Positions 1 through 64,000 of a stretch of DNA of 64,000 nucleotides are shown piece by piece. Position 1 is the stretch's first letter. Each line of letters starts with the position of its first letter. Source of the DNA: Asterias rubens (taxonomy: Eukaryota); contig NC_047068.1 of the NCBI RefSeq assembly GCF_902459465.1, positions 14,632,001 to 14,696,000 on the forward strand. The letters run 5' to 3'. The position numbers and the translations under genes were made by a program. The notes beneath the pieces were generated by a model. The model worked only from the letters and a program-made list of their open reading frames with translations. It had not been told where the DNA came from and did not search any database.

Positions 1-299
1 TAAACCTGTGACATAACTTAATTACTAAGAAATGTGGGCGAATGTTTCGTTGATTCATTGCATTAAATTCTATCAACGTATGTAAACATCCCCATGTGGT
101 TGCCCCTCCCTCATTTTGGCTCAACTCCAAAAGCACACCGCTCACGGTCCATGTTTGTTTGAACTGCAGGTTTCAGAGCACGTGGGTTGTCCTTTCTTTG
201 TGGTGGAAGTGTAGGGCTTGCACCGTTTGGGATTCTCGTTGTGGGTCATATTATTATTTTCAGATTTTTTTCCCGCCCCTCAAAAATTCTTGTGTATGA

Positions 300-3200
300 T
301 TTGTTTTCCACTCCAAAGCGTCCAGTCCATTAATAATCTTGGAAACTTGCCCAAGGTTTATAGGCATTTCAGCTGAATCCAACGTGTTGCGTAATCAACC
401 AATAGACCTATTTACATAGCCACACAACATGCCATATAAACCTTACAAGCCTTACATCTTCTTCAATTCAAGCTGTAAACTTATATAAAGGGCTGATTTT
501 TACCTTCATTGTTGCAGCTTTATTTATCAGTAGCGTCTTTAGATATAAATGTCACTATCATCTAAGTTAGTATACAGCTTTGATGAATCGTCCTGAGAAA
601 TGTTGCCTTCGAAAACAATACCATAAAGTAGTCCCACACTGCTTGCAAGAACCATGCAAGAACAAACTTTGGTGTTTAATTGACAACATGAGTTTTGTCA
701 TACCAAAATTGACTACATCAATAGGTGTTAAACAACAACACTTATTTTTTGTTTAACCCTATGGTGTTAATGCTTGATTCTCTCTATGTAAGGGTGTCAG
801 TAAACTTTAAAACACCCAAGTTTCTGAAGTTTACAATTCCAGAACTTTGTTCCAATTTTGAACCACTAGCACACTCTCAAAAGAAACTGCACTTTGCTGT
901 TTTGAAATTTGAAGAACATTTCCACTGGTAATCAGAAATTCATGTATATAGCTATTAACCGCACGTTTGCAGGTGTATTGGTTGAAAAGCTGATGGATGC
1001 CTTGGATGCCTTTCCATCCAGGGCCGAGGTGTCAACAAAAACCGGTGTACAGTACCTTATAGTTATAAGTTATAACTCGTTTTAATGTTAGTTTTCCGCT
1101 TGTTTATCACGCACGGCCTCAAGCACCTTCATCCAACACCACGCACTGTGGGGGTGCCAATGATGTGTGCAAGATGGGTACGTTACAACCAAATTAAAGG
1201 TATTGGGTACAAGACATTATTTGAAGTTTTAGCCTGAAAGTCGACTGAATATGACGTTTATAACTAGAACCATTTTGTCTGTAAATATGTCCCTCTGAAA
1301 TGAAGTTATATTCGAGAAACTGTAGGCCTGTCTGAAAACCAATAAAAAAGCAACAGCTGATTGTAGTTGTTAACCAAAATGAATGACAATGTGTTTACAA
1401 TGCTAAAAGTTGTGCGTGGGGGTTTTCACAATTGTCTCTTGACCCACACAATGCATTGAGCCCAAACTTTCACTGGTTTGTTATATCATACTGTATGCAT
1501 AATATGGTTGTTCACACAAAGCATGAACTTTTTCTCTGTGGCTATTATGCCAGCTCTACCAAGCCTATAGAATTGCTTTAAGTTTCTTTGCTGTCGATCA
1601 ACATGCTTGAAAGTTCGTTGTGACATCATGGCAACTCGTGTATAATGTTCTTGCTCATGGGATTGTAGGTCACATCGTCACATTATGTGTGTTTTGCACG
1701 TAATAGAATTTTCAAGAGGCTATACGTGCACGTATAAACTGATCTCTGTTGCCATGAACTTGAGAACCTTTCCAGTAACGTTCTTAACCCCGGGTGACAT
1801 GGGAAAGTTTCTTGCGCAATGCGGTCAGGCTGAATGTAATAAGTAGATTTGTGGTCGTTAAAAGTCAATCTCGCAGTCCCATTAGAATCAACGAGCTTGA
1901 CTTTCAAAATGGTTCCAAGCTTTAACTCTTCGTTGTGGAACAGCTGGGCCCAAATTTTTGTTAGAAGCAGGAAGTATTGCTTTAGGCATTTCTTTGCCGA
2001 GTCAAAATTAGCAGGGAGCCAGTGACAAATCATATATAATGACGTGGTGTTTTGACTGGCAAGTTTTATGGCAAATGTAATATTTATATTGCACTTTAAA
2101 AATTTTGAGAGGGCTTTAGTTTTCGCTTTTCAAAGCGGAAGATTCGTGCCAGCTCATACTTGTTTTGTGATACTCCCAGCCTCCAATTCAAAATAGTTTC
2201 CCGTATTTGTAAATATACAGGTCCACAATTTTTGTTTTATGGGAGGTCCAGGTCATGGAGCTCCAGGTAAAGCTAAATCTTATACACTATTCGAAACAAG
2301 GGTTCTCTTTACAATACAAACAACGGTGCATTCTTGCACGAGGTAACGGAATACCTGCCTGTGACCTTTAAACACACATCTTGTGAGCTGCTTTTCAAAC
2401 CAAAAAATGATTTATAAACCATATGCCAATCATAATCCATCTAGCTGCACGCTGGGCCGGCTGTTTACTCCAGCTCGACAACTGCTTTACCAGATCGAAA
2501 TACCGGCCGGTGTTTTGGCGCGTCCTCGCCTCGTGGCCCCATGTTTTGGTTTGTACGAACCACGTGGTGACACCGGCTCCACTGTGGGGGGATTAGTGGC
2601 CTCATTGTTCCAAAGAAACAGAAGAGACTGGGACTACAATCAGGTCATGTTGGTTGTATGTATTCCTGATTATACCTTGCCCTTCAGCAATGGTATGTAA
2701 TGGTCGGAGCTGAGAGTAGCTGTATTGCTTGTGACCTGATAAAAAAAACAAAATATTTTGTGCATGTGAAGTAGGTCACTGATGATTCTGGGCTTGGGTA
2801 GGGCTTTTGGAGTCATCGGCACTGGTTCAGTTCTGAGTGGAATGCATTTTGTAATGTATGCTGACCGGACAGTTTTTATACCAGGACACGGTTCCGGTTA
2901 CTCATCGTAGGCGCGCTCTTAGGCTAAATTATTTCCCTGCTGTTTTCCTTGTGGTTTCATGATTACACACTAAAATCGTTAAATTGAGCACTTATTTCTA
3001 CTGAAAAAGGTTTCATTTGTGATATTTGAACACCCAATTAGTCATTTGAAACAAATACATCTAAACTATAAGCAAAATCAATGGTTGTGTGAGGGTTTCT
3101 GAATAAATATGTAACCCAACCTTTCTGCATTGTAATGAGGAAGAATATAGTCCACACAGGTGGACATGTTGACAACACGTTGGCACCACGTGGAGTGAAC

Positions 3201-3400
3201 TGTCATGCAAATAAACTGTTTGGGAAACACCATTATATGCCCTTACACAACACTGGATTGCTGGATTCGACACAGATTTCTTTACACTCTGTAAACCCAA
3301 TAAACATTAGCTGGAGAAGTTTGGCCTACGTGCAATATCTATGTGTTTGGGTTGTCACGGGCGACAGAATGGTCTTTTTGTAAAAATGTAGGCCGACAAG
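300..3400 (-). pseudogene. Possible heavily decayed coding remnant (transposon-like; weak OTU/vertnin-like hints)
   Basis: Minus-strand frames give protein-like stretches broken by stops and frameshifts, including ORF 1683-2033. Fragments in order: VLCKGI*WCFPNS (~3240), CQRVVNM (~3175), VRSAYITKCIP (~2860), SDHYIPLL (~2690). These loosely recall the GDGNC...HxxPL order of OTU proteases. No intact ORF or termini found. Confidence 0.2.
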
Positions 3401-4097
3401 AAAGTTTTTACTGTACGAACTAAACTCTGCAACATGGTGTTCGGTATAACAATATGTGTGAATTCTTGTATAAAAATTTGAATTTATTTATTTTTAGTAG
3501 GAAATTAGGGCTCGATATAATCCAGATTATCTTTTCATTTTATTCAAGGGTTATTATTAAAATTATTTAAACAAGATGCATTCATTAAATTACACGTGCA
3601 TTCCACATTCCACATTACATTAGGGGAGTTGCACACATCGTACACGCATGTATATGTATTGACATACATGTATGTCAGTATTTTGTATACCACAGTGCTG
3701 TGTTTTGACATCTTACTTGGCTGAGCAATTAAGATTGGTGCACAGTTAAGATAACTCTTATCTCTTTGTGAAATCGACACCCAAGATTGAGTGATTATGG
3801 GGATTGGTGTAACCATAATATAACCTCGTGCCTGCAACCATATTGATCTATGCTGCAACTGTCTTGTCCACCAGTGTTTGGTGTAAAAATGTCACACCCG
3901 TGCAGATTTCCATTGAAATAGATTACGTTTTAAGTGTTGGTCTTATGGTCTTAATAAACCCCGGTGTTGTTACAATATAGAAACTGAAAGAAACATTTTA
4001 AGATCTTAGTGTTTGCGGTGAGTAATTCAATTCATTTTTTGATTGACATCCAGGCGGCACGTTCTCACGGTCACCCACTTCGCCGTCCGCTGCTGTG

Positions 4098-4286
4098 ATT
4101 GGCTGGGGGTGACCCAACACTCTGCTGTCATTGGCTTAGGGGTCGACCCAATACCCCGGACGTTCAGATGAAAGAACCAGTGCGGTTTTAAGCTTGTAAA
4201 CACTTTTCCCTTCCTCCCACAAAGGGGCTTTGTGTGCGTTAGGTGATAAACAACCAGGGACCTGGGGACGTAATAATAGTATAAAA
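4098..4286 (+). promoter_or_regulatory. Putative Pol II promoter of anaphylatoxin-like gene 1
   Basis: Two reverse CCAAT boxes (ATTGG at 4098 and 4130) and TATAAAA at 4280-4286, about 150 nt before the ATG. Possible short 5'UTR intron 4348-4400 (GTAAGC...TTGCAG). Confidence 0.5.
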
Positions 4287-4438
4287 ACTCTGGGCAAAAC
4301 AACTTTAGACCCAGAAGGACACTACGCTCGATCGAATTCAGAAACTCGTAAGCTGCTCGACACTTCGTTATCAACAACTCTCAGTTAAAAAAAATTGCAG
4401 AGATTGAAAGTGATTCAAGAGATTGAAAGAAGACGAAA

Positions 4439-6060
4439 ATGAAGTCACAATTAGCTCTCCTCTGCTTGGCATCAATCGTGGTCGCCGTACGTGCGGGTGA
4501 GTTTCGTTTCTTGTATTTTATTTATTTACATCATGGAGGAAATCAGAAATATCTTCCTACATGTTTACATTCAGGTTTTTTTTTTCTGTAAGAGTACCGA
4601 TGAGTTTAACCTTATAAAAGGTGATGGTTTAACTCCACATTGCCAGTAGAAGCACCTGTCGAGAGCAAAGAATGAACTTTCAATCATCCTTTTCATTTTT
4701 ATTAGCAAAAGTGTATTGCCGAAAAAAGTGTAAAACTCAAATTTTATTGGACGAGTTTGAGTATTCTCAATACAGAAATTGTCTTTTCGATGTGTCTATG
4801 AATATGATGGTCGTTGATCGTTGAAACCAGCTTTCAAATAATGTGAGGCCTTTTCACAATACCTTAAAATTATCGAAGTTGTACCATGGAGAAAGAACTA
4901 AATAATATGGGATGTTTATAGGAACGTCGAAACGAGGATGGTCACATACTTAAATATTTGTTTTCTTTTCTGCTGGATCTCGGCATTAGTATAAGGTTAT
5001 TTACCTCTGCTGGATCTCGGCATTAGTATAAGGTTATTTACCTCTCTCCTCTCGGAGCAATGTTGCTTTGAAATAACCGATTATGTGTAATCAAAGGGCA
5101 AATAATTGTTGAGTTCTCCTCTGAATTATACTCTTAACGTGACATGTTTCACGTCGGGGCCAGTTACAATGATCGTGCATTAACCCGTATTCAAGGTGAT
5201 TGTTTAACTCAATGGTGCCGGTTTGCCTTTATAGTGAATGGCTAGCATGTGAACGGTTATCTTGCCGTTTCATTAGTTAACATGGTTTTGTTTTTCAAGT
5301 GAAATGGGGATGACTTTCAACACTGAATTAGCAAGCTGGACAACTTGGAGTCAATTTGACCGGTCTTCGTGTTGTTGTTTTTTAGTTTTTTTTTTTTTAC
5401 TATAGGCCTACATGCAGTGTTTGTGGAGAGGCCTAATTATGAAACCACATCCCAGTCTAATCGGGGCTCATAATAATCGAAACTTTATTGCCAACGAGCA
5501 TCAAACCATTGTGTGTTCGTTTTCAAAATCCTCAACTAATTTGGCTTATTATGTTTTTATCTTTTCTCGAAGAAGTGAAAGTTGACCAACCCAACTTCCC
5601 AGATGACGTAACGGTACCAGAGCCATCTCCACCAGCCCAAGACGACCCTGCCGATACTCTCGAAGATCTGGAGAAAGAGATCTTCGAAGACGTCGCCCTG
5701 GCCGAGGAGATGTACCCAAGACGCACCCACACGTCCCCGAGAAAATGCTGCAAGCTCGGCAGGCAGGTCGCTGAGAACGGGCTCTTCTGCAACGCAGACC
5801 TCATGCAAGTCCAGAAGCGACCCAATGTCATCCACCGTAAGAAGATGAAGTTTCACGGCCCTGTTGTTCACGGCAAGACGGTATACAAGGACCTGATGCG
5901 CCGTGTGGAGAAGTGCTCAGCAGCCAAGGCGTCCAAGAGCATGTTCACGAAATGCTGCGAATGGCAGGAAGACATTATGGGTGATTTAGAGCAGTGCAAG
6001 ACCCTACTTACTGGCACCGAGAGGAGGGAGTGCAGGAGGAGGGTGCAATCGAGACAGTGA
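4439..6060 (+). CDS. Secreted stand-alone anaphylatoxin-like (CC-C-C-CC) precursor protein 1, 181 aa, 2 coding exons
   Basis: Exon 4439-4496 encodes the signal-peptide-like MKSQLALLCLASIVVAVRA and ends at a phase-1 GTGAGT donor. Exon 5573-6060 (acceptor CTCGAAG) continues in frame: acidic pro-region, YPRR, then CCKLGRQVAENGLFC-x41-C-x12-CC (MFTKCC) plus a C-x11-C tail. Stop at 6058-6060, AATAAA at 6103. Confidence 0.85.
4969..5042. repeat. Perfect 37-bp tandem duplication in intron
   Basis: TCTGCTGGATCTCGGCATTAGTATAAGGTTATTTACC at 4969 and 5006. Confidence 0.9.
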
Positions 6061-9000
6061 AGCTGCTACTACTTGCCAAACTGAACTTTAAAGACTATGC
6101 AAAATAAACTATTACAAAATAAATGTGCTTTGCGAACTTTTGGTCTTCGTATGTTAATTAAACTATCGGGGAACAATGTTCTTCAATTTAAGGGGGCAGA
6201 AACGAAACGGGTGCGATGTTACCCCCCCCCCCAAGCCCAAATACATTCTTGAAATTTCTTTGTTTTTTAAAGTAATGCTGAATTTCATTTTGTGCAAAAA
6301 CATCGAGTTTGTTGGTTCGTCTCCGGTAGGCTTTGGCAAAAACCGTTGTGGCATTTGACCTGGTGTTTTTGTAAGCCCGGTGAGCCTTTGCAACAACACA
6401 CAACAACAAAATATAAAGTACCCCCACCCCTCCCCAAGGCTATAATTTTTCTATGCAATTTGCGTATTCCCGGGGGTCGAATACATGCAAATAAGCAGAG
6501 CTCTAGGAGTACAAGTAAAACCTTCACATCAATATTTGCAGGTGATTTCTTAGTTCTGGCCTTGTTTAAGTCAATACAAAACGACTGAGTCTATTTACCA
6601 GCTTTACAAAGAGGCTCGCTCTTAAAGGAGCTTAATATTGATCTGATTGCCTTAGTGCTTCTGAGCGCCTATTTCTCTCTGGGACATTATAATAGGTATA
6701 TTGTAGTTAGAGGCCTAGTTTCCTGGAGGGGGTTCGCTTCCGTATTGATTGTTTTCTCCAAACTTTGTATTTTAACTAAGAAGGTTTTGCGTAAGCACGA
6801 AGCAAGGGGGACATTCTGGGAATTTTGTTTGCCTCTCTCCCAAACCCGGTTGTATAATCCTACCCATCTTATTCTTCAGCTGTTTGCATGTTCCTAAAAA
6901 TTATACATTTCCCCAAATAAGCAAAATTTATATATACTTTTTTCTGTATAGCTGTGGATATGTTTAATAGAATACTTTGTATATATTAAATGTACATATT
7001 ATTTCGCTTATTATTATAAGTCATTCAAACAGTATTAGAAAGGGGTGTTGCTGAAAGTTGATAAGCCTTTCGTCGAGGCTTTCGTGGCTTGTTGTCGAAG
7101 ATGTGCAACCGTCTTGAAGGGGAGACTACATGAAGTGTGGTCTTCGATTCAAGTCACTCTAAGCTACGAAGGCCCTGACGAAATGGGAGGGCACTGGCGA
7201 CTGATTAATTTTTTTGTCAGTAACATTTTGTTTCATGGTATACATGTACATGTAGTTTGATTGATAAGATGGTTAATGTAATTCTGGGACCTTGCAGTCA
7301 TCTTCTACTTTTGTTTCTTTGATATTTCAAAATTGATAAGTTCTGGAGTCAGGGGTCTTCCTGTTGGTTTTTCTTTCGAAGCTCTTTCGAGCGTATTGTA
7401 CGGGATAATAAAGTACGTTTTTTGTAAAAGAATGTAAATAGTATAAAAATTCAATTTTGTATAGATTAAAAATGCTAATGAAAATAAATTATTTGTGTGG
7501 CATGCAATTTGACCACATTGAAATAAAAAAAAAACTTAAAGATTTCTTTCCTTTACATGTACCATTGTCAATAAGCCATTTTCGAGTATGTTAAATTTGA
7601 ATGCCTTCAAGACTTGCTAGTTCCATGACGCATGTTGCTGCTTTAAATTGAATTCCTCCTACTAGAGTGTTGGATGCTTGGTTCAAGACGATGCAGGCTC
7701 AGTGTCTTCAAACGTTGGATAATGGCTAATGTAATTTCTTGAAATACTTTTCATAATAAGTTATGCAGTCTCGTAATTTGGATAAGGGCACTTTTAGAAC
7801 CCCATACAAACCATGCAGAAGACGGAACAAAAATCGCATGAGTCGTACTGGGGGTGTCTTCATAGTTTAAGTATCTTTTCACAAATTCATCACAAAGGAC
7901 GATTAAACGAAGTAACTTTTCATTAATTCATCACAAATGACATTTAGCCTCTATTGAGGTGTCAAGAATGCATAAATCACTAAATACAAAGGAGAAACAA
8001 CCTAATATTTGTGGCACCGAGTTCATGGCCATTCAACCGTAGACTCTCTATGGTCCTTTTATTTAAAAATCCATTGGAGTGTGATGATTAATTTTCTCGA
8101 CAATAAATCCAAACCCTCTTTGTTAGAAAACCCACTCACAAAAAAAAAATCAAAGTAAGGCAACCCACTCAAGTTCATGCTTTTTTGTCAAAATTGTTTA
8201 TAGCATTGTTTTCACGTGACGTGTTCTTTTGCTAACAGTTCGCTGTACTATGTATTCACTCTAAACAAAAAGGGGGACACACAAAAAAGTAACCTTTACT
8301 CTGGAAAGTAAAGGAAAACACTTTCAAAGAATGAACAGTCGTAGGGTAAACCTTTACAATTTTCACACACAGAGAGGGCGCTCTTACTTTCTCAGATCGC
8401 TCGCTCACTTTTGTTTTCTTTTTTTTATTTCGCCAACAGCCGAAGACCCGTTTGTTTTTTGGTTTTCTTTTTGCTATTCACCGAGCAATTAAAATGTTGT
8501 TGTTATTCCCTTAAAAATTTTTTTAAAAAATCTTTGTTTATTTTTCGATACAAAATGTAATCATGGGGGACAACATTATATCTGTTATATAATACATTGT
8601 TATTACATTATTATTATTAAGATATGTTTGTGTTTGTATAATTCTTTGAACTGTTAACCCGACCTTTGCAACACCCCTAATCATTAGCAGACCATAATAT
8701 CAGCTGACTGAAATACGCATTGGTACAACTACACAGCAAAGCATGGGTTTTGTGCTCGGTGATAATAACAGTAATACCGATAAATTCTTCTTCTTTGTAT
8801 TATTTTCAGATTTGTATGTATGAAATATTTTTTGTTGTCAGCGGGTGGACGTAATCCGGTTAATACTCGAAGGTGCCATTGGACACCGTTTGTAAGAAAT
8901 GTTGTCAAACTAGGTCCTGGAAGTTCGAATACTTGCACAGTCTATTCCATAGAAATGTTAACCTATCTTGTTCATTTCATTTCAAAATATATGTGTACTT

Positions 9001-10545
9001 TCCGGTAAGCGGCCCAGAGTGCTCCCTGTACTTCTAACCGGATGGTAACATGTGAGGTACGGTGTGTTCATAAAGGCCAACCAATTGCAGAGATCACAAA
9101 AGGTAGCTAAGAACACAATAAAATGTTGCTTGCCAGAATAAGGTTACCAGCCAAACTATACCATGTCACATGAACAATGTGTGACTGGTATCCTACACTT
9201 TTCCTGCTAAGCAGAACATTCCTTAGGCAATATTTTCTGCTTTATATAAGCAGCTCAATGAAATTGTGCCCAGATTTCGCAAGAACATTTGCTCGTCCCC
9301 CATCATCAAACCGGATAAATAAAGCTCAGCACGAGAGGGCGCACTACATTGGACCTTTCAAATTGCTTGCTGAAGTTGTGTTCCTCCATGGTTGAAGTAA
9401 ACTCTTCTAACCTTGACTATCCACAGTCCATTCATTCAAAAATGATGAGCATTGCACAAATCAGCACCATGGTGTGACGTAAACATTAAGAGCCATTGAC
9501 TCCTAGAAAACCTTGATTTCATTACCAATGAAAAATGTAAGAAATGTAAACACGGGGTGCAATAACCCCGTATTATTGCCATCTGATTTTCTTGGAAACC
9601 AGTCGGGGTCTTACCTTACGGGCTGAGGTTCTCACCTTACGGGGTGAGATGAAGTGCTTGGACGGTATACGTGCAGATGTAACCGTGTTCAATATATATG
9701 GTTCAATCTTGAACTCCCCAGTGAAGTTATTTCATCACATCAGTGAAGAAGTAAGAGTGGGTGGTTGAACCATGATTGAACTTTTAGCAATCTGTGTAAA
9801 GAAAATGGTTTAAACAACGTACCCAGTACACATGTACGTTGTTTTCCCATGGTGTTGCCGTCTTTGGGTCCGTTGTGTGGTGGTGGTGGTGAGGGGGGGA
9901 TTATGACAGAAGGGTTTTCTTTCAGAAGGGGCTGGAATGATTCTATAATCCGAACATAATTATGTATTGTGTATTTGTAATACCATGCCCGACATATGGA
10001 GGGTGTGTGTCCCCATGGAGCAATAACCCAAACCCCCACCCTGCCCCCTCCCCCACCCTGGTCCGCCCCCCCCCCAAAAAAAAAGAACTTAAGAATATTT
10101 AATTTACTCGTTACTTTATGGAGACCGAGAACATAACAGAAAAGGGAATTCAAAGTATCCATTTAAAGAATAATCTGTAAAGACAAGGGCCGGTGTTTAA
10201 TGAAATTTTATAAACAAAGTCTTGGGATGTTCTGCCAGAGACAAGGGAAAGAACACAAGACATATCTATTTCTACCTCCATGCTTTAACGCACTCTTTCC
10301 CTCTTCCCAAGAAATAGCCCCTCCCCCTCCAACCCCATCTAATAAGATCCTCGTAAGAATTCCTGAGATTCCCAGATCGCACGAAGACGTGATAGGATGG
10401 GATACACTATGACACTTATCGAGCACATGGTTGTATACCATTGAATTCAAACACTTGTTCGACATTGTTTTGTTGCCATCATGTTTGCAAAAAACAATGT
10501 TTGTATTGTGTAGGATTTGAAACTTTGCATGGAGGAAATACGATA

Positions 10546-10876
10546 CAGAAAGGTTTGCGGTAACACCATGTAATGACTATCTCTAATGAGTTGGGGTGGT
10601 TCTGAAAAGAACCGTTGGTTTCAACTCGACGTTTCGATCAGTATGCTCTGATCGTCTTCTGGAGAAAGAACCGTTGGTTTCAACTCGACGTTTCGATCAG
10701 TATGCTCTGATCATCTTCTGGAGCCACCCTCCAGAAGTGGTCGTCTTCTGGAGCTTTCTCCAGAAGACGATCAGAGCATACTGATCGAAACTTCGAGTTG
10801 AAACCAACGGTTCTTTTCAGAACCACCGCAACTCATTAGAGATAGTCATTATATGGTGTTACCGCAAACCTTTCTA
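10546..10876. mobile_element. Palindromic non-autonomous DNA element (TA-flanked, Tc1/mariner-like ends)
   Basis: TA|CAGAAAGGTTTGCGGTAACACC...GGTGTTACCGCAAACCTTTCTA|TA. Nearly the whole element is a hairpin; the left arm carries a 59-bp tandem duplication (10611/10670). Confidence 0.75.
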
Positions 10877-11325
10877 TAATGTTTGTATGACTTGCTCTAT
10901 GTATGGGAGAGATTGACCGTTGTCAGCTTGGTGTTTATATCCCCCATGTGTGCAGTTTGCCGAGTTCCCTTGACGGGAAGATCATCTAATCAAACAAACA
11001 CTGGGGAAACAATACATAAATCAGTCCAAAATGACCGTACAAACATAAATAAATAAATGGAATACGCAAGATTCATATCGTCAACCAGGGCGAATGAAAA
11101 AGTTCGTTAGACTTTTCACCGTACGACACGTTGTTGTTTACAATTGCTCGATTTGCGACCTTTATCGCTAGCTTAAGTTCATTTGCGAGTGAATGCTACA
11201 AATCATCTTCCTTCAGTGATCATCCGATCTCAAGGAGAAAACAGTGTCATTAGAAGATCGTACGATCGTCCGTCGTGGAGATGGCGCAACCGCAGTCCCG
11301 CCCCCTTACCACCCCACCATCTTAA

Positions 11326-11703
11326 AGGCAGTGGACACTAATGGTATTTGTCAAAGACTAGCCTTCACAGTTGGTGTATCTCAACATATGCTTAAAATAA
11401 CAAACCTGTGAAAATTTGAGCTCAATCAGTCATCGAAGTTGCGAGATAATAATGAAAGAAAAAACACCCTTGTCACACGAAGTTTTGTGCGTTTAGATGG
11501 TTGATTTCGAGACCCCAAGTTCTAAATCTGAGGTCTCGAAATCAAATTCGTAGAAAATTACTTCTTTCTCGAAAATTATGGCACTTCAGAGGGAGCCGTT
11601 TCTCACAATGTTTTATACCATCAACCTCTCCCCATTACTCGTTACCAAGAAAGGTTTTATGCCAATAATTATTTTGAGTAACTACCAATAGTGTCCACTG
11701 CCT
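11326..11703 (-). mobile_element. TTAA-flanked MITE family A (Kolobok-like), full copy
   Basis: TTAA|AGGCAGTGGACAC...GTGTCCACTGCCT|TTAA. The body is the reverse complement of the copy at 62549-62926. TTAA target plus AG termini is the Kolobok signature; the superfamily assignment is inference. Confidence 0.8.
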
Positions 11704-11707
11704 TTAA

Positions 11708-11915
11708 AGGCCTGGACACTTTTGGTAATAACTCAAAATAATTGATAGCATAACATTTACTTGGTAACGAGCAATGGGGAGCTGTTGTTAGTATAAAACA
11801 TTGTGAGAAACGGCTCCCTCTGAAGTAAAAATAATAGTTTTTGAGAAAGAGATAAATTTCTCACTTAATTAATATTAAAAGACATGTATCTGAAGGCACA
11901 CTGAGTTGTGCAACC
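11708..11915 (+). mobile_element. MITE family A, truncated copy sharing the TTAA of the previous copy
   Basis: Starts AGGCCTGGACACTTTTGGTAAT immediately after TTAA 11704-11707 and shares the GAGAAACGGCTCCCTCTGAAGT core. Confidence 0.7.
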
Positions 11916-11926
11916 GACTCGTTGTA

Positions 11927-12265
11927 AGGCACTGGATAAGGATACGTAATTGTCAAAGACCAGTATTCTCACTTGGTGATCCCAACATAATCTGTGAAAA
12001 TTCGGACCCAATTGGTAATCGAAGTTGAGAGAGAATAAAGAAAGGAAAAAAACACCCACATTTTTGCACAAACTTGTGTGCCTAACATATTAAAAAGCTT
12101 CAGGGTGAGAAATTACCTCTTTATCAAAAACTACGTTACCTCAGCAGAGGGAGCCAGAATGTCTCATAATGTCTTATAATATCAACAGCTCTCCATTGCT
12201 ATTTACCAAGTAAATATTATGCTAACAATTATTTGGAGGAATTAATAAAATAGTGTTCCGTTCCT
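11927..12265 (-). mobile_element. MITE family A, diverged copy
   Basis: AGGCACTGG...GTAATTGTCAAAGACCAG at the left end; ends GTGTTCCGTTCCT|TTAA. Confidence 0.65.
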
Positions 12266-12793
12266 TTAAACATCTCGTGTTCGGAGATTCTCTTGAGGTT
12301 GGCACCCAAACATCATCCCATACTAATCTATCATGGCCCAGTGCCTTCCCAAGACGAATGCATCTTCACGTGGTTACTTATTAATTTCCTCAAAGTTATG
12401 TGATCGGCCAACTTCTCTTGGCAACATGCCAACGATAAAAACCGGCACAAACTTTAAAATAATTATTATTATTATTGGCAACAAGCCATGTAGTAAATAT
12501 TGTCAACAAATATTACCTTGCTTTTCCCTTTTGTAGATCGGGCCCGAAAAGGACCAACTTTTAAAGTTGGGTTTACAGCTCCATTGTTGTTGCCTTGTGG
12601 AAATTTCCCGGAGAGTAGTCACTCTCGAGAACAATCAATCACCAGCTGGTTTTTCTATGAGAGTGGTGATTCGTAAAAGAAAAAAAATCACCTGTTATAT
12701 CCATTGTTCAAAATTAATATCAACACCTGTCGAGATTGGTTTCGAAACCCAGAAGCCCACTGTACAATGGTGTCATTGTTCCGTGACCGTTAA

Positions 12794-13143
12794 AGGGTTT
12801 AGGTTCAATTTTTTTTCATTTTTGGCACAATTTAAACACAGATTTACATTAAACTACAGTTTGAAGATAATGCTTGTAGAAAGCTTCCCTGAAAAAAATA
12901 ACTTGCTGAAGCGATGTAGTTTATTTTTCTACCATATGGTACGTTTTACATGCCAGACCATAAAACTGAGACCTTTTTTTGGGCGTGTTTTGTTTTACTC
13001 ATTTCCCAAAAACTACAGCACCTCTAATGTAAGCAAGTAATATTTTAAGGGAAGCTTTCTACTATCATTATCTTCAAACCGTGAAAGTTTAATGTAAATC
13101 TGTGGACATTGTGTTTTGTGTCCTACAAAAAGTACACAACCCT
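12794..13143. mobile_element. TTAA-flanked MITE family B
   Basis: TTAA|AGGGTT...AACCCT|TTAA. The right end (ACTATCAT...CCGTG.AAGTTT.ATGTAAATCTGTG) is shared with 51602-51965. Confidence 0.6.
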
Positions 13144-14366
13144 TTAAAGTGACGTGTGTTTTTTGCTGGTTTCATAAACAACACCATGGAGGAAAAGTTC
13201 CTCCATAACAACACCACTTCGTGAACAACAACAAACAAACCCCAAATCGGTTGCGGCATTTCTCCTGATGTAAACAACATGTAATTTAACACCATTTTCA
13301 CAATACGTTTGTTGTTGTTTAACACCTTTAACCTTCTTGTCATGACAAATACCAGGGGGGTAAATGACTCTTTCTGTAATTATATGTTTGCACATCTTGG
13401 CAGTCGTTTTCGGTTTTCCACTCGTGCCAATAAGTTAAAATGCAGTAATAGTTAATTTGTTCAAGGCCGATCGTTAAGATATATTTACTTACAAATTAGA
13501 ACCTCAGTAGTCCATTTTAAGTATTGTTGATAGTGGTAGGCCCGTATATTTTATATTTCAGATAGTCAAATGACTTTATATTTTTGCTTCTTAAAGGTGT
13601 TTCCCCCCATCTACCTTAACTTAAAAAGTAGTTTTATAGCTTCGTTCACCGAAGGACCTGCTGCTCCTCCAGTCTATGACAAAAACAATGGTGCAACGAG
13701 AAGCCCAAAAGAAGGACGATTTCTTGAACTGCGAACTCGTAACCTCAAATCCGTACTTTCCCAGCACTTCCAAAAAAAACTTGTTGTTAGTTACGAACAC
13801 ACATCCGGAAAACAACATCTCAAACTAGCGTTCCATTGTCCTTATTTGCAGAATATTTGTTCTATTTTTTTGTTACCAAACACTATCTGCATTTCGTAGC
13901 GTCACAGTATCTATCTGGTATGTGATTATTTGTTTTTATCTGAGCTGGATGTTTTGGGGTTTCACGTGGTACTATTATTTTCCAAACACTTCTGTGTGTG
14001 GTATTCAGTTGAACTTTCATTCACACCAACCCACTTGTTATAAAGGATCCATTATTGTTTGGTAATTGAAACCCACTGTTTGTTTCAATCCAAGTTGAAG
14101 ATACCATCAAGCTCTAACCTGTGAAAATTTCACTTCAAAAGGTGGTAGCGTTTTTTAGATATTGCCGAAAACCCGGAATAATCCCTTATAAATACACAAT
14201 CTGAGAAGCGTTACTCTGTAACGCTTTCCAGATCCAAATCTCTGGATATCTTTTTACATTCAAAGTGTCGGCCTGAGACAAAGGTTTAGGTCAACACAAC
14301 GTTTAGGACTTGAAACGCTACGTGGACTTACACACACACCCACACAGTGTTTTCGCTGGAGTCTAA

Positions 14367-14754
14367 AGGCAGTGGACACTATTGGTAATTACTCAAAATA
14401 ATTATCAGCATAAAACCTCACTTGGTAATGAGTAATGGGGAGAGGTTGATTGTATGAAACATTGTGAGAAACGGCTCCCTCTGAAGTGACGTAGTTTTCG
14501 AGAAGAAAAAAGTGATTTTCCATGTATTTGAATTCGAGACCTCAAGTTTAGAATTTGAGGTCTAAAAAATTAAGCATCTGAAAGCACACAACTATACGTG
14601 TGACAGGGGTGTTTTTTTTCCTTTATTAATAACTCGCAACTTCGACAACCGATTGAGCTCAAAATTTCACAGGTTAGTTATTTTATGCATATGTTGAGAT
14701 ACACTGTAAGTGAGAAGAATGGTCTTTGACAATTACCAGTAGTGCCTAGTGTCT
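14367..14754 (+). mobile_element. MITE family A, full copy
   Basis: AGGCAGTGGACACTATTGGTAATTACTC start, same internal core as the other copies, ends ...GTGTCT|TTAA. Confidence 0.8.
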
Positions 14755-14970
14755 TTAAAAGTGCACATAACAGAACCAAGGAATATGTCCAGCGAGTGTA
14801 TAAGATATAGACACTATAGATGAATTGATTGTGTTTACCACACATTGCCTAGATAGTTGCTTGTTGTTATCTGTTGCTTGTTATTCCCTCGAAGTGTTTG
14901 TCCTGAATACCTTGCTCTATTTAGAGACAGATATGGCAGGAGTTTGTGTAACCAAACGTGATGAGTTTAA

Positions 14971-15337
14971 AGGAACTGGACAGTATGGGTAATTACTCAA
15001 AATATTGTTAGCATAAAAACTTACTTGGTTACGATCCTCTCTCTATGGTAACGAGTAATATAGAGCTGTTGATTAGATAAGACATTGTGAGAAACGCGGG
15101 CTCCTTATTAAGTAACGTAGGTCTCAATCGAATACTTCGGGTAGAAGGGTTTGAAGCCCTTTTTAGGCACCTGAAAGCACACACTTGTGAAACAATGTTT
15201 TTTTCGTTTTCATTGTTCTCTTGCAACTTCGATGACGAGTCCATTCGTTCACAGAATTTTATGCACAAAATGTTGGGATATACTGGGATAAAGTGAGATT
15301 ACTGATCTTTGACGATTACCAAAGGTGTCAAAGACCT
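14971..15337 (+). mobile_element. MITE family A, diverged full copy
   Basis: TTAA|AGGAACTGGACAG...GTGTCAAAGACCT|TTAA with the conserved internal core. Confidence 0.7.
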
Positions 15338-16858
15338 TTAATGTGAGAAACTATCTGAGGAATTGGTGACATATCGAATGATGGAATGACCAAGTCCTGT
15401 GAGTTGAAATAATCTGAATAAAGTTCAAGTAAATCCTAAATTCGGCGACTCGTATATATACAGACATTTATTTGGGATATATTTTTAGTACTAATTTGTT
15501 ATCTAAACAAGTTATTGTTACTCTTTATTTTCAGAACCTATAAAGATTTGCCCAAGATTTTCCTCATTGTCGATATAGGCAGCAGCAACGTCACGGTTCC
15601 TGGCATCTGACAAGTCATCTTTTAAGGATTGATGCATTCCAGGTAAGCCCAACATCATGGTTTAAAGAGCTAGAAGTTAAGAATTTATACGGAAAGACTC
15701 GCATCCTTTCTGACCAAGGGTCGTAAAAGGTTTTGGTTCTCCTTGGTGTGCACGAGGACAGAATTTTGGGGATGGCGTGCCTCCACTTTAAGTGAGGTAT
15801 GGGGTTAGTTGTGAACCACTGCAATCCTCTATCTTAACAATTGGTCACAACAACTATTTCAGATGTTTTATGGGATGGGTGAAGTTGCCATTCCCCCTAC
15901 CTTTCCCCCTCCTACTCACCCAACCGTCCAGCCCAAACCAAATTCGATACGTTAAAGTAGTGTTACTACTCTCTTCATGAAAAAGAGTGGGAAAAACTCG
16001 TTTTGTCAGCCATACCGCTCTTGCAAAGAGCCATATGACGGACAACTGTTTTAAGAGTGAAAGACGGGTACTTTCAACTCGATTTAGAGTGATACTTCGT
16101 TCCAATTTCACCCCAAAATGAGTGACACAGATTAACTTTCACTCTCAAAAGAGCGAAAATGACACCACTCGGACAAGAGAGTGAAATGTTTCATTCTTTT
16201 TTAAGATAGTAAACGTTTGGTATTCCCAACGTATCTGAAGTATCTGTATTCCATAGCCAAAACATGGTAAAAACCTATAAAATAAAACCCCATGTTGCTC
16301 CCCCAGCTTAACATACCAGATAAGCCGGGGACACACTCAAACGGCCAATCAATCACACAACCAAGTGTCAATAATTGACAAAGTGTAAAAGGTGTTTGTT
16401 GGGATCCCACATCTGAAGCACCCATCAATTGCGGTTTAAAAGGGTCAACGAATTCAATCAGTGGGGTTTAGGGTCCACGTGGTTTTTGCAAAGCTCGGAT
16501 GTTCCTTTATATTATGATACGCAACATCTCTGCGTGATACCCTCCTTTGGCAAGATTAAAAACACACAGTGTTGAGAGGGGAAAAAATGGCCTTGTGATA
16601 TCCCGGCTCAATCCGGAACCATCATAACATTCCACGCATGTTTCACGCAGAGGTATGAGCCGTCAGATAACAAATTCTGTCACATCAACTCAGCTTGACA
16701 TAAAAAGAATACCCTGGAAATCGTGTTGTATTATTGTGTTCGGTGGATCGAGCTCTGTTTAATCATGTTGATAAACAAAGATCGCAACCGGTTCCCATTG
16801 GGTAAAAGGGGTACAACGCCCATACGATCGTAAACGATAAACACAAGGAGCGAACGCG

Positions 16859-17035
16859 ATTGGACGAGCGGCTCGAGCCCCCATCACTGGCGCTGCTCTC
16901 TCATTGGCTGAGTGGCAAGGTCCGTGGTGCTGACGTCATCGTGAACTTTAGCATATAAACAGACCCAGAGGTTTACGAGATTTCAGAAAAACAACGTGCA
17001 CGCTGTGAGAACGAACTACCAAGTGAGGAAACCCG
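16859..17035 (+). promoter_or_regulatory. Putative promoter and non-coding first exon of anaphylatoxin-like gene 2
   Basis: ATTGG at 16859 and 16903, full CRE TGACGTCA at 16931-16938, TATAAA at 16954-16959. Donor GTGAGA at 17036 and acceptor TTTTAG at 17122 define an 87-nt UTR intron. Confidence 0.65.
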
Positions 17036-17161
17036 GTGAGAAATTCAGGGTCAGAATCGAGAAGTCTAGAATTTTAATACCAAAACAAATAGTCTCATAA
17101 GGATTTGCAGATTTTGTTTTAGGTTTCTTTGTGAAAGTTTTCGCGGTAAACGTTTATAGCA

Positions 17162-20100
17162 ATGACTAAACCATCGTACTTGATTGTGCTGTTCGTGGTT
17201 TGTACCACACTCAGAAGCTGCGTGGTGGCAGTCAGATTCAAGACATTGGCAGGTAAGACTTTAAAGACTTTTAAAGACTGTAAACATAGAGCTAGAACTA
17301 TAAGTAAGACACCATACAATAAAACTGAAATTGTTTGCTATTATCTGATGATAGCACAATAGATGTGTAGGATTAGAGTCAAATTATTATTAGCTAGAGC
17401 ATACGGTGGTTCTACTCTCATTGGTTTGGTTATATACCACGGAGGTAGGTTATACCATGGTTATACTGGTGAGTGAGTGTATATTTATGAATAGGTGTAT
17501 GATGAGCATGGGGGTGAACTGTGGTGTGTGTGAGTTAGCATAGTTTCTTATCTCTAGGGACTTGAATTCATAGCAACATGGGCATGATTTATCGGATTAT
17601 TATGTGACCCACATTTTGTGACTTCACTTAACTTCACATATAGTTTATCCTGGAAAATCTTATCTGTGTGATTAATTGGGATTGGTTAACTGTAATCTGG
17701 AGCCTGTGTTAGGGGTTGTTAGAAGGTCACTGGAGTGGTACGGTGGAAGGGATACCAGACCACTATTACCAGAGCATTAACATTTCCAAGAAGTATATGT
17801 AGGTAAAATTAATTATTCAATCAGTATCCTGTTGACTTTAACGGAAGTCACACCTACCTAGCCATAGGCCTATACGATTATTACTACCAATGATGATGTG
17901 TATGTCAAATTTAATGCCTACCGGTTGTGTCACTTATGAAGCACATGGCGAGTTCAATAAGCTATATATAGACCATGTAAACCTGTGACACCACAGAAAG
18001 GGACACAGAGCCTGGACTTCCTGCAGGCATATGTTGTACATAATCAGCCCACGGGAAGAAAACATTAAATCTAATAATTTATGGAAATTGCACTGTCCGA
18101 ATTTTGTATCGACTTTTGTATGAAGAAATTTAACACGTCTTAAAATTTGCTCAGTAGTTTTGTTCTTGAATTTATGTGGAAATTGTGATACCAAAATAAA
18201 ATTTCCCATTGACCAGTATTGATTATGTGTAGTATTATCTGCCAGAATGGCACTGGTACTAGCCTGGAATACACCACAAGTGAAAGTCACTTTCGTTTGT
18301 AAAAAAAAAAAATTAAAATGGTCCAAACAAATTCCGTATTTATTACACCACAGTGATGAACAAAGGTCAATGGCCTGTTGGTTTTAAATAGTTATTCGTA
18401 CACGGTAATTCCAGGATTCTCAGTAATGTTCAAAGCAAAACTTTTACCAACTGTTGCAGCTCCCTCACGAGCTACGCAACTGAAATAACCTTCAACTGTT
18501 GCGTCCCATCAAATTGCAATGACAGCCACAGTGGCCTGCCTGGTACATGAGTTTTGGATCCCATAGATGGGCCGTCCCTTTTGTAACATAAACTCTCAAT
18601 AAAAATTGGGACCGGTCCCTTTCTGTGCTTATATCAGTTGGGACCGGTCCCTTAGTTTGGAGCGGTCCCTTATAAATAGTTTGTACATTGGGACGACTCG
18701 TTAGTTTGTATGGAACAATAATACCCAATAATCTGGCATGATGAATATGTGTCCTTGTATTTTGAAGTAAAGGAAATTATACAATGGATTCAGATTTCAC
18801 AACGAAACACATCCTCACATGACGTTTCGTCATCATTGACGTATGTCGTTACCGATTGTGTATACCCCCAAAGTACATTGTTGTGGTTTGACTTTATGCA
18901 TGTCGTGACATTTAGGGTCATTAGTAGGGTGACGAAGTCTAATACAGCCAACAATGGGAAACCAAAACCACACCAAGAATTGATTTATCTCCACCTCGAT
19001 ATGATCTTTCAGTGTGGGTAGAAAGAAGTTCTCTCACCCTCACTTATCTTGACTAATATCCGCCAGGGTGTCACTTATTATCGAACAACACAAACTGGCT
19101 AATTCTGGATACCGACTTTCACTTCTTGAAAAATCAGGTATAATTTCTGACTTAACAAGAAGTGACAGCCAAGTTAAATGTGTTCTTAGTCTAGACTTCA
19201 TTAGCGACGTTCGTTTTAGTTACCAATATCGCAACACAAACTACTGTAGAAAAGATATATCACACAAACATGTGTATCGTTTTGATCCATATCCTTCGAC
19301 AAGTCCCTCCGAGCATCTCTGAGATGAGCCAGTCGGTCGTTGTGAGAAAATACACAACATTAGCATTGGCAATGAATTTAGCAATTTAGGACGCCGGGAA
19401 AATTACGTAAGAAACCGGAAATAGAAATATAAACGTGTGCAAACATGAGGTGTTGATTTATTTTTATGATGAATTTGCCTGAAGGTAATGGAAACAATAA
19501 ATTGTATTTCAGGGCTGTATGCTTCGTTTCAGAAAGGGTAAGGGCACCAAGGCATTTTCTCTTTTGCAAAGGGCACCCTATGAGGAAATGGTAAATTTCT
19601 ACTGGAGCATTTCAAGGGCACCAAGGCAATGGCAAGGGGCAACGGAGGCAATCGCCTCCGTTGCCTCCGTGAAGTATCAGGCCTGGTATTTATTATCGAT
19701 CATAAAACAGAAGCTTTGCAATACTTCAGCCCCTCCCCCCCCAAACAATAATTCAAGCAAAATGGATCGCAGCATCAAGTTTCAATGCTGGCATGGAGTG
19801 CGCCGGTAGTAAAGCAGCATGACCCGTCGGCTGTTTATGATATTATTCCCGCGCATAGTTTATTTACAGTTCGCATTTCTGCAATACTGCTTGGGTTTTG
19901 GCGGCAACTGTTGCGCACGAGTTGGCAAAGTTTATCGTACAAGCAGGTCGATACAGGTGGGTAATTTGTCTCTGACAATCAAAGATCACCCATATATCAA
20001 ATTTTGTAGATGTGTAAGAACAATGGATTTTTTGTGTCCCCCCCCCCCCATTTTGTATGTTCACACAAATTATCCTGGATGCGCAGTTTTGCTATTCAAC

Positions 20101-23100
20101 CAAACCTTCAGATGAAGCCCTACCCCCTCCACCCCCCCCCCCCCTAAAAAAAACCAAAACACCCTTATACCGATACGGAAAAAGGCTAGAAAGGCTGTTG
20201 CTGAAGAAACTCCCTGTGGGGCGCTTTAACAAAGAAACCCTGTGGTGCGGTAGCATTGTTAAGTACCCCACAAGCTGACGTGTGTGGGGGGGGGGGGGGC
20301 ACACCCATCAATCTTGCTCAGCAATCAAACCATGAACGAGGCAACCAAACTGGACTACTTTACACGTATAGTGTGAACACTATTTCACAATCACTGCGTG
20401 CTACCGGAAAACATTGATATCTACTACAATCAATACAGCCTTGACCATGCTGACTGGACATTTCCTTTATTTGTTTGTATTTAAATAAATAATTGTGAAT
20501 ACGGTTTTCCCATCACCATCAGGCCGTACACATTTTTTGAACTAGAGATACCGTGGCGTTTCCCGCTTCTTGTCCACATTAGCTGACCATTTTGTTCAAC
20601 CTCAACAATTGTCTATTTTATCTAAATAATAAACCACAAGGGAAACTGACTGGGTAAATTTGGGGCATCGGTGTAAAGGAAAAAAAAAAAAAAAAACAGT
20701 TTATAAAGAGTGGCGGGAATTTCAAACAGCAATTTTTGCCACGCTGGTGTACTTTAAAAAATAAAATTATAAAAGAGGACTTGAAACCGACCACAAACAT
20801 GCTATTATAGTTGATGCGTTGTACAACACAGGGTTATTACTAATGCTCGTTTTCGTCAGTGAGTCACAATTATTGCCCCAATATGCAGCAAAGATGATGA
20901 CCTGGATTGGTAGATGCCCGAAAGGGAGATTTTTATTTTTATGAAAGAGTGGAATTTCATGAAGTCAATTTTTCCCTGGTTTCCAATAGTAATTCATTCG
21001 TAGATGATTATTATAAACCTGTACATTTGTTAAACTGTATAGATAATAGTGTGACCATGGAAGTATAAATAGAAGTTTGACTGAATACAGCGATATCTTT
21101 TGGTTTTCATGGGTCTTCAAAATGCTAATGTTTTACCTTGGAGACCATCGCTGCAGATGGGTGTAGCGCTATGCGAGCATGCATATAATAATTTTCCCCA
21201 ACAATTACCCATACTGGATATTCATTGTTCTGTTGAACTTGATGTAGATACTTGGTTTGGTTGAATCTCTAGAAGAGTCAACCGGTATTTACTTGACATT
21301 ACCGGTGATCAAAACAGCTGTAGAAAAGGGTAACCTTTCGGAAGAGCAAAACAAGAATTACTAGAGAACAAATCGAAAGCATAGAGCCACCATAATACCT
21401 CAAATCAAAACACTATTGGTTCTCGCTCATAGACTTCTAACCATAAAAACAGCTGCTGTTGTCAGCTGGTCGTCGTGATGTCACCGTGTGACTTGACACC
21501 TCAAGTACCCTATGGGATCGTAAGGGCACCCCCAAGGCAGCAGAGCTGTTCCTCTCGGCAGCATCGAAAACTTGACTCAGAATCACAAGACCCGGGGAAA
21601 GAAGGAGAAGATGGTTGCATCATTGGTTTTCATTTCGATCCACGGCTGTGAACCTGGCCCGATGAGACCTTGTTTGTGACCGCAGCGTGGTGAGCCCAGG
21701 GGTACCCTGGCGCTCTGCTGGGACCGACCGATGAAAGGTCAAGTTCGAGACCTCGTGGCCGGCGCTCAACTCACGTCATCCGATGTGATTGATATCCCTT
21801 TTGTATTACGTTGTGGTTAACGAGAAGCTGTGAGGGATCGTGAATGTCACGAGAAAAGAAAATTATTAAAGGGACTAAGCAATGGATTTTCTGAAAAATA
21901 CATTTTCAAACATCTAAACTTACAGAAATATATTTTTTTACAAACTGGAAACTTTAATATTATTGTATTTCACATTTTTGTGTTTTAAGTTCGGTTGTTA
22001 CGCAGGCCCCGTGTAAAATGATTGGTCTAGTCCGCGTAAAATAACACAGAACATACTTATCAAGGGAGACAAAGATTATTCGATGTGGTCTATGCAAACA
22101 AACTTAATTATTTGGTAAATAAGAAAACTGTGTAAATGACGGTATATAAATTACAAACTTAACGAGGCCATTAGGGAAGTAATCTGAATTCCCGTTTCAG
22201 AAACTAAATTTAGTTCCGTTTGACTATGCTCCTCACATGTTTTCTCTACGTGGCCACGACTCGTAACACCTTGTCCAAATTGCGTTCCAAATTACGAACA
22301 AGCCGAAATATTCAAAACATCTGTAACTTGCGTCTTTTTAATTCTAAATTGCCAACAAACTCGACCGAAAAGATGTTTACTGAAGTTCGTTTCTGAATTT
22401 GAACATGTGTCTTGATTTTATTGACTCCAAATTATCTCGATCTGTCCCCGGTTTCTTGACCAAATGCTGAGCACATGTTCCAACAGCTGAGGAGATGCAA
22501 TTATGGTTGGAGAACATTCCTTCATACCGAGGTCGCGAACATGTCATGCCATCTTGCATTCTGTCACTCAGTCATGTGCAAAATCTGCTCAACCTTTCGG
22601 CTCTGTAATGGGTGGGGTCCCTGGTTTTGTAAGGAAGAGTGTATTATATAAAGCCAAGAATGCTCTAGAAAATGTTGAGTTGAAACATATGGATGTATTC
22701 GGCTTTGCTCTTTTTCGGTACCGCTCGCTATGGAGACCCAAGGACAAAACAAAAATGGAAAACATAAGGACTCTAACGAAGAATTCTCAAGACTAGGTTG
22801 CTCCCCAAAGATGTGTAATGTACATGGGAAGGTGTGAAGTGCAGGGATGAAGGAAAGAACAAAAGAATGCTTAATAAGGATGCATTTTTTAGAAAGTGTA
22901 GATACAAATATGAATACCGGTCACATATTTGTGTCTCTCCTAAAATGTGAGAATATTGTGACTTAATGAAAACTTTTTTTTCGATGGAGTTAACACTTCT
23001 AAAGAACACGTGCTTAGCAAATTGTGTAGAAAGAACACGTGCTTCGCAAATAGTGTGGATTTTTCTTTTCTGTGGTAGTTGTTTGTAATAATCCACGCTA

Positions 23101-26100
23101 TTGTCATACTGACCACCATCCATCAAGGATGCATCAATCTTATCATGCCTCCATGGTAAAATAAATTTACAAAGTACAAAATCATTCACACCGAACGATG
23201 CAGGTGTGATTATAATGAAGATCAAAGGAAACCGTATAAAATAAAACACCCTATTAAAAAATTACGGGTCAAGTAAAGTAAACAAAAGAGTCACTTAAAA
23301 TTCCTTCCATGTGTTATAATAATTCGGGTTTAAACAAAGCATAGAACAGATCATAAAAAAGGCAGGGTCAAACAGAAACAGTTTGCACTCCATTTTATTT
23401 GTTCTCCCTTCATTGTTATTTTTTATTTTTTTGTAGAAACTAGCGAGTCGTATCATGTCGTATCAACGTAAGGCATGCCCCTATCTATCGGTCAACAAGT
23501 TTTATTCCCGACAACCACAAAAACAACTTGATTAACTCCAGGCCCTAAATCTCTGCGGAATGATGTTATGGCAGAAACACATGTGTGCCGTTGGTAGAGA
23601 GGGTTGTTTGGCAACATGTTTGGCCTTGGTGTACCCCCAAGGTTAACTGGGACAGCTGTGGAGTTGAGGTTCCCTTGTCTTTCATCACCTTGCTGAGTGA
23701 TGGGCTCCTTAACCAAACGGTCCAGGGTCCACGATTCTAAAAGTGACACCAAGGCATGGAAGAAAGTATTACCCATAAATTTGCACCAAAGTGGTGGAGA
23801 TATTCTGTAGTCAATAAGAAAAGGTCCTTGACTCTTGTTTGTTCGGTTATTTGTCCCTGCACTTGTTAACCTGTTTCAAATGATCTTGATAAGTGGAATT
23901 CCACAAAACAGGAACCCAATTACTATCACTATCAGTGGAATTTTATCTTTTGAATGACAATGTTTATTGTCTTTGTGCAAACGCGGGGGAAAAAAAAGAA
24001 GTAATAATGACCATTGGCGCTCATTTTGTTTACAAAATAATGACCACCGGTTTGCGTTGGCAGCCTTGTGTAGCATAACAGTAAAAGCCTTGGCTGTCTT
24101 GGGTGTCAACCATTAAATTCATCAGTAATAAATGATAATAATGAAACAATTTATATTTGCTGTATTAAAGCTTCTCTTTTGCGATGAAGGCCACCGATTT
24201 GTTTGTTGGCAAAGCAAAACTTTCGGCTGTGACATTGCAAAAAAAAGTATATAACAACAAATGGCCAAATTAAACCGTTGTTGCAGTCAGCACAATTGTA
24301 TAGTATTATCTGGCACTGATTGGTATCTTGTTTTTGCTGTGCAAGATTTGTCAGTACTAACCACAGCTTTGGGGGAAAAGTTTATGAAAGGTTACCACAC
24401 AAAAATACATTTCTTGAGTTTTCTGGCAGAGCTGAAGAAATAAACATTCCTACATGAGCTTGATTTTTTGCGGTTATAGAGGGACAATCTTCTTAAAACA
24501 ATCTACATAGCTACATCATACTGTGTTACCACACACCAATTGATTTTCTCCTGTTCACACACAAACAGCTTGGCCGATATCAGGCAGATCGCATTCTCAA
24601 TTTAATCGAACTATAATCGAACACACTGGAATGTGCCAAACAACTCAAAACTCATTCTTGATAACACATATTTTACTTCATGGAAAAATAACAGCAACTG
24701 ATAACTAATCTGACTCGGTGATAACACCATTCCATGTTGTAAACAAAAAGCAGAAATATTGGCCAAACATATTCTTTATATCTCATTGATGAATAACCTT
24801 GAAACAAAAGGAAGGTGTAGTAGAGAGCTATGGAATTTGTTAACGTCATAAATGACTGAATTTCACTGGACTTACTAATGATTTTCCTACACAAAAGTCA
24901 GTACAAACACATTTAATGAATATAATTGCTATCATTATGTTGTGCTCAATCAAACATCCTTGGTTGAGTCACCTCTGTTGTCAAAGGTACATATGTAATT
25001 TTTCAAAAGATATGCACAGCAGCTAGGATAGGAACACCACAGAGGAAGTAAGTGTTCCTTCATTCATGGAATGGTATCACTAAGTGAAATTGATTTAACA
25101 CAAGTTGATTGCTTGTTAGTTATGGGTATTCCCACTCAGGGCCCATTAAAGTACAATATGTACATGTATATAGTATCAGTTTCCCCTGCCCCAAAGTATG
25201 CAGAGATAAGTTAATAGGATTGGATATGGTTTTATTTTGTCGATAGAATTAGAGAAGCTTAACTTCAAATGGTATGTTGTATCTTAAATCAAGTGATTAC
25301 AAAAATATATATTTGAGGAATAGATAGCTAGGCTAAGGTTTAAATACAAAGACATGATTGGAGGTTGTACAAAAAAAATTAGTTGGGTGGTTCATTCTGA
25401 AATCTTGCTGATAAAAGGTCATAATCCTGCAGAAATATTTCAATGTCTGAAATCAGGTCTGGGATATTTCAGCTTTGAGAGGGCAAGGCTGTTTTTATTT
25501 TGCATCATCATCATCATCATCAAGTCGAGCGCCATCATCAAGTCGAGCCTGCTCAGTGATTTTTATTTTGCATAATGAGGGCACTTGAAAAATCCTAAGT
25601 CTACGCGAAAAGTTTTGAGGGGCACCAAGGCCAAGACCAGGGCAACAGGCCATGTGAAATAATGTCTAAGTTGAGCAAATGACATGCTATCCCACAAATC
25701 AGTGATATCATTGTTGCTTGTTTTGATGGCAGCAATCAAAATAAGCCTGAAAGTGATTGTGCACAAAATTGTATTCATGTAATAAAACATGATTAATTTT
25801 TATAATATAAATCGGTTGGTTAGGGTTGGGAGATAGTTATATGAAATTGTTTAAAACCAGCAAAGTACCTTTCATTTTAACTGGGTTTGAAAAAAGATAG
25901 ATTTACTGGAGTGGAACTTGAACCAACGACTTTGGGATTAACATACACTTTTCTTTTATCCTCTCCAGAGTTGCTAGAATACCATGAACAGCAACAGAAT
26001 CCAGGCTCAGACGAGGAGCCAACTTCTACAGTTCACCCAGAACATGAAGGGTTGATGCTGGTCACTTCACAGCCGCCCACTCCACAGCTTCCAAGTGTCC

Positions 26101-26941
26101 CTGCCCACCACAACCGCCGTCATCATTATCATCATCATCAAGATCCAGAAGTGTACGGCAGTGGAGCGGAGCCCACCTCGATCCTGTCCACCACAACGAC
26201 GAGGCTGGTGATGGAGACAGAGCTCCCCACGACGACCAGACCAAAGACCACATGTTGCATTCTAGGAGAGCAGGCTGGCATGAAGAGACATCACTGTAAC
26301 CCTGACAACTACATGCCAAGATTTAGGTAAGAATGACACTTCAGCAACTCTAGACCAATCCAGGGTCAAAGGCCAGCAACTTTTGGATCAGAGGGGGGGG
26401 GGGCTATCCTCCCAAATTCAGGCAAAGTTGAGGTAATTTGGAGCACAGCAAGAAGGAAAGAATGGCACGAGAGAGAAACTTAAACTTTTTTTCACATGGT
26501 ATTAGAAATTGGTAGTTAATTTGGGGGATAAATAGACCCCTCTGCCCTTCAAAAACCAAAGAAAGGTGAACTTATGACTGGCTACACATCCTCGACTCAT
26601 TGCAATAATTCCTTATCTTAAAAATTTTTGGTCCCTCACCCAGAGAAACTGATTTCAAACAAACATTTCAGAAATTGACAGCACAGAAATATAACTTGTC
26701 AAAACCTTTTTTCCCCCAAATTCTCAGAGACTACAATCGTCGCCATAACTTCAAGCAGTCCAACCGACACCCAAGCATAGAGAAGAGCCAATTCGACAAG
26801 TGCACCTCCGGTATCATCAGAAGACATGCCGAAGAGTTCAGGACTTGCTGCCAAGAAGCCTATAAGATGTTGTGGCAGCAAGAGAGAGGTGAAGAGAACG
26901 TTGGCAACGGCAGGATCCATCTTATTGAGGTCCCAATATAG
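17162..26941 (+). CDS. Secreted stand-alone anaphylatoxin-like protein 2, 220 aa, 3 coding exons
   Basis: Exons 17162-17252 (signal-peptide-like MTKPSYLIVLFVVCTTLRSCVVA; phase-1 GTAAGA donor), 25969-26326 (His/Thr/Pro-rich linker then CCILGEQAGMKRHHC; phase-2 GTAAGA donor) and 26728-26941 (...DKC-x14-CC, EFRTCC; stop). All phases match and AATAAA follows at 27058. The join across the 8.7-kb intron is inferred. Confidence 0.8.
19510..19685. mobile_element. Short non-autonomous element with CAGG termini and 6-bp TSD (hAT-like)
   Basis: GTATTT|CAGGGC...GGCCTG|GTATTT. Homologous to 34955-35110; related fragments near 25580-25660 and 47540-47715. Confidence 0.7.
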
Positions 26942-27410
26942 AACTTTTCAGATTGTTGCTGAGATGCACCTGTTACTTAAAATTTACCAATGACGTATTT
27001 AAGAAGCTTGCCATCAAAACTTTACTAATAATATAAGTTCATTAACACTCAACAACTAATAAAGAAAACATGCTGACTTAAAAGAATTAAATCACTCAAC
27101 ATAGATGTTAAAGTTACTGTCAGGCATGCATCTTTTCAGCTGATCAGTGTTTCCCTTTTTTCTTCCTTTTTTTCTCAGCTCCACCATTGAAATTTGAAAA
27201 ACACAGTACAAAGTCTCGCTGTGCTTGATAAATCCCTCTTTGATTAGCTGCAGTTGCATGCCTGTTATTCACAGACAGTGTGGGCCTTCCACTATATCCC
27301 ATGAGAAGCCTGGGTAAAGAAGTCATTGTGATACATGATCATTTCAAATGTGCGCTGAAAGGGTTTATGCTAGTGAACATAACAGTTTAAGTTTCAAACT
27401 TGCTTCATAT

Positions 27411-27738
27411 TGAAAACTATCAAGCTGGTTATGGTGAAACAAGGGTTTATGCTAGTGGAGATTACAGTTTAAACTGTTGAGGGACTGCATTTTGAAAACT
27501 ATCAAGCTGGTTATGGTGAAACGAGGGTTTATGCTAGTGGAGATTACTGGTTACACTTTGAAGGGGCTGCATGTTGACAACTATCAAGCTGGTTATGGTG
27601 AAACAAGGGTTTATGCTAGTGGAGATTACAGTTTAAACTGTTAAGGGACTGCATGTTGAAAACTATCAAGCTGGTTATGGTGAAACAAGGGTTTATGCTA
27701 GTGGAGATTACTGGTTACACTTTGAAGGGGCTGCATGT
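27411..27738. repeat. 82-bp minisatellite, 4 units in A-B-A-B higher-order arrangement
   Basis: Units start at 27411, 27493, 27575 and 27657. Units 1/3 carry ACAGTTTAAACTGTT; units 2/4 carry ACTGGTTACACTTTG. Confidence 0.9.
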
Positions 27739-30700
27739 TAAAATTTTTAAAGGGGGTAGGTTTTTGCGGTTGTATTTTAACCAAAACCTGCTGGAGTTGT
27801 TTATGATATCCGTAAAGCAACATCCAAGTATTGGTGATTATCCAGTGAAGGCATCCCTGGTGTCTGACAAAACTGATACTGATCTTCCATCCATGCAAAG
27901 TCTCAAATCTTGACCAAAAAAGTACACCATAGTAACCAACCTGCGCAGCAATTTAATTTGATCTCTGACTGATCAATGACTTCTTTCTGCCCACCAAAGC
28001 TTCTGTGTATCTTAAACATGGGATCTAATGATTTGTTCACATGTGTAGCACATGTGTAGCACAACTTTCTTTAGGTGAACAGTGCGGTAAACTCGTTCTT
28101 TGTACTTGCCGGAACTGTTTACAGAGGTAAAGAATGATGCACGATAGACTAACTAACCACGGGGAATTGTTTCAGATAAAAACCTCTCTTATTGATGTAA
28201 GCAAACCAAAGTGTATTTATATTAAAAAGGTATATTTTCTTCTTTCATTTGAATATATGTAATATTGTATATAAATATATTAAGATTTATTGTATTAAAA
28301 ATACTGTTGTTTGTTGTTGTGGTAACGTAATACAACACACCATCCTAGTGGAAGTTTGGTCTTTACTGGAGTCGGTCATAAACTCAAAGAGCTTTAAACT
28401 GAGGCAAAGGGCAAAATACCCTCGCAAAAACAAAACACCACTAAATCAAAAACAGACATTTCAAACTGGCAAAGAATAATGGTCTGGAGTTAACCTTTCA
28501 TGATTTGTGCTATTAATAAAAAAAATGCTTATGTCTGTTTGGACTGGTGCTTAGATTTGGCAACTAATCTCAAGAATTTAAGATTAAGTTAAGAACTCCG
28601 GGGTCAGCAAATTGTCACTGATAATCCTCGTTAAAGCTTGGATTATAAATGACTTATCTAAAGTGAGTGGGTGGTGTGATGTAAACTGTAAATAGTTCTT
28701 TACATAATTGTAAAAATGTATAAAGATGACTCTGCAGGTTTTTTATTTGACCTACTGTTGGAACAAGTGGACATCCCTGATGTTTATGTACATTTATTGT
28801 TACCTACATTTAAAAGGTGTTGTACTAACTTGCTTGCTTTCTGAACAATATGGTGCATTTTAGGTTATTTTTATGAGACATCGCCACAAGAATCACAAGA
28901 ATTTGACTATAATTGGGTTGGGGGGGGGGGTAAAAGGTTCAAATCTCACACAAGCAACCAGTGGATTTTCAATAATCAATCAATAACCACCCATTCTGTT
29001 TATGTAAAATGTTGACAACTTTTAATATCTTTATTTAATGACGAAGCTACTGAATTAACTTAAATGAAACAATTCTGCAAAAAGGTTCATTATAAAATTT
29101 AAAAAAGGTGGGTTGTATAAATAGGATCAGAATTCATAAAGCTGTTAATCATAGAAATCTGCTTTGCATTATTAATAATCTTGCTCAGCAAAAACAGGTC
29201 ACCAGCAAAAGTGCTATGTAATGTGCACCAGTATTCACTAGTTCCATGTAAATAACTGCTTGATATTAATTTTTGCTGGTGGCTTTTTCTGAAACTGGTT
29301 CCCATCTAGAAGACAGGTGCTAACAATGCCCTGTTGAGGCGTACAGGTCACCGGTTTAAGTAAGTGAGGGAACCCTGGATAGATCAGCTGGGGCTGAGCA
29401 AACACAACATGGGAAAGTGACTCAACTACCTGTGTATTACCTAAGGGGGTTCCTGTTTATGACCCAGGTTGCCATGGCTTACAGAGGAAACCAGTTGTTA
29501 TTTTACATCCGATAACCTAAGCGAAGAAGTGCTGGGCCCAATTTTGTAGAGCTGCTTCAAGCAGAATTATGGCTTTACAAATTTCTGCTGAGCAACAATA
29601 ACCAGGATACCAGTTACAGATGCTTATGAGAATGGTATATAATATTAGCTGGTAACCTTTTTCTGGTAGGCATACATGTAGTTTTGCTGTTCTTTCAGTG
29701 CTTATATTAAACTGGGCACTTTGGCAACTCATAATTGCTACTCACACGATATCAATTTAGCAGGGGTCCCTCGCTTCATTTTTCTAGCTTGTAAAATGTA
29801 CAATGTTAAAGCAAGATTTTACAAGAGAACTTGGACAAAAGAAAAATGGTTTTGTAAAATTTTACAACCATGCTACAATTTAGCAAGGGACCCTTGCTAA
29901 ATTGCTTTGGTGTGAAAGAGGCTTTACACACTTAGGCTTTCACATTTGAAATGATAAAACATAACAAAAGACCTATTAATTTTTATGACACTTCTAAGAT
30001 TTAAAAAAATCAGTTAATAATATATCGAGAGGGTTTGATTGGCAACTTGACCAAGGCATGTTGTTAAGTTAAAAACATATGAAGTACTTTGTGAAGATAC
30101 TTTGTTGGTTGAAGTATCAACACCTTTACATGAACTAAATGTAAGATTTAAAAATATGTACAATTTAAATAAAGATTTTTGTTTTTCAAGATAAAGGTGT
30201 GTTTCTGTTCCACTTCTGTTCTACTTCAGTGGTTGTTTTTGTTTCTCAAATACCCCGTTCATTCTTTCGTAAAGTATCTTTGAGCGGGTGCTAGCTAACA
30301 CCCTGACTTTTTCACGGTATTATGTGCGCCTGCTACTATGGTATTATACAGGATTGGCAAGGATAAAAGTACATTGTTTATTTGTGGTTCAAATAAGAAG
30401 CTCATACAACAAAAAATTGTGAAATATTTTCCTCTGAAATTAACTCAAATTTGAGAATAACTGTATCTAAAAACCTTTAAAAAACATTGCAACCCAAGTG
30501 TCATGCTGATAATTGCATCCGGCTTTTCACAATTTTTTCTCTTTTATCACACAACAGATTAAGCCTGGGCTTGTTGTTTGAATGATGATTGATCTAGCTC
30601 TATTGTTGATCACACAAAACACCTGTGACTATTTTGTCAGCTCAACCAATAACTTGTGTGACCTAACAACAGGACTTGCAATAGAGCACACAAATGCATT

Positions 30701-31191
30701 GAAAAGCCAACCTACATGGACACGAGAGGTGAACCATAAGTTACTAATGTCTTTGCTTATACTCCAGTATAAGTTAAACAGAAGATGGAAAACATTGCAA
30801 AATATACCAGAACTACAATTATATGCTCTCTCAAACTGTACGGTGTATACAATTTGTTGGGGTGTGTTTATTTGCAAAACAGTAAATTGTGAATGGTTAT
30901 TGTAATGCAGCAGTCACCAGCTCAACACATGGGCTTGTACAATTTGTAAACTAGTCCTAGGAGATATTACAAACTTAAGGGTAGTCCTAAGTTAGGAAGA
31001 GTAACTCGAGATAAGACTGTAGTCCTAAATCTTTGTGAAATTGACCCCTGGTCAAACGGGTATGGGTTTTTATAAAGTACATAATGTCAAGCTTGTAAAG
31101 AACGGGACTGTTTGAAATAATACAAATACTTTCAAACAAACCTTCACTTCAGCAGACTTGTCAACAAACAGCTGTCTTGTTAACATGTTCA

Positions 31192-31207
31192 CCAACAGAG
31201 GGCGCTC
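31192..31207 (+). promoter_or_regulatory. CTCF-like motif
   Basis: CCAACAGAGGGCGCTC matches the established CTCF core CCAC/GC/TAGA/GG/TGGCG/AC at 13 of 14 positions. Confidence 0.45.
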
Positions 31208-31258
31208 TGCAATCACAACAGTTACTTATTCTTGACTTCATTTGCTGTTGTTGTTTCT

Positions 31259-34200
31259 TTATGATACCATGTAAACACCCAGCTTGAGTACCTCCAGTTG
31301 TTGGGACGAATCTAGACAAATGCATTGTGTTTAAAACAAAAAAGGATTAACATTTGATTCAAACACAAAAAAACACTTTAGCTTGCGTGTGTGTCATGGC
31401 CGAGTAGTTAAGAGCATAGTTCTGGTGGCTATTAGTCATCAGAGTGAGGGTTAGAATTCATGTTATGACACTTGTGCTCGTGAGCAAGATACTTTACTAT
31501 AATTGCTTCTCTTCACCCAGGGGTATAAATGGGTACCTGTCGATAATGTATTTGAAAAAGCCTTTGGTGCTCCACTGCAGCCCAGGGCTGTATACACCCA
31601 AGTGAGATGAGAAAGATTAAAGGAATGTTATTTTCACAATGGTCCCAATAATAAGAGCACAACTGTAAAGCGCATTGATACAGTTATAGTAATGGGTGCT
31701 AATAAGAACTTGTTATTACTATGTGTATGTGTGAGGATCTTTATGGTAAAGATGAGCAAATAAACATGAAACCAGATGTAGGTTTACCTTTAAATGGCGA
31801 GTCTTTTTGATGCAAACTGGAAACAGCGGACAGGCAATCTTTAATATTCTCAAACCTGGAAAAATAATGTTGTAAATGATAGCATTGATTTTTTTTTTTT
31901 AAATACACGAAAATTGTCAACAGTTTCTTAATTGAAGCACAGAATAAAAGCTTTGCCTATAAGCAAGTCCCCCTGGTTTTTTTTTCTGGTGTAAGAAAAT
32001 GAATTGGAGCTAACCCAAGGAATAAAACAGCTCATATAAGACAGTGGTGTGGCTAGGAGGAATAAACAATTGCCTTTTTTTTTTTACACTATTGATTAAC
32101 AAATATTGCTTTTGTTTTTCAAAGGCAATGGGAATTGGCATGGTGTGGATCATTATAAGGAGTAAAACGTTGGTTCTGGGAAGAACTGTGGTCTGGACAT
32201 TTCAAACGGTATACCCTGCTTGTCTTCCTGGTCTAAATTGGAAGTAGAAACATTTAGGGGTAAATTAGTACCATCTTTTTTTATTTTTTATTTTATTTTT
32301 GGTGGGGGAGGTAAATCAAATCATGGTCTTAATAGATGTTAAATTTGCATCGGGGATAAAGAATATTATTATTTTTTTTTTTTTTTACCCATACATCATG
32401 GTCGCAATATTGACCCAATTCACCTGACCTCATTATCAGAAAAATCTTGGATGCGCCATTTTGGTGGTCAATAACACTGTGCGTTATTCAGTGAAGTGCG
32501 CATTTTAGGTGATGCGGCGTTCACAGGTAGACCTATTGACCACCAAAATGGTGAGTGTGGCACAGTCAGCGCATGACCTGCGTGCAAGGGGTCAATACCC
32601 CACTTGGGAGAGCTTGATAAGTTTGACTTACCTTACAAATGCAATTCCAATGCATTTCTGTGTGTCATTGTCTCGAAGTATATGACAATCGACTACAGGT
32701 CCAATTCTAGACATAAAAGCTCTCAAGTGATCGTCTGTAAGGTCCTCAGGTAGGCTGTCTAACTGGATCAGATTGGCTCCTGTGGGTATGGTCTGTTATC
32801 AAAAATAAAATAATTTAGATGATACTAAAAAAAGAAAAAATTGGTGTGTTTTACCCTTCAACGATGTGTGTTTCAAAAGGTGTATTTTTTAGGATATTGG
32901 TGAAAATCTGGAGCGTAATGTCCCTGCAGGATTCCGTATTTGGAATACACAATTTGAGTAGTGTTTCATGCAGAAACTGTTCACAGATTGAAAGTTTTTG
33001 AATCACTCTCTGTGAAACCACATTCCTTTGAAGGGAATTCTTTTCTCAAAATGTTCAATATTATCAACAGCTGCATTGCTTCTTACAAAGTCAATTTTTA
33101 TGATCAACAATTTTTGGGGGGTAATTACCAAAGGTATACCCTCCCTTTAAAGAGGGGCTCCCAGGTCTAATTCAGTTTGGTGATGCACTCATTCTCCAAT
33201 AGATAAAGTCATCATTAAAGTGGGGGGAAATAACAAGTCTCCAAAAATGGTGTAAAGTTTCAATATAGTTGATACATAACCCATTCAAAATACAATTAGA
33301 AACAAAACCAAATGGGTCTGTACATTCCAAAGAGGAATGATGAATCAATCAAAATGACAATTCAATGTCATTTTGATTAAATGTTTTGTGTTATATGCAC
33401 TTTTTGAGTTATTAACTTTTATAAGCTTCATGTTTACCCCTTGTTGATTGCGGCTTTCTTGACTCCCATCTTCAACCCTAGACAGAGGCACAGCAGCTCC
33501 TTCACTCATCTCAACTCCCTTCTTCTCCTGCTGTGCAGGCTCTTTTCTCTTTTTCGTCTTTCTCCATTTCTTGCTTCCAGGGCTGCTTAATCCTCCACTT
33601 GCATCTTTCCTCGAGCTGCTTTCGAAACTTGACGCAGAAGAGATAGTTTTCATAAGATCCTGCAGACTAAGCGGCTTCTTTGGGTAGGTGTGGGTCTCCG
33701 CTTCATCGTACCTCCCTCCCTTCTGACCACAATCGGATTGACAACCGCCGCCATTAATGTCCGGCCATTGGTCCATCCTGTTGAAATTCAAACCTGGCGC
33801 AGTCTGCATTGAACGTATTGAGTGTGGTGCTTGCCGGGGGGTTTCAAACGGATTAAAGGCCTCTCTACCTAAAGGCTCCCCAAGGAACCTCTCCATGAGG
33901 CAAGCCTTTCCTTCCATGATTTCAGAAGTGAGCCCTCGTGTGTTGGCACCTAGAAAGTTCTTTTCCAGGGTCCTGCAGCTCCGAGGTTGTTGATTTTGGT
34001 GGACTCTCCTTGAGTTGTTGTAGATGGGATGGATTGATAATGGGAAATCAGCTTCGATATCTTGTAATCTTCTTCCTCGGCCAGCAGATTTCTCCGAGTT
34101 GACTTGGGCCCTGACAACATTCTACACAGAACAACAAATAATCATTAATCATACTAATGATACTCGGTTCTTATCCAATGCAAATACTTTAGTAGCTGAA

Positions 34201-36791
34201 TAAAGATGCTTCATTTTACACTCAAGCAACCGTGTGCAGCATGATGTAAACCATTACACAATGCTATGTAAATAAATGGGTGGGTCTCAAAAACATAGAT
34301 CCCAATAACTTGTAGACAAAAATATCAAGGGCTTTGAGATGCCCTCGGGTGTGATGAAGCACTGTGTAAGATTAAGAACTTCGTATTCATTGTACTAAGC
34401 CTGGGCGACTAGTGCTACTAGTGTCGAAGTCGCGACTATTGATTGCTTAGTCGAGTCATGACTACCGTTTTTCAGCTACTCGGTTAATCGTGCCGACAGG
34501 ACTACTAAAAAAATGGTGCCCACTCTGCTTGTTGAACCAATTGTGTCGCTCATGACTATTCACAAAACACAGTCAGACATCAATAACACAATCCTTCAAT
34601 CCTTTCAGCAAGAATTTCACTCTATTGCGCCTGCGGCAAACAATTTGTTGCAATGCATCATGGGAATTAGTCGCCACTACTGTCAAAGACGCGGCTATTT
34701 AAGGAGCGACTAGTCAAGTAGTAAATTCCACTATTCGCTCAGGCCTAAATTAGTATTGTTACAATTTAAGAGAAAAAGAATACCTTGCGTCTGAGATTTT
34801 CATAGTAGGCTTGTGGTAATCTAATATCCCTTGGGTTGGGGGTCTGGCTGCATCCACGTCCAACTGCCACTACATACTTGAATGGTGTTGCTATGTGATC
34901 TGAACCACTGTCTTCAGACTGAAACAAAGTAGGTAGAATATGTAGTTACATTGCCTGGCCTGTATGCTTTGTTTGTGAAAGGGTAAAGGCACCAAGGCAT
35001 TTTTTCATTGGGAAAGAGTACCCTATGAGGAAATTGTCAATTTCTACTGGAGCATTTCAAGGGCACTAAGGTAATGACCAGGGGGCATGGACTGCGAAGT
35101 ATCAGACCTGCATTGCAAAACATGAATTCTTATTGAAGTCCCAACTCAGCAGTTTTCACAGAATAACCATCAAATGACAGAGCACCAGGTTACATATTAT
35201 TAGTCTTTGTTTCATTTAACAAACGACTTTTATTGGTAGTTGCAATGGTAGCTTTACGATCCATTGCCAAAATTTCATTGGATGATCATAACCCTCCATC
35301 CTCATTGACCGTCGGGAGGATGTCCGAGGCCGTCACGATTCTTGTAACTATGGATGTTTCACGTCAAATTACCCACCATAAACATGTTTTCTTCTAACAG
35401 CTCATTTTCAAGTTCAGACAAGTCTTTAATGTTGAATATTGGTTCAGCTACACTTGTAGATTTTCCATGTTCAGCCATAGAAGGTGTGCTTCCAGCACCC
35501 TGACCCGAGTCATTCATAATCCTGTTTCTTTTTCCCTTGAATTGGGCAGAGTCAAGAGTTATTCGTCGGAAACTTGTCTGAGATCTAAGAATAAGAAAAA
35601 AATGTGTAAATCAGAAGTGAAAAGCATACAGAGGTGAATCTGAATGCAAAAAGTTCCAGATAGCAGTTGAGACAACACACCTCAAATCTAGATGATGATA
35701 TAAAAAATTAAGGATTATCTTAATTAAAGAAGATGTGTTAATAGATTTGTATTAACCCCTTGCATGTGCGTTAATTGTGCGTCACCCTGGTCACATGCGG
35801 TGACTGATGCCACGCTCACCATGTTGGCGGTCAATAGGTTTATTTGTAAACGCTGCGTCGCCTGCGCACTTCACTTAATAACACACGTTGACATTGACCA
35901 CCAAAATGGCGCATCCAAGATTGTTCTGATGATGACGTCAGGTGAATTGGGTGATTGGGTCAATAGCCAAGCCTCCTCATTTCAGGGCCTACACTATTAC
36001 CACAGAACTACAAAAACAGTGGCAGTGCCCCAGACTGTTTGAAGCCACTATACACTTTCGGTCCAGAAAAAAAAATTCACAGGTTTGTTATTTAATATAA
36101 AAGTTGTGCACACGAAGTGTGGGACTTGGACAATTACTGGTTACCGAAAGTGTATAATGGCTTTAAATAACTTTCTGGTCGCAAAATTGGATTACAATAA
36201 AAAAGTTAAAACAGTTTAAATGTTTTGAATTTAATGTCTTTATCTTATTTATTTATTAAAAGTTATTATAATTTATAAAGTTTAGGGTTAGCATGGTTTT
36301 ACTTTTTACCAGTTTAAAAATTAATTACAAAAATCGTGTATGAACACTTACTTACAGTTACACTACAGATTAAACATTTAAAACATTAAAACAGTCACAT
36401 TTCACAAAACACTCGGTGCAAATAGGCCTAACCTTGCTTTTTTGACGGTCTGCCGGTACTTTTATATTATGTCTATGCATCATGGTCACATGTTGTTTGT
36501 GTCGTCTGCTAAAAAGTTCACTACCGATAATGGTGCGTCTTGTCTTGTTGTCATACTGCTTTTTAAAAGAAAATACTAACTTTGGTACAAAACATGTTTA
36601 AGTTTTGGTAAAAAAGGGATAGAATGTTAATTAAATAAATAAATTAAAACGCTTAAACAACGTGTTTACAATTGTTTGTGGCTTTTGTCTACTACTACTA
36701 CATACTAGTATGGTACTTATAGAATACATAATTCAGTATATAGTCGCAATTTAAAATGTGCGCCTGTATTATTTACTTACTCAGCAGTCAT
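31259..36791 (-). CDS. Uncharacterised protein with long low-complexity N-terminus and single C-terminal RRM, 439 aa, 7 exons
   Basis: Exons 36791-36781, 35584-35377, 34918-34784, 34121-33438, 32792-32632, 31855-31788, 31311-31259. All are GT-AG with matching phases, total 1320 nt. The last three exons build [63 protein letters not shown]...LKLGVYMV, an RRM pattern with RNP2-like LIQLDSL and RNP1-like CIGIAFVRF. The 11-nt first exon is the least certain part. Confidence 0.75.
31394..31720 (+). mobile_element. tRNA-derived SINE, near full length, antisense in RRM-gene intron 6
   Basis: A-box-like TGGCCGAGTAGTTAAGAGC head, B-box-like GGTTAGAATTC, CACCCAGGGGTATAAATGGGTACC core and an AT-rich tail. 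The 3' part is shared with 54600-54768. Confidence 0.7.
32409..32598. repeat. ~190-bp interspersed repeat, copy A (inverted relative to copy B at 35749-35965)
   Basis: TATTGACCC...GGGGTCAATA termini. Its reverse complement aligns by eye along the full length of copy B. Confidence 0.8.
34398..34745. mobile_element. MITE with imperfect TIRs (Harbinger-like)
   Basis: AGCCTGGGCGACTAGT...ACTATTCGCTCAGGCC, flanked by CTA/TAA. Confidence 0.5.
34955..35110. mobile_element. Second copy of the 6-bp-TSD hAT-like element
   Basis: CATTGC|CTGGCC...GACCTG|CATTGC; the body aligns with 19510-19685. Confidence 0.7.
35749..35965. repeat. Interspersed repeat copy B, inverted relative to copy A
   Basis: Contains ATTGACCACCAAAATGGCGCATCCAAGATT and GTCAGGTGAATTGGGT, the reverse complements of motifs in 32409-32598. 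Confidence 0.8.
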
Positions 36792-36880
36792 GCAGCAGGC
36801 TATGGGGTTCAAAGGTCACACGTACACTAAACTTCGGGAGTTCAATCGTAGAGAGGTTGCCAAACTCAATATGCAAGATG
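36781..36880. promoter_or_regulatory. Compact bidirectional promoter region (RRM gene / COX19)
   Basis: The minus-strand ATG at 36791 (followed by a GTAAGT donor at 36780) and the COX19 ATG at 36878 are only 87 nt apart. Confidence 0.5.
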
Positions 36881-39332
36881 TCTGCTATGAATTTTGGACA
36901 AAAGAGCTTCAAACCTCGACCACCTGAAAAGGGCAGCTTTCCTTTGGATCACGATGGTAACTGTTCTATTGTTCAATGTTTACGAAAATATTACTGTAAA
37001 TCGGTGTAAAGCTGTCCTTCTTGTGCGTGGGACGATCGACTCTCGATCGAGCGCCCCAAAATGCTCAGCTCCGGAGTCATTCCGCCCTCAAGCGTCAAGT
37101 ATTAATTTTATTATAATATATAATACTTTTTCCAAGTTTTGCTTGAAATCACCAGCAGAACTGTTGCTTTACCCCCATGCTTGAAACCATAAACAAACAC
37201 TAAAAATGAAATATCGTAAACAGTGTGTTTGTAAATTGTATTGTTTTGTCTGGACTCATAGTATAAAAAAAGGAGTAACTGGGGCTCTGTTTCATCAGTG
37301 TTTGCATGTGTTTGTGTAGACACTACTTATTTTTTAACAAGAATTGCTATAAAAGTTAAGTATATAGGCCTGCATTTGTGGGGTACCGGTCACTTCGGCA
37401 CCTTGCAAACTCGGCACCTTGCAAACTCCGCACCCACAACCTCGGCACTTTGCAAACTCGTCACCCACAAACTCGGCACATGTACAAATACAAACTCGGC
37501 ACTCAGTTGAAAAAGTTCAATTTTCACACTGTGTGGTGTTATATCAGTCCCACCATCATAGTCCCATAAAAAGCTTGATTCTGTGCCGAGTTTGTTTGGT
37601 GCCGACATTCTTGGTGCCGAATGGGTGCCGAGTGGGTGCCGAGTGTGCAAGGTGCCGAGTTTGCAAGGTGCCGAGTTTGCCGGTGCCGACTTTGCGAGGT
37701 GCCGAAGTGTCCGGTATTCATTTTGTGCATGCATTTTATGTGAAAGAAAAATTAAAATGACTGAGGTGAGCAAAGGACAGAGCCCCTGTATTCTGTAAAG
37801 CCCCGTTCATACTTCCTGGGAATGCGAATGCGAAGCAAATTAGATGTGAATTTGACGCCACAACTCTCCTTTTGCAACGTATTCGCAAGTGAATTGAGCA
37901 GAGTTGAATTGAACTGCTGTGAATTATTTGTTGCGAATTTGTGACGTCAACATACGGATGAACCAGGTTTTACTGGGTCTAGTTTTCGTCTTGATTATGG
38001 ACTTTGGTTTGTTGAGGATCGGAATAACAAGCTGGAATTGAGTTATATAAAATTGTATATATTAAATTTTATTACTTTTGTTGTCTTATTTCTCCTTCTG
38101 TCGTCCCACACAGCATCAAAACACACACAATGTCAACACATCAAAAGAACACAACTCAGTTCCATGAAGCTCAATTTTGTTTAGGACAATTCTCTGTTTC
38201 TATTTAATTCAGCTTGGCCTAGTCTATATCAACTGATCAATGACAATTTAATTTTTAAAGGTACTTTATAAACAGTCAGATGCTGCGAAGCTTTCCACTA
38301 AATACTAGTGAATTTATGTGTGATATTTAGCCCCAACAGATACAAATCTAAGTTGAGTTTTTTACTTTTAAATCTTTGTCTGCAATGAATAAACAAATAA
38401 ACAAATTCCAGGCCAAGGAGTGTTAAAGCTCTGTTTGTTTTTTAACTAGATATTTCATAATATATGACCTCCTTCCTCCCCTCCCTTATTATTCTTCTTA
38501 GTAATCTTTCCCAGTTTGCAGGGTGTTCTGTAGTTACTTTCAGTTCAAGTCTGTTTACAAATGTACTGTTCATTGCAGGTGAATGCAAGAAGTTTAAACA
38601 GCTTTTTATGGAGTGCCTAAGAACAAATAAAGGCGATAACAAGAAATGTCGTCTCGAAACCAAGGATTACTTGCAGTGCAGGATGGAAAGGTATAGCATT
38701 TAATCTTTATTAAATATGTAATAACGTATGGTTTATAGTTTTGTTTGTTTCCTTTTTCATTAGTGGCCAACTGCCAAATTATAAACTGGCACCTTTGTTG
38801 GTTGTATCAAGATAAAAGGCCCATACCCCACCAAATTATTGGTTTAATTGTAGAGAAATTCGATTAGTTCTTCATGTTACAAATCATTATTTGAATGTTT
38901 CTGGAAGATGATATTCATTCAATTTGTGAGAAATTTATGCGTCTATAATTTATCAGTCAACGAGTAGTACAGGCTTGTCGAGACCAGCAAATTAAGAAAT
39001 CACTACGTCCGTGAAAGAAGTTAATAACGAGGAAGCCCCTCGATCCACTAAGTGAAAGTAGTTGTCTCCCAAGCTCAGAAAATATACTCTTCGGTAGTAG
39101 ATTGAATAACAAGACAAGTTCTCAAAGAACATAATCTACACAGCAAAGAATGACGTTACCGCAAACCAAATATCCATTTATCATTTAAATTAATAGAGGG
39201 CCTACATTATTTATTTTATGAATGAAATTTTGTTTTGTTTTGTCCACTAGTGACCTTATGGTAAAAGAGCCTTGGAAGAAGCTTGGGTTTGCGGATCTTG
39301 AATCAAAGAAAGAGAACAATGGCCAGCAATGA
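36878..39332 (+). CDS. COX19: Cytochrome c oxidase assembly protein COX19 (twin CX9C), 3 exons
   Basis: Exons 36878-36956, 38579-38690, 39251-39332 give [90 protein letters not shown], with the diagnostic [11 protein letters not shown] motif and twin CX9C. Confidence 0.97.
37386..37714. mobile_element. TA-flanked MITE with subterminal tandem repeats (EnSpm/CMC-like)
   Basis: TA|CCGGTCACTTCGGCACCT...AGGTGCCGAAGTGTCCGG|TA. Arrays of AACTCGGCAC on the left and GTGCCGAGTT on the right. Confidence 0.75.
37799..37969. mobile_element. Harbinger-like MITE, diverged copy of 61683-61836
   Basis: AGCCCCGTTCATACTTCCTG.GAATGCGAATGCGA start shared with 61683. Confidence 0.6.
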
Positions 39333-40397
39333 ACAGCGAGGGTGCCAGATATCGCTGTTCTCTGCCATTTGGTCCAACAACCTCAAAGGGAACTGTATAT
39401 TGTCTCTCTGTGATTTATCCATTGACGAGTTCGGTTTTTTAAATGCATTACGCATGTGAACTAGAGCAATGATGGTGGCCGGCAGGAGGCAGATCAAATG
39501 AAACGGAGGAGAGAACTCAGAAGACCATATTCATAATCAAACTGAGTTGGATGAACGGAAATATCTGGTTAAATGAAATTAGCACTCACTCCCCTCCATG
39601 CTACAAATGGAAAACTTTCAACCAATGGTTTGATTGTGAGAGGACAGAGAACTGTGGCGACTTGACAGAAGATGTATCCATCAAGCACTCCAACGACCAG
39701 CTTGACGATCTCGTGGCGACTCTTGTAAGACTAGGGCAATTTGCAAATATAGGGCAAACTTAATATCAATAGAGTTGGGCCATCCAAGGTGTAAAGGCCC
39801 GGGCACGCAGGCCTCGATAACAAGAACAATAATGAGAATTGAGAATGTTAACAATGCATGCCCTCGATTGGTTATTCTGCATGGAGCATTTCAACCGATA
39901 GAGTTCGTTCTCCTTGGGTCGTGATTGTTTTCGTTATCGCCGCCGTGTGACTTGGCCAACTTAAGTAGTTGGGCTGGCGGTCAAACTTGAGTGTTAAGGC
40001 CAACTACTTAAGTTGGGATGGAATATCTTTATTCTTTACATAAAATTTGACTCCCAAAATAGTATCATTGCAATGGTTCAATATCAGCTCTTATACACGT
40101 AAATCATGATTGGCATTAAGAATCTCTCTGACACTGATTATTGAAGAATCTTATTTTTATTATGATTCAAAACTCTTTTAAGTCCAATATTTTTGAAGTG
40201 AGAGCTCATAAAAAAGTTGGTTCAACCAGACTACATTAAAACATGTCTTAAAAAAGAGAAAAGTTTCATTGGAGCAAAATCGTTTCTTTTATTGTAAATC
40301 ATTTTACAATTTTTAAGAAAACTGTAACAAGATGTATGATATTTTAACAATATAAAGTAATAGACCAGAAGGGAAACCGAGTGGTTGATTCTTCATA

Positions 40398-42588
40398 GGG
40401 TCATTCCGTGTCAAATCAACCAGTGGTCCCCAGGTGACCCTCTCAGATTTTGATGAAACTTCATCAGAATGATTGGATGTTGCAAAAATGAACACATACA
40501 AAAAAGCTAAGTCATATTCCATGTCGTTTTCGAGATATGACCGTTTGAAATTTGGCCGAGGCGGCCATTTTGTGCTCGCGCGAGACGCGAAAAGTGATTT
40601 TTGTGATAATTTCCGACTTTGAAAGCTCATAATTTAATTATTGTACCAGGTAGAGAGCTCAAATTCAGTATTCCATCTTACTTTTTGCCAAATTTCATGA
40701 ATCTGCACTCAATTTAAATGTATTTCCTTTAATTTTCTAGTTATGGTCACCCAAAGTAGGCACTTTAATCAGCCGAAAATGTTTTTTGTGATTTTTGGGG
40801 TCACCCTGTGCCCACATGAGGGGTCAAATAAATCCTATATTCCCTAGGTATTATCTATGGGTGCATGTTTATACCCATAAGCAATTATAAGCTCACCAAT
40901 GCAATAATTTAGAAATAGCATGGGCCCAAAGTTGGTTCCAGCCAGAAAAAGGTCAAAAAGACCCCGCCCGTCTTGACCCCGGTTGACCCCGCGATCAATT
41001 GAAATGTTTTTTGAAATTGATACCAGTTAAACATATATATTATATCTACTTATACACCAATTTTCAGCTTTGGCACTCAACTCCTTCATGGTGTGGTGGC
41101 AATTTGAATATTATATGTTTTTGGCACATTTTAATGTAATATCATACAGTATACATGTACATGTACATTCATGTACACATGTACAATACATGGTAAAATA
41201 TGTTTGAAGCTTGTGTAACTTATTTTTTTCTGGCTAGCAAAAAAGTAAGTTTATTTGTGTTATTGTTTTTAGAAATGGGTTGATGATGCATGTTTTTAAC
41301 TGCAATAAATAATTTAAGGCAGGTACCACGAAGTGCTGCAAAATTCTCCCATAACACACAAAATATTGGAACCATACCCCAGTATGGAACCATACCCCAG
41401 TGTACCGTGTGTAGTTTCACTTGAAACATGGATCAAACCACACAATACAAATTAAATCTGCCAGTACTTAACACTAACTATCTGTCATATTCTTCTCTGG
41501 TTTTAACCCAACCCCAGTCCCCTTTGTTTCCTCCATGCTATGTTTATGCTGGTTAAACTTTCCAATCACATGGTCACTTCATTTGCATATTAAACGCTGG
41601 TATTACTTTCCATACACTACTTTTTTAGAACAATACTTCTCTAATGTGTATCACATGCAAACACTCATTTCTCAAACAAAATATATGTACTTGTGTATCA
41701 CGCAGACACCACAGATGCCAATGCGTTGATGTTACTTTTTGCTAGCCAGAAAAAATAAGTTACACAAGCTTCAAACATATATTACCATGTATTGTATGTG
41801 TACATGAATGTACATGTACATGTACACTGTATGATATTACATTAAAATGTGCCAAAAACATATAACATTCAAATTGCCACCACACCATGAAGGAGTTGAG
41901 TGCCAAAGCTGAAAATTGGTGTATAAGTAGATATAATATATATGTTTAACTGGTATCAATTTCAAAAAACATTTCAATTGATCGCGGGGTCAACCGGGGT
42001 CAAGACGGGCGGGGTCTTTTTGACCTTTTTCTGGCTGGAACCAACTTTGGGCCCATGCTATTTCTAAATTATTGCATTGGTGAGCTTATAATTGCTTATG
42101 GGTATAAACATGCACCCATAGATAATACCTAGGGAATATAGGATTTATTTGACCCCTCATCTGGGCACAGGGTGACCCCAAAAATCACAAAAAACATTTT
42201 TGGCTGATTAAAGTGCCTGTTTTAGGTGACCATAACTAGAAAATTAAAGGAGATACATCTAAATTGAGTGCAGATTCATGAAATTTGGCAAGAAGTAAGA
42301 TGGAATACCAAATTTGAGCTCTCTACCTGGTACAATAATTAAATTATGAGCTTTCAAAGTCGGAAATTATCAAAAAAAATCACTTTTCGCGTCCCGCGCG
42401 AGCACAAAATGGCCGCCTCGACCAAATTTCAATGGGTCATATCTCGAAAACGACATGGAGTATGACTTAGCTTTTTTGTATGTGTTCATTTGAGCCACAC
42501 TCAATCATTCTGATGAAGTTTCATCAAAATCTGAGGGGGTCACCTGGGAACTTTTCTGAAAACTGGTTGATTTGACACGGAATGACCC
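40398..42588. mobile_element. Foldback non-autonomous DNA transposon with ~850-bp inverted arms and 4-bp TSD
   Basis: CATA|GGGTCATTCCGTGTCAAATCAACCAG...CTGGTTGATTTGACACGGAATGACCC|CATA. Arms are 40398-41248 and 41732-42588 with a 483-bp non-coding spacer. GGG ends with a 4-bp TSD are compatible with Sola2 (inference). Confidence 0.9.
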
Positions 42589-43082
42589 CATACATTGTCT
42601 GCTAAACAAAGAAAATTTGACTAGTGCATGAGTTGAACCTGCGACTTCCAAATTAACAAGCCAGCGCTCCAGAGATGTTACAGGAGTGACATGTGACTGA
42701 TCACAACGTGTTCCCTCTCCTGCTGCTTCCCAGGTTGTATCGTAAAGTTGAGTGTGATCCCTGGCTACACAGCAGTTACAAGTTGAATGGCTTATGCCTG
42801 GCATCCCATGAACAAAGGTATTGTCAAAATGGGAAGACCGCCAATATTCGGGATACATGGCTAAGTTGGTGGAGCGCCTGCATATTAATCTCAAAGTGGC
42901 AGATTAAAAACTTGCTCTAGTTAGTAAATTTTTCCTAGTTCAACCCAAAATACTTTTTGCAATGATAAGGTTTGTCTTAGTTAACCTCTTTGTGTCGATG
43001 CATACATGTATGTACCACTGTTTGTTGAAGGATTGAAATATCAGATATTCTATTATTAAAAAAATGCGTTTCCTCGGCTGAA

Positions 43083-46066
43083 TTACGTCTTGCCCACCAT
43101 CAAGTCAAAGAAGGCTATTGCCTGTAGCAAGCAGTTCGAGAGATGCTCCCTCTCATGTTTAGTCGCATTGTGAAAAATATCTGCATCCTCATCAGCTATC
43201 CGCACTGAGGGGTCATGACCTTCTGACCCCCTGTCGACCCCCTCTCGGATTAGATTAGAGACCAATTCCTGTCCACTCATCCGGACCCCTCTAACCTGCA
43301 GGTTAAAGTGACGACCGATCTGCAACTGGGGTATTGAGATGGCATGCAGGGTACCGGTGTCTGCCGAGTCATGATTCAGGGAGGTGTACAGCATGCATTC
43401 CATAGTCCGCTGGAAGAGAAACATCGGGAAGGTTGACTTGTTGGCATTACTGTAGGATTTATGCTGAAGGACGTACAGATCTGGCTTGGGCATTTCACTT
43501 ATTGTCTCTGTAATCTGTTTTGAAGAAAATGGAACAAAAATCTTGTCACTATAACTTCTAACTTGCACACACTTGATACAAGACAAACTTTGGGGTAAAA
43601 TAACAAACTTGTGAAAAAAAACTATCCTTTGGATTTGGTGGAAATAATTTCTCTTCATTTCCAAACAATTGTTTACCAAATTTTAGTAACCAAATAGAAT
43701 TCTGCTGCACAGACACCCTTCATATAGTCTGCTCAGAACTAAAAGGTTTTTCATGCAATTTGTATCGGTTTCATAATTTGCATTTGCATGCTTATGAGCT
43801 CCTAGTCAATTGGGTTTATTGGTTAAAAGTTCTCTTAAAGTAATTGGTGAAAAGAAACGTGTCTTGGTTCTGATTTGTGTTTCATGAGCACTTTACCCCA
43901 GGGGTGAGAGTCATTACTAACAAAAAAGTCTGAAACTTCGATACAAATTCATAGGTATGTTGAAATATTGGCATTTCTACTGTTTGGTAACCCCTGGGGT
44001 TATAGATTCCATAGAGCTTTTGGAAACAGTATCCAAAACACCAGAGAAGTAGACAAATGAGCAGGTATTCTTTATTTGTGGACAAAAATATGTCTGATTT
44101 TCTTCACCAGGCCGACATAAAAAGACTGAATTCAGCCAAAAGACTGAACAATCTCATCCCTGAATACATCTAACACAATTTAATGACTATGGACACTTGA
44201 ATAAGTGAACCTTATACACTCAGCTGACAATATGATACTTACGATCTTAAGGTAGGATGGAGGGTCCCACTTGCCGGATGTAATGCCAACAATATCCTTC
44301 AATCTCCACTCCCCAACCCATCGATCTTTGCTCACGTGAACCCAACTAATATGTTTCAGTCCAATGTCCACTGCCACTACATCTTTCACTGCCTGCAAGG
44401 GAAAATAGAATTCATCCAGTATTTATGCATTACTAAAAAAACAAGTAAAGATGTCTCCTTGTTCAGGAGAAAGATTTAACTTTGTAATGTACCATCTGTT
44501 CTGATGAAAGTGAAAGACCAGCTTTAAAGAAGATCAAATTCAGTTTTTCTAACCTTAAAGGGGTGTGAAATTTGTTGGTACTCTTTAGAGCAAAAAGAAA
44601 ACATCATCATCTGACAGCCAAAGCAAATCGGTCTGTACATCCCAAAAGAGAAATGTTGCACCATTCACTTCTGTTTTGATTGAGCATCATATTTAGTATC
44701 AGACTGAACATCCTTTGTAGAAAAATGTACACAAAATAAATTTGAAATGAGAAATCTTAGAAGACTGTTGGGATTTCGACAAAAAGTTTCATTTGAAGTT
44801 AGAGACTTTCCCAAATACCATAAGGACTGGTTTCTATCGGAAAATTAGGGGATCACAAAACTGAATTCGGGGGTCCCTATTAAAAAAATTGTATTTCACC
44901 TTGAACAAGGTTTTTAATCTTAAAATGATGTCTCCCATCCTTTCCATAGTTCATGAAATCCATCCAGAGGTCACTCGGACAACTGGGCAGGCTAACAAAA
45001 CCTGGTGTATATTTATTGTTCTTGGTCCCATATTTACCTCTATCCTACTATTAGCTATTCCTATTTTGTCGTTTTTTGACCCATCACGTTTTGCTACATC
45101 TACTTCCAATGGCGGCCTCATTATTCCCCTGCAGATTGTCTGTAACCGTTGTGTTCCAATACCGGGCACTTGCAGGAGATCAGCTACACTAGCAAAGGGC
45201 CCGTGCTCTTCTCTGTGTGATGAGATATGCCTCGCGATATAAGAGGAGACATGTCTTGTCGAAGCTAGCTCTGTCACTGAAGCTGTGTTAACAAACTTTA
45301 GAATGCTGGCAGCGTCTTCATCGATATGGTTATTGCTGGTATTGTTCGTTTCTGTGGATTTTATCTCGGGGCGTACAGCACAACTACTTAAAGACACTGC
45401 TGGTTCACGTTGACCAGCTTGCTGACAAAACTGTCGCAACCACCTGGTGCCCAATACCTACAAGAGGAAAAAAGAAAGCATTCAATTTAAACAAAGGCGA
45501 TTGGGCTCTGTAGTACGTGTTATTCTGTCATGCGGCAACAATTGCAAACTACCCCGCACCCCCACGGTACCTTTTGTTCTTGCCTATGAATGATGGTGAT
45601 GATGGGCGTTGCTCATTCTTTTAGTTTTTCATGGAATGTTTTGATGCACGGCCAGGCATTTATTTTTAATAATTTATAATAAATATAAATACTTTATTAT
45701 TAAAAATAGGGGGGCCTACTATTTATTTAATTTGTCTGAGTGAAATATTGTTTTCAAGGCCGGTCTTTTTAGGCAGATTCCGGATAAATATAAATACTTC
45801 CAAGTACACCCAATGGTTCAGCTAATTAATATAATATTAAAATAATAGCTAGGCTAGACTATTGGAATTATCAATTATTTCATGCGTATTGAAACCTGAC
45901 CGGAAATTGGGCACAGTGAGAAACCTCTTCAAATATTTGACCGATAGTATATTATGACTATCCTAAGCTGTGTTTGGTCCGTGTTTTCTTCAGCAACACA
46001 TACCTGTATCAAGATGTCGGTACGTCGATAAAACATTGCAAAAAAAGAAAAAGCAAATTCAAGCAT
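43083..46066 (-). CDS. TEFM: Mitochondrial transcription elongation factor TEFM, 354 aa, 4 exons
   Basis: Exons 46066-46004, 45457-45038, 44392-44243, 43514-43083, all phase 0. HhH domain (FVNTASVTEL...GPFASVADLLQVPGIG), resolvase-like fold (AVKDVVAVDIGLKHISW, MPKPDLYVL, IGRHFNLQVRGVRMSGQELV) and C-terminal LLQAIAFFDL typical of TEFM. The start could alternatively be the ATG at 46036. Confidence 0.9.
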
Positions 46067-46690
46067 GAGCCAACAAAACCAATTTTTATTGTTTACTCTA
46101 GCGCCCTCTGTGCTTGGTAAAGAATAGTGTTTTGTTTTTATAGAGGGCGTTCTTTTGTAAGCCCGTCGTTGTTTTTTTTTTCAATCGTTGTGTCACATCA
46201 CACGTCCTGTGAGATTGAGTCATCATCATCGACGACGACTCTTTTCACTTCAATTTCAAACATGGTGTTACATAACTAACAACATTGTCCTTCCTCCGGT
46301 GTACTTTTCCATGGAAGAATTATGCGACTTTTTTTTGTGGGATCGTTCTTAATCTTTTACCGGAACAAATGATGAGTTGGTTAGTCTAATTCTACCTCCA
46401 TGGTACGACAGTACACACACACACTGACAGTGACACACACGTGACAGTTGTTGTTAACTGTTGTTGTTTGTCGCTCGATGTCATGACAGCAGACGCAGTG
46501 TGTCACACCCAGGCCAGAGCAGTGTACGCCTTCAGTTCTGTAAGTACTGAAACCTGACAGGCTGTTCATTCGTAATTTAAAACATCAAAGAAAGAGAGAG
46601 ATACCCATCAACAACACACATCAAGCACAGTGCATTACCTTCTGAAGGACGTTCAGCCAGGACTAGACTGCACCGTACTGTAAAGTAAGT
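46067..46690. promoter_or_regulatory. Bidirectional promoter TEFM / ABCA with candidate non-coding ABCA first exons
   Basis: Reverse CTCF-like GCGCCCTCTGTGCT at 46101-46114. GTAAGT donors at 46540 and 46685. The ABCA start exon has an acceptor at 47809-47810, so an upstream exon is required. Confidence 0.5.
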
Positions 46691-47836
46691 GTAAGTAAAA
46701 TTCTACCTCCATTCCATGGTTAGGTAAAATAGAACACAGACTTCGATCATCCATTTTTTCAAATGTTTTTATTATCTGATTACTAAACAAGAATATCGTA
46801 CGGTCATATATGTTATCGACCCTCATATGTTTTCAACCCCCAACTTTGATTCCCGTTTACCGCGAGACTGTGCAAGCTCCACCGGTGACAGAATGCAAGC
46901 TCTGCTGTAGTGTTGGTTTACTCACGTCACGGTCTGTATTTTCGTCAGGCTTAATGTCATGCTGAGAATAAACAATTGTGAACAATTTTCCTGTTAATTA
47001 TCCTACTGAAAACCCATTACACCAGGAAAATACACTATTCTCAGGCTGTGCCTGTTAAGGTAAATAAATTGGTTGATCGGACATTCGACAAGTCAGCGTT
47101 TCATAGTAATAGTAGTATGACTACTAACTATAGGCTAGGGACTTTAGGGTAGGTTACACAGCATAGATCTTTTTGGTTGTTATAGGATTTGAGGCATTGC
47201 ATGGTGGGTGAACATTGCCAGGTAGAGTTTGTTCTTTTTTATTGTAAATGTATATAATTATGATGTTGATATTGATAGAGTTGTATTAAAAGAACATAAC
47301 TATAATAATAATGCATTTGAGTTTGACTTAATTTTTTGACTCACTTGAGTAGGAGGCACGCTCTCATCTGAAAAGAGAAGGACGTTGTTCTTCGACCAGT
47401 CCTGTGACTGTGAGCTGCTTAGTTGAAAAACACAATACAAAAGTTTACTGTAGTGTAGGCATTCAAATCACTGGCCTCAGGTTTTCACTCTGCAGTGCAA
47501 TGTTACTTTCGATCCCTGGTTTAGTATAGTATAAACTAAACTAATGCATGCCTGAAATTTCATCTCTGAAAAGGCAAGGCAATTTTCATTCTGCAAAGGG
47601 CACTTCCATTGGAAAATCTTAAAGTTAGTGGGAAACTTTTGAAGGAGCAAAAAGGCCAAAACCAGGGGCAACGGAGGACATGTCCTCTGTGGCCTGTGTG
47701 TAATTCCACACCTGAGAATGAGAAAGTTTTCACATCCAAAAGACTCTTCTTATTTTCTTCAATAAGCATTAACCAAACCCCAATTCTGAATCTGCATGAC
47801 CTCCTTACAGGACAGGCCAGACGGTTGACGAGAACG

Positions 47837-50800
47837 ATGGCGTCTTTCTGGCAGCAGACACGTGCCTTGCTGTATCGTAACTTCATGTTTAAGAGAAATG
47901 ACAAGATGTTTCAGGTAAGATAGGCTGGATTTAGAACCAACCCCAGGGGTCATCCTTTTGAGTTAGTGTTTTGCTTTTGTGGACCTATGGCTGAATACTA
48001 CTAATAAGGGGTAGCGTCAAGTTCTTAAACGACAGTTTAAGAATGAGCCACTAGATTTAACTCTTATCTTGTAAACTTACTTGGTAACAATCAATGGAGA
48101 GCTGTTGATAGTATACAACATTGTGAGAGGAGACTCCCTCTGAAGTGTTTTAGAAAGAGGTAAATGCGCACTCAAATAATAAAAGACTTCAGGCCTGAAG
48201 CCTTTTATTAGGCACCTGAAAGCACACACATTTGTGCAACAAGGGTGTTTTTTCTTTGCTTCGATGACTAATTGAGTCCAGATTTTTCACAGTTAGTTTA
48301 TGCATAAGATATGTTGGGATTATACACCAAGTGAGAATACTGGTCCAGTGCCTTTACATGTAATCAAGTAATCTTGATATATGGATCCTCCTTTCCAAAT
48401 GGAAGTGTGGGGTATCATTCCCAAGCAAGATTCTAGAAGGATGTTAGTGGTTTAGTTGCTATGACACTTGATGCCTCTCTTGTGGACTGTCATGCTTAAA
48501 GAGTGGAGTAAACATTGAATGGACCCTTTTCATGAAATATGCCAACTACATTCATGGATGGGTACAGACCCTTTTTGGTTGGCAAAAGCCATAGCGTTGT
48601 GCACAAGCAGATGTAAATCGTGTCTGCGCCACGCAGCCATTAGACGTGTACCGGTACAAAACAGCGCGATGTTCCCTCATTTTTGCCAACCAAAATGTTT
48701 GTGCAAAAGCCATAGCGTTGTGCACAAGCAGATGTACATCGTGTCTGCGCCTCTCAGCCATTAGCCGTGTACCGTGTAATGTTTGTGCGTGTAATGTTTG
48801 TGCGCATGCACTATGTGCAATGTGCATATTTCATGAAAAGGGTCCATTGTGCCAAGTTAACACATTTAGATTAAAAAATTACAGGTGGTTATGAGCAAGA
48901 CAATAATCTATAGGCCTAATGACAACAAGTTTTCTCAGTGTTAGATTGCATCATGATTTGCCTGTCTTGTCATACTGTTTGTGTTGGTGTGGTGTGGGTG
49001 TTATGTGTACATTTCTTTGTTGACTTTTGTCATTATGACTCTCTCTCTCTCAATGTCACAAAAGCCTTCACTTCATCTAACTCCAATTATACCAGGGAGA
49101 GTATTTCTTGCTTACATGTGAATTATGCTTACGCTTAAGCATTTTTTTGTTACTATAGTTAGCGCGATAATTTGCTTACTTTTATGCAGCGCTATGAAAT
49201 TTTTGCCATGGCTCAACTTCATGGAGTTGCTTAAGCAGGAAATATTGCTGAACAATGTGTGACATGGTAGTTTGGCTGTTAACTTTATGTTATTGTGCTT
49301 AGCTACTTTTTGTGCTTTAAGCAGCTCTCTGAAATTAGTCCTTGATCTTCTGTTTTTTTTGTTCTTTCCCCTGTACTAGGAATTTTTTTTGCCCTGTTTA
49401 TTCATGGCAAGTATGTATGGTATCAGTCTGTCAGCGAGACCCCAAGTGTTTAACCCACTAGAGTACAAGGACTTCCAAGACCACAGTCTTCTGAATATGT
49501 CCTTCCTCCCGAACACCTCCTCGCCATGGGCGTTTGCACCCAACACTCCAAGCACCCAAGCGGTAATGCTGAGTGTTAGGGCGTACTTTGGATCAGGAAT
49601 GCCAGAGTTTCTGGCATTTGACAGCGAAGCGGAGCTTGTGGGGAACTTCACAGCGCAAGAGGTTCCGCCGTTCTCCATCGGTGTTGTGTTTAACAATGAT
49701 TTCCCGCAGGACTTGGCTGTGACTATACGCATGACGTACTCGTCGACACCGCTTACCGCTCAAGGGGAGAGGTTTACCACAGAACGTAAGCCCACTATAA
49801 TAACGGAGAACATTAAACCTTCCTACAATCAGGGCCAAATTTCATAAAGCCTGTAAGCATACAAATTGCTAAGCATCGAAAAGTATTGCATAACAAAACA
49901 GGTTACCAGCCAAAACTTCATTATTTTTAAATTGTTGTGACTGGTGCCCCAATTAATATTTGCTTAGCAAAGAAATTCGTTAAGCGGTATTTTCTGCTTA
50001 CCTCTTTATGAAATTCGGCGCAGGTCACTTTTTTCAAAAACTATTTTGTTTCACAGAAATTCACAAACTTTTGTTTATATAAAAAGGGAAAATTCAAGCT
50101 ATGACCATTACTTTGATGACCTTTTTGGTCGATTGGAAGCAGCTAAAATCTTGTCGCCATTTGCAGTCGCAAAAGTTTTTTTGGGTGCAAGCCGCTTGCG
50201 GCCTTTAAAGTTTAAAGCTATGGTCTTTAAAGTTTGTTTCATACTACAGAGCCAAACCCAGGAAATAAGACCCCAATGTTTGTTTCACACAAGTAGGTCA
50301 TTATTAAACAAACAAACCATTGAACGTTTTTCATTTCCATCAGAGTCGTGTCGTCTGGAGAATTTCCCTGCCGGCCTGAATAGCTACAACTGCCCGGCAA
50401 ATCAGTATCTGTATTCCGGTTTTGCTGCTCTTCAAGTTGTCCTTCAAAATGCTGTTGCCTCGGTAAGACACTATGTGAAATAAGTTTTGTTTTTTGTAAC
50501 TTAAAGGCACTGGACACTATTGGTAATCACTCATAATAATTCTTAGAATAAAAACTTACTTGTTAACAACCAGTGGAGAGCTGTTGATAGTATGAAACAA
50601 TGTGAGAAATGGCTCCCTTTGAAGTAATGTAGTTTTTGAGAAAGAAGTTATTTAATGCTGCTCATTGATGTCCATTGAAATACTCTAAGAATGTTGGTAT
50701 TTGCTTCAGCAAAATAAAAACTGGTTAGCAGCTTTTATGATATGGGACCCAGGCCCATATAAATAACTCAGTTGGCATTTAAAGCTTCAAACAATACATC

Positions 50801-53800
50801 TCGAGCTACAGTTTGGTCTGAACAGACAAGTCACCGTGGTTGAATCAGACACATAAAAAGCGCTAAACCAATAACGGAAACTTTGATCCTGGTCAACAAA
50901 ACATGCCCACAAAAACATGAGGCCAAGTACAGGCTGTATGTACGTAGACACATAACATTGTGCCTGTGTGTCATTGATGTGTGCTTCTACCCTAGCAGAG
51001 TCTTTCTTGAAGGTTTTACACCTAAGTTTAACATAAGTAGTCGAGTGGAAATACGTAAATAGAGTAAGAGAAAGCACACAGGAACAAGCAAGGGGTAAAC
51101 AATGAATAGTGAGACAAAGGGTGGGGGGGTTCTTGTAAGATTTACGGAATTTTCCTGGAGAGCATTTGAAATTGAAACGTCTTTTCCATTTGTCCTTTAG
51201 CTGCATACTAATGAGACGATCTCACTTCCTGATGTATCGGTCAGAATGTTTCCGAAGGGTGCATTTGTATTAACCTCTCCCACTATCAGGGTTGTCAATT
51301 CTCTGTACTACATCATGATGTACTTAGTTTACATCGGTGTCCTCCTGTCCGTCCTTGTGTATGAGAAAGAGAAGAAGATTAAGGAAACAATGCTGATGAT
51401 GGGCATGAACAATGGCCCTTACTGGTGAGTTAAAGGCAGAGTCACACTGCAGCGACAACCAAAAACGATAAGGATCACGATGCGAAGAGAACCCATTCTA
51501 TTGGTTGAATGAGCATGTAATCTGCGTGGAGGAATTCAACCAATAAAATGCGTTCTCTTTGGGACGTGATTGTTGTCATATTCATTATGACTCAGCCTTA
51601 AAGGAACATTACAGAATTGGTTTTTGTTAACAAAACAGTTGCAGGCAGTGTAAGCACTTTATGTAATCCACCATATACATAAACTGACAAACCTGTAGAA
51701 GGCCATCTGGGTCACGAGAGAATAGTGAAAAACCGATTACAAATTTTGCATTGCATCGATGCCAAAATAAAAATGAATAAAACACTCACTGAGCGATAAA
51801 CTCAAAACGCGAGGTTAGATTATTTATTTTTCATCAAATATGACATTTCAGACAGAAATATTTCAAGGGATGTTTTCAACTATCATCATCATTAGACCGT
51901 GTAAGTTTTATGTAAATCTGTGATCTTCATGATTTTTGTATTTATACCAATTCTGTAACCTTTCTTTAAGATCATATAAACCTTCTTTTTAGTGTATTTT
52001 TGTTCAAACATAATAAAGTTTATTGATTAATTTTAAACCGTGTAGACACTATCTTTTTTCTCATTTTGATTTGTGTTCTGTAAAACAAATCTGGTTTAGT
52101 ACAACTTTGTAGCTACAATTGGTCTAGTGGATTTTGCACCCCTCCCCCCAATTTTTATTTAAAAAAAAATAAAAATAGAGCCCTGAAACATGAGCAAGTG
52201 GGATCAAAATTCCAATAGCAGACATTGAATGTATACTTAATTTGCTATCGATTCTAATATGTCTTGGTCTCTATTCTTTTTCTATATGTCTCTCTGACCT
52301 CAGGCTGTCATGGTTTATAACGTACACCTCCATCATTCTCTTTGTATCAATCTTGATTGCGGTTCTGAGTAAATACGCCATTCAGATCGTCCTGAAAGGC
52401 AACTTCCTCATTCTGTATCTGATCATGGCTGGCTATGGCTTGTCAAGTAAGTATATTTTAAGGGGTGAGTTCTTAAAGGAACACGTTGCCTTGGATCGGA
52501 CGAGTTGGTCTTTCACAAAGCGTTTGTAACGGTTTGTTATCAAATGCATATGGTTAGAAAGATATTTTAAAAGTAGAATACAATGATCCACACAAATTTG
52601 CCTCGAAATTGCGCCGTTTTCCTTTTACTTGTGAATTAACACGATCGGCCATTTATGGGAGTGAAAATTTTGACTCTCATAAATGGCCGACCGTATTAGT
52701 CGAAGAGGTAAAAGGAAAACCACGCAATTTCAAGTGATACTTGTGTGGATCCGCACGGCAACGACCCTGCTAGGTTTTAAATTGCAGTTTAAGAACAAGT
52801 CACTACTCTTTTTTTTCCATTCATAAATGGCTTTTTGGTTAAAAGGCGTAATAATCCAAGGAACTCTGTGAAACTTATTAAATCATTGCGGTACCCGCTG
52901 CCAAAACATAAGATTAAAACTGCATCTACTACCAGGTAATCTCAGTGGCCTAGTTGGTAAGACACTGCTTCAGAATTGCAAGGGTTGTCGGTTCGAAATC
53001 CCACTCGAGTAACATTCCTGTATTAAGATCATTGAGACTGACCAACTTACCTCTTTATAACAGGAACGTTGTAAAAGGCAAAACAAAGAAATACAAAGCA
53101 GAAATGAGATTTTTGGACCTTAGAATGTACTCTTTAAAAACAGAACCTCTTTTTAACGTTAATCTCCATAATAAAAGTTGACTCTTAAAGAAAGTCAGCT
53201 TCATAAAAAAAAAAGGAAACCTTTTTCTGTCAAAGAAAACAACATAAACTGAAGAGTTTCACAACTTGAGGTGAAGTTTGAAAGTGTAAACAATTTAATG
53301 GCGTTATTTTATCTTGGCAGTTGTCAGCATGGCGTTCATGTTTACGCCGTTCTTCAACAAGGCAACTGTCGCTGGGGCAGTGGGCTCTCTGGTGACCCTG
53401 GTGCTCTCTTTCCTCTATATCCCGATGTCGTTGATTGTAGGCACCCCCTCCGTGGTCAAATGGCTGCTGTCTTTCCTCTCCCCTGTGGCCATGGCCCTGG
53501 CAATGGATCAGGTAAGAATCGCCCTATTTCTGTCATGGCAAGCGGTTAAGAGCACCGGACTCCAGCTCTGATGTTTCTGATCAGCAGAGTGTGGGTTTCG
53601 GGTCCTGGGCCTTTTTTCCAAAAAGCAGAAAAAGCAGAAAGTGCTGCTTAAAAAATCCCTGCTTTACGATAAGAAGTAGGATACCAGTCACAAAATGTAC
53701 ATGTGACAAGGTATTTTAGCAAATTTTGTTTTGCTTAGTTTATTTTATGCCTAAGCAGCTCTATCAAAATGGCCCCTTGCAACACCTCAAATATCTTCTG

Positions 53801-56800
53801 AATGTGTTGTTTATTCCTTTTTCAAAAGCATTTTTGCAATTTCTATTGTTATTTTCTCGGATAGTAGAACACATCAAGCAAAAATAATTAACGAAAAGTA
53901 GTGCCACACTACGTCATTGCAGATGTTTTTTCAAAAATGTTTGTTTTGTTTCCTTTTCCATTTTTTTTTTGCGATCTCTTCCTCTGGATTCAGGCAATTG
54001 GATTGGACCAACTCGGAGTAGGTATCCAGTTTGATAACATGGGTATAGACGGCTTTCCTCCATACGTAGTCATGCTGTATGTAGATGCAGTGCTGTACTT
54101 CTTGCTAGCGATCTATTTTGACAATGTCGTCCCAGGTATGCAAATATTTCATTCCATTCAAACTATCACATTCATTTCCATACTTCATGAACATTTCCAA
54201 ATAGTACATAGCCAAAAAATTAGTTGAAGTCTAACTTTACCTCCATAAAGAATAAAATTGTTTACTAGGAAGATAAGTTAGTTAAGTATGGAGGCATCAT
54301 CTTCACATCATTTCATAAACAGTTCATTATAGCAGTATAAACTGCCGCTAAATGCTGAATTGCTAATTTATTTACAACTATAAAAAAGCAAAAAGAAAGC
54401 TACATCAATTCGCAAGAAAATTTTAACATTAAGAAATTGATTTGTTTGCGTCATGCAAAGCGTATCCAGATGTTAATGCATAAAATTTTACCTGGGACCA
54501 AAGTGGTCTCAAGAAATATTCTAATATTTGCTAGACTTGCAATTTACACTTTGTTGCTCATTATCATGACACCAATTTTGACGAGTAGTGCATATAATTG
54601 CATATATTGCGCAAAGGCTGTATACTCCCCAGGGAGCTGAGATGGTTTAAGGAGTGATTTAAGGCCCAGTGACCAGGGGTCATAATGTCTGAAGCGCTTT
54701 GAGACACCCATCGAGCGTGAAAAGCACTATAAAAAAACGGTCTATTGTTATTATTATTATTATTATTAAAACCCACAGGAGCCTACGGCCGACACAAGCC
54801 CCTGTTCTTCTGCTTCATGCCCTCGTATTGGAGCAGAAAAGAACGCAATGCTTATGGAAGCAGTTCACCAATAGATAACGAGGTCGTGAATAACGATGAA
54901 GGAGATGTTGAGCTGGTATCACAGGAGATGAAAGGCAGGGCCTCGATCAGGTGGGAAAGGGAAACATTTTAAAAGAGAGATTTTCTTGTCCGAGATTTAC
55001 TTTTGAAAACAATAACTTTCTCCAGAATATTCTTTTTTAAAAAGATTTTTTTGTTTGTTAATTGCTGAGACATAGCGAGTTTTGACTCAAGAACTTCTGT
55101 AAGATAAATAAATTGTCAGAGATTTATTTAAACAACAACTTTTCTAGAAGATTTTTTTAACGAGTTTTTGTTTGTTTAAATGACACGTCTTTCTTAGAGA
55201 GAGTTTTCCCCCCGAGAGATTTCTGATGATGGGTGGAAACATTTGAAATTTGAGCACTTCTCTGTTTTGTTTTGTGATCCTTTCCCCTCTACTATGGGTA
55301 TAAATTGATATTTAAAGCAATATTAATTTGTATTTTATAACCATTTGGAAAAAAACTTGAACAATAAATCATATTTTGTTGACAATAACATCTGGTAAAC
55401 CATCATGGATCTCATTGTTGATTTAATTGTCTTACTTGCAGAATTCGCAACATGAAGAAGACCTTCAAAGGACCAAAGAATAAGCCCGACATCCAAGCAG
55501 TTAGAGGTATAGCTAAGAACAATAGAGCCACGTTATTTCACTACTTTCACATGTAATGGCAGTAGAATTGGGCACTTCCCAAAAATAGATCTACCCAGCA
55601 AAAAGTAGATGTGGGCCCAATTTCATAAAGCTGTTATTAGAGATTTTCTTTGCTAAGCAAAAGGCGAGTGTGGCACGTGTTGCAACAATGTATACTTTTA
55701 TGGAGTAGTGGTTGGTAGCCTGTTCCTGCTAAGCAAGATTTTTTGTTCTTTACAGGCTTTATGAAACTGGGCTGTGGTGTTACAGGACTTACAGAAAAGC
55801 GATAAAAAACGAACATAAAATTTTGATATTGTGTTTCTTTGCAGGTATGGGCTTGGACATCTATGAAGGCCAGATCACTTGTCTTCTAGGTCACAACGGC
55901 GCGGGTAAAACAACCCTCATCAACATTCTGACCGGACTATTAGCGCCAGACAGTGGCCAGGCTACTATCTACGGCTACGACATCCGGGATCCGATACAGT
56001 TACAGAAAGTCCGGTCCATGGTTGGGGTGTGCTCCCAGGAGAACACCCTGATAGAGGCTCTGTCAGCGAGGGAGCACCTGAGGGTCTTTGCTGGACTGAA
56101 GGGAATTCCGTCAGAGAATATCGAAGAGGAGGTGAGATTATCAACATTCACCCTGTCAAAGTTTTAAAATATCTTTTGCTTTTTTACATTTCGGGAAAGC
56201 TACATTAAAGAATTTCCGAGTTTGGTCACAAAAACTCGGGAAGAATACATCATTTTCAGTGAGTGAGTGTGTTTACATTTATTCACTTTGATCATTGTCC
56301 GAGTGAAAAGTCAAGAAGAGTTTGGCATATCAACTCCAAGCCTGGTTTTTTTATTTTTTTATTCTCAAGGTCAGATGTCAAGGCATTATGGCTAAACCAA
56401 GAGAAATGTTGTCTGAGCCATTACTAAAGAAAGAATCTAACAATCCCTCGCACTTGCACTCACAAAAGGGCAGGGGACCGGCCCTTCTCAGTTGCTGGTC
56501 CCCCATGCTGGAACTCGCTACCAAATCATATTCGCAACACCAACTCACTCTAGACATTCAAGAGTAAACTTGTTCTCTTCTCGTTCATAAACTGACTTTT
56601 TCGTAGCTTTCTTTATTTCAGCATATTGTATCTTTGTAAAATGCGCTTTATAAGTCTTATTTATCATAATATCATGTTATTTGTCACCACACTATTCTTG
56701 TTTCCTGAAGCGTCTCACTTTGAGTGGCCCTTTTGCCTTGTGTTGTGGGCATTTTTCATTTAAAAAAACAAATATAATTGGCAATGTCCGTTACTTTGGT

Positions 56801-59800
56801 TATTTCCATTTATTTGTCTCTTTTCAGGTGAACAAGATATTGAAGCTGACCCTTCTAGATGATGTGGCATCCACTGTCTCCAAGAGTTTAAGTGGGGGAC
56901 AGAAACGCAAACTGTGCGTTGGAATCGCTCTTATTGGCAATCCAAAGGTGACTAAATACCAACGGACAAATTTCATTTGAACCAATCATCCCTCAAATAG
57001 GTTGCACCATTTGGATGTCAATGTCCATAAGATGGACAGATGAAATAAGTATATATAGGGGCATTGCTTCGCAACAGACGGCATAGGGTAGAGTGAAAGG
57101 GAGAATTAGTGAAGAGGCTTTTCCTCCTGCAGTGAAACAGGCTAGACGACGACAACGTCCATGTGTTATATCTGAATCTGAATTGTTTAGTCGGCAACGC
57201 ATTCCTAGGGGAAACATCACACCAACTTTTTGTTAAGAAGACAATGAAGTAATTTCAGTTTTGGTTGTTGGAGGAAAACCCCTTTTGGGAAAACTTGTGC
57301 AGTCAGGTAGGGACTGAAAAACTCAATCCACATGGGGGAATCGAACCGGGGTCCACAAGAGAAACATGCGAAGAATGTATGAATCTTAAACAAATATGTA
57401 AAACCAAGAAAAGTTTGACATGTCTGTAGAAAATGAAAGCGTACGGCACACATTTACCTCCCTCCCTCCCAGCGTACTTGTGAACAGCCTCTAAATGGAT
57501 CACTTCTCTGTTAACCATCTGATGGGAATTAAAGCTGTTTGTCCCATGTGTTGTGTAATGCATGTAAAAGAACCCAGAACACTTCTCAAAAAGAGAAAGA
57601 GTTCGCCCTGGTGTTCCTGTTTTGATTGGCAGCATATTGCAGGAAAAAGCTTTTGAGCACTTTGAGCATCACTGAGTGACAGATATGCGCGTTTTTTAAA
57701 AGCTACTGATATATTACTTTTAACCTACAGGTGATCTTCCTAGATGAACCAAGCAGTGGAATGGATCCATATTCCCGTAGAGAGCTTTGGACTCTACTCA
57801 AGAGTCAGCGACACGGAAAGGTTACCGTACTCACCACACACTTCATGGATGAAGCTGACATACTGGCAGGTCAGAGGTCATATTTAAATTGAGAAGCTTT
57901 GGGGGCAGGGAAACAATGAGCAATCACTGCCAAACCCCTTTCAGATACTTTTGGTACACCTGGGGTTCGTTTTTTTACAGAGAGCTAGGATTGGTTGTAA
58001 GTTCGGATGGGCTAGATAGATAGCTCAGTTGGTAGAGGGCGGGCACATTAATCCAAAGGTCGTTGGTTCTAGTCCCACTTTAGTTGATTTGTCTTTGTCC
58101 ACTCCAAATTAAGCTGAACTGCTAAGCAAAGTTTGATATAAAATACAACTCACTGTGGTATTGCTTTGTGAAATCAAACTCTGACCCCCTTGACAAGCAT
58201 GTTAGGCTGTTCAGTAGCGAACTTGTATCAATCTCTTTGTCTTAATTTGTTTTTCATTTCCCCATTTTGATTTTTTCTTCTTATTAAATCTTCTTTTAAT
58301 CTTGAATTGACCAGATCGGAAAGCCATGATGTCCAAGGGTAACTTAAGATGCTACGGATCTTCACTCTTCCTGAAGTCAAGATTTGGGATTGGATACCAT
58401 CTTGGGTAAGGATTAACTTAGACTTCAGGCCATTCTTATTTCATTAAAACTGTTTCCTTTTTTAAATAAAGGCTCCACATTTTTGCTGATGTTGTTTGTT
58501 ATCTCCAATGGGTTGAGTAGGCCATAACCTACATCAGTGTATAACTGTTACAATAGACACCTTGCATATGACACGGTTGGGAAAAATTTGGTTCCGGAAG
58601 TTCGAATCTACTTAAGTCCTGCACATGCTATTTGAGGTTGGGGTTGGGATAGGCAAGGGGACCATAAGCCTTTTGGAGGTATGGCAGACGTGATAGGAGT
58701 ATACTGTTTGGTTTGGGTGTATACACACAAATTTACCCAAACCTTATAGTGTTGTAGCAATGTGTCCGACATATCTCAAAAAGGCTTATTGGGTGCTACT
58801 ATCTCATGCACCCAAAGTATTTCCCAACGCGAAAAGGCGCAATGCATGAAAATCAGATTTTTTGATTGTCTTGGCCGATGTAACAAGAGTCACCCTTTGA
58901 TTGTGTTTTTGTTTAATAGCATGGTGGTAGACCAGGATATAGACACTGACAGGATTACCGAGATTGTAACGAGTCACATCCCAGAGGGTAAAGTGTCACG
59001 CAGTCACGGCATGGAGCTCGCCTACACACTACCCCTGAAAGACACTAACAGGTTCCCTGGTGCGTAAGATTTTAAGCTTGTTTAAATTCTCTCAGGAATG
59101 CCATACCTTGTATGCCTATGAGTAGTATGAGTAGTATAAGCACAATTTTTAACTCTTTCAGTGCCAGCTTTTTTAGGTTTGGGGAATTTCTGTAATAAAA
59201 ATCTTTAAACAAATTTGCTCATCAAACAAAATGAAGGACACCAACAGGTTACCTGGGTTTTTTTTTTAAGTAATAATAATACTAATTATCTGCTGATTTC
59301 TGCTTTTTAGTTTCTTTTTTTTTTTTTTTTTTCAACCGCTTTTTGAAGTTGCATGGTCTGCAGACACCTAGTGCATTAACCTTCTCATTATTAATGCCAT
59401 TAGTTATTTATGTATTGTTCTGTTTCTTGTAAAGTGCTGTGGTACCCTGTGTAAGAGCGCTCTTTTGTTTTTTTTCACTGGACTTGGGGAAAGTATTGAG
59501 TATACAGTGCTAACACACATCGGTGTATGAGTAAACAACCGAAATTATTACTAATCTTCTTCTGTCTCTACTGTCTTCAAAATCTGAACAGATCTTTTCC
59601 AAGCTCTGGAAGAGCCTTGCAAGGAGAGTTCTTCCCAGAAGACGGTCGCTCAAGATCTTGGCATCCAGACCTACGGGGTATCCATGACATCCCTCGAAGA
59701 AGTGTTTCTTAAACTGAATGAGGAGGAGGAGGCTGAAGAGGCACAAGCTGATGATGTTCTTGGCACTTCAGGTAGAAGCTTAGCTAGCAATTTGTCTTGA

Positions 59801-62800
59801 AGTAGGGCATGGAAGCTAATAAAAATAATAAACAGCACTTAAATGCGCTCTGCTTAGGAGAAAAATAATTATAATAGTTCATATCTATATATATTTGGTT
59901 TGCAGTAAAGCATGTGTGTATCTACTTGCAAGGTAGAGTTTGTTCTTTAGAGAACTGTCTTTCTATATTCTACTACCGCGAAGTAGATTTATCGGATTGT
60001 TCAGGAAACTTCTTAGTTCTGAAAAAAAATTGTCTTTCTATTTTCTACTACCGCGGGGTAGATTTATTGGATGTTCGGGAGACTTCTCAGTTCTGAATAG
60101 AACTGTCCTGATTTTAAACTATTACCTGGGCGGAGGGTATAGAAAATTGGCTAGGACTACTACTTTAGCTTATAGGATTGTTATTAACTGCATGACATCT
60201 TTTCTTCCAAACCCCCAAACACAACAAATAACGACAGATCGTACGCCAATCAATGTGACCGGCACAAACTACAACAGTCGAGATCCCGTCTTGTTGAGTG
60301 TCAGTGAAATCATCACCAAGCCTCTGGAGCCCAGCAAGTACCAGATCAAAGCGTTCTGTAAACTCCTCTTCAGCCAAATGCTGCGAGATCCAGGGGTGAA
60401 TACAACATTTCAATTTGTTTATTGTAGACCTCATTAAAATAATAGTTGGATTGAGCAAAGAAAAATTCATGTGACCTCCAGATTTATGCGACAGTGTACT
60501 TAACTTAGTGTACCTTTTGTTCATTACTGGATATTTGAAATATTTGCAGACGCACTGAATTTTGTTTGTATTCCTCAAGCATGTGTGTTGCCTCCTGCGC
60601 CTTGACCACCCAGCCGGGTGGATATGTGCGCATTACAAGTCTTATTATTATTTTATTATTATAACAAATGTTAACAAAGTAGAATCAAGGATTCAACCCT
60701 ACTTGAAGATAATGATTGATATTGATATTGAAGACTTAAAGTAATAAAAATCATATTAATTTGTAAACTTTTACAGGATGGTTAACTTACTCAAACTAGT
60801 AGGATTTGTTGTCGTACATGAAATATTGATTGATGCTGTTTTTGTTTTTGGTTTTTGTTTTTCCCTTTTCCTTCTTAATTTCTCTTGTTTTCTTCTTGCA
60901 GACATACTTCACTCGCGTCTTCTTCCCTGTGGCTTATATAATAGTATCAGTCATCTTGCAAGCAACGATCACATTCACCCCTCCCATCAACAAGAACCCA
61001 GATAGTTTGGCCCTGGTTCCGAGTCTGTACCTAGAGACTAGTGAAGCCGCACCCATGTATGACTCACTCACTTCCCTACTGTACCAAGACAACCTGGCTG
61101 CAAGTGAGAGTAAGTTTAGCAAGGTGTACATTTTGTGACTAGTCTTAGTATTTTTCTTCCTTTTTCGGGGGAGGAGTTGGGGGAGGGGTGACACATAGGG
61201 CCATGTCACAGGAGGCAATTTACAGGCAACCAGTTCCAGACAATCGCCAAGAAGAAAACACATTCGCATTTCAATGTTCACATTGTTTGAAAATTGACTC
61301 ATGTGCTACCAAAGTGGTCCTGTAGCATGCACTGCAGTGGGTTGCCTCCAAGTTGCCTGCAAAAGTTGCCTCGTGCGACAAGGCCCTAAGGTCCTATCTC
61401 CTGCACTCGCTACAGAAAATTAGCCTTTTGATTGCCACCCACTCTCATGGAACAGCCTTCCCCTCCTAGTTGTCTATGAATCATCAAAGCTTGGTTGCCA
61501 GAGAAAACCTTAAGTTCATGATATGAATGAGATTCTTCACGGCCTAGTTTTCATTGCACGGCATACCACAGAATTCTGCCCTTACTCTGCCCGATTAAAA
61601 ATCGCCCCTTCGTCAAAAAGCTCTTCGTCAATGTTTCTTTTGAGAATTTGTTTTTTTTTCAACAAAAGATTCATACAAGTTAAGCCCGGTTCATACTTCC
61701 TGCGAATGCGAATGCGATGTGAATTTTGCTGCATTATTCGCAAGAGAATTGAGCACATCTCAACTCAGTGCGAATTTCGTAGCGATTTTGTGACATCACT
61801 ATTCGCAACCCATTCGCAGGAAGTATGAACCGGGCTTTATTTATGCGTTTTTGTATAACACTGTGTAGTTCAGTAATTTGTTTGTGTTCTTTAAATTATT
61901 TTCATAACTGTACAGCGCAGATAGTATAGTTCTTCGTCACTTATTCTTTGGAGAACCATTTTTTTTTCAACAAAAGATTCATAGATGTTATGCGTTTTTG
62001 TAACAGGAGTGCGTTTTGGCGACCCCAACCAAAAACTGTTTCTGACGTCATAACCAAAACGGTAACCGAGCTCACAACTCGGTTATCGTTCAGTCTGAAC
62101 AGCAGAACCAACGACCAACAACCGAAACAGTTTTTGGTTGGGGTCGCCAAAACGCACTCCAGGGGTCTTGCTATAGACAGAATGCCCTGTACAAGAATGA
62201 TTTGTTATTATTATTATACAAGGTTGTCATGTATTTCCATTATGTTTATTTATTATAAACTTAGATATCTCATTGTTGGTCGATCAGTTTGAGCAAATGG
62301 GTATTCAGAGTGACACCATAGCAAACATGAGTGCCATGTTTTCTCAAGCGCCACACAACATGGCCACTGTGGTTAACACTTTGGGAACGTCCGTAAGTAA
62401 ATTATTTTAAAGGCAAAGTATACCTTTGGTTTTTTGTAACCGTTTGATTCTTTTAATTGTATATAAATGTGGATGTACATGTATACAAACAAAACTAACC
62501 TGTGAAAATTTTGCAGTTTTGGGATATTGCCCCCAAAAAATTGTTTAAAGGCAGTGGACACTATTGGTAATTACTCAAAATAATTATTAGCATAAAACCT
62601 TTCTTGGTGACGAGTAATGGGGAGAGGTTGATGGTATAAAACATTGTGAGAAACGGCTCCCTCTGAAGTGCCATAGTTTTTGAGAAAGAAGTAATATTCC
62701 ATGAATTTGATTTCGAGACCTCAGATTTAGAACTTGAAGTCTCGAAATCAACCATCTAAATGCACACAACTTCGTGTGACAAGGGTGTTTTTTTCTTTCA

Positions 62801-63532
62801 TTATTATCTCGCCAGTTCTATGACCGATTGAGCTCAAATTTGCACAGGTTTGTTATTTTATGCATATGTTGAGATACAGCAACTGTGAAGCTAGTCTTTG
62901 ACAATTACCAATAGTGTCCACTGCCTTTAACACTATGGACAATTGTTCTGAGTTTTACTCATATATATAATCATTACACACTCTATACATAACTATAACA
63001 AAATAAGACAAACTTTTAAATCTTAAAAAAAAAATTGCATGGTCCAGCGGTATTTCCAATTTCAATTGAATGTAATCACCTCTTACCTTGACAAAAAATT
63101 GGTTGACACTTATCATATTAGAGAACTTAATTATGCTATCTTTATGAGAATCAGTTTTGATATATCCACCATCCCTTTTAGTTTTTTTTGTTTACCATCA
63201 TTGAGCAGAAGGATTTACCGAGTGTTCTAAAGTTTCTCTCTTTTCATTGTTTCAATTTTCAGAGCGCGACACCAGGCTTCGTTGCACTGTACAACGACAC
63301 TGCCATGCATTCTCTGCCAATCATACTGGGTCTACTGAATAATGCCTTGGTGCCGTTGCAGACAGCGGGCCAGACCTTCCTGAACATGACCGTTTTCAAC
63401 CACCCGTTCCCCCAGTCTTCCAGCACGCAGAGTTACACCTTCAACTCAGGTTTCTTCCTGGTGTTGTTACTCTTCATGGCTTTCAGTTCACCACCAGGGG
63501 GGTTTGTCGTCAACATTGTCAAGGAACGACAG
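47837..63532 (+). CDS. ABC transporter subfamily A, ABCA5-like (5' part, 19 exons, ~1087 aa; continues beyond the window)
   Basis: Exons 47837-47914, 49380-49785, 50344-50462, 51201-51424, 52304-52446, 53321-53511, 53994-54135, 54779-54950, 55442-55506, 55845-56131, 56828-56947, 57731-57869, 58315-58405, 58920-59059, 59592-59771, 60238-60395, 60902-61109, 62265-62392, 63263-63532, all phase-consistent. Motifs: [15 protein letters not shown], Walker [10 protein letters not shown], signature LSGGQKRKL, Walker [39 protein letters not shown] and HSLPII in the second ectodomain. Orthology to ABCA5 specifically is inferred. Confidence 0.93.
48070..48353 (+). mobile_element. MITE family A, 5'-degraded copy
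   Basis: Shares the CTTACTTGGTAAC...GGAGAGCTGTTGATAGTAT...CTCCCTCTGAAGT core; ends GTCCAGTGCCT. Confidence 0.6.
48518..48848. mobile_element. MITE with a nested hairpin element and 121-bp-period internal duplication
   Basis: Outer TIR AATGGACCCTTTTCATGAAATATG / CATATTTCATGAAAAGGGTCCATT. Inner TTTTTGGTTGGCAAAA...TTTTGCCAACCAAAA (48572-48695). GCAAAAGCCATAGCGTTGTGCACAAGCAGATG occurs at 48582 and 48703. Confidence 0.65.
50505..50650 (+). mobile_element. MITE family A, 3'-truncated copy
   Basis: TTAA|AGGCACTGGACACTATTGGTAAT followed by the family core. Confidence 0.7.
51602..51965. mobile_element. TTAA-flanked MITE (family B related)
   Basis: TTAA|AGGAACATTACAGAATTGG...CCAATTCTGTAACCTTTCT|TTAA. 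Confidence 0.7.
52940..53015 (+). mobile_element. tRNA-derived SINE head
   Basis: TGGCCTAGTTGGTAAG (A box) and GGTTCGAAATCCC (B box) without a pairing acceptor stem. Confidence 0.5.
53530..53611 (+). mobile_element. tRNA-derived SINE head (same family as 31394)
   Basis: TGTCATGGCAAGCGGTTAAGAGCACCGGACTCCAGCTCTG...GTGTGGGTTTCGGGTCC. Confidence 0.6.
54600..54768 (+). mobile_element. SINE 3' half with (TTA)n tail abutting the ABCA exon 8 acceptor
   Basis: GGCTGTATACTCCCCAGGGAGCTGAG...AAGCGCTTTGAG... followed by a TTA microsatellite ending about 10 nt before the AG at 54777-54778. Confidence 0.65.
58010..58085 (+). mobile_element. tRNA-derived SINE head
   Basis: TAGCTCAGTTGGTAGAG and GGTTCTAGTCCC boxes; related antisense fragments near 25895-25945 and 42620-42670. 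Confidence 0.55.
59960..60110. repeat. Imperfect ~65-bp tandem repeat (about 2.3 units)
   Basis: TGTCTTTCTAT.TTCTACTACCGCG..GTAGATTTAT at 59966 and 60031. Confidence 0.75.
61683..61836. mobile_element. Harbinger-like MITE, 154 bp, TTA TSD
   Basis: TTA|AGCCCGGTTCATACTTCCTGCGAATG...CATTCGCAGGAAGTATGAACCGGGCT|TTA. Confidence 0.85.
62004..62162. mobile_element. Hairpin MITE with 36-bp perfect TIR
   Basis: GGAGTGCGTTTTGGCGACCCCAACCAAAAACTGTTT ... AAACAGTTTTTGGTTGGGGTCGCCAAAACGCACTCC. Confidence 0.75.
62549..62926 (+). mobile_element. MITE family A (Kolobok-like), full 378-bp copy
   Basis: TTAA|AGGCAGTGGACACTATTGGTAATT...AATTACCAATAGTGTCCACTGCCT|TTAA with a perfect 24-bp TIR. Confidence 0.85.
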
Positions 63533-63624
63533 GTGAGTTGAGACTTTGAAGAAATGTTCCCAAATAATGGCTTTGACTAAGGCCCCCTGTCTTGGGCCCC
63601 CTGTGTTGGGCCCCATCAGATATT

Positions 63625-63824
63625 AGGGACTTTTCGTTTTCGACGACGGATGGTTCTGCGACGGTAAAGATGACATTTGGCGTCATCTGCGCATGCGTCG
63701 GCTTTGAGGACGGTCGTCCCTCAATTTCTACGACAGTACTGGGGATGAATCTTCGTTGTGCTGAAAACGACAACGTTTAGCTGAACAACTGTCGCAGAAC
63801 CGTCGTCGAAAACGAAAAGTCCCT
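63625..63824. mobile_element. 200-bp MITE
   Basis: ATT|AGGGACTTTTCGTTTTCGACGACGG...CCGTCGTCGAAAACGAAAAGTCCCT|ATT (TSD reads as ATT or TA). Confidence 0.8.
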
Positions 63825-64000
63825 ATTTTGAAAGCAGGGTCGACAGAGCCTGAGCCAGATACAGGAATTCAAACTTGATAGAGCCTTAGCTTAGCATGCA
63901 CTTGTCAAGATACAAGTATTTTAATGCAATCCATTTCAATTGAATTGTGTTTTTTCCTTGGTCATCCGTAATTGCATACATTTAGATGTGTAAAAAAAAT

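Follow-up and report, generated by a model that had tools for sequence, protein, structure and literature searches.

Two same-strand genes of the starfish Asterias rubens encode members of an apparently undescribed family of secreted cysteine-rich proteins with an anaphylatoxin-like cysteine pattern

The window analysed here, 64,000 nucleotides of the Asterias rubens genome, carries two same-strand genes about 11 kb apart (gene 1 stop at 6060, gene 2 TATA box at 16954). In both, a signal peptide on its own phase-1 exon is followed by a linker and one CC-x12-C...C...CC module, as an earlier note on this DNA had proposed. The spacings it gave are correct for gene 1 (CC-x12-C-x41-C-x12-CC) and gene 2 (CC-x12-C-x34-C-x14-CC), and in both genes the first CC has a glycine at +3 and the last CC is preceded by F-x-x. 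Its placement of the stop codon right after the module is wrong for gene 1, where 33 further residues with two more conserved cysteines (C-x11-C) make an 8-Cys protein.

Gene 1 (4439-6060, + strand, as are all features below) is a two-exon gene for a secreted protein. By direct reading of the sequence, a TATA box (TATAAAA, 4280-4286) lies about 155 nt 5' of the ATG, suggesting that the gene has a promoter of its own. The coding part of exon 1 (4439-4496, 58 nt, phase 1) begins with the ATG at 4439, ends at a GTGAGT donor and consists of the signal peptide MKSQLALLCLASIVVAVRA plus 1 nt; the peptide is conserved in the orthologue alignment. Exon 2 (5573-6060, with an alternative start at 5576) encodes an acidic N-region and a basic 8-Cys domain, with the stop at 6058-6060. 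Use of the NAGNAG acceptor at 5573/5576 yields two isoforms, of 181 and 180 aa, that differ by one Glu, and the product shares 99% identity with an Asterias amurensis protein annotated as "uncharacterized protein isoform X2". The cysteine domain (5746-6057) has the pattern CC-x12-C-x41-C-x12-CC-x12-C-x11-C, a net charge of +12 and a pI of 9.7. RNA-record metatranscriptome runs contain as much as 85% of the words sampled from 5573-6200, and an AATAAA polyadenylation signal read from the sequence at 6103-6108 is consistent with this coverage of about 0.85.

Gene 2 (17162-26941) is a three-exon gene for a secreted protein of 220 aa, which, exon 1 included, matches an Asterias amurensis protein. 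Its promoter elements (16931-16959) are a palindromic CRE-like TGACGTCA (16931-16938) and a TATAAA (16954-16959). The coding part of exon 1 (17162-17252, 91 nt, phase 1) holds the signal peptide MTKPSYLIVLFVVCTTLRSCVVAVRFKTLA plus 1 nt and ends at a GTAAGA donor. Exon 2 (25969-26326, ending in phase 2) encodes a His-rich and Thr-rich linker and the first half of the module, CC-x12-C; exon 3 (26728-26941) encodes the second half, C-x14-CC, a 28-residue tail and the stop. The Thr-rich part of the linker is mucin-like and probably O-glycosylated. Spliced contigs of 1.0-1.3 kb, from four runs in four studies, agree exactly with this model and confirm the exon joints, an RNA check that the earlier note had proposed. 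In all four runs the contigs skip 26325-26725 at GT..AG (with the cut moved by +2, the intron 26327-26727), and their upstream letters match 17220-17249, the end of exon 1. The 5' parts of the contigs measure 238-251 nt, which puts the transcript start near 17000, and the 3'UTR extends beyond 27200.

The earlier note's description of free-standing, secreted and mutually related proteins, outside any thioester, MG or EGF context, is borne out. The transcripts are short, at 1.0-1.3 kb, and the relatives in six phyla measure 73-341 aa.

A profile search of 1.84 billion representatives (E<1e-3) defined the family as 52 representative clusters, with proteins of 73-341 aa from cnidarians, molluscs, chelicerates, echinoderms, hemichordates and amphioxus. 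The taxa include Nematostella, Exaiptasia, Pomacea, Elysia, Nucella, Potamilus, Limulus, Tachypleus, Pycnogonum, oribatid mites, Glandiceps, Ptychodera and Branchiostoma, and among echinoderms Antedon and Diadema. The shared signature is a signal peptide, a variable linker and a strongly basic, predicted all-helical domain CC-x2-G-x9-C ... C-x9-16-(F-x2)-CC. CC-x12-C is invariant in all 52 representatives, and the six core cysteines, the window genes included, are invariant or nearly so; since the first CC, the glycine at +3, the third cysteine and the last CC are all (near-)invariant, the pattern is not a product of chance. Genes 1 and 2 belong to the family, each with a significant profile match, a signal peptide and a single basic module with F-x-(K/x)-CC. 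None of the 52 representatives has a Pfam domain or an informative name, all being annotated "uncharacterized"; no paper was found under 12 gene or protein identifiers, and keyword searches for stand-alone AT-like proteins returned nothing relevant. The family appears undescribed, as the earlier note had suspected.

The two genes represent different types and are the only family members in the A. rubens genome, one per type. Gene 1 is of the 8-Cys type A, which is highly conserved and slowly evolving, and gene 2 of the faster-evolving 6-Cys type B. Types A and B are homologous (hhalign 98%, E 7.5e-14), as are types A and C (99%, E 3e-18), and an HMM built from type A alone scores gene 2 at 22-24 bits. 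A direct hhalign comparison of the gene 1 profile with gene 2 exon 3 alone gave no match; the homology emerged only through the wider family. In the tree the type B clade has a support of 100/98, with gene 2 sister to a Ptychodera protein (94/88), and the A/B split would be older than the protostome-deuterostome divergence. Gene 1 matches the family profile at E 5e-34 in a search of its own genome, and its orthologues were found at E 1e-35 to 1e-104. These are 72-78% identical in starfish, 53-58% in urchin and hemichordate and 43% in amphioxus over the 112-aa domain, and the surface motifs KMKFHG and YKDLMRRVEKC are kept in type A. Type A conservation at this level (53-58% between echinoderm and hemichordate) may reflect a conserved binding partner.

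The AF2 model of the gene 1 domain is all-helical, with six helices and a pLDDT of 81.6. An earlier AF2 model from 8 sequences had a pLDDT of 66, and its fold searches matched only the amphioxus family member. ESM Atlas feature searches with the whole protein and with the domain alone gave no usable match (low recognition), and the ESM Atlas shape search found only unrelated bacterial helical proteins. Cys7 and Cys8 occur together in the 8-Cys rows, whereas types B and C lack both; apart from one truncated row with Cys7 alone, neither is seen without the other, suggesting that they pair with each other. The domain is basic across the family (pI 9.2-10.6, but 8.6-9.1 for the gene 2 type of starfish). 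In ambulacrarians it (+10 to +14) follows an acidic N-region (-6 to -13) that molluscs, chelicerates and cnidarians lack. Beyond ambulacrarians and type B, conservation extends neither to this acidic stretch nor to the basic residues ahead of the CC, so that processing of a pro-piece is not a family-wide trait.

The earlier note took the cysteine pattern as establishing an anaphylatoxin fold, a claim that the searches do not sustain. Pfam ANATO (PF01821) is a 36-position model dominated by its six cysteines, with a gathering threshold of 21.4 bits. Neither window protein has any Pfam match at E<=10, and PF01821, run in six frames against the whole genome, gave no match with a threshold as loose as E 10. 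ANATO matches two of the 52 family members below the cut-off (best E 0.081, 14.3 bits), with no more than model positions 1-23 aligned, weakly, to the CC..G..C half of the module; this ties it with HipN as the Pfam family matching most members, two each. Among PDB sequences the family profile matches only C3a chains, at E 0.8, with the C..F.KCC.Y half weakly aligned to the C-terminal half of C3a, and hhalign against C3a gives a probability of 8%. The fibulin-1 and -2 AT regions recur in the fold searches and tie for best structural neighbour, with scores at noise level. No test here showed a relationship to the complement anaphylatoxin module. The albumin/ECM1-type CC double loop was rejected as an identity, as were saposin-like proteins, MANF and big defensin, being absent from every sequence and fold search.

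The core nevertheless most resembles an anaphylatoxin-type module with a helical insertion of 30-40 residues between Cys3 and Cys4, and common descent and convergence have about even standing as the source of this likeness. As in the ANATO domains of C3a, C4a and C5a, the cysteine order is CC...C...C...CC in both window genes, the residue at +3 from the first CC is Gly and that at -3 from the last CC is aromatic, and the domain is small, cationic, predicted all-helical and disulfide-locked. Of the canonical pattern CC-x12-C-x9-12-C-x6-CC, the first gap is found in 52/52 representatives, as in C3a and in fibulin-2 module 1 (PMC11220139). The other two differ widely: 31-48 residues separate Cys3 from Cys4 (9-12 in the canonical pattern, 12 in C3a), and 9-16 separate Cys4 from the last CC (6 in both). 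Cys4 and the last CC are on different helices of the AF2 model, whereas in AT domains Cys4-6 are on one helix (PMC11220139). Unlike complement peptides, which are cut from a thioester protein by a convertase and end in an Arg effector tail, the products of genes 1 and 2 are stand-alone precursors of 180-220 aa. They end in ...RRRVQSRQ and ...HLIEVPI, neither of them an LGLAR/MQLGR-type tail with a terminal Arg, and the C3a/C5a-like function once proposed for them is speculation. In fibulin-1 and -2 the modules are tandem-fused into one domain before the EGF repeats (PDB 8r5w; PMC11220139); the family protein is a lone module with a large insertion and has neither EGF nor fibulin C-terminal domains.

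Taken whole, the best explanation, to which we give a probability of about 0.62, is that these are independent, expressed, single-copy genes of an ancient, unnamed metazoan family whose cationic helical domain acts as a soluble or matrix-associated factor. Both proteins are most likely conserved secreted cationic ligands or matrix-binding factors. The data show the gene models and their expression, the secretion signal, membership of the family, its conservation and a predicted helical fold, whereas biological role, binding partner, processing and disulfide pairing are inferred. After removal of the signal peptide, a disulfide-locked cationic helical domain (+8 to +33) would enter the extracellular space and bind a conserved partner of acidic character, such as a receptor on the cell surface or sulfated glycosaminoglycans/matrix, and then work as a soluble signal or matrix-associated factor. 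In ambulacrarians the acidic N-segment, with its conserved L-E-x-L-E-x-x-x-F, probably masks the basic domain or is a pro-piece. Type A would have an added C-terminal helix stapled by a fourth disulfide, another difference from ANATO.

True but divergent anaphylatoxin homologues, acting independently of convertase as chemotactic or immune ligands of a C3aR/C5aR-type GPCR, are an unlikely alternative. The six-Cys signature with its CCxxG and F-x-x-CC motifs, the invariant CC-x12-C, the cationic helical domain, the C3a chains as sole PDB sequence matches, the joint-top ANATO match and the fibulin neighbours all point that way, but no test gave a significant score, and the two long gaps and the separate helices depart from AT domains. 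In addition, the C-terminus has no Arg or LGLAR-like tail and in type A would lie within the extra stapled helix, and the family occurs in cnidarians and mites with no sign of a C3aR-type receptor partner. A role in the matrix like that of the fibulin N-terminal AT region, structural or binding and not diffusible, would fit the weak fibulin-1/-2 neighbourhood, the high positive charge suited to glycosaminoglycans and the Thr-rich gene 2 linker. It is the least probable of the alternatives, since the proteins are very small, with a single domain and none of the multivalent modules that matrix adaptors usually have, oligomerisation is without any sign and the structural matches are non-significant.

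Cationic antimicrobial host-defence proteins, in which an anionic pro-segment neutralises a membrane-active, disulfide-stabilised domain until its release, stand between these two and are likewise improbable. In favour of this, both are small secreted proteins rich in cysteine, the ambulacrarian acidic-then-basic charge pattern would suit such a mechanism, and a range across horseshoe crabs, molluscs, amphioxus and echinoderms recalls some invertebrate defence peptides. However, the strong conservation of type A, its two surface motifs included, and the single copy per type in this genome are not what defence peptide genes, which evolve fast and expand, typically show, and the acidic pro-region is absent from molluscs, chelicerates and cnidarians. 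A broader comparison is with small secreted cationic cysteine-rich ligands such as chemokines and defensin-type peptides with anionic pro-pieces. Like them, the family proteins have a signal peptide, are small and of high pI, are stabilised by disulfides and, in ambulacrarians, carry an acidic N-segment ahead of the basic domain; the family has no detected sequence or fold relationship to them, is helical and not beta-rich, and is far more conserved than typical defence peptides.

Secreted, single-copy per type, conserved since the cnidarian-bilaterian ancestor and nameless, the family makes a good candidate for an extracellular signal or matrix factor that has gone unnoticed; it is apparently missing from vertebrates, insects and nematodes, which would account for the oversight. 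Echinoderms, amphioxus and Nematostella offer tractable systems in which to look for the putative type A partner. It is doubtful that the family is a true free-standing relative of the anaphylatoxin module, already present in the cnidarian-bilaterian ancestor, with types A and B as an ancient unrecognised extracellular signalling system. If so, the ANATO modules of C3/C4/C5 and fibulins would share their origin with a stand-alone secreted ligand, and marine invertebrate lineages would have kept a signalling system of which vertebrates, insects and nematodes show no detected trace. Descent would also bear on how the C3a/C5a module of complement and the N-terminus of fibulins originated, and would mean that such a module can function alone, without proteolytic release.

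In Acanthaster and in Patiria, the orthologues of the two genes share a scaffold; their adjacency there is judged from this and from LOC numbers that differ by two, and not from coordinates. In Patiria, Acanthaster and Ptychodera, tblastn located no gene 1 type at a distance of 10 kb or less from the gene 2 type, the upstream side included. The RRM gene downstream is collinear.

Gene 1 (4439-6060) and gene 2 (17162-26941) encode members of one family of small secreted cysteine-rich proteins, and these are the only two members in the Asterias genome. The relationship proposed in the earlier note is borne out by an HMM built from type A sequences only (the gene 1 type), which scores gene 2 at 22-24 bits, and by hhalign of type A against type B (the gene 2 type), at 98% (E 7.5e-14). 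The cysteine spacings are also as described there, CC-x12-C-x41-C-x12-CC in gene 1 and CC-x12-C-x34-C-x14-CC in gene 2, and both products have the glycine at +3 and F-x-x-CC. The stop that was placed directly after this module is wrong for gene 1, which continues for 33 more residues with two further conserved cysteines, making its product (180/181 aa) an 8-Cys protein. The family appears to be undescribed. It has no Pfam model and no informative database name, it is not recognised by a protein-language search, and no paper was found in the literature by the identifiers of its genes and proteins, in line with the suggestion that it is not already characterised. Its kind is known: a small secreted cysteine-rich helical protein with a signature like that of anaphylatoxin (AT).

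Gene 1 has a TATA box read from the sequence (TATAAAA, 4280-4286), an ATG at 4439 and a first exon of 58 coding nucleotides that ends in phase 1 with a GTGAGT donor. The 1.08 kb intron ends in a NAGNAG tandem acceptor (gaAG/AAG/tg, 5570-5576, with acceptors at 5573 and 5576), and the remaining coding sequence, up to the stop at 6060, is one exon, followed by AATAAA at 6103-6108. The alternative acceptors give products with or without one Glu behind the signal peptide, which accounts for the orthologues named "isoform X1/X2" in three starfish species, which are one Glu apart. In gene 1 orthologues of nine species, either annotated or transcript-derived, the signal-peptide exon connects in frame with the remainder. 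As many as 85% of the words sampled from 5573-6200 occur in RNA-record runs from marine metatranscriptomes, a share that fits a transcript end just past the AATAAA. The gene 1 transcript is found in runs X1, X4, X5, X11 and X12 (23-85% of sampled words), which are marine metatranscriptomes from two studies, and its presence there may reflect expression in planktonic larvae or shed material. In the gene 1 intron, a unit of about 37 nt (ctgctggatctcggcattagtataaggttatttacctct) is present as two direct tandem copies at 4960-5045.

Gene 2 has three exons, 17162-17252 (phase 1), 25969-26326 (ending in phase 2) and 26728-26941, with an intron of 8.7 kb between the first two. Its promoter has an inverted CCAAT-like element (ATTGG, 16903-16907), a perfect palindromic CRE-like octamer TGACGTCA (16931-16938) and TATAAA (16954-16959), all inside 60 nt (16903-16959). 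The window contains 4 copies of the octamer, where 0.75 would be expected, and 1 of 100 shuffles reached this count. Four runs, belonging to four studies, give contigs that cover exons 2 and 3, with the intron absent and a GT..AG joint, and the 238-251 upstream letters of these contigs end in exon 1 (17220-17249). At 1.0-1.3 kb the contigs are short, so the gene 2 exons are not part of a long fibulin- or C3-type mRNA, the outcome that would have spoken against a stand-alone transcript. The exon 2 linker (26090-26145 and 26185-26250) contains a stretch rich in His (HHNRRHHYHHHQ) and stretches rich in Thr (STTTTR, PTTTRPKTT); the orthologues of Acanthaster and Patiria share the His-rich one. These features suggest metal binding and mucin-type O-glycosylation.

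When 1.84 billion representatives are searched with a profile of the 112-aa domain, 52 clusters come up at E<1e-3, each of 73-341 aa. Named members come from Anthozoa, gastropods, one bivalve, horseshoe crabs, a sea spider and oribatid mites, and on the deuterostome side from a crinoid, urchins, starfish, hemichordates and amphioxus; no vertebrate, insect or nematode is among them. All are called "uncharacterized" or "hypothetical" except for two Branchiostoma belcheri entries with an evidently misapplied name. These GenBank entries (P0012 and P0061) are labelled 'Small G protein signaling modulator 3', which is unfitting for a secreted Cys-rich protein of 176 aa and seems to result from faulty annotation transfer.

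Type A (8 Cys) includes gene 1, which has clear orthologues in Acanthaster, Patiria, Diadema, Glandiceps and metatranscriptomes (E 1e-35 to 1e-104). Type B (6 Cys) comprises gene 2, its orthologues P0073 and P0074 from Acanthaster and Patiria (54-56% identity), and Ptychodera and mite proteins, and type C (6 Cys) is cnidarian. Type C matches type A at 99% (E 3e-18) and type B at 97.8% in hhalign. The maximum-likelihood tree supports a type B clade (100/98) with gene 2 as sister to the Ptychodera protein (94/88), deuterostome type A as a single group (88/92), and types B and C together against type A (96/85); being unrooted, it does not give the order of events. Since chelicerate and ambulacrarian sequences occur in both type A and type B, the A/B split is older than the protostome-deuterostome divergence.

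The earlier note took the cysteine pattern for the anaphylatoxin fold, and this is not established. Neither window protein matches any Pfam family. Among the 52 members, ANATO (PF01821) and HipN are the only families matched twice, with a best ANATO E of 0.081, and in family member P0014 ANATO positions 1-23 align to the CC..G..C half at 14.3 bits, below the 21.4 cut-off. The family profile's only matches among PDB sequences at E<=10 are two C3a chains (E 0.8), where the C..F.KCC.Y half is aligned to C-K-K-V-F-L-D-C-C-N-Y of C3a, and hhalign gives 8% for this segment. The first inter-cysteine gap (x12) is canonical and invariant in 52/52, but the second (31-48) and third (9-16) differ from those of AT (9-12 and 6). 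The second AF2 model of the gene 1-type domain, from the 52-sequence alignment, is all-helical (pLDDT 81.6) and places Cys4 and the last CC on separate helices. All of the AT tests give a weak signal in the AT direction and none is significant, and given also the two non-canonical gaps and the helix placement, the family is not filed under ANATO. It is described here as AT-like with a large insertion, and the odds that it shares ancestry with AT are about even. The C-terminal tail ending in Arg that marks C3a and C5a functionally is absent.

The Cys domain is basic in all members examined (net +3 to +33, pI 8.6-10.6), though least so in the starfish gene 2 type. Ambulacrarian members have an acidic N-segment (-6 to -13) with a conserved L-E-x-L-E-x-x-x-F before the Cys domain, which may mask this domain or be removed. 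Neither the acidic N-segment nor the dibasic pair before CC is found throughout the family. Type A shows the degree of conservation usual for proteins whose binding partner is fixed. Together with the presence of one copy per type, this favours a role as a secreted ligand or a factor that binds matrix or glycosaminoglycans, rather than as a fast-evolving defence peptide.

Proteins of Asterias amurensis are 95-99% identical to the products encoded in the window. A single scaffold carries the orthologues of both genes in each of A. amurensis, Acanthaster and Patiria, and in the latter two their LOC numbers are two apart. The RRM-domain gene 3' of gene 2 (31400-37000) is collinear in Patiria (L002:22027-26310) and Acanthaster (L003:25725-27642), indicating that different starfish orders share an orthologous locus. 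This makes it likely that the pairing is of long standing among starfish, with adjacency read from scaffolds and LOC numbers and not from coordinates. Between the two genes are transposon-like inverted repeats, a 125-nt hairpin pair at 10544-10878 with arms 97% complementary and 85 nt apart, and at 11374-14704 a set of arms of about 300 nt in total, 82-92% complementary, on either side of about 2.7 kb.
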